This document shows positions 1 through 64,000 of a stretch of 64,000 nucleotides of DNA, one piece after another. How positions within the stretch are numbered: the first letter of the stretch is position 1; every line of letters begins with the position of its first letter. Source of the DNA: Octopus vulgaris (Eukaryota); assembly GCA_951406725.2 (NCBI GenBank), contig OX597821.1, positions 682,001-746,000 of the forward strand, written 5' to 3'. The notes below the pieces were generated by a model. That model was not told the origin of the DNA. It was given only the letters and a program-made list of their open reading frames with translations, and made no database searches. The translations under genes were made by a program, and so were the position numbers.

Positions 1-33
1 AATCAAAATAAGGAACAAGGATATTCAGAGGTA

Positions 34-121
34 ATGCAATACGATCGTTTCATGCAACTCCATTTAATTCAAAAATGCAATCATTACATCATTTTAAAAG
101 CAGAGCAATCCTCAGCTGCAT
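34..121 (-). ncRNA. Type I hammerhead ribozyme motif (short stem III)
   Basis: Minus strand reads AUGCAG-CUGAGGA-UUGC...GCAU-GAAAC-GAUC-GUA-UUGCAU: intact core, palindromic ACGAUCGU stem III/loop, 6-bp stem I with one G-U, large stem II insert. Confidence 0.7.
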
Positions 122-201
122 AAAGACATAGAATTTAATTAAATTAGAACAGATGGACACAATAGTATCATTATACCTAATTAATTAAATTCTATGTCTT
201 T

Positions 202-290
202 ATGCAGCTGAAGATTGCTCTGCATTTTAAATTGATGCAATGATTGCATTGTTCAATTAAATGGAGTTGCATGAAACGACTGTACTGCAT
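202..290 (+). ncRNA. Type I hammerhead ribozyme motif (short stem III)
   Basis: AUGCAG-CUGAAGA(208-214)-UUGC...GCAU-GAAAC(273-277)-GACU-GUA(282-284)-CUGCAU; perfect 6-bp stem I. Confidence 0.7.
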
Positions 291-467
291 TACCTATATA
301 CTATATTTGTATATAGTGAGTCAGCTTTACTTCAACATATACTTGCTTCACAGAGGACACCTGTGCACTGACATGCACCGCTCACATTTCAGCTCTACAC
401 ATACACAACACATCTAACAGTACTCTTTACCTTTCTACGTATATATATATATATATATATATATATA

Positions 468-867
468 CTAGCAGTATCGCCCGGCATTGCTCGGGTTTGT
501 AAGGGAAATAACTATATAAGCATTTTTAGAGAGTTATAGCCAAAAAATAACAAAAAACTGCATTAAAAATGGAAAACAAATGATGGTAAATTTTTTTTTA
601 AATCGTTGACTCATCTTAGACATTTTTAGAGAGTTACTTCCCTTATATAATAGCGAAAAAAATGCATTAAAATGGAAAAAAATTATGGTAAATTTTTTTT
701 TTAAATCGTAGACTCATCGTAGACGCGCGCTAATACCCAGAAGGGCTCGATACGAATCACAACTATAAGATACCTGGTTTTGGTTAAACTGCACCGCAAA
801 ATGTGGGAGTAGTTAGGAATCTAAATCGTAGGAGACAGACACACAACTTCTCTTTTATATATAAAGA
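468..867 (-). mobile_element. Non-autonomous Helitron (~400 bp)
   Basis: Minus strand starts 5'-TC and ends CTAG-3'. A GC-rich hairpin (cccggcattgctcggg, 480-495) lies ~8 nt from the end. Inserted between A and T with no TSD; contains an internal imperfect tandem duplication. Confidence 0.85.
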
Positions 868-915
868 TATGTAATAATAATAAAGGGTAAAATTAATTAA
901 TCAATTTATAATTTG

Positions 916-1099
916 CACGTAAAATGCACCCACTACACTCACGGAGTGGTTGGCGTTAGGAAGGGCATCCAGCCGTAGAAACACTGCCAAATCTGACTGG
1001 GCCTGATGAAGCCTTCCGGCTTCACAGACCCCAGTTAAACCGTCCAACCCATGCCAGCATGGAAAACGGACGCTAAATGATGATGATGATGATGATGAT
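916..1099 (+). mobile_element. SINE-like family A (ggagtggttggcgttaggaagggcatcc core, RTE-type 3' end, (GAT)n tail)
   Basis: Matches more than 12 other copies in the window; ends ccatgccagcatggaaaacggacg..(tga)n. Confidence 0.8.
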
Positions 1100-1414
1100 A
1101 TATATATAGTAGAAATATGTTACGAAAAGAAAATATAAAATACATGTGGAACTGTAAGGGTAAAATATGAGAAATCAACGAAAATGCATATTGAGGATAG
1201 AAAAAGGCTATTTATGACAGGTAACGGCAAATATATACATTTAGATTGACTGAGGTAGTAATACGAGTCATAAAAGTCATTATTATGAGATGATAACTCT
1301 CTCTTAGCATTTGGTTTTCCCTTATCTTAGCTAAGATATCATTGTAGATGTTTTTCATTTTTTCTTTAAACACATTACAATAATTATATTGTGTCTGGGG
1401 AGAGTCATTTTCTT

Positions 1415-1700
1415 TTTGTGGCCGTTGCCAGCCTTGTCTGGCCCCCGTGCCGGTGGCACGTAAAAAGCACCATCCGATCATGGCCGTTTGCCAGCCTCAT
1501 CTGGCACCTGTGCAGGTGGCACATAAAAAGCACCCACTACACTCTTGGAGTGGTTGGCGTTAGGAAGGGCATCCAGCTGTAGAAACACTGCCAGATCAGA
1601 CTGGGCCTGGCGCAGCCTCCTGGCTTCCCAGACCCCAGTTGAACCGTCCAACCCATGCTAGCATGGAAAACGGACGTTATACGATGATGATGATGATGAT
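1415..1700 (+). mobile_element. SINE-like family A copy
   Basis: Same core and (GAT)n tail; 5' part has tandem gtggcacgtaaaaagcacc subrepeats. Confidence 0.8.
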
Positions 1701-1741
1701 TATAAGATGATAATAAAGTAAGAGAACAAAACGAACCAATG

Positions 1742-1772
<31 letters not shown>

Positions 1773-2151
1773 GGTGCAGATGTGGCTGTGTGGTAGGAAG
1801 GTTGCTTCTCAAACATATGGTTCTAGGTTCAGTCCCACTGTGTTGCACCTTGGGCAACGGTCTTCTACTACAGCTTCAGGCTGATCAAAGCTTTATAAGT
1901 GGATTTGGTAGATGGAAACTGAAAGAAGCCCGTCATGTGTGTGTATCCCACCACTGTTTCACAACTGGTGTTGATGTGTTTATGTCTGTGTAAGTTAACG
2001 GTGCAGCAAAAGAGACTGATTGAATAAGTACCAGTCTTGAAATGAATAAATAAATAAATAAGTATTGGGGTTGATTTGTTCTACAAAAAAAAAATAAAAA
2101 TTTCAAGCTAGTGCCCCAGCATGGCCACAATCTAATGACTGAAACAAGTAA
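1773..2151 (+). mobile_element. tRNA-derived SINE family B
   Basis: A-box-like tggctgtgtggt, B-box-like ggttcagtccc, 3' tail cagcatggccaca...tgactgaaacaagt; many copies in the window. Confidence 0.8.
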
Positions 2152-2155
2152 GATA

Positions 2156-2190
<35 letters not shown>

Positions 2191-2336
2191 GTGAAATAGA
2201 AAGATGAATAATCTTGTAGCAGATTAATCAAAAGTTTAACCGATACCTTGGTAGCAAAAATCACAGCAGAAGACAGCACGGTTGGAGGTACAACCATATG
2301 GTGTTGCAACCGTGCATTGGTGCGGATAATTGAAAT

Positions 2337-2444
2337 TAAAATATTATTGGTGAATTGAAGAAATGGAGCTGAACGAAGATTGAACAGAAATAAAACGATT
2401 TCTGTTCAATCTTCGTTCAGCTCCATTTCTTCAATTCACCAATA

Positions 2445-2452
<8 letters not shown>
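2337..2452. repeat. Perfect 55-bp inverted repeat with 6-nt loop
   Basis: 2337-2391 is the exact reverse complement of 2398-2452; loop aaaacg; abuts (TA)n. Confidence 0.95.
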
Positions 2453-2489
<37 letters not shown>

Positions 2490-2504
2490 ATTGATAATTT
2501 CAAC

Positions 2505-2840
2505 AAGAGGCCGCCAGACAGGTATGTACTGCACTTATTGCATGTGAGCTTAAGAAATACTCCCTTGATATAGTTGTGCTCTCTGAAACTCGTCTCTCTG
2601 GTGAAGGTCAAATAAATGAACCAACTTATAGATATACTACCTTTTAGGAGAGGCTTACCTGGGGGTCAGCAGAGAGAATCTGGTGTTGGGTTTGCTCTCA
2701 AGAATACATTAGTATCCTCCATTGCAGAACTTCCAAGTAGTGTATCTGAACAAACCGTGTCATGCTGTATAAAACTGACAAAAGGTAGGTTTCTTACCGT
2801 TCTCAGTATTTATGCACCAATAATGTCTCATTCTGATGTA
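2505..2840 (+). mobile_element. RTE-clade LINE fragment (AP endonuclease, decayed)
   Basis: Translates to ELKKYSLDIVVLSETRLSGEGQINE...RESGVGFALKN...LTVLSIYAPIMS, i.e. APE motifs of RTE/BovB-type ORFs, with stop/frameshift. Confidence 0.8.
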
Positions 2841-3239
2841 TAAGTGTGGAATGGAACCATTGGTGTTATATATATGCCATGGCTTACAATTGTTTCAGTA
2901 TTTAGGACTAATGATATCCCAAGAAGGTCACAATGAAGATCCTAGGTACCAAGTGATGTACACGAGTGCAATGAGCATGTTCAATGATGAGGGTGCCCAG
3001 CTGTAGCAGCTCACTAGTTAGCTGATGCCCAACAATTGTCTGATGGTATAAATATTCTTCTTGGCTGCAATAACCTTCAAGCTATTGGTCTAGGACTCCT
3101 CTGTTTTGTCAGTTATCCAATGTCTTCACTGCAATCCTGGCACAGGAAGCTAAGGAGTTACTAGCACTGCCCCAAAGTGCCACCTCAGTCTACAGATGAA
3201 AGGGATAGCTTGCTCTCCCTTTCATGGCCTGTACTATCA

Positions 3240-3445
3240 TCTCTTTCCACTTCCGATCACTTCAGCAATGTAACTACACATGTGCTGTTGGTGATATTTT
3301 CCCTTCTCTGGACTTTTGTGTCTTCCTTTCTGACAAAGAGCTATGCTCGAAATGTCAAAAACTCTCTCTTTTTACTGAACATCCCACTAATACATTCCAT
3401 GTGCACATCTTCTTCTTTGTTATTTTCAATGCTCCATTTTTAGAT
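3240..3445 (+). mobile_element. Penelope-like terminal fragment with degenerate minimal hammerhead (3326-3361)
   Basis: CUUU-CUGACAA-A-GAGC-UAU-GCUC-GAAA-U-GUC-AAAA; second copy at 23935-24070 on the minus strand. Confidence 0.6.
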
Positions 3446-3479
3446 TTGACTACACACACGCACACACACACATATATAT

Positions 3480-3665
3480 GTCGCCATGATAGATCTTTAG
3501 CCACTACACACATTTTTTTACCTCCTTGTTTTTTCTGTGTCCCTTTCTGTAGAAGAGCGTAGTCTCGAAATGTAAAAGACTTTTTCTATTCCTGAGCGTT
3601 ATACTAATACATTTGTTTGTTTTGTACACCACCTGTCTTCGTCTTTTGTTTTTTTTGTAAACTCT

Positions 3666-3670
<5 letters not shown>
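3480..3670 (+). mobile_element. Penelope-like terminal fragment with variant minimal hammerhead (3543-3578)
   Basis: CUUU-CUGUAGA-A-GAG-CGUAGU-CUC-GAAA-U-GUA-AAAG; the fragment ends directly in (TA)n. Confidence 0.6.
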
Positions 3671-3712
<42 letters not shown>

Positions 3713-3910
3713 CATTTAACATCCACTTTGATGGAGTTTGACAGAAGCTGGCTAGATAGAAGATTGCACCAGGCTTCGGCATCTGTTTTGGCATGGTTTT
3801 TCTATGGTTGGATGCCCTTCTTACACCATCTACCCTGATATATATACATACAGATGGGTGGATAAACAAAAGAAAAAACCACACATTTAGTGGGAATTAC
3901 ATTTATTATC

Positions 3911-4087
3911 ATTTAAAACCGTTTGATTTGGTTCAATACGATTTAAAGTTTCGCAGGCTCCTTGAAGGAACCTAGCTTGTTTAGTCTCAAATTACTGAAT
4001 CAGTAATCTGAGCCTGAATGATCTAGGTTTCTTCAAGAAGCCTGTGAAACTTTAAGCTGCATGGAGCCAAATAAAACTGTTTTAAAT
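3911..4087. repeat. Imperfect ~88-bp-arm palindrome centred at 3999
   Basis: atttaaaacc...attactga|a|tcagtaat...gttttaaat; arms diverged, no spacer. Confidence 0.85.
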
Positions 4088-4124
4088 AGTATATATATAT
4101 ATATATATCCTGGTGTCATGCAAC

Positions 4125-4345
4125 TTGTACCTGCCCATTCTGGTGGCACACAAAAGTACCCCTTACACTCTTGGAGTGGTTGGTGTTAGGAAGGGCATCC
4201 AGCTGTAGAAATCATGCCAAATCAGACTGGGGTCTGGTGCAGCGCCTCAGTTTACCAGTTCTGGTTGAACCGTCCAACCCATGCCAGCATGACCAATGGA
4301 TGTTAAATCATGATGATGATGATTATGATGATGATGATTATGATA
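4125..4345 (+). mobile_element. SINE-like family A copy
   Basis: Core plus (GAT)n tail. Confidence 0.75.
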
Positions 4346-4859
4346 CCCATCAATAACCTAAGTAAATTTAGTTCCAGTTTGGAGAACCAAACCTAGATCA
4401 TGTGATTCTGTATCTCTCATAACTACACCACAGATGGGCGAAAACCAACCAAAGTTATCTTAAAATCAACCTAAACCAAAGCACTAAACCATTTTGTCTT
4501 ATAAAAACCAGAATTCCCAGGAAAGGTTTTCCAATTTTCCATAAACCACTCCGTACTCCCCAAACAGCCAATCCAACCACTATGCAGGTTACATTTCACG
4601 ATTCCACTCAATATCAGTAACAAAAAGATTTCGTGATATTGTTGTTGCAGTTGGCATTGTTAAAATTGTTGTAGACCTTGTTGTTGTTGTTCTTTATTAT
4701 TGGACATATCTAGCTTCTATTCTTTTCCCATTTAATTCTTGTCTCGTTTCAAACATTGTAATACTTTTTATCACTTTGACTAATATATTCAAAACTGAGC
4801 AAATTTACACAAATACGAAGTGACATGTGATATGTAAGTACATGTATGTCTGTACATAT

Positions 4860-4959
<100 letters not shown>

Positions 4960-5641
4960 TATATATATACACATATATATACACACACACCAATATGTAT
5001 CAATGTAAATTTTTAAACACATGCATATGGACACACACACACACACATATATGTTACAGTTGTACATACATATTTTAGATATTCATAAATGCGTACATAA
5101 ATCAAAAAATAATTCCATTTACAAGAAGAACAGGGAAAACGAAAAGCAAAACAAAACAAAAAACCCCTCAAAAACCAAAGAAAAGAAATAAACTAAAGAA
5201 GAAGGAGGCAAAGAAGAAGAAGAAGAAGAAGAAACAGGAAGGTGGGGTGGTGGGGTGCAGGAGCAGGCAGTGGAAGGAATGATGTAGAAAGAAAAGAGAA
5301 GAAAGAAAAGAAGAAGCAAACAGCTGAAAGTGGACCATTCCAATTGAACGGAGGTTTATATTCAATGTTGCTATATTGGTTTATTTTCACCTCCCACCCC
5401 GCCTCTCTCTCTCTCCCTTTCTCCCCAATGCTTCCCCCCCCCCCACACTGTAAGCAACAACTGTAACAACAACAGCAACAACACTATATGCTTTCACTAG
5501 TCTTCAATATTTTTCACACTCAGCTGTCACTTTCACAGCTCTTTATTTAATTAGTTCTCGGTTCAATTCCCTCTGTCTCTATTCACCAAAATCTATTGTC
5601 TTTGAAATTATTATTATTATTGTTATTATTATTATCATCAT

Positions 5642-6375
5642 GGCAGCGAGTTGGCGGAATTGTTAGAATGCCAGGCGAAATGCTTTGCGCTATTTTGTCT
5701 GCTGCTACGTTCTGAGTTCAAATTCCGCCGAGGTCGACTTTGCCTTTTATTCTTTTAGAGTTGGAAAATTAAATACCAGTGAAACACTGGGGTTGATATA
5801 ATCGACTAGTGTCCCCTCCCACTAAAATTTCAGGTTTTGCGCCTATATTAGAAAGGATCATCATCATCATCATCATCATTATTATTATTATTATTATCAT
5901 CATCATTAATAGTGGGAAGGCAGTTAGCTGGCGGAACTGTTACCATACTAGACACGATGCTTAGTGGTATTTCATCTATCTCTATGTTCAGAGTTCAAAT
6001 TTTGCCAAAACCGTCTTTGCTTTTCATCCTTTCAGGATCAATATAATAAGTACCAGTTTCATACTGGGGTGGATGTAATCGACTTAACCCCTCCCCCAAA
6101 TTTGCTGGCCTAGTGCCATAGTTTGAAACCATCATTATTATTATTATTAACAATAGTAAAGCAGTGAGCTGGCAGAATTGTTAGCATGCCAGGTGAAATG
6201 CTTAGCGGTATTTTGCCTGTCTTTATGTTCTGAGTTCAAATTCCGCTGAGGTCGACTTTGCCTTTCATCCTTTCGGGGTCGATAAATTAAGAACCAGCTG
6301 TGTACCAGGGTAAATCTAATCGACTGGCTCCCTCCCCCAAAATTTTGGGCCTTGTACCTAGAGTAGGAAAGAATA
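5642..6375 (+). mobile_element. Three tandem copies of tRNA-derived SINE family C (~5642-5857, 5918-6130, 6160-6375)
   Basis: Each reads ggc(a/g)g..agctggc.gaa..gttag...gagttcaaattccgccgaggtcgactttgcctttcatcctt...; copies are separated by (ATT/ATC)n. Confidence 0.8.
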
Positions 6376-6419
6376 TATAATATATTGAAGTGTATATAAT
6401 GATTAGCCTACATTACTCT

Positions 6420-6610
6420 GTAAGGATCATAGGACCACCTCCCCTGGATGGGTTGCCTGTCTGTCATAGAATTATCCACATTTACCAGTTGAGTAAACTG
6501 GTGTAATATGAAATGAAGTGTTTTGCTCAAGAACACATGTCTGGTCCAGGAGTCAAAACCACAGCTTTACAATCATGAGTCTTACACCCTAGCAACTGAG
6601 CCATGCGCCT
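6420..6610 (-). mobile_element. tRNA-derived SINE family E (degenerate)
   Basis: Reverse complement begins ggcgcatggctcag.tg.tag and contains ttcttgagcaa..cacttcatttca. Confidence 0.65.
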
Positions 6611-6839
6611 CTAATAGTGTATGTCCCTGTTTTAGAACAGGTGCACTGTGACCCCTGCATGTTGTCAAAGGTGAGTAAGGTGTTGGTGGCTGGAAGAGCA
6701 CCCAGCTGTAAAACACTGCCTCGGAAAACCTGTCCAACATGTGATGATAATTGACTATAAGTTCTTTGCAAACAGCTTCATGGAAACTGCCATCATCATC
6801 ATCACCATCACCAACCTTCATACGTAAAGCATTAGCATG

Positions 6840-7465
6840 GTAAACCATCAAAATGGCACCATCATCAACACAGTCATCACAACCACCCCCACCATCATCA
6901 CTACTACCACCACCACCACCATATTCATCATGATGACCACCAGTCATCACTATCAACATCCCTATCAGTACCATCATCATCATAACCACCATCACCACAA
7001 CCACCATCATCACCATCACCATCATTATCATCACAACCACCATCACCATCACCATCACCATCATCACAACCATCACCACAACCACCATCATCACCATCAC
7101 CATCATTATCATCACAACCACCATCACCACCACCACCACAACCACCATCATCACCATCATTATCATCATAACCACCACCACCACCACCACCACTGCCATC
7201 ATCACCATCATCACCATCACCATCATCACCATCATCACAACCATCACCACCACCACCACCATCACCACCACCACCATCATCACCATCACAACCACCACCA
7301 CACAATCACTATGATCATCCTCATCATTCTTAAAACACTGCAATGTTTTACACTTCACTTTCCTGCACACCTCAAACATCAGCCACCACTGGGAAGTGCA
7401 CCAGCACCACTCCCATCCCGCCGCCGCCACCACCACTTACAACAACAACAACAACAACAACATCA
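6840..7465. repeat. Compound (CAC/CAT/CAA)n trinucleotide tract
   Basis: Directly visible; source of the poly-His/Val/Gly ORFs. Confidence 0.9.
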
Positions 7466-7599
7466 TTATATTAAATCCAAACCGACATTGACATGTCAAT
7501 CTAATACCATTTATATACTCCTCGTTCAACAACAACACATCCCTCCCCACGTCTCTCATACTCCCATCTACTCACCGACTCTCTCTCCTTCTCCCTCCC

Positions 7600-7636
<37 letters not shown>

Positions 7637-8115
7637 ATGCCTGTCTCTCTGTCTCACTCTCACAGATTTATTTATTTTCATGTTTATGTATTTTTATCTT
7701 TTGTCTTTGTGTTTGTTAATGTATTCTCTTGTTTACAGATCACGGAGTCAAAATGTGGCTGCAAGGTTTGGGTTAGTAACAGAAGTAAACTTTCATTTGG
7801 AGAAAGTCTTGAAATCTAGTGTCAGATTAGCACAAATGGCAGTGGTGGTGGTGGTTGTGTAGTGTTGTTGTTATTTTAGGTAATTTCTCATTTGTTTCAG
7901 TGGAGTAAGAACGTGTGTGTGTTTGTGTGTGTGTGTGAGTGTGATTGCATGTATATGTGATTGTGTATATGTGTGATTGTGTAACTGTGTGTGTGTCTGT
8001 TGGATAATGTGTATATCTGTGCATGTCACATTGTGCACATGTGCATGTGTGTGTATGTATGCATCTGTGTGATCATATGTCTGAACATGTATGTATCGGT
8101 ATGAATGTGCGTATG

Positions 8116-8149
<34 letters not shown>

Positions 8150-8196
8150 GGTTAGTATGAAAACATGTGTGTTTCCATGCAGGCTGGTGTGAGCAT

Positions 8197-8297
8197 GCAT
8201 TTGTGTATGTGTTGGTGTGAATACATGCATTTGTGTATGTGTTGGTGTGAATACATGCATGTGTGTATGTGTTGGTGTGAATACATGCATGTGTGTG
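8197..8297. repeat. 30-bp minisatellite, ~3 copies
   Basis: gcat(t/g)tgtgtatgtgttggtgtgaatacat repeated. Confidence 0.85.
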
Positions 8298-8883
8298 TCA
8301 GTGGCTAAAAACATGTGTATGTATGTCAATATGGAAATCTGTATCTGCACATGTCAATCTATGTGTGTGTGTGTGTGTGTGTGTACTAGTTACTTATTAA
8401 TGTGTGTGTATATGTACATCCCAATGTGGCTATGAATGTGTCTATAGATCTCCTTAATTGCGTATGTTGTTCTTTGAGTGTTTATATGCCAGTTTTAAGA
8501 GTACATAAACGTGTGTATATGTGTGTTAAATTTTTTAAAATTTATTTTTCAAGTGAGGAAAGAAGAGAGAGAGGTTCCATTTTTACTTTCTTTGTCCCAT
8601 TTACCTTACATCAGCCTGTTTCCTCCTCTTTCCCAAGCTGCCGCCCTCTTCTCTCTCTTTCCATGATTCTTCCTCTCACCGTTTCCAAAGAAATGAAGAA
8701 GTCTAACCAAACACCAAATAGGAAGATGTCGGTATTTAAAGAATTTATCTAGTTTGGCAGCAAAAATAGATCTGTTTATTTCACAAACTTAATTATTTGA
8801 TGATGTTGTCTTTGACGGAAATCCTTCTCTCTATCTCATTGAATTTTTTTTTCTTCTTACTTTCCCCATATATATACGTATAT

Positions 8884-9011
<128 letters not shown>

Positions 9012-9170
9012 GGGTGGTTGATGCTAAGAGAGATATCACGGAAGTTAACAGAGGTATTGCAGTTGTCTATGTAGCGACCGTATAGTTCAGGGGTCGGCCC
9101 GGAGAATTGGGAGAATACTTGGGCCCCAATGTAGCAAACAAAGAGATTGGCGAAATTGGGGCCCAATGCA
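9012..9170 (-). mobile_element. Penelope-like element reverse-transcriptase fragment
   Basis: Translates to [48 protein letters not shown], matching PLE RT motifs (GP.FANLF, RYIDD, VNFLD); flanked by (TA)n on both sides. Confidence 0.8.
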
Positions 9171-9210
<40 letters not shown>

Positions 9211-9244
9211 TACACATATATATATACATACATATATATATTTT

Positions 9245-9607
9245 AAAGAAACACTCATTATCGCTATGGGCTCCGTGTGGGCAGTCATCTAAAAGTTTTT
9301 GTTCATCTTGATGCTGACATAAGTTCCTTGTTTTTCCTGATGAGAAGGCGGCATAATGCACCCCTTATTCCTTCGAAATTAGGATTATGCAGCCTTCGAA
9401 ACATATGTCGAGAATAAAGGAATTTTGTTAATTCGTCATTCAACTCCATTCCTTCATTTATTTCTATTAAAAATACACACAAATTTCCACAAAAGCACGT
9501 GATCTCTGCCCTTGGCATGTAGCTTCAACAGTGTTTTTCTGACGTGAATTTGCTACCCAGGTATCGGTTAACCGAATTATCCTTAATAAGATAATTCATT
9601 CATCTAC
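9245..9607 (+). mobile_element. Penelope-like pLTR fragment
   Basis: Island between (TA)n tracts that contains the hammerhead below; its 3' part resembles the reverse complement of ~2200-2295. Confidence 0.65.
9321..9425 (+). ncRNA. Canonical-core type I hammerhead ribozyme
   Basis: CUGAUGA (9337-9343), stem II GAAGGC/GCCUUC extended by GCAUAAU/AUUAUGC, GAAAC (9398-9402), AUAU, GUC (9407-9409); stem I pairs 14 of 16 positions; palindromic ACAUAUGU stem III. Confidence 0.85.
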
Positions 9608-9970
9608 ATATATATATATATACATACACATATATATATATATACATACATATATATATACATACATATATATATATTCATACATATATATACATACATA
9701 TATGTATATATATATATACATACATACATATATATATACATACATATATATATACATATATATATATATACATACATACATACATATATATATACATACA
9801 TATATATACATAACATATATATATATATATACATACATACATACGTATATATATATATACATACATATATATATATACATACATATATGTATATATATAC
9901 ATACACATACATATATGTATATATATATACATATATGTATATATATATATACATACATATATGTTTATAT

Positions 9971-10013
<43 letters not shown>

Positions 10014-10198
10014 TGTATATATATATGTATATATACATATACATACATATATGTATATATATATGTATATATTTATATACATACATACATATATATATAT
10101 ACATACATATATATATATTTACATGCATACATATATGTATATATATACATACATATATATATATTTACATACATACATATATGTATATATATATATAC

Positions 10199-10230
<32 letters not shown>

Positions 10231-10253
10231 ACATACATATATATATACATACA

Positions 10254-10301
<48 letters not shown>

Positions 10302-10307
10302 CATATA
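9605..10307. repeat. Compound (TA)/(TACA) microsatellite
   Basis: Directly visible. Confidence 0.95.
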
Positions 10308-10578
10308 TGATCACGTGACCGACCAGTCCGTCAGATGTAGTTACACATCGCTGGTCACAATGCGTTCGCATTGTTTTAGCCTTTGAATGACGCCACCCCG
10401 CTGGCTAAGTGAGCAGGCCAACAGAAGAGTACAGCAGGGATCACCACCCCCTGCCGGAGCCTTGTGGCGCTTTTTGTGTTTTCGCTCAATAAACACTCAC
10501 AACGTCCGGTCTGGGAATCGAAACCACGATTCTACGACCGCGAGTCCGCTGCCCTAACCACTGGGCCATTGCGCCTCC
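10308..10578 (-). mobile_element. tRNA-derived SINE family D
   Basis: Reverse complement ggaggcgcaatggcccagtggttagggcagcggactcgcg...ggtttcgattcccag has A and B boxes; second copy near 23613. Confidence 0.8.
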
Positions 10579-11244
10579 ACATATATATATATACATACAT
10601 ACATACATATATATATACATACATATATGTATATATATACATATACATATATATATATACATATATATATATCCATATATACACATATATATATATACAC
10701 ACACATATATATATATCATCATCATACATACATATACATATATATATATATATATATACATATATGTACATTTATATATCTGGTGTCCAAGTATGGTTAG
10801 AGCCTCTGGCTAAAACCAATAAAAACCTATATAAGACTATACATATATATATTTGTGTGTGTGTGTGTATGTGTGTGTGTGTGTATGTTCGTCTGTGTGT
10901 CTTAATACATAGTGTGTTACACTGAGTTCTAAGATAATCTCAATCGTCAGTTATGTCTTCTGTAACAAATTGTAATAAGTAGAGTTTAAATCTGATTGTA
11001 AAATAAACAGAAATGCAAACCTACTCAGATTGATCTCCCCTTCTTTTCTACTTGTGGAGTATAGAAACCCAGAGACTAACTGCTTTGAGTACTCTTAATA
11101 ACAATGAGGCTGACGTTGTAGGCTTATTACAATTAGTACACTCTGCATTAATGAGTTTCAATATAACAAACTGTTTTGATCCATAAATATAACTCACAAT
11201 AAATGTGTTGAGTGCCCTTCTTTCATTTGTCTACTATTCGTATC

Positions 11245-11247
<3 letters not shown>

Positions 11248-11294
<47 letters not shown>

Positions 11295-11303
11295 TATACA
11301 TAC

Positions 11304-11334
<31 letters not shown>

Positions 11335-11383
11335 TACATATATATATATATATACACACATATACATACATATACACACATAT

Positions 11384-11424
<41 letters not shown>

Positions 11425-11443
11425 TTATATACATACATATATA

Positions 11444-11477
<34 letters not shown>

Positions 11478-11682
11478 CACACACACATATATATATATAC
11501 ATACATATACATATATATATACACACAGACATACATATACATATATATATATACACACATACATATACATATATATATATACACACACATACATATACAT
11601 ATATATATATACACACACATACATATACATATATATATATACACACACATGCATATATATATATATACGCACATACATATAC

Positions 11683-11713
<31 letters not shown>

Positions 11714-11900
11714 TATATATATATATACATATATTTATACATACATATACATACATATATGCATATATACATATACAAACATATATGCATATATACATAT
11801 ACACATATATATCTATATATACATACATATATACACATATATACATACATATGTATATATATATGTATATATATATATTTATACACATGCCATACATGCA
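11248..11900. repeat. Compound (TA)/(CA) microsatellite
   Basis: Directly visible. Confidence 0.95.
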
Positions 11901-12398
11901 TGTGTATGTTTGTAACGATAGCCTATGTTAGATAAAAAGGGTCAGGAATAAATAGAAATAAAAATACAGACGCAGACACATCCATATAGATGCACTAACT
12001 ATAATGATCTTAAACACACAAAAAGCAGTAGACACACACACTCACACACACACACACACACATTCACTCATAAACAAACATATGCATACAAAACGCCAGA
12101 GCCGCACACAAACAAAACAGTTACACATTAAATATAAGGAAATTAATACTGTAAACATTATGAAAAGAAATTGCTGGCTTTGATTGAATTTCATGTAGAG
12201 AAGGAAGAGGAGAAGGAAGAGGATAGGAGAGAAAGAGAGAGAGGTGAGAGACCATGCTGATATTGGAATTATCAGAAATACCTGCCCTAGAGGCGGTGTC
12301 AAAAGATGACTGGGGTGGGAGAGTGGCTAGATATTCTTGTTTCTTTGTCATTGATCAGAATAATACATTTTTGTTATGTTATACACACAGATGATGCA

Positions 12399-12472
<74 letters not shown>

Positions 12473-13974
12473 TATAGATATAGATATAGATATGCATATG
12501 TATGTATGTATCTATCTATCTATAAACACATACACACACATATACATATGTATATATAGGTTTCTTGATACAAACAGGAAAAATAGAACTCAATAGATAT
12601 ATACACACACTCACATCTTTTTATTCAGCTGTAAAGTTAGATAACTGACTCAAGGTCTAATAAATGCAACACATGAAACTCTTAGGTCTTGAGTGAATTA
12701 TCATAACTTTAGAGCTAAATTGATTTATATATATGTGTGTGTGTGTAGGTATATATATATACACCACACAAAAGGTATGCGTATTAATGTGTATGCATAT
12801 GTGTTTCAGCTGTTTCTGCTGACTTGACTGAACTAGCGTAAGGACCATACAGCAGGTGTTTGACAATAAATGTGGTAAATAGAGAAATATTTTAATTAAG
12901 GTGCAGCAACAACAGCAAGACAAATAGAAATATAAACCTCCAGAAAATTTCCACACACAAACACATACACAAACACAGACTAATATATTTATGCACGCAT
13001 ATACATAGACACACACACGAACGGTTGAATCCATAGAAGCGCATATACATGCACACAAACACAAGCATGGCCATACATACACCCCTGCATACACATAGGT
13101 ACATACATAAGCAAACATATGCACACACAATGTATGCTCTTGTGCTGACACAAATGCCCTGCACAAGAAGAATTGTGCAAAAGGATCACCTTTATACCCA
13201 TATTAACACACACACACACAGTTGCAAACACACACACTGGTCCTTATGCTTACAGAAACACGCTGTACAATGTGAATTTTGTGTGAGATCACATAACCCT
13301 TACACACACAGACATACAAATACAGACACACATATGTATAACTAAAGAAATGTACAAGAAATATAAATAAATTCCAATTAATGAATTAATTAGAATTTTC
13401 TTCTTCATTTCCAGCTAACTAAAATGTTGTGTATTATCTCAGTGAGGATGTTGGGATGTAGTAACGGAACGTCAAACGGGAATGATTACAGCCTAGTAAC
13501 GAACAGAGATCACTCTAGCAAGATAATCACGTTTGCAACACCACCACCACCAGCAGCAGCTTTTGCAGTCATACCTTTCTCTCTGAATAAACCCATACAC
13601 AAACACTCACATGTATGCACACCCAAGTAATACATATATATGTATGTAACATACACACACATGCATATATAAACAATCCTCATGCACACACTTATATAGA
13701 CTCCACTATGCACACTTATTTGTGTATTTCAAGTTTTCTTTTCATGCTATCATGGGTTTAGACAAACATGGTGTCAAGGTATTGTTTTACAGTCAGATGC
13801 CTTTCCTGTCTCTAACCTTTATCTGTTTTCCAAGTGAGGGAGTTTTTGTTCTCCTTGCCTTTGAACATGCACAGCTATGGGATGATTTGTTGACAAGAAA
13901 ATATCAATAAACATTACCATCTGAGGCTCTGGGATTTTTCAAGCTAAGCACAGAATGTAAACACTTACAAGCAT

Positions 13975-14141
13975 CTCTCTCTCTCTCTCTCTATCAATCT
14001 ATCTACATCTATCTGTCTATATCTATCTCTCTGTATGTATCTGTCTGTATCTGTCTGTATCTATCTGTCTATCTATATCTTTCTGTACCTATCTATCTAT
14101 CTATCTATCGATCTATCTATCTATCTATATATCTCTCTCTG

Positions 14142-14200
<59 letters not shown>

Positions 14201-14215
14201 ATCTCTCTCTCTCTG

Positions 14216-14252
<37 letters not shown>

Positions 14253-14293
14253 GTCTGTCTGTCTGTCTGTCTCTCTGTATCTATCTATCTATA

Positions 14294-14350
<57 letters not shown>

Positions 14351-14359
14351 CTCTCTCTG

Positions 14360-14415
<56 letters not shown>

Positions 14416-14465
14416 AATCTATCTATCTATCTATATCTCTCTCTCTGTATCTATCTATCTATCTA

Positions 14466-14496
<31 letters not shown>

Positions 14497-14497
14497 G

Positions 14498-14550
<53 letters not shown>

Positions 14551-14685
14551 GTCTGTCTGTCTGTCTGTCTCTCTGTATCTATCTATCTATATATCTATCT
14601 ATCTATCAATCTATCTATCAATCAATCTATCTAGCAATCTCATTATTTATCTATCTATCTATCTATCTATCTATCCTATCTATCT
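13975..14685. repeat. Long (TATC)n/(TGTC)n microsatellite
   Basis: Directly visible; no Tx1 insertion in this tract. Confidence 0.95.
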
Positions 14686-14816
14686 CCAATGGGCTTTATA
14701 CAAATGTTGGCAACAAAATTCATGCACAAGGCATTGGTTAGGCTGGAGCAGTAGCAGAAGATGCTCAAATTACTGTTCTACAGAACTGCAATGGCAAACA
14801 TGTGGTTGCAAAGCAA

Positions 14817-14862
<46 letters not shown>

Positions 14863-15777
14863 GCGCATGCGTAATGTGTAAGCAGATGAGAAAGAGGGAA
14901 ATCCCATACAACATGAACTGCAGGACATTGTCTTCATCAGCTGTCAATCACAGATCACAGTAATTTTGTTACCTTCCAACAGTATCACTCTCTTATTCTG
15001 TCCAGTGGCATTGAGCAGCGTTGATGCAACTAAGGAACATTTATATTTACTAGATATAGCCTGCTTTATTTCTTCCCTTTATCTAATTAGCAAACAAATA
15101 CTGTATGTTGTTGTAATCGCTCCATCCCAGTGGCAACGACTTTTGTCATCATAATAATTAATATCATTTCTATCAAAGGCAGATGGCCACAAATATTTGC
15201 ACTTAATGGGCCAATCAGAAAAACAAAAAGCAGTGAACTAATTTTGAACTGTTGACATATGCGCAAATTCTTTCTCAGGAATTTTTGGAAAAGAGACACT
15301 CATCATGTCTGATAAATGATAAATGGCAGTTTGTGAGTTGCTAACAAAGTTGTTAGGTTTTTGCTTCTTTTATTCAATTACTAAAAAATGTTCAATTCAT
15401 TAAGAATCTTTTCTCCATAGATCATTCAATAGATCCAAGAATTCTTTATGTGATGGAAGCAAACTCAGTAATGTGTATAACCATTGCTTTTTAATGAGCC
15501 ACGGAGCAAAGATAGGTTTTTTTTGCTCAGCTGAGAATTTGCAGTTTTTACTATAATTATCCCATAAATGTCTCTTCTCAATTAAAGGACACACAGAATC
15601 ATAACAACTGGCGTTGTTTACAGGCATATGTCTCCCCAGACAACTATTAGAAAGACGACATTTATCACAAGATTGGCAGGTATGTTTACTTTCAAGTGGC
15701 AATGAATATATTATTGACTAGCTTTGATTTGAGACCAGCTGCGGATAGACAAGCTCAGTTGCAAATTGAACATTTAA

Positions 15778-15954
15778 CCTTTACGTTATCATATTTCTGT
15801 TGAAACAAAATTAAATATAGAAATAACAAAGAATTTAGTAAAGTATCTTCGTTGTTATTAACTCAGGGATTGGGACAGGATAACGCATCAGTGGTTTAGA
15901 GCAGTGTGAGTAAACTAGAATTCTTTTTGATTGAGTAATCTGAAAGCTAAATGG
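15778..15954. mobile_element. Degenerate piggyBac-type MITE flanked by TTAA
   Basis: TTAA-CCTTTACG...GCTAAATGG-TTAA; the ends resemble the MITE ends at 57793, 63859 and 63958. Confidence 0.55.
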
Positions 15955-15994
15955 TTAATGTGATCCTCTTGGAAATATTGGGACATATTTTATA

Positions 15995-16414
15995 GGTGCA
16001 AGAGTGGCTGTGTGGTAAGTAGCTTGCTTACGAACCACTTGGTTCTGGGTTCAGTCCCACTGCGTGGCACCTTGGGCAAGTGTCTTCTACTATAGCCTCG
16101 GGCCGACCAAAGCCTTGTGAGTGGATTTGGTAGATGGAAACTGAAAGAAGCCTGTCGTATATATATGTATATATGTGTATATATATGTATGTGTGTGTGT
16201 ATATGTTTGTGTGTCTATGTTTGTTCCCCCAACATCACTTGACAACCGATGTTGGTGTATTTATGTTCCTGTAACTTAGTGGTTCGGTAAAAGAAACCAA
16301 TAGAATAAGTATTAGGCTTATAAAGAATAAGTCCTGGGGTCGATCTGCTCCACTAAAGGCAGTGCTCCAACATGGCCACAGTGAAATGACTGAAACAAGT
16401 AAAAGAGTAAAAGA
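15995..16414 (+). mobile_element. SINE family B, full length
   Basis: A and B boxes, internal (TA/TG) microsatellite, gtaaaaga-type tail repeats. Confidence 0.85.
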
Positions 16415-16716
16415 CATACCGAGTATATATTTCTCCCATGATGCCAACTGGATCTTTTCCCAACTCTCTATGTAAGTATTATCTTTTTCAGATCAGACTT
16501 AGGACAGTCTTTCTATCTTAACTTTGGTTTGGGAGGAGGGTTTTTTGTCCCCCTGAAAAACATAGTTTTTTCATTTAGAAGATGCTTCGGAATTTTTCCA
16601 TTTTCCATAGCAACTATATGATCTGACCCCCCCCACCACCACACCTCAGTTTGCTATGTTGTCTATGATAAAATGTCCCTCATGCAACATTGTTTCAATA
16701 TTTAATTCAAAGGTAA

Positions 16717-16915
16717 GGTAGCAAGCTGGCAGAATCATAACCTAATCAGACAAAATGCTTAGTGGTATTTCATCTGTCTCTATGTCCTGAATTCAAATTT
16801 TGCCTTTCATCCTTTGGGGTTGATAAAATAGCTACCAGTTGAGTACTGGAATAGATATAATTAACTTACCCCATCACCTGAAAACGCTGGCCTTGTGCTA
16901 AAATTTGAACCCAAT
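16717..16915 (+). mobile_element. SINE family C copy
   Basis: Similar to the copies at 5642-6375. Confidence 0.7.
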
Positions 16916-17042
16916 ATTTAAATCAAAGGTGTCTATGGAAGAACCTAGTGTTAAGATATATTAGCAAACTGGTATTTGGAATCTAATAAAAAAAAAGGGA
17001 ATTTTATTCCTAGAATTTTTAGAAATTTATTTTACAAGCAAA

Positions 17043-17444
17043 GGCATAGCTGTGTGGTTAAGAAGGTTGCTTTGCAGCCAAAAAGTTCTGGGTTCATTTC
17101 CACTGTACAACCCCTTGGGTAAGTATCTACTATAGCCAATGCCTTATAAGTGAATTTGGTAGGTGGAAACTAGGTGGAAACTGTATGGAAGCCTGTTGTG
17201 AGTGAGTGTGTGTACATACATGTGTGTGTGTGTATACATACGAGTGTGTGTGTGTGTATATACTCAGTTGACGTGTGTGTGTGTGCATCTTTGTGTTTAA
17301 CGTCCCCACTTGACAACCAGTGTTGGTATATTTACATTCCCCATAATTTCATAGTTTGGCAAAAGAGCCCCATAGAATAGTCCCTATAAGGCAGTGCTCC
17401 AGCATGACCAAAGTCCAATGGTTAATACAAGTAAAAAGATAAAA
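17043..17444 (+). mobile_element. SINE family B (diverged)
   Basis: Head and tail motifs recognisable. Confidence 0.7.
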
Positions 17445-17499
17445 GATTGGTTAAAACACACATCTTCAGATGTTGAGTCTGATGGAGGCAATGTCACGT

Positions 17500-17780
17500 G
17501 ACAGACTTTTAGCAATATTCTATGCTTGAGAAGACATGTCAGGCTAAGAGGAATCATAGTGGTGGCCAGTGTTGGGGACACATGAGAGTTACCCATGCCA
17601 GTGACATGCAAAAGGCACCAGATACACTCTGTGGAGTGGTTGGTATCAGGAAGGGCATCTGACCATAGAAACCAAGCCAACGTCATACTGGAGCCTGGTG
17701 CAGCTCTCCTGTTTACCGGTAGCAATCAAACTGTCTAACCCATGCCAACATGAAAGATGGATAGTAAATGATGATATTGA
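17500..17780 (+). mobile_element. SINE-like family A (diverged)
   Basis: ggagtggttggtatcaggaagggcatc...aacccatgccaacatg. Confidence 0.7.
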
Positions 17781-17906
17781 TGTAGGTAGTGGTGAATTTA
17801 ATTATGAAAATGATCACAGAATGATGACATTAAATATGAATGTACTGTATCATGTGATATCTGTTTTATCACACGGTCAGTATAGATCAGATATTAATTG
17901 TACGAA

Positions 17907-18110
17907 GGCTGCGAGCTGGCAGAATTGTTATCATGTTGGGTGAAATGCTTAAAGGCAGTTCTTCCAGTCCTTTACATCTTGAGCTTAAATCCCTGTTTAG
18001 GGTACTTTAGCCTTTCATCTCTTCAGGGTCAATAAAAGTATCAATGAAATGCAGGTTGTGGGGGTGACAGAAACGACATGCACCTTCTCTCAAAATTGCT
18101 GACCTTGAAT
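17907..18110 (+). mobile_element. SINE family C (diverged)
   Basis: ggctgcgagctggcagaattgtta...gcctttcatctcttcagggtcaataaa. Confidence 0.6.
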
Positions 18111-19949
18111 CTATCAGTGGCCTGGCAACCTGTTTAGGAGAATATTGTGATCTCGTCCATTTATATGTCATGAAAACTGGGTAAACTGGCCTTCGGAGTC
18201 TCGGTGCTCAAGGAAAAGAAAAAAGGAAAAATTTATTGTGTGTTGTTTTGATGAATGGAATAATAGGCAGAAAATAAGAAAAAAACAAAACAAGAAAAAA
18301 ACCCCAGAAGTATAGAATACTATTCAAAACTGATGTCTTCCAGAAGAGTAAATGTGTTTAGAAATATAAATGGAATATGGTTGTGTAGAATAGCAGAAAT
18401 GAGAGGCAATGGAATGTTAAGTTAAAGATTTAAAAAAAAAAATTTGTTTTAGAAGATGTGAGAGATGATGTATGTAGGAATATAGAAATAATATAGAATG
18501 GAAGAAATGAAGCGATGGAATGGCTAGATGATGGTGTTGTTGCAAAGAGTGAATAGAGTTTGGTGGGGGGGGGGGGGAAAGAAGAAAGGAATGCAGGAAG
18601 GAGAAGAAAGATGCAAAAACTGCATCTGGGTGTGTGGCTGTTTGTGTGTGATTTTGAGTAATTTATTAGCAAAGGGATGTTATCTATTTCTTTGTCCATT
18701 CACTCATCTTTCTTCATCACCACCATATCCATCATTATCATCACCACTACCATCAACATCACCACCATCATCATCCTGACTAAAAAATATAGCAACAACA
18801 ACAACAACAGTACCACATTATTATCATCTAGACTAACAACACTAACATTACAACACCATCATACTATTCTCATAGCATGAGGACACCACCACCACCACCA
18901 CCACCACCCACCACCACCACCACCACCACCACCACCCACCACACCACCACCACCACCACCACCACCACCACAACCACCACCACCACCACCACCACCACCA
19001 CCACCACCACCACCACCACCACCTCTATGATTACTCGTTACTCTCATCACTAACACCACCTCGGTTACCTTCCCCTACCAATGAACCAACAAGACAGCAT
19101 CGATAGTTTTTCAACCTGCTAGAAATAACAGTCAAATTTTCCTCAAATTATGCCCTACCATTTTAATACAGAAGGGAACTTTAGCTAATGTGCCCCACCA
19201 GCCCACTATTTATATATAAGGATGGTTAAGACTGGAAGAGAGAGGGGAGAGAGGGGGTGAAAGAGGGGGAGGGAGATAGTGGTGTTGAGAGAGAACTGGA
19301 AGGTAGAAGAGGGGATGGTGAAAGGGAAGGTAATGTTTATTTCTTTTGGGAGGGGAGGGGGGGGTCTCAAACATGGTGTGGCATTTTGATTTATTCAGCA
19401 TGCTTGAGTGCATGCACACTTGTGCATGTGGCTCATTGTTGAATGCACCACAATCAGTATATCTTTGCATATTTTGGCAGAACACTTGGTTCCTGTAGGG
19501 TCAGCTGCTTTAATATACATTTGATGGCCTTTTAGATAGGAGGAGAGAGAGAGAGAGAAAAACCTTATGTCCCAAAATTTAGATGGTAATAAAGATGTTT
19601 CTTGTTGAGTTCCGCGTCTCTGTTTTTCTGTTGTAAAAAAATGGCTTTCCCGTTTTCGTTTCTCGTTGAGTTCTACATCTAGTTGTGGTGTCCTGTACTC
19701 ACGTATATATATTTATATATGCATGTATATATACATGTAGGTACGTACATATATGTTTGTTTGTAATCATATATTTTTACACTATATATATATATATATA
19801 TAAATTAGAGAAAAACCACTATTATGTAATTCAAACAATGATAGACATAAACCAAATATATTATATATATTATATATTCATATTGTGAAATTTGATTTAA
19901 TACTAAATTGAATTTTTCCCTGTAAGTTTGGAGTTATACTCCCTAATAT

Positions 19950-20001
<52 letters not shown>

Positions 20002-20176
20002 TACCACTACCTCCTCCACTCCATCATCTCCTATATCAAAGATGTTTGTTCAATAAACAGATGCTTCTGGAACATTGTGTGTGTTTGGGTGTATGTATGT
20101 GTGTCCTATCTGATCCTCAGCATGTATGTGTGTGTGTCTGTATGCATACATATATGTATGTATGTATGTATGTATG

Positions 20177-20207
<31 letters not shown>

Positions 20208-20249
20208 CATGCAGTTGAATGTGCGTATGTGTGTGTATATCACAGTCGT

Positions 20250-20881
20250 GGCAGATACCAGTGTCACACAAATTGGCACCTGTGCTGCTGGCACGTAAAA
20301 GCACCCTAGTGTCGCGCAAATGACATCCATGTCAGTGGCAAGTAAAAGCACCCATTAGACTCTCAGGGTGGTTGGCGTTAAGGAGGGCAAGCAACCACAG
20401 AAAACCATGCCAAATCAGACTGGAGTCTGGTGCAGCGTTCCTGCATATGCCAGCTCCTGTCAAACTGTCCAACCCATGCCAGCATGGACAACAGACATTA
20501 AATAATGAGGATGATGATGATAATGATGCAGGTGAGGATGTGTGGTAAGAAGCTTCTTTCCTAACCACATGGTTCTAGATTCAAGTTCCACTACATGGCA
20601 CCTTGGTAAAGTGTCTTTTACTATAGCCCCAGGCTGACCGAAACCTTGTGAGTGGATTTGGTAGATGGAAATTGAAAGAAGCCCATCATATATATATCTG
20701 TGTGTGTGTGTGTGTCCCCTCCATTGCTTGACAATTGGTGTTGGTGTGTTTACATTCCTGTAACTTGGTGGTTCAGCAAAAGAGACCAATAGAACAAATA
20801 CCAGGCTTTAAAAAAGGTATTAGGGTTGATTCATCTGGCTATAAAAAGAATTCTTCAGTGTAGTGCCCCAGCATGGCCGCT
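20250..20881 (+). mobile_element. Family A copy (~20250-20527) followed directly by a family B copy (~20528-20881)
   Basis: Both diagnostic cores present in tandem. Confidence 0.7.
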
Positions 20882-20989
20882 AGTGACCTATATTATTGTT
20901 GTTGTTATTATCAATTTATATTTACTGTAAATAGTAGTAACAATAATAATAATGTTTTTATAAATATTTGCTTTTGAATATTCCCTCCT

Positions 20990-21332
20990 TATTACCTCCT
21001 CCTTCACTAAGGCAGAGGCATTGTTTCAGTCATGTTTGTTTGTTTGTTTGTCCTTGGACAAGATATCTCAAGAACTGCTGCATGGATTCTGATGAAATTT
21101 CCAGGAATGTTTGGCCTCATAACTGGCACAAACTGATTAGATTTTGGGATCGATCTGATACCAGACAAGGATTCTGGATTACTTTTCCTGTTTTTTTACT
21201 TAATTTTTGAGAGTGGTTGAGTTTTGGTATTTTCATTTGTGAGAGCAGTCGAGTTTATTTCAGATATTCATATTTTAAAAATTATTTCTGGGTAATCGTT
21301 GAGAGGACGTTGGTGTTGAATTGGTGGAGGCA
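20990..21332 (+). mobile_element. Helentron/DINE-1-like non-autonomous element
   Basis: Starts ttattacctcc(g)cct..aaggcagagg (short inverted repeat), then a (GTTT)n microsatellite and gatatctc..ggatt..gatgaaatt, and ends in a ggtggagg subterminal repeat. Confidence 0.6.
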
Positions 21333-21975
21333 TGATAAAAATGAATGATAAAAATAAGTACTCAATACCACATTGGTGGATATGATTTCTTTATTTGTGA
21401 ATTAAGGCTACCATTAGTTTCATGTAGGTAGGAAAATATCCCAGTGTCTTAACAATTTTTCAAGCTGATCACATGGAGAAAAAGTGTTTGCCTCTATTTT
21501 ATACATATACTTTAAATACACAAGTGTGCGTACATTTAAAGGTAGTAGAATGATGGCACAAACAAGACAGCTATTTGTATTGAGACTGATCCAGTCCAAA
21601 ATAAAATCAAGCATTAATGAAGGTAGCAATGGCTTGTTAGAAGTGACAGAACACTGGACAATGTTGTAGTGGATTGATAAACTTAGTGGAGCAATGGACA
21701 AAATGCCCTGCTTTATATTTGCTTCTATCTCCTCCTTATATTCTGAGTTGAAATCTTGCTCAGGTTAATTTTGCTTTTCATTCCTTTTGGAGGGGATCAA
21801 TAAAATAAAGTACTTGTCAGTTATTGGGGTCAGTGTAATCAATTGTCCCCTTCTCCCAAATTTCAAGCCTTGTGCAGCATTTTGTTTGTCTTTACTATCT
21901 GGGTTCAAATTCTGCTGAATTTGCCTTTTATCCTTTTGGGGTCATCCCTCCTCTGAAATTGCTGGCCTTATACCG

Positions 21976-22023
<48 letters not shown>

Positions 22024-23612
22024 TGCTCCCTGTGGTTTATAAATCAGATATTTCATTTGTATTTTTATCTTGGCTACAATCTTTCTTTTGCCTTTAGGTT
22101 TATTTATTGAAATATAAAATACACATGTGTGTGTGTGTGTGCGTGTGTGTGTGTATAAGTATATGAGTGAGTGTATGTATAGTTTTAATCTTATAATTAG
22201 TTAAATGTGAACCTCCTGCTTGGCTTTCCTTAAATGAGACTGACAACCAATGATAAACGAGTGCAACCCTCTCCTCAAGATTGTAAAGAACAGTAGAGGT
22301 GGTGGCGGTGGCGGGGGGGAGGCTGATTTAAGGGTGAGGACTGATTAGAGGGAGTTGTGAAGAATGATGAAGAGAAGGTAGAGAAAGGGAGAGACAGAAA
22401 CAGGAAACAGAAAGAGGGAGGGTTGGCTGTTTTTACTGGCTTCCAGAGTTGTAATTTATTATTTTGTAAATTGCTACGATGCATGTTGTGTGTGTGTGTG
22501 TGTGTGTGCATAATTGTGCATATGTATGTGTATCTATGCAATAGCTGTCATGGTTATTTGTATGTGTGTGTGTGTGTATTTGTTTCAGTGTGTCTTTTTG
22601 TGGCAGTATATGTGTATTTGTATATGTATGTTTTTATGTAGTTATCTATAAATGCATGAGTATGCATATATTTATATCTATTTATGCACAAACACACACA
22701 CATCTGTATGTGTATTTAAGTGTTGGTATATGTATACATTCAGATATACATACATACATACACACATACACACACATCTCTACATGTATTCAAATGTTGG
22801 TACATATCCATATCTACATGCATACATACATACACACATATACTTTTATATTTTGGTATGAACTTTTGCATGTTGCACTCTCAGACAGGTGAGAGAGATG
22901 TGGTCAATGCCCAACCTAAACATCTGCAGGTTAAGGTTAATGTCTATAGGCAAGATGCAAGCAGAGAAAGAACCGGATGTTTGGTATAAATTCCTGTAGC
23001 AGATAGAACTTTGAAAAGAGAAAAAAAACAGCAGCCGAAGACCATGTGTGGTTGTTGTTAAACCAGGAACTGCGTAAGCCCCACACGCTCACAGACGGAT
23101 ATGTTTACATACATGCATGCTGACATACATACGTACTTGTTATTACATACATATGTACTCTTTATTACATACACATGTACTCTTTATTACATACATATGT
23201 ACTCTTTATATGTACTCTTTATTATATACATATGCACGTTCTAATTAAATTAAATGTGTATTTGTCAAGAAATAATGTCTGACAGAAGGAAGCGTACACA
23301 ATTGTAGTCATCTTTATAAAGTGGGAAAGAAGCAAGCTCAAAGTTTGCCAGCAAAAAACTTTTATATGGATAGTGGCTTTTTTTTATTCTGTATGGTATA
23401 TATTTGAATTTATATATAAATATATATATGTATATACACACACAGACACATCTGCATACATGCAGGTATACATACATATAAATATTATATATATATATAT
23501 TATATATAAACATTATAATATATCCACATATGCATACATGCAGATATACATACATAAAAACATATGTATGTATATATATTTGTGTATATATATATATGTA
23601 TATTTTATTATT

Positions 23613-23916
23613 TATGCGCCCTTTTCAAGCCTAGCCAGGCTCAAGGGCCCAGTTTCCCAGTTTCTGTGGCGTATGTGTTCCCCCCAGCTGGACGGTATGC
23701 CAGTCCATCGCAGCGTTACTCAAAAAAACAGGAACAAAGAGTAAGAGAAAGTTAGGGCAAGAAGTACAACAGGGCTCGCCACCACCCCCTGCTGGAGCCT
23801 TGTGGAGCTTTAGTTGTTTTCACTCAATAAACACACACAACGCCCAGTCTGGGAATCAAAATCGCAATCCTCTGACCACGAGTCCACTGCCCTAACCACT
23901 GGGCCATTGCGCCTCC
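23613..23916 (-). mobile_element. SINE family D copy
   Basis: Head near-identical to 10430-10578; different 3' half. Confidence 0.8.
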
Positions 23917-23934
23917 ACATATATTCTATAGTTA

Positions 23935-24070
23935 AATTAAATAAATGAACATTAAAAATAACAATAACAAACAAGAGGATGTGCACATGGCATTTTTGGT
24001 TTGATGCTCAGTAAATAGAGGGAGTTTTCGATGTTTTAAGCATAGCTCTTCATTGGAAAGGAAAAAAAAG
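23935..24070 (-). mobile_element. Penelope-like terminal fragment with decayed hammerhead (24025-24060)
   Basis: Reverse complement CUUU-CCAAUGA-A-GAGCUAUGCU-UAAAACAUC-GAAAA; homologous to 3326-3445. Confidence 0.6.
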
Positions 24071-24072
24071 GC

Positions 24073-24137
<65 letters not shown>

Positions 24138-24522
24138 CATACATACGTACATACATGCATCATCATCATCATTATCATTTAATGTCTGTTTTCCATGGTG
24201 GCATGGGATGGGGGACAGTTTGACAGAGGGTGGCAGGGTTTCTATGGCTGGGTGCCCTTCCTAATGCCAACCACTTTACAGATATGAGTGCTTTTTATGT
24301 GGCACCAACATCCATGCAAGATTAGGATCCCTCTGCTGAAGAGGAATGTAGGGGACATGCCTGTATGCATGGAGAACCACAATTTTACTTAGCTGAACAT
24401 TTCTTCTCAAGCACAGACCTTAATACTTGAGGGATGGTCACCACTGGAATATTTTTATCATAGGTCTCCTCAGAGCTAATCTAGTGCTAAACAACAATAC
24501 TGTGAACCTACTGAGTATGTGC

Positions 24523-24562
<40 letters not shown>

Positions 24563-24567
24563 ATGTC

Positions 24568-24965
24568 TTTACTCTTTTACTCTTTTACTTGCTTCAGTCA
24601 TTTGACTGTGGCCATGCTGGAGCACCACCTTTAGTCGAGCAAATTAACCCCAGGACTTCTTCTTTGTAAGCCTAGTACTTATTCTATCTGTCTTTTTTGC
24701 CGAACTGCTAAGTTACAGGGATGTAAACACACCAGCATCGGTTCTCAAGCAATGCTAGGGGGACAAACACAGACACACAAACATATGCACACACACATAC
24801 ATACATATATACACACATATATACATATATACGATGGGCTTCTTTCAGTTTCTATCTACCAAAACCACTCACAAGGCTTTGGTCGACCCAAGGTGCCACA
24901 CAGTGAGACTGAACCTGGAACTATGTAGTTCATAAGCAAGTTACCACACAGCCACTCCTGCGCCT
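24568..24965 (-). mobile_element. SINE family B
   Basis: Head and tail present on the minus strand. Confidence 0.85.
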
Positions 24966-25330
24966 ATGTCTGTGTATGCATGTCTACATGTATATGTCCA
25001 TGTATATTAGACATATACAGAGTGATGCACACATGCTGTATGTATGTATGTGTATGTGTATGTATGTACATGTGTGTGTATATGTATGTGTATGTATGTA
25101 CATGTGTGTGTGTATATGTATATGTATGTGTATGTATGTACAGGTGTGTGTGTATATGTATTTATATGCGTATGTATGTACATGTGTGTATGTATGTGTG
25201 TATCGATGCATGTGTGTGCATGTATGTCTGTGTGTGTCCATCTTCGTACATCTGTGTGTGTGTGTGTATCTATACGTCTGTGTATGCATATTTACATATG
25301 TGTGTATATGTGTATGTGTATGTGTATATT

Positions 25331-25372
<42 letters not shown>

Positions 25373-28300
25373 TACATATACATACATATGCTTGTATATG
25401 CATATGTACATGCATGTCTATTCTATGAGGGGTGTGTGTGCATGTCTATGTGTACGTCTAGTTAGAAGACGCTTACACTCACAGTTAATGTTTAGTCTGC
25501 TTAAAGAAGCTGAAAGTCAACCATTCCTCTTCCCTTGCATGCCTTCATCACTGCACAGTGATGTATTTTTTGCAGACACTACACCACCACAACCACCACT
25601 ACCACCACCACCACCACCCTCTCTTTCCTCTTCCTTCGCCATACAGGCTATCCATCGTCTACTCCCCATCTTTCTCCTTTCCATTCCTGATCCTTAAAAT
25701 TACATTGCAATACTTCTTTTGTACCAGTGACAGCAGCAGTGTAATTTCACTAATGACACCCATACCACCACTACCACCACCACCACCACTACCACCACCA
25801 CCACCACTACTACCACCACCACCACTACCACCACCACCACTACCACCATCAGCAACACTAGCAGTAGTAATAGTGGTGTTACCTTTAATATCACCATCAA
25901 TAGCAGCTAAAACACCCTCGTTTCACTCTTACCTCCCTCCAGTGTATGCACACATACATACAGTGTCATATCCAACCAGATTACATACCCATAATGCTAC
26001 CCCTAATTCAAAATATCTACCAGCAAAGATTCCTTTAACTCACAGTATCTACTCTTAGTGCGATCCCACATTCACAACACCTACTAACAATGCTACCCTT
26101 AATTCACAATACCTACTCACAGAAACATTCTAGTTCCACAATACCCACCATTATCACACCACAATACTAGAATACTTGGTGATACTTCTCACAAACTCTG
26201 CAAGCAGTTAGCCATACTTTACCCCCAACTCTTACAACATCTACCCAGATTTCACCCCAATCCTACAACAAATACCCAAACTTCACCTTAACTACACTTC
26301 ACCCCAAACTTTGCCTCTAAACTCAACATTACTTGGCTACATTTCATTCCCAATTTTCCAACCCTTACCCTTACCTTTGTCTATACCAAATACCAAAACT
26401 TAACTATCTCCACATTTCTTACCTATGCTACATCCCAAATCCCCATTTTACCCCAAGTCAGGAAATAACTATCAATACTTCAGCCTTGTGCTATATATAT
26501 ATGTACCCACTCCTTTTTGCCTGGGCTTACATCAAAGGTACATTTCACCCTATAATTTCTCCCACTCCTTCCTCTAGTCTCCTTTCTCTTTCCCTCTCTA
26601 AGGCCTCATATATCATCTCACAAGCCATATCCACCACCACCACCTCCACCACCGCTGCCGCCACCACCATCGCCACCGCCACTACCACCACTACCACCAC
26701 CACCTTGCTTTCTCTGTATGTCTGTCTGTCTCTCTCTCCTACTTCCTCCTCTTCACTTAATCTTTTCTTTCAAATTTCTTCATTTTCTCTCTATAGAGTT
26801 TTTCACATTTGCAGGCACGCATGCGCACACACATACACAGATGCATACACGTTTGTGCGCAGACCTATATAAACATGCACACACACACACACACTCATGC
26901 TTTCATACACACATACACACATGAACACACACATGAACACATGTATATGGGTGCACACACAAACACATACACGTTTACACCCATGCATGCACATGTAAAT
27001 GTACGCATCTAGGTGATTACCTGTCTCTATATGTGTGTATATTATATATATAGATGTGTGGAATGTGCATGGTGGGTGGGCTTGCATGTCTGCATTTTTT
27101 GGGGGTGTTTTTCTGTGTTAAGAAATGTAAATACATGCATGGGACTACTTCTGCTGGTATCTATATATCACATATACGTTATATATACACACACATACAA
27201 ATCCATCTAACCATACAGACACACACATATGTATACACATATACATACATACGTACACACACACACATATACACACACATACACAGACACACAGACACAT
27301 ACATTTGTACATACGCACATATATATCTATATACACATATACATATGTACACACACACATATATATATATATATATGTACACACATATATATATATATAC
27401 ACACACACGCACATACACACATATGTTTACACATATATACATACACATGTACATATGCATATATATATACACGCACATATACATACACACATATATATTC
27501 ATATGTCTAGACACACGTTTATTTATGTGTGTTCTGTACATTAGTAAAATATATCTTTGTATTAACGTTTGTGCATATAAATATATATATATGTGTATAT
27601 ATATATATATATCAATGTTTGTGCACTTACATATATATGTACACACACACACACACACACACACACATCTATGCTTCTATATTCACCCATTTCTTCTCTA
27701 TATATTTTCCTTTCAGCACCAAACTACCCCCTTCACTCCTACTTTCTGCATTTGCACCTTTGTCTGTCTCTAAGTCTACCAGAATGGGTGTGTGTGTGTG
27801 TGTGTGTGTGAGTGTATGTGCACATATGTATGTGTGTGAATGTGTTAATGTCTATGTATCTATCTCTTTATCGTGCTGTCTGTCTGTCTTTCTCTGCTAC
27901 CCCCTTTATTGCGTTTCATTTCCCCCCTCCATTAATTTCTGGTGCCACTCCCTTTGCTGTCAACAGCACTCACCCCTCCAACACCTCTACAATTATCCCC
28001 CACTCGCAGCAATCAGAACACACACTCCCTCTATCTATCTATCTATAAGGGAGTCCTGATGCCGTGGCCTGTCTTGCTAGAAATAGCAGCCAAATCCTTC
28101 TCAAAATTGCATAATATAGGAAAAATAAATAAATAAAATAGGCACCTCATAGTTGGCCTGTCTGTGATCATAAGTGTGCTCAGTCACAGCTGACCTTGGG
28201 CTAAACAACAACAACCCACACACAAACATAAATACACACATTCTCCCTCTCTTTCCCTAAAACCTGACCCTTATACCACCAACACCTAAAATTTACTATC

Positions 28301-30057
28301 ATGGGGAGGTGGGGGCTCTAATCACCACCTTCACCATCACCACCACCAACTGTGCTACTAGAACTATAAAGCCCTTAAATTTCCAACCATATCTATACAC
28401 ACCCACCCACCATGGCACCCACCTCGACCACCACATTAGCTTCTGTAAATTCCCTTTCAAATCCTACCATTGCCATAATTTCCTCTCCCTGCCACCGATC
28501 CCTCCCCCGCTCCCCCCTCCTCTAGACCCTTCTGTCTGTTTACTCCAGTCAAGGTTGACTCATTCCATTCCCTTCTTTGCCTGTTTGCTCCAGATATATC
28601 TAGAGAGAGTCTGGATCACTTCCTCATGCTGTCACCGCCACCACCGCTGCCGACAACAATTCCCCCACCACCACCACCACCATCGTCGCTATAAATTCCG
28701 CTATTACCATCATGCTAGAAATAGCAGCTAAATCTCCCACCACTCCCCTTCCCTCAAATCACACACAGCAAAAAGACAACAGGAGACATTTGATAATGTA
28801 GTCCATGGTACACTTTAGTTTAGTAGATGGTCATGGATGGAATGTGCTTGATCATGAATCTATTCAACTGAGACTGACCTGAGGTTAACCAACACCCCTC
28901 TTACTCTCCACCTCCCTCTTTTGCTCTGCCAATATCATTATCTGCTATGGTAGACTGCATTTTGTTTCCAGATGGAAGAATAGGGTTCACATAGATATAT
29001 GCATGCAGACATGCATATGTGTGTGTGTGTGCGTGTGTGTCTACATGTGTAAGTACATACCAATGGTGATATTTTCAATATGTATAAATACATTGTGTGT
29101 CTGTGTGTGTATAATCTGTGTGTGTGTGTTCTGTGTATTATGTGCATGTGTTATGTTTAATGCATATGTGTGTGTGTGTGTATGCGTTGTGTATGCATGT
29201 GCTTATGGTTATATATGTATGTATGTTATGTGTGTTTGCATGTATGCATGTCTGTGTGTATGCATGTGTGTGTGTGTTGTGTATGTATTTGCCTGTTGTG
29301 AATATGTATGCATGTTGTGTATGGGCATACATGTACTGTATATCTGTGTGTGCCATGTGTATGCAATGTGCACATTTTGCATGCTATATGTGTGCACATG
29401 TATATACATGTGTGTGTGTGTGTGTGTGTGTTAGCTTTTACCAGTTGGATATGCTTTTGTGCTGCTGAATCACTCAAGCATGAAGTACAAAGAGGAAAAT
29501 GAACCACCAGCCAGGTTGACCTTAAACAAGCAGAGTTATCTGCCTTACTTAAGGGGTACACATTCAGTCGACAACACTAACAAAATTTGAACATCTCTCT
29601 CTGTCTCTCTCTGTCTCTCTCTGTCTCTCTCTGTCTCTCTCTGTCTCTCTCTGTCTCTCTCTGTCTCTCTCCATATACATATATATATATAAAGCACAAG
29701 CACTATTAGCTGTTAAGGTGTTTATAAAAGTTGCCACAATTTCGTTTATCTTCATTAGTAAACCTTCTATGCTGGTATGGGTTGGATGATTTTGTGTGTG
29801 TGTATGTATGTATATATATATATATATACATACACACACACACACACACATACACACACACACACATTTATAATGCATCTGTATTCACTTGTATATTTAT
29901 ATAATAAAGATAAAGATAATTAGCAGTTTAAAAGTATGTTTAAGACTTGTTCAATTTGGTATTCATATATGTGTGTGTGTGTATATATATATATACACAC
30001 GCACACACATATATATATTAATATGCACTTATATCTGTTTGTGTATGTATATATTGC

Positions 30058-30088
<31 letters not shown>

Positions 30089-30435
30089 ATTATACACACA
30101 TACACACATACACACACACACACATACTTACAATTCACACATCAATATCCATTTCTCAGGCATTCTGATTCTCTCATTTATTATCCATCAATGATTTAGT
30201 GTGTATGTGTGTGTTTGAAAAAGAGGGGGGGAAGAAGAAGACAAGGAAGAAGGCAGGTAGGTAGGTAGGTAGGTAGGTAGGTAGGTAGAAGAATAAGGGT
30301 AGAAGTAGTGGAGAAGAGGAGAAAGAGAAGAGGAGAACGAAAGAAATGTGAAGAAGAAGTTTAAGAAGAAAAAGAAGATATTAGATGTATAAAGAGTTGG
30401 GTGTCGGAAAAGGTATGTGCTGGGAATGCGTGTCC

Positions 30436-30555
30436 GGTGGTGGTGGTGGTGGTAGGTGGCGGTGGTGGTGGTGGCGGTGGTGGTGGTGGTGGTGGTGGTG
30501 GTGGTGGTGGTGGTGGCGGTGGTGGTGGTGGTGGTGGTGGTGGTGGCGGTGGTGG
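30436..30555. repeat. (GGT)n microsatellite
   Basis: Directly visible. Confidence 0.95.
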
Positions 30556-31357
30556 GGAGTCCCTTTCATCATCCACGGCTGCCGCAACCACCTTCTCCAG
30601 AGTATGTTTCAGGAAAATCTGAGAGAGATAATGATAGAAAGAGAGAGAGAGAGAGGGAGAGAGAGAGAGAGAGAGAGAGAGATGAGACAGGACAGGAGAC
30701 AGACAGATAGACAAGCAGACAGACCGACAGGCAGACAGACACGCCTACCAGCCGACCATGAAGGCAGACAAAGCAGATCAATATAAGCAAAGGAATTACC
30801 CCTTCGCCCCACCGCCCACGAGCTGTAAAACATCCGCCACGGCATTCCCCCACCACCACACCCGCCACCTTACCTTTGTTCTTTCCCTTTTCGTCTCTGC
30901 CCCCTTAACATTGCCCCCACTTTTCTTTCTTTCTCTCTCCCTCTCTCCATTCCTCTTATCCCCCCCTCCAGCTCTTCTCTACCCCCACCTCTTCACTCTT
31001 CCTCTGTGCATGCTTTAGGAATGGTTAAAAGTCAGGTCTGCTACAAAGCATGTTTTGGAATTCCCCCCTGCACCTTCCCCTCCCCTCCCCCCACTTGCAT
31101 ATTTCTTTTTCCTCCAACCATCACCTCTACCACCATCACCACTATCATCACTATTACCACCACCACCTGCATCTCCACCACCATCGTTAATGGTATCAGC
31201 ATCATCACCATCATCACAACTATCATCAACACCAGACAAAACCACCACCACCACCATTGCAGGAGGGAAGGGAGGAATCTTTATGTGGTCCGTTTGACAA
31301 AGTAGAAATAGTAGTCAAGTCTCCCTCAAATCACACCCTACCAACTTCAACAGCAAA

Positions 31358-31394
<37 letters not shown>

Positions 31395-31872
31395 TCAATA
31401 AAAAAGAGCAGTGGGTAATTAAGAGACAAGATTGTCATGGCTGGAAAGCCTATTTGAATAGAGCTGATCAGGGCCTAAGTAACACCACCACCACCACCAA
31501 CACCTCCATTACCACTACCACCACCATCATTACCCACCCCCCACTACCACCACCATTTCTACAGCTGCTAGCACCATTCTATGAAGGCAATATTATAGTA
31601 ATTAACCAATGGTTGTTAAAGGAAAGAAACACACAGACACACATACAAGCTACATACGTTCGTATGCATAATTACAATTAACACATATACACGCATACAT
31701 ACACAACCCTGCATGCATGCATGCGTGCTTGCACACACATTACATGTATATACAGATATATATGCATACACATATGCAGATCTTCAAGGTTTATATTTTT
31801 GAAGTTTTACTGAAAAATAGTTGTAAAGTTGTGATTTTGTGGTTATAGGAAGGAGAAATTATATATACTCTT

Positions 31873-32248
<376 letters not shown>

Positions 32249-33275
32249 TGTTTCTTTATTAGCCACACAGGGCTGAACACAGAGGGGACAAATTACAAAG
32301 TAGAGCTTTTCTTTTTGGGGAGAAAAAAAATAAAATAAAAATAAAAAATAAAAGGGGGGGTAGGTTTTAGATCAAAAGGGATTGTAAAAAGAGAGAGAAA
32401 GAATAACGATCAATAGGGATCATGTATCACAGAAATGTCATGATGTAAAGTGTAAAGGGGGAGGCAGATAAGGTTTATCCGTGGAAAGAAGAGCCAACAG
32501 AAAAGACCACTGTAACCTCGGTCAATAATGTCACATGTTAACACATTTATTTGCAAGTAAGTAACTCAGTTTAAAATTTTTCTGGGTTCATAGGATTATG
32601 CTCAAGGTGGCTTCGTCATTCATACGTGACATCCTTGCTACATTCACCCATCTTTTTTTTAAACATTCCCTAGACAAAACTTGTCTCTCTAATCTCACTT
32701 TCCTTTTCAAGTGATACTTGAAGAAGTTGATGAGAGATTGACCAGAGAGGAAAGTGTTTGTCTCCAATCCTTTCAGACGCGTCCACCAGATACATTCTTT
32801 CGCCATAGCCACAAGGATGATGAAAATAGCTCTTCCTTCCCGTTTGAAGGAAGGAGGTGTGACAATATTGATGATAGATTTGGCTGATAAACTGACTCGT
32901 CCCACACATGACAGCAGTTGTTCAACATAAGCGCACAGGTCAGAAATGGTTGGACACTGCACGAGTGCGTGCAGAATGGTTTCATCGCTCTGACCACATC
33001 TTAGGCAGGTTGGTCCTGTGTTTCTTGAGCCATGTCTGTAGAGCTTATCCTGAACAGGTAGCACTTCTCGGTAGCACTGCCAGACCAGGGATCTCTGGAA
33101 GTTGTCCATAGGTCCTGAAAGTCATCTTGAACATACGGGTCAGGTATTCCTCGTCGCCGCCCAGGTTTTCCCCGAGATCGTTGTCATACCTCCCCTCCAC
33201 TAAACCTCTATAGAATGCTTTGGTTGTGTTGTAGTTGCTTAAGGTTGACCTGGGACGGCATAGTTGCTTGAGAGC
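32249..33275 (-). mobile_element. Tx1/L1-clade non-LTR retrotransposon, 5'-truncated copy T1
   Basis: ORF2 C-terminus with zinc knuckle CLRC...ETILHALVQC (ORF 32588-33109), then 3' UTR ending aataaagaaaca; both ends abut (GATA)n. Confidence 0.9.
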
Positions 33276-33479
33276 ATAGATAGATAGATAGATAGGTAGG
33301 TAGACAGAAAGATAGATAGAGAGAGAGATAGGTAGATAAATAGATAGATACAGAGAGAGAGATATAGGTAAATAGATAGATAAATAAATAGATAGATAGA
33401 TAAATAGACAGATAGATAGATAGGTACACAAATATGCAGAGACAGAGTTGTGTTCACACACATTGTTATAAAATATTTC

Positions 33480-33670
33480 ATAATCATCACCATCATTTCA
33501 TGCATGAATATTATGCCGACGCGAGTCAGATGGTTTGACAGGATCCATTGAACTGAATGGCTGCACTGAGCTGCTAAGTCTTCTTTGGTATAGTTTCTAT
33601 GGCTGGATGCCTTTCTTAATACCAAACACTTTACAGAGTGTACTGAATGTCTTTTACGTGACAGCAGCAC
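33480..33670 (-). mobile_element. SINE-like family A (diverged)
   Basis: tttctatggctggatgcctttcttaataccaaacactt. Confidence 0.6.
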
Positions 33671-33731
33671 TAGTGAGATTGCCAAGAAGCTTGTAAGACA
33701 AAGAAAAATATTCCTCAACAGAGCAGGCATG

Positions 33732-33818
<87 letters not shown>

Positions 33819-33965
33819 CAATGAAATAACGCTTGTAGTAAAATCTGAAATTTTGATCATGCAACTTAGAAGTTTGGCAAAAGATAACCATTATAGTAAG
33901 TACTGAACTTAAAAGAAAAAAAAAACCTGGGGTCCACTAATTTATATATATATATATATATATAT

Positions 33966-34242
33966 GTATCATGGACTTGCCTGTCATTAGACGACATATG
34001 AGGGTTCAGCAATTTCTGGCCAAACAACCACACGGATGACCTGTTTATAGTGATCAAATGTTTGTGTTCACATAGGCTCACTCCCTCCATCAGATTGATA
34101 TTACCTGTACAGGTGCAATGGGTGCCACATGTCAGATGATGAAATGATTGCAGAGCAATGTGAAATGAAGTGCTTTGCTCAAGAACACAATGATCTTGTA
34201 ATTGTGAGTGCAACACCCCAACCACTAAGCCATGTGCCTTCA
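33966..34242 (-). mobile_element. SINE family E
   Basis: Reverse complement gaaggcacatggcttagtggtt...gttcttgagcaaagcacttcatttcacattgctc. Confidence 0.7.
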
Positions 34243-34271
34243 CCAATATATATATATAAATATATATACAC

Positions 34272-34629
34272 ACACCAATGCTAGAACAGGACGACACTGC
34301 ATAGTGCCAAAGATCCCAGCAATGCCATCACGCTTCAGGACCAGCTTCTGCAACACCCTGGGTTTCAAGGGACTTTTTAATATTCTCCCAAAGAGTCTGA
34401 GGAACTTGCAAAAGTAGATGTAGCGGTTTTTAAATCAAAGCTGCACATCTTCCTGTCAAGAGTCCCAGATGAAACTACCTCACGGCAAGAGGTGCAAATG
34501 AGAGTAGCTATATCAAACTCCATTCTTCACCAAGTGCCACATATCAGACGAGGTTCGTCGTAATAACAGTGTAGCACAAAACGGCGGTGCATCAGCATGG
34601 CCGCAGCTCTGAGCTGAAACTAGAAAAAC
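34272..34629 (+). mobile_element. CR1/L2-group LINE 3' end (ORF2 C-terminus plus 3' UTR)
   Basis: TNARTGRHCIVPKIP...GLFNILPKSLRNL..FKSKL..FLSRVPD resembles the CR1-group C-terminal FN.LP..FK..LD motif; followed by the tail ggcggtgc..cagcatggccgcagctctgagctgaaac. Confidence 0.7.
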
Positions 34630-34819
34630 TATATATATATACGTTTAAATATTTGTTGTGCAAGATTTTTTATGTGAAGTCGTGTGTTGAAACAGATATT
34701 GTTATATTTCGGAATGGTCATATTGCCAGTTTAGCCAATATATATATATATATACATGTAAATATTGTCAGTTGTTCATATATCTGAAAAAGAAGCACCC
34801 TTAGAACAGTAATATACAT

Positions 34820-34915
34820 TTTAGGGAGTTAATTGTTATGGCCAGTCATAGAGTGACCATTGATTTTGTACCAGTAAAGTGCTTAGCAGTATAGTCAACT
34901 TGTCAGACTCAAATG
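34820..34915 (-). mobile_element. Penelope-like fragment with decayed hammerhead (same family as 52901-53103)
   Basis: Reverse complement gagu-CUGACAA-guu...ac-AAAAU-caaug-GUC-acuc. Confidence 0.6.
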
Positions 34916-34960
34916 GCTCAGATACACACATACACAAATATATATATACATAAATACATG

Positions 34961-35258
34961 CAGTTGGACCTCAGTTTGTTAACACCTCTCATCACAAGCA
35001 AATTGGTTTATGAACAACTTTTTGAAAATAAAGCGTCCTGGGTGAGGAACAGTGCCTTGAGTAACAAATGATGAGTGACAAGTTGGGAGTATCATTGAGA
35101 AAAAGTCAGTTGTTGTCTAGCTTTTACTCAGTCTACATTTCTGCAAGAAATTTGCTGTGCATTCTCTGGAATTTTCTATAGGGTTTCAGTTTCAGTTTAC
35201 TAACATTTTTGGGTGACAAAAATAGCCTTCAGGAATGAATTAAATTCATAAACCAGGA
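34961..35258. mobile_element. Tigger/pogo-like MITE (decayed)
   Basis: Starts cagttggacctcagtttg..caaattggtttatgaac and ends gaattaaattcataaaccagg, as in CAGT-terminal Tc1/mariner MITEs. Confidence 0.45.
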
Positions 35259-35339
35259 TGCTGAACCTTTCAGGTGAGATATCAAAGGATGGAGATGCTT
35301 GGCACCTTCCTATACTCAAGAAGACCTGCGCTCTGCAGT

Positions 35340-35842
35340 AGAAGTGTTCAGAGTGGTTCCTCTGGTGATGAAAAGCACTTGTGGTGGCACAACGTAAAAG
35401 CACCCATATGTAAAAAGCTCCCAGCACACTCTGTAAAGTGGTTGATGTTAGGAATGGCATCCAGCCATAGAAACCATGTCAAATCACACTGGAGTCAGGT
35501 GCAGCTCCCCAGCTCTGATCAAACCACCCAACCCATGCGAGCATGGACAATAAATGATAATAATGATGATGATTATGATATATATATATATATATATATA
35601 TATGCACGTAAAAAACACCATTTGAGTGTGGCCGTTGCTAGTACCGCCTGACTGGCCCTCGTGCCGGTGGCATGTAAAAGCACCCACTACACTCAGAGTG
35701 GTTGGCGTTAGAAAGGGCATCCAGCTGTAGAAACTCTGCCAGACCAAGACTGGAGCCTGATGCAGCCATCTGGTTGCCAGCCCTCAGTCAAAACCCTCCA
35801 AACCATGCTAGCATGGAAAACGGATGTTAAACAAAGATGATA
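35340..35842 (+). mobile_element. Two tandem SINE-like family A copies
   Basis: Cores near 35440 and 35700, each with a (GAT)n tail. Confidence 0.8.
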
Positions 35843-35927
35843 TATATATATATATATATACATATATATACATACATGTATACACATACATACACATATA
35901 TACATACATACACATATATACATACAT

Positions 35928-35983
<56 letters not shown>

Positions 35984-35989
35984 ACACAC

Positions 35990-36243
35990 TTTCCCCATTC
36001 ACTACACCACCAGTGCGCTTTCGCACAGCTCGCTTAAGTTCTTCATGCTGCATAATTTGCTCTCTCAAAAGGGTCGACCCCCTCCTTAACCTGCTTCCTC
36101 CATCTGTGACGATGTCAGGCATTGCTCTCCCAGTCAATCTCCTGCATATCACAGGCCTATAATGAGGACTTGACAAAGTCCTTAAATTGCAGTCTTGGTT
36201 TCTGCTGGGGTCTCCTTCCATTCACAAGTTTCCCATATAGCAT
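35990..36243 (-). mobile_element. RTE/BovB-type LINE 3' ORF fragment
   Basis: Reverse complement translates to LYGKLVNGRRPQQKPRLQFKDFVK...[17 protein letters not shown]...FE, the RTE C-terminal motif. Confidence 0.8.
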
Positions 36244-36246
36244 TTG

Positions 36247-36278
<32 letters not shown>

Positions 36279-36483
36279 CAAACTGGGAGAAGAATGTAAA
36301 ACATTTAGAAGACGATATAAAAAACATGGACGGGTCATTCGAAGCCTTCAATCTTCAGTCAAGAACCAGATCATCCTTGCAATACATACACACATACATA
36401 CATATATATATACACACATATATGTACATACACAAGTATATATATATATACATATATACACACACACACAAACACACATATAT

Positions 36484-36514
<31 letters not shown>

Positions 36515-36627
36515 TACACATATCCATTCCTTATAGTGATGATATATGCATATATCTACCTCAGAATTCCTGCAGTTATCTATGTATCTTACTACAATTC
36601 TTGTCTATAACCACATTGCACCAATAT

Positions 36628-36687
<60 letters not shown>

Positions 36688-37190
36688 GCTCAACAACTAT
36701 ATTTATCTGACACAATAGTATATTTCAAAAACTAAGAGAAATAAGATAGATAGAAAGGAAAAAGGAAACGAACCAGATGAATTTTTTTAAAAAACAAAGT
36801 TTATGTAACAAAGAAAAAGAATGACAAAAACCAAAAAATATGACTTTGGGAAAGCAGCAAAAAGAAAAAAAAAAGATATGATTGGCTATAACTGAGAAAT
36901 GTGATTGAAAATACAAGTTGACAAGAAGTACATACTAAATAACACACACACACACACAGATGCTCAAGCATACATATGTGTGTGTATCTTGTCAGATACA
37001 AAGGCATATATATATATATATATGCATACAAATGTGTATATGTGTATGTGTGTGTGTGAGAAAAGCTATAGAAAAAATTGCAAATTTGCAAAAAGTAATA
37101 CTCCTTTTTTTTTGTAGGTGAAGGTGTCTGTACATATATATGTGTACATATGTATATACATGTTGTGTTTGCACTGTGTTTATGTGTGTG

Positions 37191-37234
<44 letters not shown>

Positions 37235-37328
37235 TAGATATATATACTATTTGTGTTTATATATATATATGCTATATATATATACACACACACACAATTT
37301 ATATACTATATAGATCCATACATATATA

Positions 37329-37380
<52 letters not shown>

Positions 37381-37894
37381 CTTATACATCACGCATATAC
37401 ATCTTATATCACAAACACACATCACAACTATGAATGTAACAGAAAGTGGGTATGTTTTTCCACTTTTCTTTCTTCTTCTTCTTCATCTTCTTCATCTTCT
37501 TCAGTTCTTTGTTTGAGTCAATAAGCAAAGTATTCTAAAGATAAGGAAATGCCCAGAAGTAGCATCAATAACCGTTTATTCTTTTAAGAATAAAAATAAA
37601 AATAGCAATAAATAAATAAAGGATAATAATACTTGAGAGAGAGAAAAAAATTTATTGCTTGATAAGATGAAAATTTATTCCACTAAAAGGAATTGACAAG
37701 ACTCAGTTATTATAGGCATGGTATGTTGATGTGTGTGTATAGGTCTATTGTATATATGTGTGGGTGTGTGTGTGAGTGTGTGTATGTGTGTGCATATATA
37801 TATATAAGAGAAGGAGAGACAGATATGGAAGTCCAGTAAAGGTCATTTGTACTACACCTTTTCACTTAACCATAATGAATGTATTATATATAAA

Positions 37895-37936
<42 letters not shown>

Positions 37937-39593
37937 TATATTTATTATAGCATAATTATATATTGTATATATATATATATATATATATATGCATACATAT
38001 ATTTAGCATATATATCTAATACACATACAAATACACACACGTATGTATATATACACAGATGCATGTATATATACATATACACATATCTATATATAATTTA
38101 TATGGCTTAATTTATCTATACACTCGCATATACATAATAATAATAATCTTAATTGCTAAACATTAAACTAGTTAATAGACTCTACAGTTATATAGTTAAT
38201 GAAACGTATGTATTTTTTGCTGTATTTTTCTGTGTGTATTTTTTGCTGTATTTTTCTGTGTGTATTTTTTGCTGTATTTTTTTGTTACTTGGATGGTTCT
38301 TTATAGGTGTGTACCTCGGTCTGTCTTTAGATATATTTTTATCTAAGCACACACACACACACACAATATTCATGTACATGCAGACACACATACAAACATA
38401 TATATACATACATACACACACATGCACATACATATATACATATACACACACACATATACACACATATATATGCACACAAACACACATATACACACTCACA
38501 TACATATATACGCACATACATATATGTATATATATATACATACACATGCACATGAATATATACATATACAAACACACATATATACACACACACACATATA
38601 CACACACACATATACACATGCATACATATGCACACACGCATATATACATACACACATTCATGCACACACATACACACATACAAACACATTAATATACATC
38701 TTATATAGATATTGACACACACACACACACATATGTATATAAACACATAAACACAGTGATGTGTGTATATTTTTTATATCATATATCCTTTTTATCTGCT
38801 AATTTATTCTGTTTAATGTCTCATTTTAAAGTCTGTTTTGAAGACTTGTTCTATATTTTATATTACTTTTATTCATTATTTATAGTCCGTCTCTAACTTG
38901 ATTCTTTAGTATTTTTATCATTTTTCCACAGATTATTTGTGTGTGGTGGTGGTGGTGGTGGTGTGAGTTGTTTGTGGAGAAAACATAGTGAAACTGTGGT
39001 GGTGAGGGAGACGATGATATTGGCCATGACAGCAGGGGTGGGGGTTGTGTATGTGTATACAATAGACACTCTGTGTGTGTGTGTGTGTGTGTGTGATGGG
39101 AGAGTGCTGTTGTTGTGACGGGTGAGGCTCGTCCGGAAACGGAGTTGAAGAAAATATCATTGTAATAGCAAAGAGACGCGTGTGCGTGCGTGTGTGTGTG
39201 TGTGGAGGTGGAATTGTAAAAGTTGTGTCCAAGAAGTGCAATTCTACCATTTTCTTGCAAGAGCTGGCTAAAAAGACATTAAAAAAAAAAGAATTCCTTT
39301 TGATAATAAAAACAACAACAACAACGTTAACAAAAATAAAAAATGACCCACAAAAACAAAATAAAAAATGCTCACAAAAAAAATGTTGGAAAAAGGAAAC
39401 AACAACAGAGATAGGACAGAAATCAAAAGACAGAATAAAGGAGGAGAAAAAATAAATTAAAAACATAAAAATAAATACATTGAATAATTAATAAGGCATT
39501 TTATTTTATTTCTTTTCTTGTTTTTTTAAATTTATTTTTTATTACTATTTTTTAGTTAGATAATTTTTTGCTTTAGTTTATATATACATATAT

Positions 39594-39634
<41 letters not shown>

Positions 39635-39839
39635 CATACATATAAATAAAACCATTCTTTGAAACTGATGTTTTTCTAACATTTTGTGTATGTAAATGTG
39701 TTGTATGCACACGCACAAACACACATATAAATCTGATATTTGTTAGGCACACTCATACATTCTTAAAGAGATATACATACATGCATCTGCACATTTTACA
39801 CATACACACACACATATACATAAATACGTACATAGATAT

Positions 39840-39882
<43 letters not shown>

Positions 39883-40631
39883 GTTATACACAAACATACA
39901 AGTATACATATATGGACACATACATATATACAAATAACACACACATGTAGAAAGAGACGAAGAGAGAGTGAGAGAGAGTGAGAGAGAGAGAGAGAGTGAG
40001 AGAGAGGGCAGTCAAACACGTTAATTTAATATTCCCCATTATAAAGAAATGCTACTGGCAGGGCTGTGTGTGTATGGCAGTGGGGATACGGGTAGGAGGG
40101 GAACAGTATTAGTGTCTATTTAATTCTTCATAAATTCGTTTATTAGGGAGATAATTCAATAAAATACGAAAAGGGAAATGTGAGATTTCAATAAAGCCTT
40201 CTATATACACACACATACATGCAAACACACACATACAAGCAAACACATAAAACCCAAAGAGACAATTTTCCATTTAAATAGTCTAGCTTGAGATGTTTTA
40301 TTTTACTTCGTTTATCATCATTATACATGTAATATAATAATAATAGCTATTATTATTATTATGTTGGTATTTTGAAAGATATTTAAGGAAATATTCCTAA
40401 ACTGATGAGAAGAAATCCAAGATGGAGAGAAGATGCTGGGTTTTAAAAAATGGATTTGAGTTATGTCCCTTGGACTTGCGACAAGAAGCGGTGACAACTA
40501 AAATTAATTGTGCTATTCGAGAATGTTCCGTGATAGGCGAGCAGCGGTGTTTTGTGTGACAAGTGTTCTTTCATACTAGAATGGGGACGATGGAGTTATG
40601 CTTTGTTTACAGTAGCGTATGTGTGTTTGTG

Positions 40632-40689
<58 letters not shown>

Positions 40690-40711
40690 CACACGTACAC
40701 ACACGCAAACA

Positions 40712-40744
<33 letters not shown>

Positions 40745-40860
40745 CCTTTTGATCGAAACCTTAAATTTATTTTCCTTTTTCTTTTCCACCCTCGAAAAGA
40801 AAAGCTCTACATTTGTATTTGTCCCCTCTGTATTCAGCCCTGTGTGGCTAATAAAAGAAA
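40745..40860 (+). mobile_element. Tx1-type element copy T2 (3' UTR end only)
   Basis: Matches the last ~115 nt of T1, T3 and T4; 5' end abuts (TATC)n at 40712-40744. Confidence 0.85.
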
Positions 40861-41413
40861 GGACTCGCCTGAAAGGATTAGAGACAAGCACTTTCCTCTC
40901 TGGTCAATCTCTCATCAACTTCTTCAAGTATCACTTGAAGAGGAAAGTGAGAGTAGAGAGGCAAGTTTTGTCTAGTGAATGTTTTAAAAAAAGATGGGTA
41001 AATGTAGCAAGGATGGCACGTATGAATGACGAAGCCACCTTGACTATGATTCTATGAACTGTAAAAATTAATACAGAGAGTTGCTTATTTGCAAAAAAAA
41101 AAAAAAAAGAAATATAACATGTGACTTCATTGACCGAGGTTACCGTGGTCTTTTCCGTAGGCTTTTCTTTCCACGGGTAAACCTCACCTGTCCTCCCCTT
41201 TACACTTCATATTGACATTTCTGTGATGACGGTCCCTATTGATCAATCCCCCCCTTTCTTTTAATTTTACCCCCCCCTTTTTTGTCCTCTTTCTTTCCTT
41301 TTACAATCCCTGTTGATCGAAAACCAAACCCCCTTTTTTTACCCCCAAAAGAAAAGCTCTACCTTGTAATTTGTCCTGTCTGTGTGCAGCCCTGTGTGGC
41401 TATTAAAGAAACA
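40861..41413 (+). mobile_element. Tx1-type element copy T3 (ORF2 end plus 3' UTR)
   Basis: TRLKGLETSTFLSGQSLINFFKYHLKRKVR..., close to T1; followed by (TATC)n. Confidence 0.9.
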
Positions 41414-41452
41414 TATCTATCTATCTATCTATCTATCTACCTACCTACCGAC

Positions 41453-43882
41453 CTACCGTGGCTCTCGGCAAGAGAAGCGGAGTGTTGTGAAAGTCCCATC
41501 ACAGCCGCTGACGTGCGGGGTGCGATGGCGGGCTGCGAGGGATAAGTCGCCTGGATTGGATGGTTTACCCTACGAGCTGTATTGTCAAATGCCAGACTTG
41601 TTTGGCGACCTCTTGGCATCAGTCTACTGCAACTGGCAACAAAACGGGAGAATCCCCGGTTTCGTGAGCCGAGGTGCGGTGACGTTGCTGAAGAAAGACC
41701 CAAACAAGGGGAATTTTATAGATAATTTCAGGCCCATCACTCTGCTCAACGCAGATTTGAAAATTTTGGCCAAAGTAATAGCCGAGAGGTTGGCGCTTGT
41801 CATTGATAAACTGGTCGACACGGCGCAAACATGCGTCGTGCCGGGCAGAACCATAAATGACAACCTCCATCTGATGCGCTACATTGTGGACAGGGTAGTT
41901 AAGGATCCTGGCATGGGTGGGGCGCTGATCAATTTGGATCAGTCTAAAGCCTTCGATAGGGTCGACCATCGGTACTTGGCGGCCGTCCTCAGGGCGGCTG
42001 GCTTCGGTCCCGTCTTCCGCGGTTGGATCGCTGCCTTGTATAGCGGCATTCGATTGGTGATTCGGGTGAGCGGCCACCTGTCGAAACCGTTTGACATCAC
42101 GCGTTCGGTCTGTCAGGGGTGTCTCCTGTCGGCGCTTCTGTATGTATTGACTCTCGAGCCGCTACTGCGGAAGCTGGTGACACTGAGAGGCATCCCACAG
42201 GAACTGGGTTGCGGGATGAGCGTGTCGGCATATGTGGACGATGCCACCGTCATAGTGTCGAGCGAAAAACACATCCAGATGATAGGCGAGACACTAAGAA
42301 AATACGAAACGGTGACGGGAGCAAAGATTAACCCGGAAAAGTCAGTGGGTTTGCTACTCAGCAGCTGGAGAAGCAAGCCCATGCCGTCCAACTGCGGCTC
42401 AGTAGTGGGACGCTGGACGGACGGACCGGTTAAATTGCTCGGGGTCTGGTTCAGTCCGGACCTCCAAATGGATAAGAACTGGGACGAGATCACGAGTAGA
42501 GTGGTCGCTCTCAGCTAAACATGGACCAAGAGAAAGCTGTCTCTAAAAGGTCGGGCGGAGGTGGCGAACGCGTACATCGCATCCGTCATCGATTACTGCC
42601 TGACCGTCGTGCCTTGTCCCGACGCCACCATCACCAAACTTGAACGCATACTCTTCCGCTTCCTGTGGAAGGGTGACGTTCCAATGGTGAGGAGGTCCAT
42701 TTGCTGTCAATATCCGTTGAATGGAGGGCTAGGCATGCCGTGGTTGATGATGCGCAGGCATGCGCTGAGACTGCGACATCTCTGGAACTTCATCGATGAC
42801 GGTGAACAGGTGTGGGCACTGTTTGTGAGGCGCGCCTTCCCGCAGCTCGTCTCACTGATCGAACTGCAAACGTGGATCAAGAAGAGACCAAAACTGGGCA
42901 ATTGGCACCGAGAGTGTCGCCAAGCTGTACAGCAGATCTGCCGACCAGGGTCAAACTTGTGCAACTTACAAACCACATAAGCGTTCTATAGAGGACTAGT
43001 GTAGGGGAGATCCGACGACACACTCGGGGCAAACCTGGGCATCGACGAGAAATTCCTAACCCGCCTTTTCAGGACGATGTTCGGGCCGGGGCCTATGGAT
43101 AACTTCCAGAGATCACTGGCTTGGCAATGCTATCGAGACGCACTACCTGTTCAAGAGAAGAGCTGCGGGCACGGTTCGAAAACCATCACCGGACCGACCT
43201 GCCCGAGATGCGATCAGAGCGACGAAACCGTTCTGCATGCACTCGTGCAGTGTCCAGATATTTCAAAGCTGTGGACCTTCGTCGAACAGCTGTTGTCGAG
43301 TGTAGGACGGGCCTGCTTATCGGCCAAGTCTATCGTGAATAACGGTTTTCGTTACGCTGATGGCTATGGCAAAAGAATGTGTGTGGTGGACGCATTTGAA
43401 AGGACTGCAAACAAACACCTTCCTCTCTGGTCAGTCTCTCGTCAACTTTTTCAAGTACCACTTGAAAAGGAGGATGAGAATAGAGAGGAAGGCTTTGTCG
43501 AACAAATGTTTTAATAAAAAGTGGGTAAAAGTGGCAAAAATGGTCAATGTGAAAGACGACACTATTTTAAGCATAAATCTGTAACCAAAAGAGACAACGA
43601 GAGGTAAGGCGACTTACTCATGTGTTCTTTTTTGAACTGTCTGAGGTGACCTTGGTCTTTTTTGTAGGTTTTTTCTTTCCAGGGCTACACCTAAACTGTG
43701 AACTTTATTTATATATATATGTATTATATTTTTATACACCACACAACCCACAGATCCCTATTGATCGAACGTTTTTTTTCTCTTTGTATGTCCCACCCAT
43801 CCCACCTCGAAAAGAAAAACTCTACATTGTATTTCGTCCATTTTTATTCTGTGTTTAGCCCTGTGTGGCCATAATAAAAAGT
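41453..43882 (+). mobile_element. Tx1/L1-clade non-LTR retrotransposon copy T4, 5'-truncated, RT plus zinc knuckle, disrupted
   Basis: KSPGLDGLP, FRPITLLNAD, LDQSKAFDRV, QGC.LS, AYVDD, GAKINPEKS, LSLKGR, GGLGMP, CPRC...ETVLHALVQC. Stops and frameshifts near 41540, 42516, 42978 and 43340; endonuclease missing; (TATC)n on both sides. Confidence 0.95.
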
Positions 43883-44564
43883 TATCTATCTATCTATCTA
43901 TCTATCTATGTCATCTGTTTTATTTGTTGGTCTGCCTTGAAAAAAATCTACCCAAATGTTTATTTTAAATTAGTTACTTAATCTATCAGTAACTTTTTGC
44001 TGAAATGTTAGGTTACAGGAGGCCCTAAATAAATCAACACTGATTGTCAGTCAATAGTGTGGATAAAACAAGCACAAAGACACGTATGCCTGCACACACA
44101 CAAGCACATATCTGTCTCTCTTTCTAGTTACATATCTTTTTTTTTCTATACGTGTGTGCGTATGACTGTTGCCCAGTCAGTATCCATCTTCCAAATTCCC
44201 TCACAAAGTAAATATGTCCCTCCGTTCATTTCATTGTCATCCTCCTACCTTCATTTTCTATGGACTGGAAAGGTCATCGCATTCTTGAGTCGCCTCCCAT
44301 TGGAGATTGCTACTCCCAAAGACTAGATGCTTACGTCTCTCAATTGGATTTGGTTCCTATGGCTGGATGCCCTTCCTGACATCAGCCACTTCACAGAATG
44401 TACTTGCTACTTTTCTCACAGTATTAATGCTGGAGAAGTCAAAGTTAAACAGACCAAGGTGGGACCCAGTTTGGAAGATTTCATAACCCTTCTTTTCACT
44501 TCTCCTTTGGCCAGCCATTTTACAGCATGCACAATATTTTATTATTATTATGGCTGGGTTAAAA

Positions 44565-44835
44565 CCTGGACCACAACAACAAAGTTCACCCATCATACTT
44601 CTTGGTCCAAAATCGCTCTCTCAAGGCCCTGGATACATTCCAGGCTAGTGTCTGCAATTAAGTTGTCACTATAAGTGTGATGATGTTTTCCTCTTTTTAC
44701 ATCACCATGAAGTGGCTTCCCAAAGAATAATTTGTATGCTTCCAGTTCAGGGTGGTGCATGCAGTGACCAGATAGTCACAACCATCCTTACCTGATTTCC
44801 TTGCGAACTTTTAGCAGGTCTCCATAAAGGCATTC
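44565..44835 (-). mobile_element. RTE-clade LINE 3' ORF fragment (second family)
   Basis: Reverse complement translates to LYGDLLKVRKEIR...LSGHCMHHPELEAYKLFFGKPLHGDVKRGKHHHTYSDNLIADT. Confidence 0.7.
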
Positions 44836-45291
44836 ATTCATCACATGTTGCTGCTGTTTCACATTTCAGGGAACAATAGATGGGTTGGTGTGGGGCTTGT
44901 ACACAGTAAATGTAAACTTGGAGAGCGAACAATGACAACAGGAAGGCCAGAGATGGTTGAGAGGTGAGGAGAGAAATGTAGGTATCAAAAGTAATTAATA
45001 AATTTAGGGTGTATATACATCTCATACATACATAGCTGTATGAGGGTGTGCATGTGTGTGTATCTAATTCATCACTTTGTTTCATCTGTGAATGCTTAGG
45101 GCATGCTTGGGTACCAGCATCAGAGCTGAAGGTTCTATTTTTTGTGGAGCATTTTTCTATGTCCTGTATTGTGGCATCTCTTTTTAGTGGATCACTGAAT
45201 TAGTGGAGGCTGATCTGCATGTGTGTGGGGGGTGTATGTGCATATTTATTAGGTACAGGCATGGTGGTGTGGGCAAAAATTTTGCCTCCTG

Positions 45292-45650
45292 ACTGGCAGG
45301 AACGTTAGCATGCCAGGTGAAATGCTTAGTGGTATTTCGTCTGTTTTTACATTCTGATTTCAAATTCCACCGAGGTCGAGTTTGCCCTTCATCCTTTCGA
45401 GATTGATAAATTAAGTACCAGGGAAGTACTGGGGTTGATCTAATCAACTGGCCTCTTTCGCCAAAACTTTTGGGCCTTGTGCCACCTATTTACAGCTGTA
45501 AATAGGGTCACCTATTTATAGCTGAGTGGACTGGAGCAACATGAAACAAAGTAGTTTACTCAAGAACACAAAGCACTACCAGTCTGGGAATTGAAACCAT
45601 GATCTTGCAATTGGTTGTGCAATACCCTAACCATTAGGTTGCATGCCTTC
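45292..45650. mobile_element. SINE family C (+, ~45292-45483) next to SINE family E (-, ~45510-45650)
   Basis: Diagnostic motifs of both families. Confidence 0.7.
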
Positions 45651-45656
45651 ACAAAC

Positions 45657-45719
<63 letters not shown>

Positions 45720-45734
45720 AGGCCACGGACATTT

Positions 45735-45820
45735 GAATTATGTCTGATGAGGCCATGGACATTTGAATTATGTAAGTAATTATTTTGTTAAAGGCCGAAA
45801 CTGAGGTATGCAATTAATTC
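45735..45820 (+). ncRNA. Hammerhead core in a Penelope-like fragment, stem I disrupted
   Basis: CUGAUGA(45744-45750)-GGCC...GGCC-GAAAC(45797-45801)-UGAG-GUA; preceded by a 30-bp tandem duplication and (TA)n. Confidence 0.55.
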
Positions 45821-46091
45821 TGTTTTTTATATAAATTTTCATCTGTCCTGCCCGCCAAATTTGGTTCTGGTGTTCGCTGAATTTTTCCTCTAGAGAACTT
45901 TCTTTGTAGTTTGATCGTTGATGATCTATTTCTAGCATACGGCCGACTACCTAGCAGTCCAGCCCTGCCAATATACACATATATTAGAATTTTCTCTGAC
46001 TTCTCAGATTTTTTGTATGCTAGACTACTGGTTTTAAATTGATATTAAAATTAATATTAATTTATCTCCCTCATTATTTAAATATGTATAT

Positions 46092-46464
46092 ATTTATCAA
46101 AATGAACAGACATTATCGACAGTGTAACTGCAACATCTGACCATGTGTGTATCTATATGTGAATATATAGCTACACACAGCTGAAGAGTTCCTGACTTTA
46201 AGGGTTTCATGAAGGGCCCGGCTGGAGGCCCAACATTCCGAGTTCTATTACAGGGCTCAGAAAAACTGAGGGACCACTGCAATTAGAGTGTGAATCTGAG
46301 AAGAGAATTTGTTGACTAAAATCATAATTAATTGATCAATTAATTATGAAACCCTTAAAGTCAGGAACTCTTCAGCTGTGTGTATCTATATATCCACATA
46401 TATATACACACATGGTCAGATGTTGCAGTGACACTGTCGATAATGTCTGTTCATTTTGATAAAT
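46092..46464. repeat. Long inverted repeat (arms ~46092-46210 and ~46346-46464) with a conserved spacer
   Basis: Arms are near-identical reverse complements; spacer homologous to 54722-54920; perfect 28-bp palindrome at 46322-46349. Confidence 0.9.
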
Positions 46465-46499
46465 GCCAGCAGGTGGGTCTGTTTGAAATGTTAATGACA

Positions 46500-46810
46500 T
46501 GGTTGGATGTCAGGCTGCTGAAGTAATTAGATATGCCAAATTTAATGGATACTATTGTTATGGAAGCTATGTCCCAAATACATTTAGAAATCACTGAAAG
46601 AATTATGTTTCCAAACCAGACAACCAATGAGAGGTGATGAACACCCCTACGTTGCCTGACATATCAATTTTTTTATGGTTAGTTTTGTCAATGAAATGAT
46701 GAGAGAAGTTGGATCATGTCAGCCACACAAAACCTTTATAAAGATGGAAATAATCCTGTTTAGAAATGCACAATTATAGCAGATTCCATATGCTTCTAAC
46801 ATGGGTGTGT
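46500..46810 (+). mobile_element. Possible decayed EnSpm/CACTA-type transposase fragment
   Basis: Across frames AKFNGYYCY, RIMFP and IADS/HMLL/MGV recall the FNG..GC..C and DYMH...LGV motifs; heavily disrupted. Confidence 0.3.
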
Positions 46811-46877
46811 ATTGACTACTTCACATTTTTGCATGGAAACACAAAGAAATACTGTTTACACACACGCACACACACAC

Positions 46878-46932
<55 letters not shown>

Positions 46933-47419
46933 CATCCATCCATCCACACCTACACACCTATATATACAAATATATAGAGATATAAGCAAATCTATATGCA
47001 CAATGAATGCAAATTTATACATAGGTTAAATACGCATGTGTCTATTTACACACACACACACAGAAGTATGTACAAATATATATGTACAATATATACATTA
47101 TATATGTGAATAGAGAGAGAGAGAGAGTGTGTATATGTTTGATCTAATATGTGTTCGCATGTAAGTAGCTCTATATGTACATATATTTACACATACAGAT
47201 ACACACGTAACTAATGCTTTTAATCAAATATATCTGTGTATAAATACACCTACACAACATATGTATGGTTATATAATGTATATTGTATATACCCGTGTAC
47301 GTGCTTTAGAATATGGAAAATGTTCATAAAGCGAAACTGGCTGACTTAACCAACAAGAACATCAACAACTCGAAGTAGATAATAGGAATTTTTATATATA
47401 TATATATATATACTCCTCC

Positions 47420-47560
47420 TTTATTCCCTAGAGCAAATAATGGAGAGATATGCAATTATTTACATCTGGAAATTCTTAGAGAGAAGGAATGGCACCAAAC
47501 CTTTTGGCATTGATCATTGTCTTAATCTCCAAATTACTGTAGACTTTACAGAATGGTACA
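47420..47560 (+). mobile_element. CR1/L2-group LINE ORF2 fragment
   Basis: ERYAIIYIWKFLE...FGI; probably the same LINE family as 34272, from a slightly more upstream part. Confidence 0.5.
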
Positions 47561-47889
47561 ACAGAGTAGTGCCAAAAATTACATCATTCTCATCTCAAAG
47601 AGCTTTATATGAACAACAGAAATGTTAATATTTGCAAAGAGTTTGACCACACTATGGTTTTTATATTGTTGTTGTTTAATCAACCTGATAATCAGTTGTT
47701 TTGGGTCAGTTACCTTTAGGGTCCATGCTTAACATTTGTACAATGCTATTGATAAGATCAGGGTTTTTCAAAGTTTTAGTCGGGTGTTTTTGTTGAGGAT
47801 GAAGTCTCTCCATATTATACCGAACTGATCTCTATATTGTACTGAGTGATCAGGCACTGAGTCACGCCCTTTGATTAGAGTAACTGCCG

Positions 47890-48222
47890 TGAAGGCACAT
47901 GGCTTAGTGCTTAGAGTATTTGGCTCAGGAGCATAAGGTCATAGGTTCGATTCTTGGCGTTGCATTATGTCCTTCAGGAACGCACTTTATTTCACGTAGC
48001 ACCAGTCCACTCAGCTGGCAAAAAATGGCTTGTACCTGTAATTCAACAGGCCAGCCTTGTCACATCGTGTCACATTATGTGTCATATTCTGTGTCACACT
48101 GAATCTCACCAAGAGCTATGTTTAAGATACACATACCTGTGGAGTGATCGGCCACTTGCATGTTAACTTCACAGGTAGGCTGTTCTGTTGATCAAATCAC
48201 TTGTAACACTCATTGTCATAAC
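47890..48222 (+). mobile_element. SINE family E
   Basis: gaaggcacatggcttagtg..ggttcgattc..cactttatttcacgt. Confidence 0.7.
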
Positions 48223-48654
48223 TGGAAATCCCGGACAGCCTAACTGTTAATTCAATCTAGGTTGAGGTTTCTGGTATTGGCCTGGTCACTAGATTGCAAC
48301 ACCATTTCTAGACCTATATCAGTTTATCTTCTGGACAGAACATGTTGCACATACTTTTGTTCATTCCTTTTTTTTAACATCTGGGTTTTTTTTCATGCTA
48401 GTATATTTAGATAGGAGAGAATCAAGGCAGGATTTTCATAGCCAGATGTTCTTCCTGTCACCAACTCTTAATTCTTTTTCAAGTAAAGGAAATTTTTCTT
48501 TTTTATTCCAGAGGAATTTGAAAGCACAGAGCTATGATTTATTGATAAGAAATGGCAACAAACATGATCAGTTTCTGCTCAGCTACAAATAGTGACATTG
48601 TCATTTATAACTGAGTAGAAACAATATGTGATGTTATGATGTCAGACACAATTG

Positions 48655-48961
48655 GCATGTGAAAAAACATTTGAGCGAGATCGTTGCCAGTGCCACTGGA
48701 CTGGCTCCTGTGCAGGTGGTGTATAAAAAGCACCATTTGAGCGTGGCCATTGCCAGTACTGCCTGACTGGTCCTCGTGCCGGTGGCATGTAAAAGCTCCC
48801 ACTACACTCTCGGAGTGGTTGGCATTAGGAAGGGCATCCAGCTGTAGAAACTCTGCCAGATCAAGATTGGAGCCTGGTGCATCTGTCTGGTTTGCCAGAT
48901 CTCAGTCAAATTATCCAACCCATACTAGCATGGAAAGCGGACGTTAAACGATGATGATGAT
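48655..48961 (+). mobile_element. SINE-like family A copy
   Basis: Subrepeats, core and (GAT)n tail. Confidence 0.85.
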
Positions 48962-49544
48962 GTATATATATATATATATGTATGTGTATATATATATATA
49001 TAATCGCTGTAACAAACTATCAGCACAACCATGTCTGTACATGCTTGCTTTGTAACAACATGGTTTCAGGTTCAGTCCCACTATACAGCACCTTGGACAA
49101 GTGACTTTTATTTTAGTCCTGGGCCGATAAATACCTTGTGGATGAATATGGTTGACATAAATTGTATGGAAGCCCATTGTATATGTGTGTGTGTGTGTGT
49201 GCGTAGTCAAAAAGAGGGCATACTAAAGTGACATGCAGCCAAAATCGGGCTCAGTGGAGGGGTTTCACCCTCCACTCAATTACATAGGGTACTAAACTCA
49301 GGATAATCTAGAATGTGGAATATGAGCCAAATAATAGAAGAAGTAATAAGCAGAAAACAGGTGCCAGTAAGGCGATGCAGGTAACAATGAGGCTCGAATG
49401 GAGCTTTTTACGTGCCACCAGCATGGAGGCGAGTTTGTTGCTCTGGCAACGATCACGCTCGGATGGTACTCTTAGCACTCCACTAGCATGGATGCCAGTC
49501 ATCGAATTTGATTTCGATATATACATATATATATGTGCTGAGAG

Positions 49545-49581
<37 letters not shown>

Positions 49582-49620
49582 TTCAATGTATAACACAAAT
49601 TATATAAACCATATATATAC

Positions 49621-50012
49621 TCTCTACTCTTTTACTTGTTTCAGTCATTTGACTGTGGCCATGCTGGAGCACCACCTTTAGTCGAGCAAATCGACCCCAG
49701 AACTTATTCTTTGTAAGTCTAGTACTTATTCTATCGGTCTCTTTTACTGTACAGCTAAGTTACGGGGACATAAATACACCAACATCGGTTGTCAAGCGAT
49801 GTTGGGAGACAAACACAGACACACAAACATATATATATATTCATATATACAACGGGCTTCTTTCAGTTTCCGTCTACCAAATCCACTCACAAGGCTTTGG
49901 TCGGCCGAGGCTATAGTAGAATACACTTGCCCAAGGTGCCACGCAGTGGTACTGAACCGGGAACCATGTGGTTTGTAAGCAAGTTACTTACCACACAGCC
50001 ACTCCTATGCCT
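49621..50012 (-). mobile_element. SINE family B
   Basis: Full head to tail. Confidence 0.85.
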
Positions 50013-50735
50013 ATATATATGTATACACACACATACACATTCAGAATGTAATTTAAAGGAAAGTGATCACCAACTCTAGCATGGAAGGGCATCTGGCCAT
50101 ATAAAATACCACCACAAAAATAAGCCTTCATCAAACCCATGCAAGCATGAAAAAAATAGACATAGAACAGACAAATGAACATACACATGCATATAGATAC
50201 ACAGAAACAAATAGTCTACAAGGATATTTAAATTTGGTGTGTAGAGAAAATGGTTCTTTGAGCAGAAGGAAGAAAAAATTGGGAAATAAGATTGGAAAAG
50301 GAGAGAAAAGTAAAAAAAAAAAAAAAGTGTATTTGTTTATATTTTATTTTATTTTTGTAATGATTTCATGGTTGACAACACAAATGTATGACAGACGTGA
50401 CATCCTGGTGTAGTTAGAGAATTTCTTCTCAGGGATATAAGGATATGTGTATGTGCATAAATGTATGTACGTGTGTGTGGATGTGGATGTGTACGTGTGT
50501 GTGTGTAAGTATGTGTGCATGTGTGAATGTGCATATATGTATATGTGCATATGAATGTGTATATGTATGTGTGTGTATATGTATATATATATGTGTGTGT
50601 GTGTGTATATATATATATATGATTTATATAATTTGCGTTATACATAGAAGTATAAAACATACAAATAGTTTAGTTCTTTCAGCATACATTTATATGTACA
50701 TATATATCTATCTATATATATGTATAGATAGACAG

Positions 50736-50802
<67 letters not shown>

Positions 50803-51016
50803 TATATACATTCACACACACAGAGTTGTATGTTACATACATATACATGCATATACAAATGAAGACATCACATATACAGACAGACATAGGTGTATATAAT
50901 GGGAGAAAGGCAACTTTACTCCCTGGTATACACACATAGGTAACTGTGAGTATGTGTATATATCAATCACCCTATATGCCCCTGTGTACACACACACACA
51001 CACACACATATATGTA

Positions 51017-51054
<38 letters not shown>

Positions 51055-51551
51055 CTCTCACACACATATACATATACACAACCACACACACAGTAATTAA
51101 AAGAAGCATCTTGCAGAAGTTTGCTGTCTGCCATAAGGATAAACCAATTCCAAAAGTAAGAATGCCTGAAACCATTCTCCCCTCCTCAGAGGGTTGGGGG
51201 TTTGGCAGGGGCTGGGGTGGGAGGTCAACGAAACTTTTTGATTTAACTTAAATAGACAGCAAAAGTCGGATGTATGTACGTGTGTATGTGTTTCTGTGTG
51301 TGTATGAGTGTATAACCTCTTGTGTGTGTGTGTGTGTGTGTATAGTCTTTCTTTCCTTCTTTCTCTCTGTATTTGTGGTTCATATCTGGATAAGTCTTGC
51401 GTTTTCTTTTCCATGGAAAAGCACCATGAGTATAGCCACATTGGTGCTCCACCTTCTTTGTTCTGGTGCACCAAATTGGTAGTGGTGGTGGTGGTGTTAG
51501 TGGTGGGGCATTCTTTTATGTATGTATCTCTCTCTCAAATATATATATACA

Positions 51552-51957
51552 TACTCTTTTACTTGTTTCAGTCATTTGACTACGGCCATGCTGGAGCACT
51601 GCCTTTAGTCGAGCAAATTGACCCCAGGACTTATACTTCGTAAGCCTAGTACTTATTCTATCGGTCTCTTTTGCTGATCCGCTAAGTTACGGGGACTTAA
51701 ACACACCAGCATCAGTTGTCAAGCGATGTTGGGAGGACAAACAGAGACACACAAACACATACATATATAGACACACACATATATACATATATACGACGGG
51801 CTTCTTTCAGTTTCCATCTACCAAATCCACTCTCAAGGCTTTGGTTGGCCTGAGGCTATAGTAGAAGACACTTGCGCGAGGTGTCACGCAATGGGACTGA
51901 ACACGGAACCATGTGGTTGGGAAGCAAGCTACTTACCACACAGCCACTCCTGCGCCT
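51552..51957 (-). mobile_element. SINE family B
   Basis: Full head to tail. Confidence 0.85.
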
Positions 51958-51972
51958 ATATATATATATATA

Positions 51973-52243
51973 AGGTGCATGGCTCAATGGTTAGAATGTT
52001 GCTCTCACAATCATGAGGTATTGAGTTCAATTCGCAGACCAGGTTATGCGTTGTATTCTTGAGCAAGACATTTTATTTCACATTGCTCCAGTGCAGTGAG
52101 CTATAGAAATGAGTTGCGATGTCACAGGTGCCTAGCTGGGTAACATTAGTGGTGTGGAATGGGGGAGTCCGTTATGCATGGGTAACTGCTGGTCTTCCAT
52201 AAACAACCTTGCCTGAGCTTCTGCCTCAGAGGTGAACTTTCTA
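51973..52243 (+). mobile_element. SINE family E
   Basis: ggtgcatggctcaatggttag...gagttcaattc. Confidence 0.7.
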
Positions 52244-52368
52244 TTTGTATGTTTTCCTGTCACCAACTTTTAATTCTTTTTCAAGTAAAGGAAATTTTTC
52301 TTTTTCATTCCAGAGGAATTTGAAAGCACAGAGCTATGATTTATTGATAAGAAATGGCAACAAACATA

Positions 52369-52551
52369 GGCATAGGAGTGGCTGTGTGGTAAGTAGCTTG
52401 CTTACCAACCACATGGTTCCGGGTTCAGTCCTACTGCATGATACCTTGGGCAAGTGTCTTCTACTATAGCCTTGGGTCGACCAAAGCCTTGTGAGTGGAT
52501 TTGGTTGAGGGAAACTGAAAGAAGCCCGTTGTATATTTGTGTGTGTGTGTG

Positions 52552-52596
<45 letters not shown>

Positions 52597-52806
52597 ATAT
52601 GTTTGTGTGTCTGTGTTTGTTCCCCAACATTGCTTGACAACTGATGCTGGTGTGTTTATGTCCCCGTAACTTAGCAGTTCGGCAAAAGAGACTGATGGAA
52701 TAAGTACTAGACTTACAAAGTATAAGTCCTGGGGTTGATTTGCTCCACTAAAGGCGGTGCTCCAGCATGGCCACAGTCAAATGACTGAAACAAGTAAAAG
52801 AGTAAG
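52369..52806 (+). mobile_element. SINE family B inserted in a duplicated segment
   Basis: Full length; the empty site is visible in the paralogous segment near 48566. Confidence 0.9.
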
Positions 52807-52940
52807 CATCATCGGTTTCTGCTCAGCTACAACTAGTGACATCCTCATTTGTAACTGAGTAACAAAGGAGGGGGGGGGGGGTCTTTACCCTTTTACCCTA
52901 TATTTTTTTTAGGAAGTTAAAAGTTATTTTGGCTGTCATA

Positions 52941-53000
52941 GAGCGACCATTGGTTTCACACCAATAAAGCGCTTAGTACTATTGGCGACTCATCAGATTC
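52941..53000 (-). ncRNA. Type I hammerhead motif
   Basis: GAAU-CUGAUGA-GU-CGCCAAUA...UAUUGGUG-U-GAAAC-CAAUG-GUC-GCUC; core intact, one mismatch in stem I. Confidence 0.7.
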
Positions 53001-53004
53001 ATTT

Positions 53005-53064
53005 GAGTTTGACGAGTTGACTCTTCTGCTAATCGCTTTATAGGTGTGAAACCAACGGTCGCTC
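53005..53064 (+). ncRNA. Type I hammerhead motif (C3 to U, weak stem II)
   Basis: GAGU-UUGACGA-GU...GU-GAAAC-CAACG-GUC-GCUC. Confidence 0.5.
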
Positions 53065-53668
53065 TATGACAACCAAAATAACTTTTAACTTCCTAAAAAA
53101 ATATTACTGCTCTAATGCTTCTTTAGAATGGGCTTTTTTTTTGGACATATGAAATACTGATGATGTATATATGTACATATACTCTCATATACATATGCAC
53201 AACCACATACACAGTAATTAAAAGAAGCATCCTGCAGAAGTTTGCTGTCTGCCATAAGGATAAACGAAGAAAGCCGGAAAGCAGAGGGTTGGGCCATAAT
53301 TATGGCTACTGAAAAGAGATGATGACAGTGGTGGTGCTCCAGCATGACCACAGCCTTTGGGCTGAAACATATAGAGACATAAATGAATCTATTCTTGTCT
53401 TATGTTATGGCCTTCCGAGTAGCCACATGTCTATATCTGTGCTGCAGTGAAACACAATTCTTGTTGTTTTCTTTATTGGATGCAAATTCTGAACTTGCTG
53501 GCTTTGTTTTTCTTTCACTTCATCCTTTAAGATGAATTTGGATTACTCACCCTTCTATATCTCATCTGGTCTTGGCTCTCAGACCAACTGTTTCAGTGGA
53601 TCGGACCTAAAACACACCCTCATTTTGAATCCGTGTTTGCTGCTAGCTGACAAGCTATTATGGATGCA

Positions 53669-53775
<107 letters not shown>

Positions 53776-54113
53776 TGTGCACTTCAGGGGAGAGAATAAC
53801 TTTTTTTGTCAGTTTTCTTCTTCAGTGGAAAGAAAGGAAAGAGAACATCCATGTTTTGTTATAAGATCCTTTATTATTGCCAGAATATCTGCATTTGGTC
53901 CCATTTGGGCTTTATTAATCCTCATAAGTGCTTATTAATTCAAGATATTAGTTTTTTTTTTCTCTTTTCCCTTGTTTTCTTTATCTTATATTGTTAAACT
54001 AGTCCATCAGAAGTCATTTAAGAGTTGAAATTAGTCTTTTTCGTTTCAAAGATATATATATATGTGGAAAAAAAAGTCAAGATAGAAAATGCTAAAATAA
54101 TTTTATAAAAACC

Positions 54114-54158
54114 ATTTCAGTACCGGTTTCAGTCATTGAGACTTTTTCAACTGTAAAT
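54114..54158 (-). ncRNA. Minimal type I hammerhead, U3-A8 core variant
   Basis: AUUU(A)CAG-UUGAAAA-AGUC-UCAAU-GACU-GAAA-CCG-GUA-CUGAAAU: 7-bp stem I with one bulge, 4-bp stem II, palindromic ACCGGU. Confidence 0.7.
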
Positions 54159-54721
54159 ATGGAAAACAATTAAATTTTGGAAAAATTAAAAGAAAAGTTT
54201 TTTTAAAAGAATATTTGCATAGGGTTCAAATACAAGAGGGATTTTCCTTGTTTCTGCCTGTCTCTGTCTCTCTTGTTTACTCTTGTTGTGAATTCTTGGT
54301 AGGGAAGAAGAAGAAGAAGAAGAAGAAGAAGAAGAAGAATGTGGGAGTGCCATGACAGTAGTATGTTGAATGGTCAACTGCTGTGGATGATAGAAGTAAT
54401 TGTTGAATTCCTGAAACATCTCTTTTGAATGTTTTGTTTATAAAATTTGCATAGGTGTTATTCTAAATAGCAATAGTGGTGAAGAAGGAGGAGGAAGAAG
54501 ACAAAGAAGAAGAGAAGGGAGAAAAAGAAGGAATGTACATAGTATGAAAGTAGTAAGGTGTTAAATGGTCATGTGACTTAAAATTGGCTCGTTATGGATT
54601 ATAGCAGTGATTGGGACTGTTTTTTAATGAATTCTTGGGGATCGCTTGAGCGTATCATTTTTTAATATTTGCGTATGTATTTGGGTTATTTGAAGGCTGT
54701 GGTGGATATGTCATTTGAGGG

Positions 54722-54920
54722 GCTGAAAGTTCCTGGCTTTAAGGGTATTACGAAAGGCTTGGTTGGAAGCCCAGCCTTCCAAGTTCTTTCACAGGGCTTA
54801 GGAAAACTGAAGGACCACTGCCAAAAGGGGGTCGATCTCAGAATGGAATATGTTGAGTAAAATTATAATTAACTGAACCACCTTTATCTTCTTTTACCCA
54901 AATCCAGGAACTTTTCTGAT
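54722..54920 (+). mobile_element. Second, diverged copy of the 46180-46375 element with short inverted ends
   Basis: gaaagttcctgg...ccaggaacttttc with a colinear interior (cagggct.ag.aaaactga.ggaccactgc). Confidence 0.75.
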
Positions 54921-54944
54921 TCCCTTCATATATATATGCAAAAG

Positions 54945-55650
54945 CACCTGTGTGGTACCACATAAAATCACCTGTACGAATCTGTATGATTTGTTGGTGT
55001 CAGGAAGAGCATCCAGCAGCCATAGAAACCATACCAAATCAGACTGGAGTCTGGTGTAGCTCTCCAGCTCTGGTCAAATCTTCACCCCACGCTAGTGATG
55101 GACAATGGATATTAAATGATGATGATGTTATATATACAGCTGAAATGCACAAGTATAGTTGTCCGTATATATATTTCACCTTCTTGTATTCCAAGGGTCT
55201 GTCCTAGTATAACTTCACCATTCTCTCTCTCTCTCTCTCCCCTCAACTGGGGTAACCATGTACTTCCTCTTTTGCAAGAGCACCCTTGGAGGAACTGTGT
55301 GGGCCAAAACGACCGGGAGGTAGATGCGTTACCGCAATGTAAATGGCGATGCCTGACGACGCCTGCCTCGTGGCTCCTGCACCAACAAAGCCACTACTTC
55401 TTTTAATACCACTCCCCCTCTCAATTCAGGGATGGTGGTCTTTGTCATGCAAGATGCTTGATGACCATGCTGGAGCCTGTCCTACATAAAAAGCACACTG
55501 TGCCCTGTGTAAAGTGGTTGGCATCAGGTTGTAGAAACCATGCCAAAGCTGAGAATAGAAATTGGTGTAATCTTTGGCTTTGCCACCTCCTGTCAAACTG
55601 TACAACCCATGCCAGCATGGAAAACGGACGTTAAATGATGATGATGATGA
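54945..55650 (+). mobile_element. Two diverged family A copies (~54945-55128, ~55450-55650)
   Basis: Cores and (GAT)n tails. Confidence 0.65.
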
Positions 55651-56095
55651 TATATATATATTTTAGGTCTGTGTCAGGTCATGTTAATCATTGCAAGCTG
55701 AACTTGCTGTAGGTTCAATTGTTCAATTGTCGAGTGAGTTCTTCAGTAAATGGGTTTTTTTCATATATTTGTGTGTATGTATGTATGTATGTATGTATGT
55801 ATGTATGTATGTATGTATAGTTATCTCTTTGCTCCTTGCCACACATTGTGTGTTTTTCTGTGAGTATTATTATCATCACATTTATATCCTTTTTCCAATA
55901 TGTGTATATGGGTGTGTATGTGTGTATTGTATGTGTTCATTGTATGTGTTTGTAAATTCTGTGTGTGTATGTTGTGTGTGTGTGTGTAATTGTTTTAAAA
56001 GATTCTTTCAAGCAAAACTTCAATTTAAAGTTATCTCTTTCAGAAAGCAATTAAATAATTGATAGTTGTTCTGGCGGCAGAGGTGGTGGTGGTGG

Positions 56096-56126
<31 letters not shown>

Positions 56127-56314
56127 GTGTCCAACATAATGACAATCTTGGCTTTGGCATCAGTAGCAGTCATATTATGTCTTAATAGTGACAATATTGT
56201 TGTAGTTGGTAGTAGTGGTGGTGGTGGCGTTAGTTATGGTAGCATTAGTAGTGCTACCATCAGTAGTGGCATTATTATTAATAGTAGTAGTGGTGGTGGT
56301 AGTAATATTGGCAA

Positions 56315-56412
56315 TAGTAGGGATAATATTGGTGGTAGTAGGGATAGTACTGGCGGTAGTAGGGATTGTATTGGTGGGAGTAGGGATAGTATTGGTGGGA
56401 GTAGGGATAGTG
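56315..56412. repeat. 21-bp minisatellite, ~4.5 copies
   Basis: agtagggatagtattggtggt-like unit. Confidence 0.85.
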
Positions 56413-56997
56413 GTAGTGGTAATTTGAAGTGGTAATGTTAATATTTGTGTTAGTAGAGGTAGCAGTGCTGGTGGTGATGGTGATAGTTTACTAGTGACAA
56501 TAGTGTTGGTCTTGACAGCACTGTTGTTGTTGGTAGGGTGGCGGTGGTGGTGGTGGTATTAGTAGTGATAATGATGGTGATGTAATTTATTGCTAAACTG
56601 TGTGTATGTGCGAGTGTGTGTGTGTGTGTGTGTGTGTGTCTATAGATGTGTACGCAGATGCGTAAGTGTGATGAAGAACATAAAACAGCGTTCAGTTATT
56701 GGCAAGTCAATTTTATTGACTTATTTTATTTTACTCAAACCCCACCCGTTTCCTCCCTGCCATCTATTGCACCCTCCATCTACTCTCCCCCCCCCCCCCC
56801 TGTTTCTTCTCACCATTCACGCCACCTTCCTCTCTGCCACCATCATTTATTGTTGTGCAGACTTCCCACTTACAGATGGTCAAGTTGAACGCTGGACATA
56901 AATTTTTACTCAGCACAATTAAAACAAATTTCTAAAGAGGTGAAGTGGCCAAGTTGTTAGAGTTGTCAGGCTGGAGTGTTGGCATCAGAAGGGTTAA

Positions 56998-57336
56998 CCC
57001 TTTTGATACCAACCTGCCTGAGACCACCCTGGGTTCTATGACGTAAACGTACTGTTTAAAAGTGGTCTAAATTATAGTCTTCCACGAAGATTTTATGCTA
57101 ATTTGTTGCAGACCTCGAGAAAGTTATTTTGCTAAATTCCTCATTATACTCTTTTACTTGTTTCAGTCATTTGACTGTGGCCATGCTGCAGCACTGCCAT
57201 TAGTCGAGCAAATCGACCTCAGGACTTATTCTTTTTAAGCCTAGTACTTATTCTTTCGGTCTTTTTTGCCAAACCTTTAAGTTACGGGGATGTAAACACA
57301 CCAACATCGGTTGTTAAGCGATGTTGGGGGGGACAA

Positions 57337-57371
<35 letters not shown>

Positions 57372-57793
57372 CAATGGGCTTCTTTCAGTTTCCGTCTACC
57401 AAATCCACTCACAAGGCTTTGGTTAGCCCAAGGCTATAGTAGAAGATACTTTGCCCAAGGTGCCATGCAGTGGGAGTGAATCCGGAACCATTTGGTTGGT
57501 AAGCAAGCTACTTACCACACAGCCACTCCTATGCCTAGATGAAGACAGGTGGTGTAGACAACAAACAACAGGCTTCTTTCAGTTACTGTCTACTAAGCCC
57601 AATCACAAGGATTTGGTTGGCCCGAGGCTATAGTAGAAGACACTTGCCTAAGGTGCTGCACAATGAGACTGAACCTGGTACCATGTGATCTGTAAGCTAG
57701 CTACTTACCACACAGATATTCCTGCGCCTATTATCTTAAAAATTGATTGAAACAAAGGCAGCATATATGGACAAGAATATGGTAACAAAAGGG
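56998..57793. mobile_element. piggyBac-type MITE with TTAA TSD, interrupted by SINE family B copies
   Basis: TTAA-CCCTTTTGATACCA...TGGTAACAAAAGGG-TTAA (13/14 TIR match); SINE B at ~57147-57536 and a partial copy at ~57571-57729, both on the minus strand. Confidence 0.8.
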
Positions 57794-57799
57794 TTAAAA

Positions 57800-58215
57800 G
57801 CATTTGTAATGGGTCTCCACACTCAGAGTTCAAACCTCACTGAGGTCAGCTTTGCCTTGTATCATTCCAAGGGTCAATAAAATAAACCAGCAGTAAATTT
57901 CTGGGGGTTGCTGTGTTGCTGCAATTTTGTGTTCTCCCCTTAATTGATGGCCTTGTACCAAAATGTGAAGTAATTAGTGTGGCAAACTGACAGAATCATA
58001 ACTGAGCCAGAGAAGATCCTTAGGGAATCCTTAGGGAATTCTAAGGGACATTTCTCTTGGCTCTTTACATTGTGAGTTCAAATGGTACAGAGGTCAGGTT
58101 TGCCTTCCGTTCTTTAAGGGTCACTTGAAGTACCAGTCATTTGTTGGGGTTGATGTAATCAACTTCACCCCTCTCTCACAAAACTCCTAACCCTGTACCT
58201 AGATTAGAAAGTATA
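57800..58215 (+). mobile_element. Two diverged SINE family C copies
   Basis: gagttcaaa...gaggtcag.tttgcctt present twice. Confidence 0.6.
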
Positions 58216-59212
58216 ATTATTATTATTGTCTGACAAACCTCATGGGAAGTTTTGTACAATATCTATTTTGAAAAGTAGCAGCTAAATCTCCCTCAAACTG
58301 CAACTATCCTTCTAGAGTGGAAATGTAAAAGGAAAAAGAAAAATGTTGTGCTAAGTTCTCTCTTTCTCTCTTCTTAGAATAACGAAAGAGAGAAAGAGAG
58401 AGAGAGAGAGAAAGAGAGTAAGAGCAAGAGAGAGAGGGGTGCAATGGTGATAATGTTGGCAGTGCAGTTGATTGACGTCAAAATCTGTTTCATTTTCCTC
58501 CTTCAGTCACAAATCTCTTTTTCTCTCTGGCTTAGGAGTAGAGTGAGAGAAAGAGGGAGAGAGAGAGGGAGAGAGAGAGAGAGGAAGTATGTCTGACTTT
58601 GGTTAGTGGAGAGAGAGTGCAACTACAAGTGATCACTGTATCTAAGACAACAGAAATCTGCAAGACCTTCTTAAGATTCGAAGGATGATGAATGAAGTAA
58701 GATGCTTTTCTTCACAACCTTGCTACCAAACAGGTGGTTGGTCAAAATTAATACTAATTTAAAAAACGAAAAAGAAAACACACGCGCCCCTGCCCACACC
58801 ATCACCATCTTTTAACCCCTACCCACATCATCATTGTCCAGTTGGGCAGTGTGGCCAGAGTTAGTAAGCTGAGGAGCTGCACCAGACTCCAGTCTGATTT
58901 CACATGGTTTCTATAGCTGGATGCCCTTCAGTACATACATATGTACATACATGTGTACATACATGTGTACATATGTATATATTTGTATATATATTATAAT
59001 GTTTGGAGGTGATGTACAGGTATTACATATTAGAAGAAATAAGCTACTCAGAAATCTGGATGGTTTTATATTTACAGATATTTATTAATATGTCCCATGT
59101 TTTTATAAATCATATATTAATGTTTGCATCTACTCTAGTAGACTCTCCAGATTTTGTATATATGTATATATACATTTGTAGATATATATGTGTGTGTGTG
59201 TGTGTGCATGTA

Positions 59213-59578
59213 TTATTTTATTTGTTTCAGTCATTTGACTGCGGCCATGCTGGAGCACCACCTTTAGTCGAGTAAATCAACCCCAGGATTTATTCTTTGT
59301 AAGCCTATTACTTATTCTATTGCTCTCTCTTGCTGAACTGCTAAGTGACAGGAATGTAAACACACTGGCATTGGTTGTTAAGCGATGTTGGGGGGACAAA
59401 CACAGACACACAAACATATACACACACATACATATATGACGGGCTTCTTCCAGCTTCCGTCTACCAAATCCACTCACAAGGCTTTGGTCGGCTTGGCCAA
59501 AGTGCCACGCAGTGGGACTGAACCCGGAGCCATGTGGCTTGTAAGCAAGCTACTTACCACACAGCCATTCCTATGCCT
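59213..59578 (-). mobile_element. SINE family B
   Basis: Head to tail with a small internal deletion. Confidence 0.85.
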
Positions 59579-59718
59579 ATTTGTATATATGTATATATTT
59601 GTGTGTATATAGCCATGATATGAGATGGTTTGATGGTTTGAGTATTTTAAAATACTAGCACAGCCTATAACCCACTTGGTGTGACCAGAATATATTTCCT
59701 CTTCTTCTTCTTCTTCTT

Positions 59719-59754
<36 letters not shown>

Positions 59755-61166
59755 TGGCAGTGGTTTAAACATTAAATAAAAATGGTTTATTGCAGCATTC
59801 TGTTGTATTAAGTAAATGCAGACTTTTTTTTTTTTCCATCCTTACTTAAATCATTCAGTGTTGAGAAAAATATCCACAGCAAATTTAAACAACATCTCAA
59901 CATCCATTAATATAATATCAGTTTCCAAATTTCTAAAGATGTATATTTAGATGGATGCCAAGAGTCACATTTCCATCCATCTGTATCATCCATCAATGAT
60001 AAATGCAAAACCAAAACAGAAGGAAAGAAGACACACTTCATTGCAAGCAATTTTGTGAGTGGCTTTCTAAGAATCAGCCCAGTGATTTAATTCTGTTCAA
60101 AATGTTGCCATCTGGACTTCACCACCAAAAAATAATCTCTATTCCACTCCAATTAATCCATTGTCAATTTTAATTAACATTCAAAACTTTTGCATGAATT
60201 CATGCCAGCCCATATAATAAAAATAAATTTTATCAGTTAATTAGTAAACTGTTAAAAAAAGATTATGTAGAGGTAGAGACAAAAAATAACTGTCTGTACC
60301 TCTCAGCAGATATTTATGTAATCTTTGCAATTTTATGCTGAACATAGACAGGAATATGGTTACTTCAATGTTATCCTGCTTTTGCTCATCCTCAGGTTCT
60401 AATCTTGTGTGTCCGTATGCAAATACCTCAAGTACACTCACGCTTGACAATTTTTAAAAAATATAAACCAATATAGATATTATTAGGTGTGTATGGATGC
60501 GTATATGTAATAATATATCTAACATCATATGTGAACATGTATATTCATACGGGCATACAATTTTATAGAAAGAGACAAACATACACATATGTTACGCATC
60601 CGCTTCCAAGAAAGTTTTATCTTAATAATTCTGATGCTCACTCTATATGATCTTTTTACTCTTTCGTTTCTCTCGCTTATTCTTTTACCTCCTCTTCTCC
60701 CATTATTCTATCCTATTACTCTCTCACTCTCACTCCTCCTCCATTGCTCACGTGGCTCCCACGTGACCATCGGTCTTCTTTCTTTCTTTCTCTACGTTTA
60801 GGCTTAGCAGCCCTTTCTGTTTGTTTTCACTGTCCTGTTTGTGTTACCTATTTTGACCCTCTGCAAAATCCAAAATTTTATTTAATTTGCTTTACAGGAA
60901 CAACTGCTTTATCAAAAGTGTATATTGTCGTTAAATGCTCAAAATGCGAGACTAGAAAAACAGCCAACAACTGATGAAGGGTCGTTCTTTATGCAGTTTG
61001 TTTTGTTTTCCATTTGTGTCTTTTTTTGTTCGAAAGAATAGTTCATGTTCTCATACTTCGTACTTTTTTCTTGTACTAGTTTCATGACATCCTGTGCCCA
61101 CATATACATACATACATAGATATATATGTATAGATGTATGTACATATGACAGGTGTATTAGTTTAA

Positions 61167-61199
<33 letters not shown>

Positions 61200-61204
<5 letters not shown>

Positions 61205-61316
61205 AAATCAGACTGGAGCCTAGTGCAGCTCCCTGGCTTACCAGCTCTGGCCAAATCGGCCAATCCATGCCAGCATGGACATTGGATATTAAATGATGAC
61301 GACAATGATAATGATC
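61200..61316 (+). mobile_element. SINE-like family A 3' fragment
   Basis: tgccaaatcagactggagcc...ccatgccagcatggaca...(gat)n. Confidence 0.75.
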
Positions 61317-61574
61317 ATATATATATGTATGTAGGTTTGGGGATATAAATAGGGAAACAGAACTCGAAACATGAGGGGGTGTGTCTGTGTGCATATATGC
61401 AACACACACACAATCATTGAACTGACTGGATTCTGTTAAAACATCAAACACATACCTGCATGGAATGTGTGAATTTAATGATGATGATGATGATTAATGA
61501 ACATATATAAAGACACACACACATATATATATACACATATATAGACACATATGTGCGCGCGGGCACACGCAAGT

Positions 61575-61626
61575 CTGATGATTCGTATATAAATCTAAAT
61601 GTTTTATATGTGTGAAACCAATGGTC
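61575..61626 (+). ncRNA. Hammerhead core with stems II and III but no local stem I
   Basis: CUGAUGA-UU-CGUAUAUAAA...UUUAUAUGUG-U-GAAAC-CAAUG-GUC. Confidence 0.55.
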
Positions 61627-61787
61627 TCCCTCCAGCCAGCCATTACAATCAACTAACTAAAAATATACTGTTGCCCTAATGCCTTTAGAGTCTGGCTCCT
61701 CTATTTGGATATATGAACTACTGTTGATACATACATATATAGTAATTTGTATATGTATATGTGTGTGTATATATATTTGTGTGCCTG

Positions 61788-61820
<33 letters not shown>

Positions 61821-62012
61821 GGAGGTTATGAGAGGTAATGGTGTCAATAAGACCCAAAGATGTCAGGTAATGCTGAGTAAGTGCTATGGACAGACTATAG
61901 TTAAGCTCCAGGTTCGGTGATTATGCGAATAAGACCTTCAGCTGTAAGACCTATTTATAAATGTTCTAAAATCTTCAGAGCCTCGTTTTTTTTATCTCAT
62001 TCTGAAAAAAAA

Positions 62013-62052
<40 letters not shown>

Positions 62053-62075
62053 TATATGTATGTAGAAAAACAAAC

Positions 62076-62112
<37 letters not shown>

Positions 62113-62132
62113 TATATGTATATAGAAAAACA

Positions 62133-62168
<36 letters not shown>

Positions 62169-62783
62169 GATATATACACACACACACACATATATATATA
62201 CAAAAACGAACATATATATCTATATAAACAAATAGATATATAAGCAATTATACATACACACACACACATGCATTTATATATATAAAGCACACATTCATAC
62301 ACGTACACACACACATGCATCTGGGCATAAACACAACTAAATACACAATGCTTCTTGTTTAATTTCCACTGACGAGTTATCGGACCCCAAACAGCTCCAG
62401 ATAGATAATTATATATAATCATTAAACGATTTGTTTTAAAAACTATTGATTCCATATGAAGACATAGAGTCTGAGATGCTGTGGATATGCATTGATGGCA
62501 GGGTGGGAGGTGGAGGGTGGTTTGGGCACCGATCAGACATCTGATCCCAACAGATAATGGCTAATGTTGTCAATAGAGGAACATTAGAGGAAGTAACTCA
62601 GCAGAATCGCTCTCTTTTCTATGCAAGGGAAAATTCCTTCCAATTTCCACAAACCAAATTATCTTTACACCACATGGACTTATTATGGGGATAGATGAAT
62701 GTGGTGTGTATGTACATACATAACATATATATGCAGACACACACACACAAACACATCTATATTCACATACATCTGTGGGTGTA

Positions 62784-62840
<57 letters not shown>

Positions 62841-62879
62841 TCATATCTATATATATTGTCCCAGTTTGTATTTTTATAA

Positions 62880-62924
<45 letters not shown>

Positions 62925-63858
62925 TATGCACACACATGCACCTCTCTCTTCCCTCTGTCTATATATATGTATATGCATATATGCACACACATACACACAC
63001 ATATATACACATGCATACACATCTACATCCATCAATCTATCTATCTATATATACATACACACACACACACATTCTATCTTTATAAATACACACGCATATA
63101 CACACATCTATCTATAAATACATATATATATAGATACATACACATCTATATCTATATATGTGCACACACACATCTATATCTATATATATATATATACACA
63201 TACCTCTTTGCATCTTTATATATACATCTTCATGTCCTTATTTTTATATATATATACACACACACACACATCTTTATATATATGTTTATGTCTTTGTATA
63301 TCTATACATACACATGTATTTGAATTTTAGAAATGAGTGGCATAAGTACACACACACACACACATGTATATACATGTGAATACACACGCATATACAGAGG
63401 AAAATTGAAATCTAGGTTTAGACTTTATAACTGTTACCAAAGATAACCATACATCAAATTTATTTTCTATTATTCTCTAAATTCCATTTTCCCAAATTAG
63501 CATTTCCCTCACACACACACACACACACTGAACCCCTTCTGGTTTTGTCTAATCTCTGTCCCATATAAATTCTGAGATTTCACCTCTTCTCTTAAACAAG
63601 CTGATACTGATAAGAATGAAATATATTTCGAATTTGGATTCAATTAACTTGACTTCTCCTTCCCACCAAGCATACACATGTAGACATAGAAGCACTCATA
63701 CACACACCTACACATAATCATAGCCAAATTGTATACTTAAACACTTCATATCAAATCAGATAAAAAAAAAAAAACTAAGAACAACAACTGAATAAACAAA
63801 AAAATTAGCCAACCAGAATTCCCCTCCCTATAGAGGGAACCTCCTGAACTATTCTTAA

Positions 63859-64000
63859 CCCTTTAATTACCATATTTCTGTTGAAATATACCGCCTGAAT
63901 TTAAATTAATTTTTGAAATTAATGAGGAATTTAGTGAAAATACTTAATCATTATTAACCCTTTAGCATTCAAATTATTCTGCTAAATGCTAAGCTTATTT
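63859..64000. mobile_element. Nested piggyBac-type MITE left ends (63859 and 63958), cut by the window edge
   Basis: TTAA-CCCTTT twice; similar to the ends at 15778-15954 and 57793. Confidence 0.6.

Follow-up and report, generated by a model that had tools for sequence, protein, structure and literature searches.

TATC microsatellites at the ends of 5'-truncated copies of a Tx1-like retrotransposon in Octopus vulgaris

Known microsatellite-associated elements and their relation to the octopus family

Non-LTR retrotransposons that target microsatellites include Waldo (ACAY) and Mino (AC), both of the R1 clade, and Dong (TAA). Within the Tx1 clade, microsatellite-specific families are known for the units TC, TTC, TTCC, and TTTC. 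The teleost elements Kibi, found in (TC)n, and Koshi, found in (TTC)n, have an ORF2 with an APE endonuclease, a reverse transcriptase (RT), and a zinc finger, and sit in their repeats with fixed polarity; the "pol-like" entries BAC82605.1 and BAC82609.1, which were used in the comparisons below, are presumably Kibi/Koshi/Keno deposits. A preference for the tetranucleotides (TTCC)n or (TTTC)n is described for crocodilian Tx1 families, such as Tx1-1_Crp, in section 15 of PMC4494074, where a family was counted as targeting when a single repeat flanked >20% of its copies. How specificity changes for microsatellite targets is described as poorly understood (PMC3812793). In Octopus vulgaris, L1-Tx1 elements comprise 80 families and 56 Mb, with 13 families recently active, and the part of their description available for comparison does not mention a target preference.

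Here, we describe a family with four copies (T1–T4) in a 64,000-nt window (the whole stretch of DNA analyzed), which probably belongs to these L1-Tx1 families or their relatives. The relatives of this family share the ORF2 layout of Kibi and Koshi, and its copies likewise sit in a microsatellite with fixed polarity; in contrast, its unit is TATC and its host is likely a cephalopod. Because its RT formed a separate, long-branched clade in a quick tree and its likely target is TATC rather than TC or TTC, assignment to the Kibi/Koshi lineage proper was rejected. With the crocodilian families, compared by description, it shares a Tx1-like affiliation and a likely tetranucleotide target, but the crocodilian units, as well as TC and TTC, form pure pyrimidine/purine tracts, whereas TATC is of mixed composition. 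Waldo, Mino, and Dong differ from it in both clade and unit, and human L1 has a weak TTAAAA preference and a poly(A) tail, unlike this family. A literature search that did not extend to Repbase, Dfam, or the target lists in the figure and supplements of PMC4494074 found no GATA- or TATC-targeting Tx1 element. The initial annotation had suggested a possibly new specificity; tetranucleotide targets of Tx1 are already described in PMC4494074, and what is new is therefore the unit of the repeat together with the lineage. The family is likely of a known kind with a new target, and may already be noted in Repbase.

Copies in the window and their classification

The four homologous copies, all 5'-truncated, lie at two loci on opposite strands (32249–33275, minus; 40745–43882, plus), as the initial annotation had reported. 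The same four were matched by blastn, nhmmer, and tblastn, which detected no further copy within the window (Table 1). They have four different start points and one common 3' motif. T1 contains a single frame break near position 33116 and its aligned stretches are free of stops, whereas T4, the start of which can be placed anywhere between 41438 and 41453, has stops and two frame breaks and contains neither an endonuclease nor ORF1. T2 is fused to T3 at 40860/40861. In local alignments with gaps counted, the identity was 76% for T1/T3, 67% for T1/T4, and 61% for T3/T4.

Table 1. Retrotransposon copies, TATC arrays, and neighboring repeats in the window
Feature	Positions	Strand	Description	Evidence
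T1	32249..33275	-	5'-truncated; ORF2 end with zf-RVT, 3' UTR	zf-RVT, E 8e-7
T2	40745..40860	+	116 nt; 3' UTR end only	
T3	40861..41413	+	5'-truncated; last ~64 codons of ORF2, 3' UTR	
T4	~41447..43882	+	longest copy; RT domain, zf-RVT, 3' UTR	RVT_1, E 2e-29; zf-RVT, E 1e-6; tblastn with P0001
Compound (TATC)n array	32140..32248	-	TGTC, TACC, and TATG variants; T1 3' end	
Compound (TATC)n array	33276..33426	-	151 nt; upstream of T1 5' truncation	
(TATC)8	40713..40744	+	directly before T2; CA-rich and (TA)n segments further upstream hold no insertion	
(TATC)6 plus TACC units	41414..41446	+	T3 3' flank and T4 5' flank	
(TATC)6 TAT	43883..43909	+	T4 3' end	
Family B copy	33456..33674	-	decayed short dispersed repeat; just upstream of T1 5' array	nhmmer, E 4e-14
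Family A copy	43910..44328	-	decayed, SINE-like	nhmmer 43944–44103, E 2e-7; pairwise score 162 vs best of 30 shuffles 124

Judged from its domains and alignment scores, the element is a Tx1-like non-LTR retrotransposon of the L1 group. RVT_1 and zf-RVT are present, and the best solved-structure match of the RT was human L1 ORF2p (93.6 bits, compared with 62.9 bits for R2). In a comparison with fish Tx1-type proteins, a set gathered through P0104, which is itself a T4 match, the T4 RT scored 177–198 bits against seven of the eight proteins (P0441 gave 32) and 94 bits, approximately half as much, against human L1. The full-length relative P0003, the best solved-structure match of which was also human L1 ORF2p, scored 322–393 bits against the fish proteins (P0441, 136) and 215 bits against human L1. 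A quick RT tree, midpoint-rooted with no L1 anchor and with weak deep branches, placed the T4 lineage as a separate, long-branched clade apart from the fish/turtle Tx1 group. Among named sequences, the closest relative comes from Argonauta; the ESM Atlas matches were unnamed RT clusters only.

No endonuclease sequence of the family occurs within the window and none was recovered, but close relatives have one. P0003, 53% identical to the T4 RT, contains a full Exo_endo_phos domain, and P0450, 59% identical, contains the C-terminal half of the APE domain (E 0.004, below the Pfam cut-off, with the motifs aligned) and has kept the APE motifs GDWN, SYLDR, and TDH. The first description of the element as a Tx1 APE retrotransposon is thus supported in part, by the RT scores as regards a Tx1-like element and by the relatives as regards APE.

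TATC repeats at the junctions

Sense-strand TATC was found at three of the four 3' ends and three of the four 5' ends; all four copies touch TATC. In T1, T3, and T4, a conserved GCCCTGTGTGGC motif is followed by an A-rich end and then directly by (TATC)n, confirming an earlier observation, and the polarity is identical at all six TATC junctions, also as first noted. The A-rich 3' end of T2 is fused to T3, and TATC is absent at the fusion. Just before the end, T1, T2, and T4 have an AATAAA-like signal and T3 has ATTAAA. On the 5' side, T1 and T2 adjoin perfect TATC runs and T4 adjoins (TATC)6 plus TACC variants; ATC is common to copy and repeat at the T2 junction, and microhomology with the repeat occurs at two of the three 5' junctions. 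The TATC flank is common to copies that are just 61–67% alike. All three unfused 5' truncations abut TATC, as the initial annotation stated, but because the repeat upstream of T4 is the one downstream of T3, and a template jump could copy the tail of another RNA, these represent two rather than three independent 5' junctions. The accompanying statement that a repeat upstream of variable truncation points cannot be a tail was overstated, since the T4 upstream repeat is the 3' flank of T3.

At the 5' junctions, TATC was far more frequent than expected from the background and than in three control families. Outside the copies, a perfect 12-nt TATC run lay upstream by chance at 589 of 119,712 strand-positions (0.0049); when only positions adjoining a perfect 12-nt repeat with a period of 1–4 were counted, the run was TATC in 591 of 6,600 cases (0.09; 0.008 for two junctions). 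Three other dispersed families in the window had TATC at 1/44 5' ends and 0/44 3' ends, giving a Fisher p of 0.003 for 2/2 versus 1/44 and 0.0002 for 3/3 versus 1/44, with the Tx1 junction counts entered by hand. TA, CA, and GA tracts had been thought far more abundant than TATC. This holds for TA (12-mer frequency 0.0185 vs 0.0046), but not for CA (0.0037) or GA (0.0020), each per orientation, although CA/TG runs are more numerous than TATC runs (72 vs 26). At five TATC loci within the window, no copy adjoins the repeat, and the arrays thus exist independently of the element.

Broad insertion followed by deletion or recombination between TATC tails and neighboring arrays, or by preferential survival in repeat-rich DNA, might also bring 5' ends to TATC. 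The 5' microhomology would fit deletions too, passive accumulation near CA repeats has been proposed for Drosophila Waldo-A and Waldo-B, and TATC arrays here also form within SINE-like repeats or at their ends. However, comparable adjacency is absent from the three control families of the same window, the six TATC junctions have the same polarity, and TA runs, four times as frequent as TATC, contain no copy; we consider this explanation very unlikely.

Outside the window, contigs from public sequencing runs showed a high-copy family in four organisms. For the two of the four runs in which the sequence past the 3' end was listed, it most often continued as (TATC)n (160 contigs in X2 and 190 in X3), and the majority sequence past the 3' motif was GAAA-AT-(ATCT)n in both; agreement with the majority was just 0.55 and 0.57, and a share of the copies may therefore end otherwise. 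Among the 24 of 6,200 loose-end rows listed, with repeat zones left out, none was a 5' flank, and the family data from outside the window are thus 3' ends. TATC at the 3' end fits an element tail equally well by itself. There may also be no targeting at all: TATC would be an element-made tail, and the 5' repeats would result from template jumps onto the tail of another RNA, tandem co-integration (T2-T3-T4 as one event), or chance. The T2/T3 fusion suggests that jumps occur, and the T4 5' repeat is the T3 3' repeat. Nevertheless, the long 5' array of T1 is compound, T1 and T2 would each require an aborted jump, and the sole direct fusion seen (T2/T3) lacks TATC. Furthermore, because T3 and T4 are only 61% alike, a single event would need two subfamilies active together. 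We regard an explanation without targeting as improbable. In 37 X2 contigs, the sequence extends upstream of 40861 into ORF2, and the T2/T3 fusion is therefore not the normal form of the family.

Protein searches found no close-relative locus in genome contigs, and viral contigs also contained none; two pattern matches in genome contigs had no ORF2 match and were dismissed as chance. A metagenome scan detected at least 80 distant loci with at most 42% identity. Among those listed, 0/80 had a TATC/GATA run of at least 16 nt, which is uninformative given this distance and the many contigs that end short of the 3' end.

Proposed insertion into TATC arrays and the surrounding repeats

We favor, with some reserve, the explanation that a high-copy Tx1-like family, most likely octopod, preferentially inserts into (TATC)n/(GATA)n arrays that are already present. 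ORF2 would begin with an APE-type endonuclease that nicks the (GATA)n strand, and the freed 3' end would prime reverse transcription at the A-rich 3' end of the RNA. Synthesis would halt early, and the product would be ligated to that half of the array which lies upstream, with short microhomology as an aid. Since every copy would have TATC on either side, a later copy could insert next to an earlier one (T4 next to T3, or vice versa); a template jump probably linked T2 with T3. An RNA with an A-rich end would account for the T2 end, which lacks TATC at the fusion, in this one case. The endonuclease of the family and what sequence it prefers are inferred, as are the order of events and the genome-wide 5' specificity, and the junctions come from two loci in one window, with two independent 5' junctions. 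In TRAS1/SART1, swapping the endonuclease moves the insertion site.

Alternatively, the TATC preference may be real but guided by the tail, with a lax endonuclease and an RNA that ends in or reads into UAUC and pairs with the nicked (GATA)n. Pairing between a 3' repeat and the target has been proposed for RTE, I factor, R1Bm, and R2Ol, as cited in PMC6007223, and the majority 3' continuation in the run contigs is TATC. A further possible indication comes from T1, which has a 14-nt variant motif on both sides: if this motif were a target-site duplication, approximately 29 nt of extra TATC-type sequence would separate T1 from it, implying a tail or 3' read-through. The motif was reached in 33 of 3,000 shuffles at the fixed position and in 283 of 3,000 overall, and we do not claim a clean duplication, which counts against the favored explanation; the T1 5' array also has 28 nt in common with an unrelated array at 14 kb. 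The T2 end without TATC and the polyadenylation-like signals before the ends argue against tail guidance, as do tests on sequence-specific APE elements, in which the specificity resided in the endonuclease. We regard tail guidance as rather unlikely, though less so than an absence of targeting. It and endonuclease-driven insertion into existing arrays can both hold.

More tentatively, an octopod Tx1 lineage may have evolved (GATA)n targeting independently of Kibi and Koshi. No earlier Tx1 microsatellite target would have departed from pure pyrimidine; this one would have been kept across subfamilies only 61–67% alike and in at least several related species, and the element, by duplicating and extending its target, would help to breed GATA arrays in repeat-rich genomes. 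If confirmed, a mixed-base target would join the set known for sequence-specific APE endonucleases, and GATA could be compared naturally with TC, TTC, TTCC, and TTTC to learn how these enzymes change specificity. The high copy number in several related species opens the choice between endonuclease and RNA pairing to an analysis of empty and filled sites. The family is neither a new kind of element nor a new mechanism.

The inferred tail position of the decayed family A copy falls on the adjoining TATC run, and the T2–T4 cluster therefore likely lies within a tract grown at the end of that element. TATC arrays also arise inside SINE-like repeats in the window. ARAGORN and Rfam gave no matches in the window, and Pfam gave none in 89 of 125 non-repetitive frames, the other 36 being mostly in copies or short repeats. 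Folding gave no support for a 3' UTR hairpin in any of the four copies (z-scores −0.81 to 1.48); the AGCC/GGCT stem motif of the 3' UTR is nevertheless conserved.

Truncated copies and their junctions

As the initial annotation had described, the window contains four 5′-truncated copies (T1–T4) of one Tx1-like non-LTR retrotransposon family, placed at two loci on opposite strands, and blastn, nhmmer, and tblastn detected zero additional family copies within the 64 kb. The copies start at four different element positions and share a 3′ end, in which the motif GCCCTGTGTGGC is invariant and precedes an A-rich stretch. With gaps counted, identity was 76% for T1/T3, 67% for T1/T4, and 61% for T3/T4. 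At the end of ORF2, a weakly self-complementary stretch of approximately 90 nt was observed in T3 (40882–40973), T4 (43411–43498), and T1 (32679–32762; blastn E 2e-4 to 5e-4).

Copies of the Tx1-like family and of the three control repeat families in the window
Feature	Position	Strand	Method
T1	32249–33275	minus	blastn, nhmmer, tblastn
T2	40745–40860	plus	blastn, nhmmer, tblastn
T3	40861–41413	plus	blastn, nhmmer, tblastn
T4	about 41447–43882	plus	blastn, nhmmer, tblastn
Family A	1769–2153, 15992–16408, 20529–20881, 24579–24968, 49626–50015, 51553–51960, 52365–52803, 57148–57539, 59213–59580, and others		nhmmer
Family B	915–1108, 1461–1700, 4134–4327, 17562–17788, 20321–20528, 35410–35866, 48725–48989, 54954–55673, and others		nhmmer
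Family C	5652–6357, 16726–16898, 17916–18103, 45293–45483, 58033–58186		nhmmer

The reported entry of three 3′ ends into (TATC)n was reproduced for T1, T3, and T4, each directly followed by the repeat, and the 3′ end of T2 is joined to T3 without it. On the 5′ side, perfect TATC runs flank T1 and T2, and (TATC)6 plus TACC units flank T4; the three truncation points thus abut TATC as claimed, but only two of these junctions are independent, because T3 and T4 share the repeat that lies between them. The constant polarity also held, the sense-strand repeat being TATC at 6/6 repeat junctions. At the T2 5′ junction, ATC is common to element and repeat. The T4 codons for D-L-P look like TACC variants, so T4 starts somewhere within 41438–41453; a 13-mer from this stretch recurs in the array downstream of T1, outside any copy. 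The repeat tract at the T2–T4 locus comprises TA, CA-rich, and TATC segments, and the copies lie in the TATC segment only. Each locus adjoins the end of a decayed short repeat.

The array at the 3′ end of T1 (32140–32248) faces, head to head and across a gap of ~35 nt, a second (TATC)n array of 232 nt (31874–32105) whose polarity is opposite. A 14-nt variant motif, absent elsewhere in the window, flanks T1 on both sides; we do not claim it as a target-site duplication, as shuffles matched it in 33/3,000 cases with position fixed and 283/3,000 overall, and 28 nt of the T1 5′ array recur at 14 kb, in an array unrelated to it.

Probable insertion into TATC arrays

Outside the copies, a perfect 12-nt TATC run lay upstream of 589 of 119,712 strand-positions (0.0049); among positions adjoining any perfect short repeat, the proportion was 591/6,600 (0.09). 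By the 12-mer measure, TA was far more abundant than TATC, as had been stated, but CA and GA were not. Three other dispersed families served as the control (44 hits: 17, 18, and 9, some being halves of one copy). TATC occurred at their 3′ ends in 0/44 and at their 5′ ends in 1/44, a single case in which the array splits the element, compared with 2/2 independent Tx1-like junctions (Fisher p 0.003). Five TATC loci in the window had no adjoining element copy. The microsatellite-targeting interpretation is probably right, but its evidence, with two independent 5′ junctions, is thinner than first implied. That TATC is a tail, with no targeting, is improbable, and passive accumulation or later rearrangement is still less probable; both fit less well because of the long compound 5′ array of T1, the T3/T4 divergence, the T2/T3 fusion without TATC, and the control families.

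In the account that we consider most likely, and reasonably probable, the putative APE endonuclease of the family would nick the (GATA)n strand of a pre-existing array, target-primed reverse transcription would begin at the A-rich RNA end, and the truncated cDNA would be joined to the upstream half of the array via microhomology. We favor it because target-primed reverse transcription is an established mechanism. We also favor it because the endonuclease sets insertion specificity in TRAS1, SART1, R1Bm, and Tx1L, according to excerpts of PMC1919474. The main rival retains targeting but has a UAUC RNA end pair with the nicked strand; pairing of the RNA end with the target has been proposed for RTE and others (PMC6007223, in excerpt), and we regard it as unlikely here.

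Affiliation and abundance of the family

T4 encodes RVT_1 (E 2e-29) and zf-RVT; its reading frame contains stops and two frame breaks, and that of T1 one frame break. The nearest proteins were P0001 (72%) and an Argonauta hians protein (66%), which makes an octopod the probable host; a cuttlefish protein was more distant (50%). Among other proteins related to the T4 reverse transcriptase (RT), P0450 (59% identical) keeps C-terminal APE motifs, and P0003 (53%) contains APE, RT, and a zinc finger. The proposed Tx1 affiliation agreed with the RT scores: of eight fish Tx1-type proteins, seven gave 177–198 bits and the remaining one 32, compared with 94 for human L1 and 63 for R2. A quick tree was built from 115 RT segments (T4, 54/443 proteins, and 60 of 80 loci listed, after setting aside loci with stops or short cover). 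In it, the T4 lineage was separate from the group of fish and turtle Tx1 elements (SH-aLRT 100); as the tree lacks an L1 anchor and its deep branches are weak, we call the family Tx1-like, not a Kibi/Koshi member. T4, P0001, and the Argonauta protein formed one group (SH-aLRT 100), sister to a group containing the cuttlefish protein (99). With the latter groups a large sister group, P0003–P0087, whose members are APE-RT proteins of ~1150 aa found in ENA assemblies.

Parts of T4 were present in twenty public runs (ten studies, five organisms). In one run each of organisms A–D, 36,729, 28,976, 10,714, and 12,558 contigs were placed on 40721–43940; these numbers mark a high-copy family, the contigs not being independent insertions. 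Past the 3′ motif at 40855, the majority sequence was GAAA-AT-(ATCT)n in runs X2 (160 contigs, agreement 0.55) and X3 (190 contigs, 0.57). Upstream of 40861, 37 X2 contigs run on into ORF2 sequence, indicating that the family does not normally carry the T2/T3 fusion. Among the 24 of 6,200 rows of loose contig ends listed, taken outside repeat zones, none was a 5′ flank.

Known targets and other repeats

Excerpts of PMC4494074 give TC for Kibi, TTC for Koshi, and TTCC or TTTC for eight crocodilian Tx1 families, from all of which the TATC unit differs. Those of PMC3812793 list ACAY, AC, TC, TTC, and TAA and name GATA twice, both on mutation rates; Togen targets TG (PMC4640811, in excerpt). The portions available of PMC8967140 and PMC9115989 give no Tx1 target, those of PMC3124438 and PMC8869645 contain nothing on GATA targeting, and that of PMC13282606, which counts 80 families of L1-Tx1 in Octopus vulgaris and describes 13 of them as recently active, lacks the word “target.” Our literature search found no GATA-targeting Tx1, and TATC is probably a new target unit in a well-known kind of element, perhaps independently evolved, with a Repbase/Dfam entry quite possible. 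Tentatively, octopod Tx1 may have evolved (GATA)n targeting independently of Kibi/Koshi, as the first Tx1 microsatellite target that is not purely pyrimidine, kept it across subfamilies and species, and helped to breed GATA arrays.

Control family A is SINE-like (~400 nt, 17 nhmmer hits), with an internal CA/TA repeat and, on the strand opposite to 49626–50015, A-box-/B-box-like motifs at its start (by eye); ARAGORN and Rfam gave no match. A compound 713-nt (TATC)n array (13973–14685) has no Tx1 copy inside, and immediately after it comes the latter half of a copy of family A (hit 14678–14828, E 1e-9); upstream of the array, resemblance to the first half was weak, scoring within the shuffle range. 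This array may be the family A internal repeat grown into TATC. Family B (18 hits) is a short dispersed repeat that has (ATG)n and TA repeats at its end. Family C (~190 nt, 9 hits) includes three tandem copies at its first position, with (ATC)n and (ATT)n between them. An inverted pair (46092–46464) has 119-nt arms (46092–46210 and 46346–46464) that are 97% alike.
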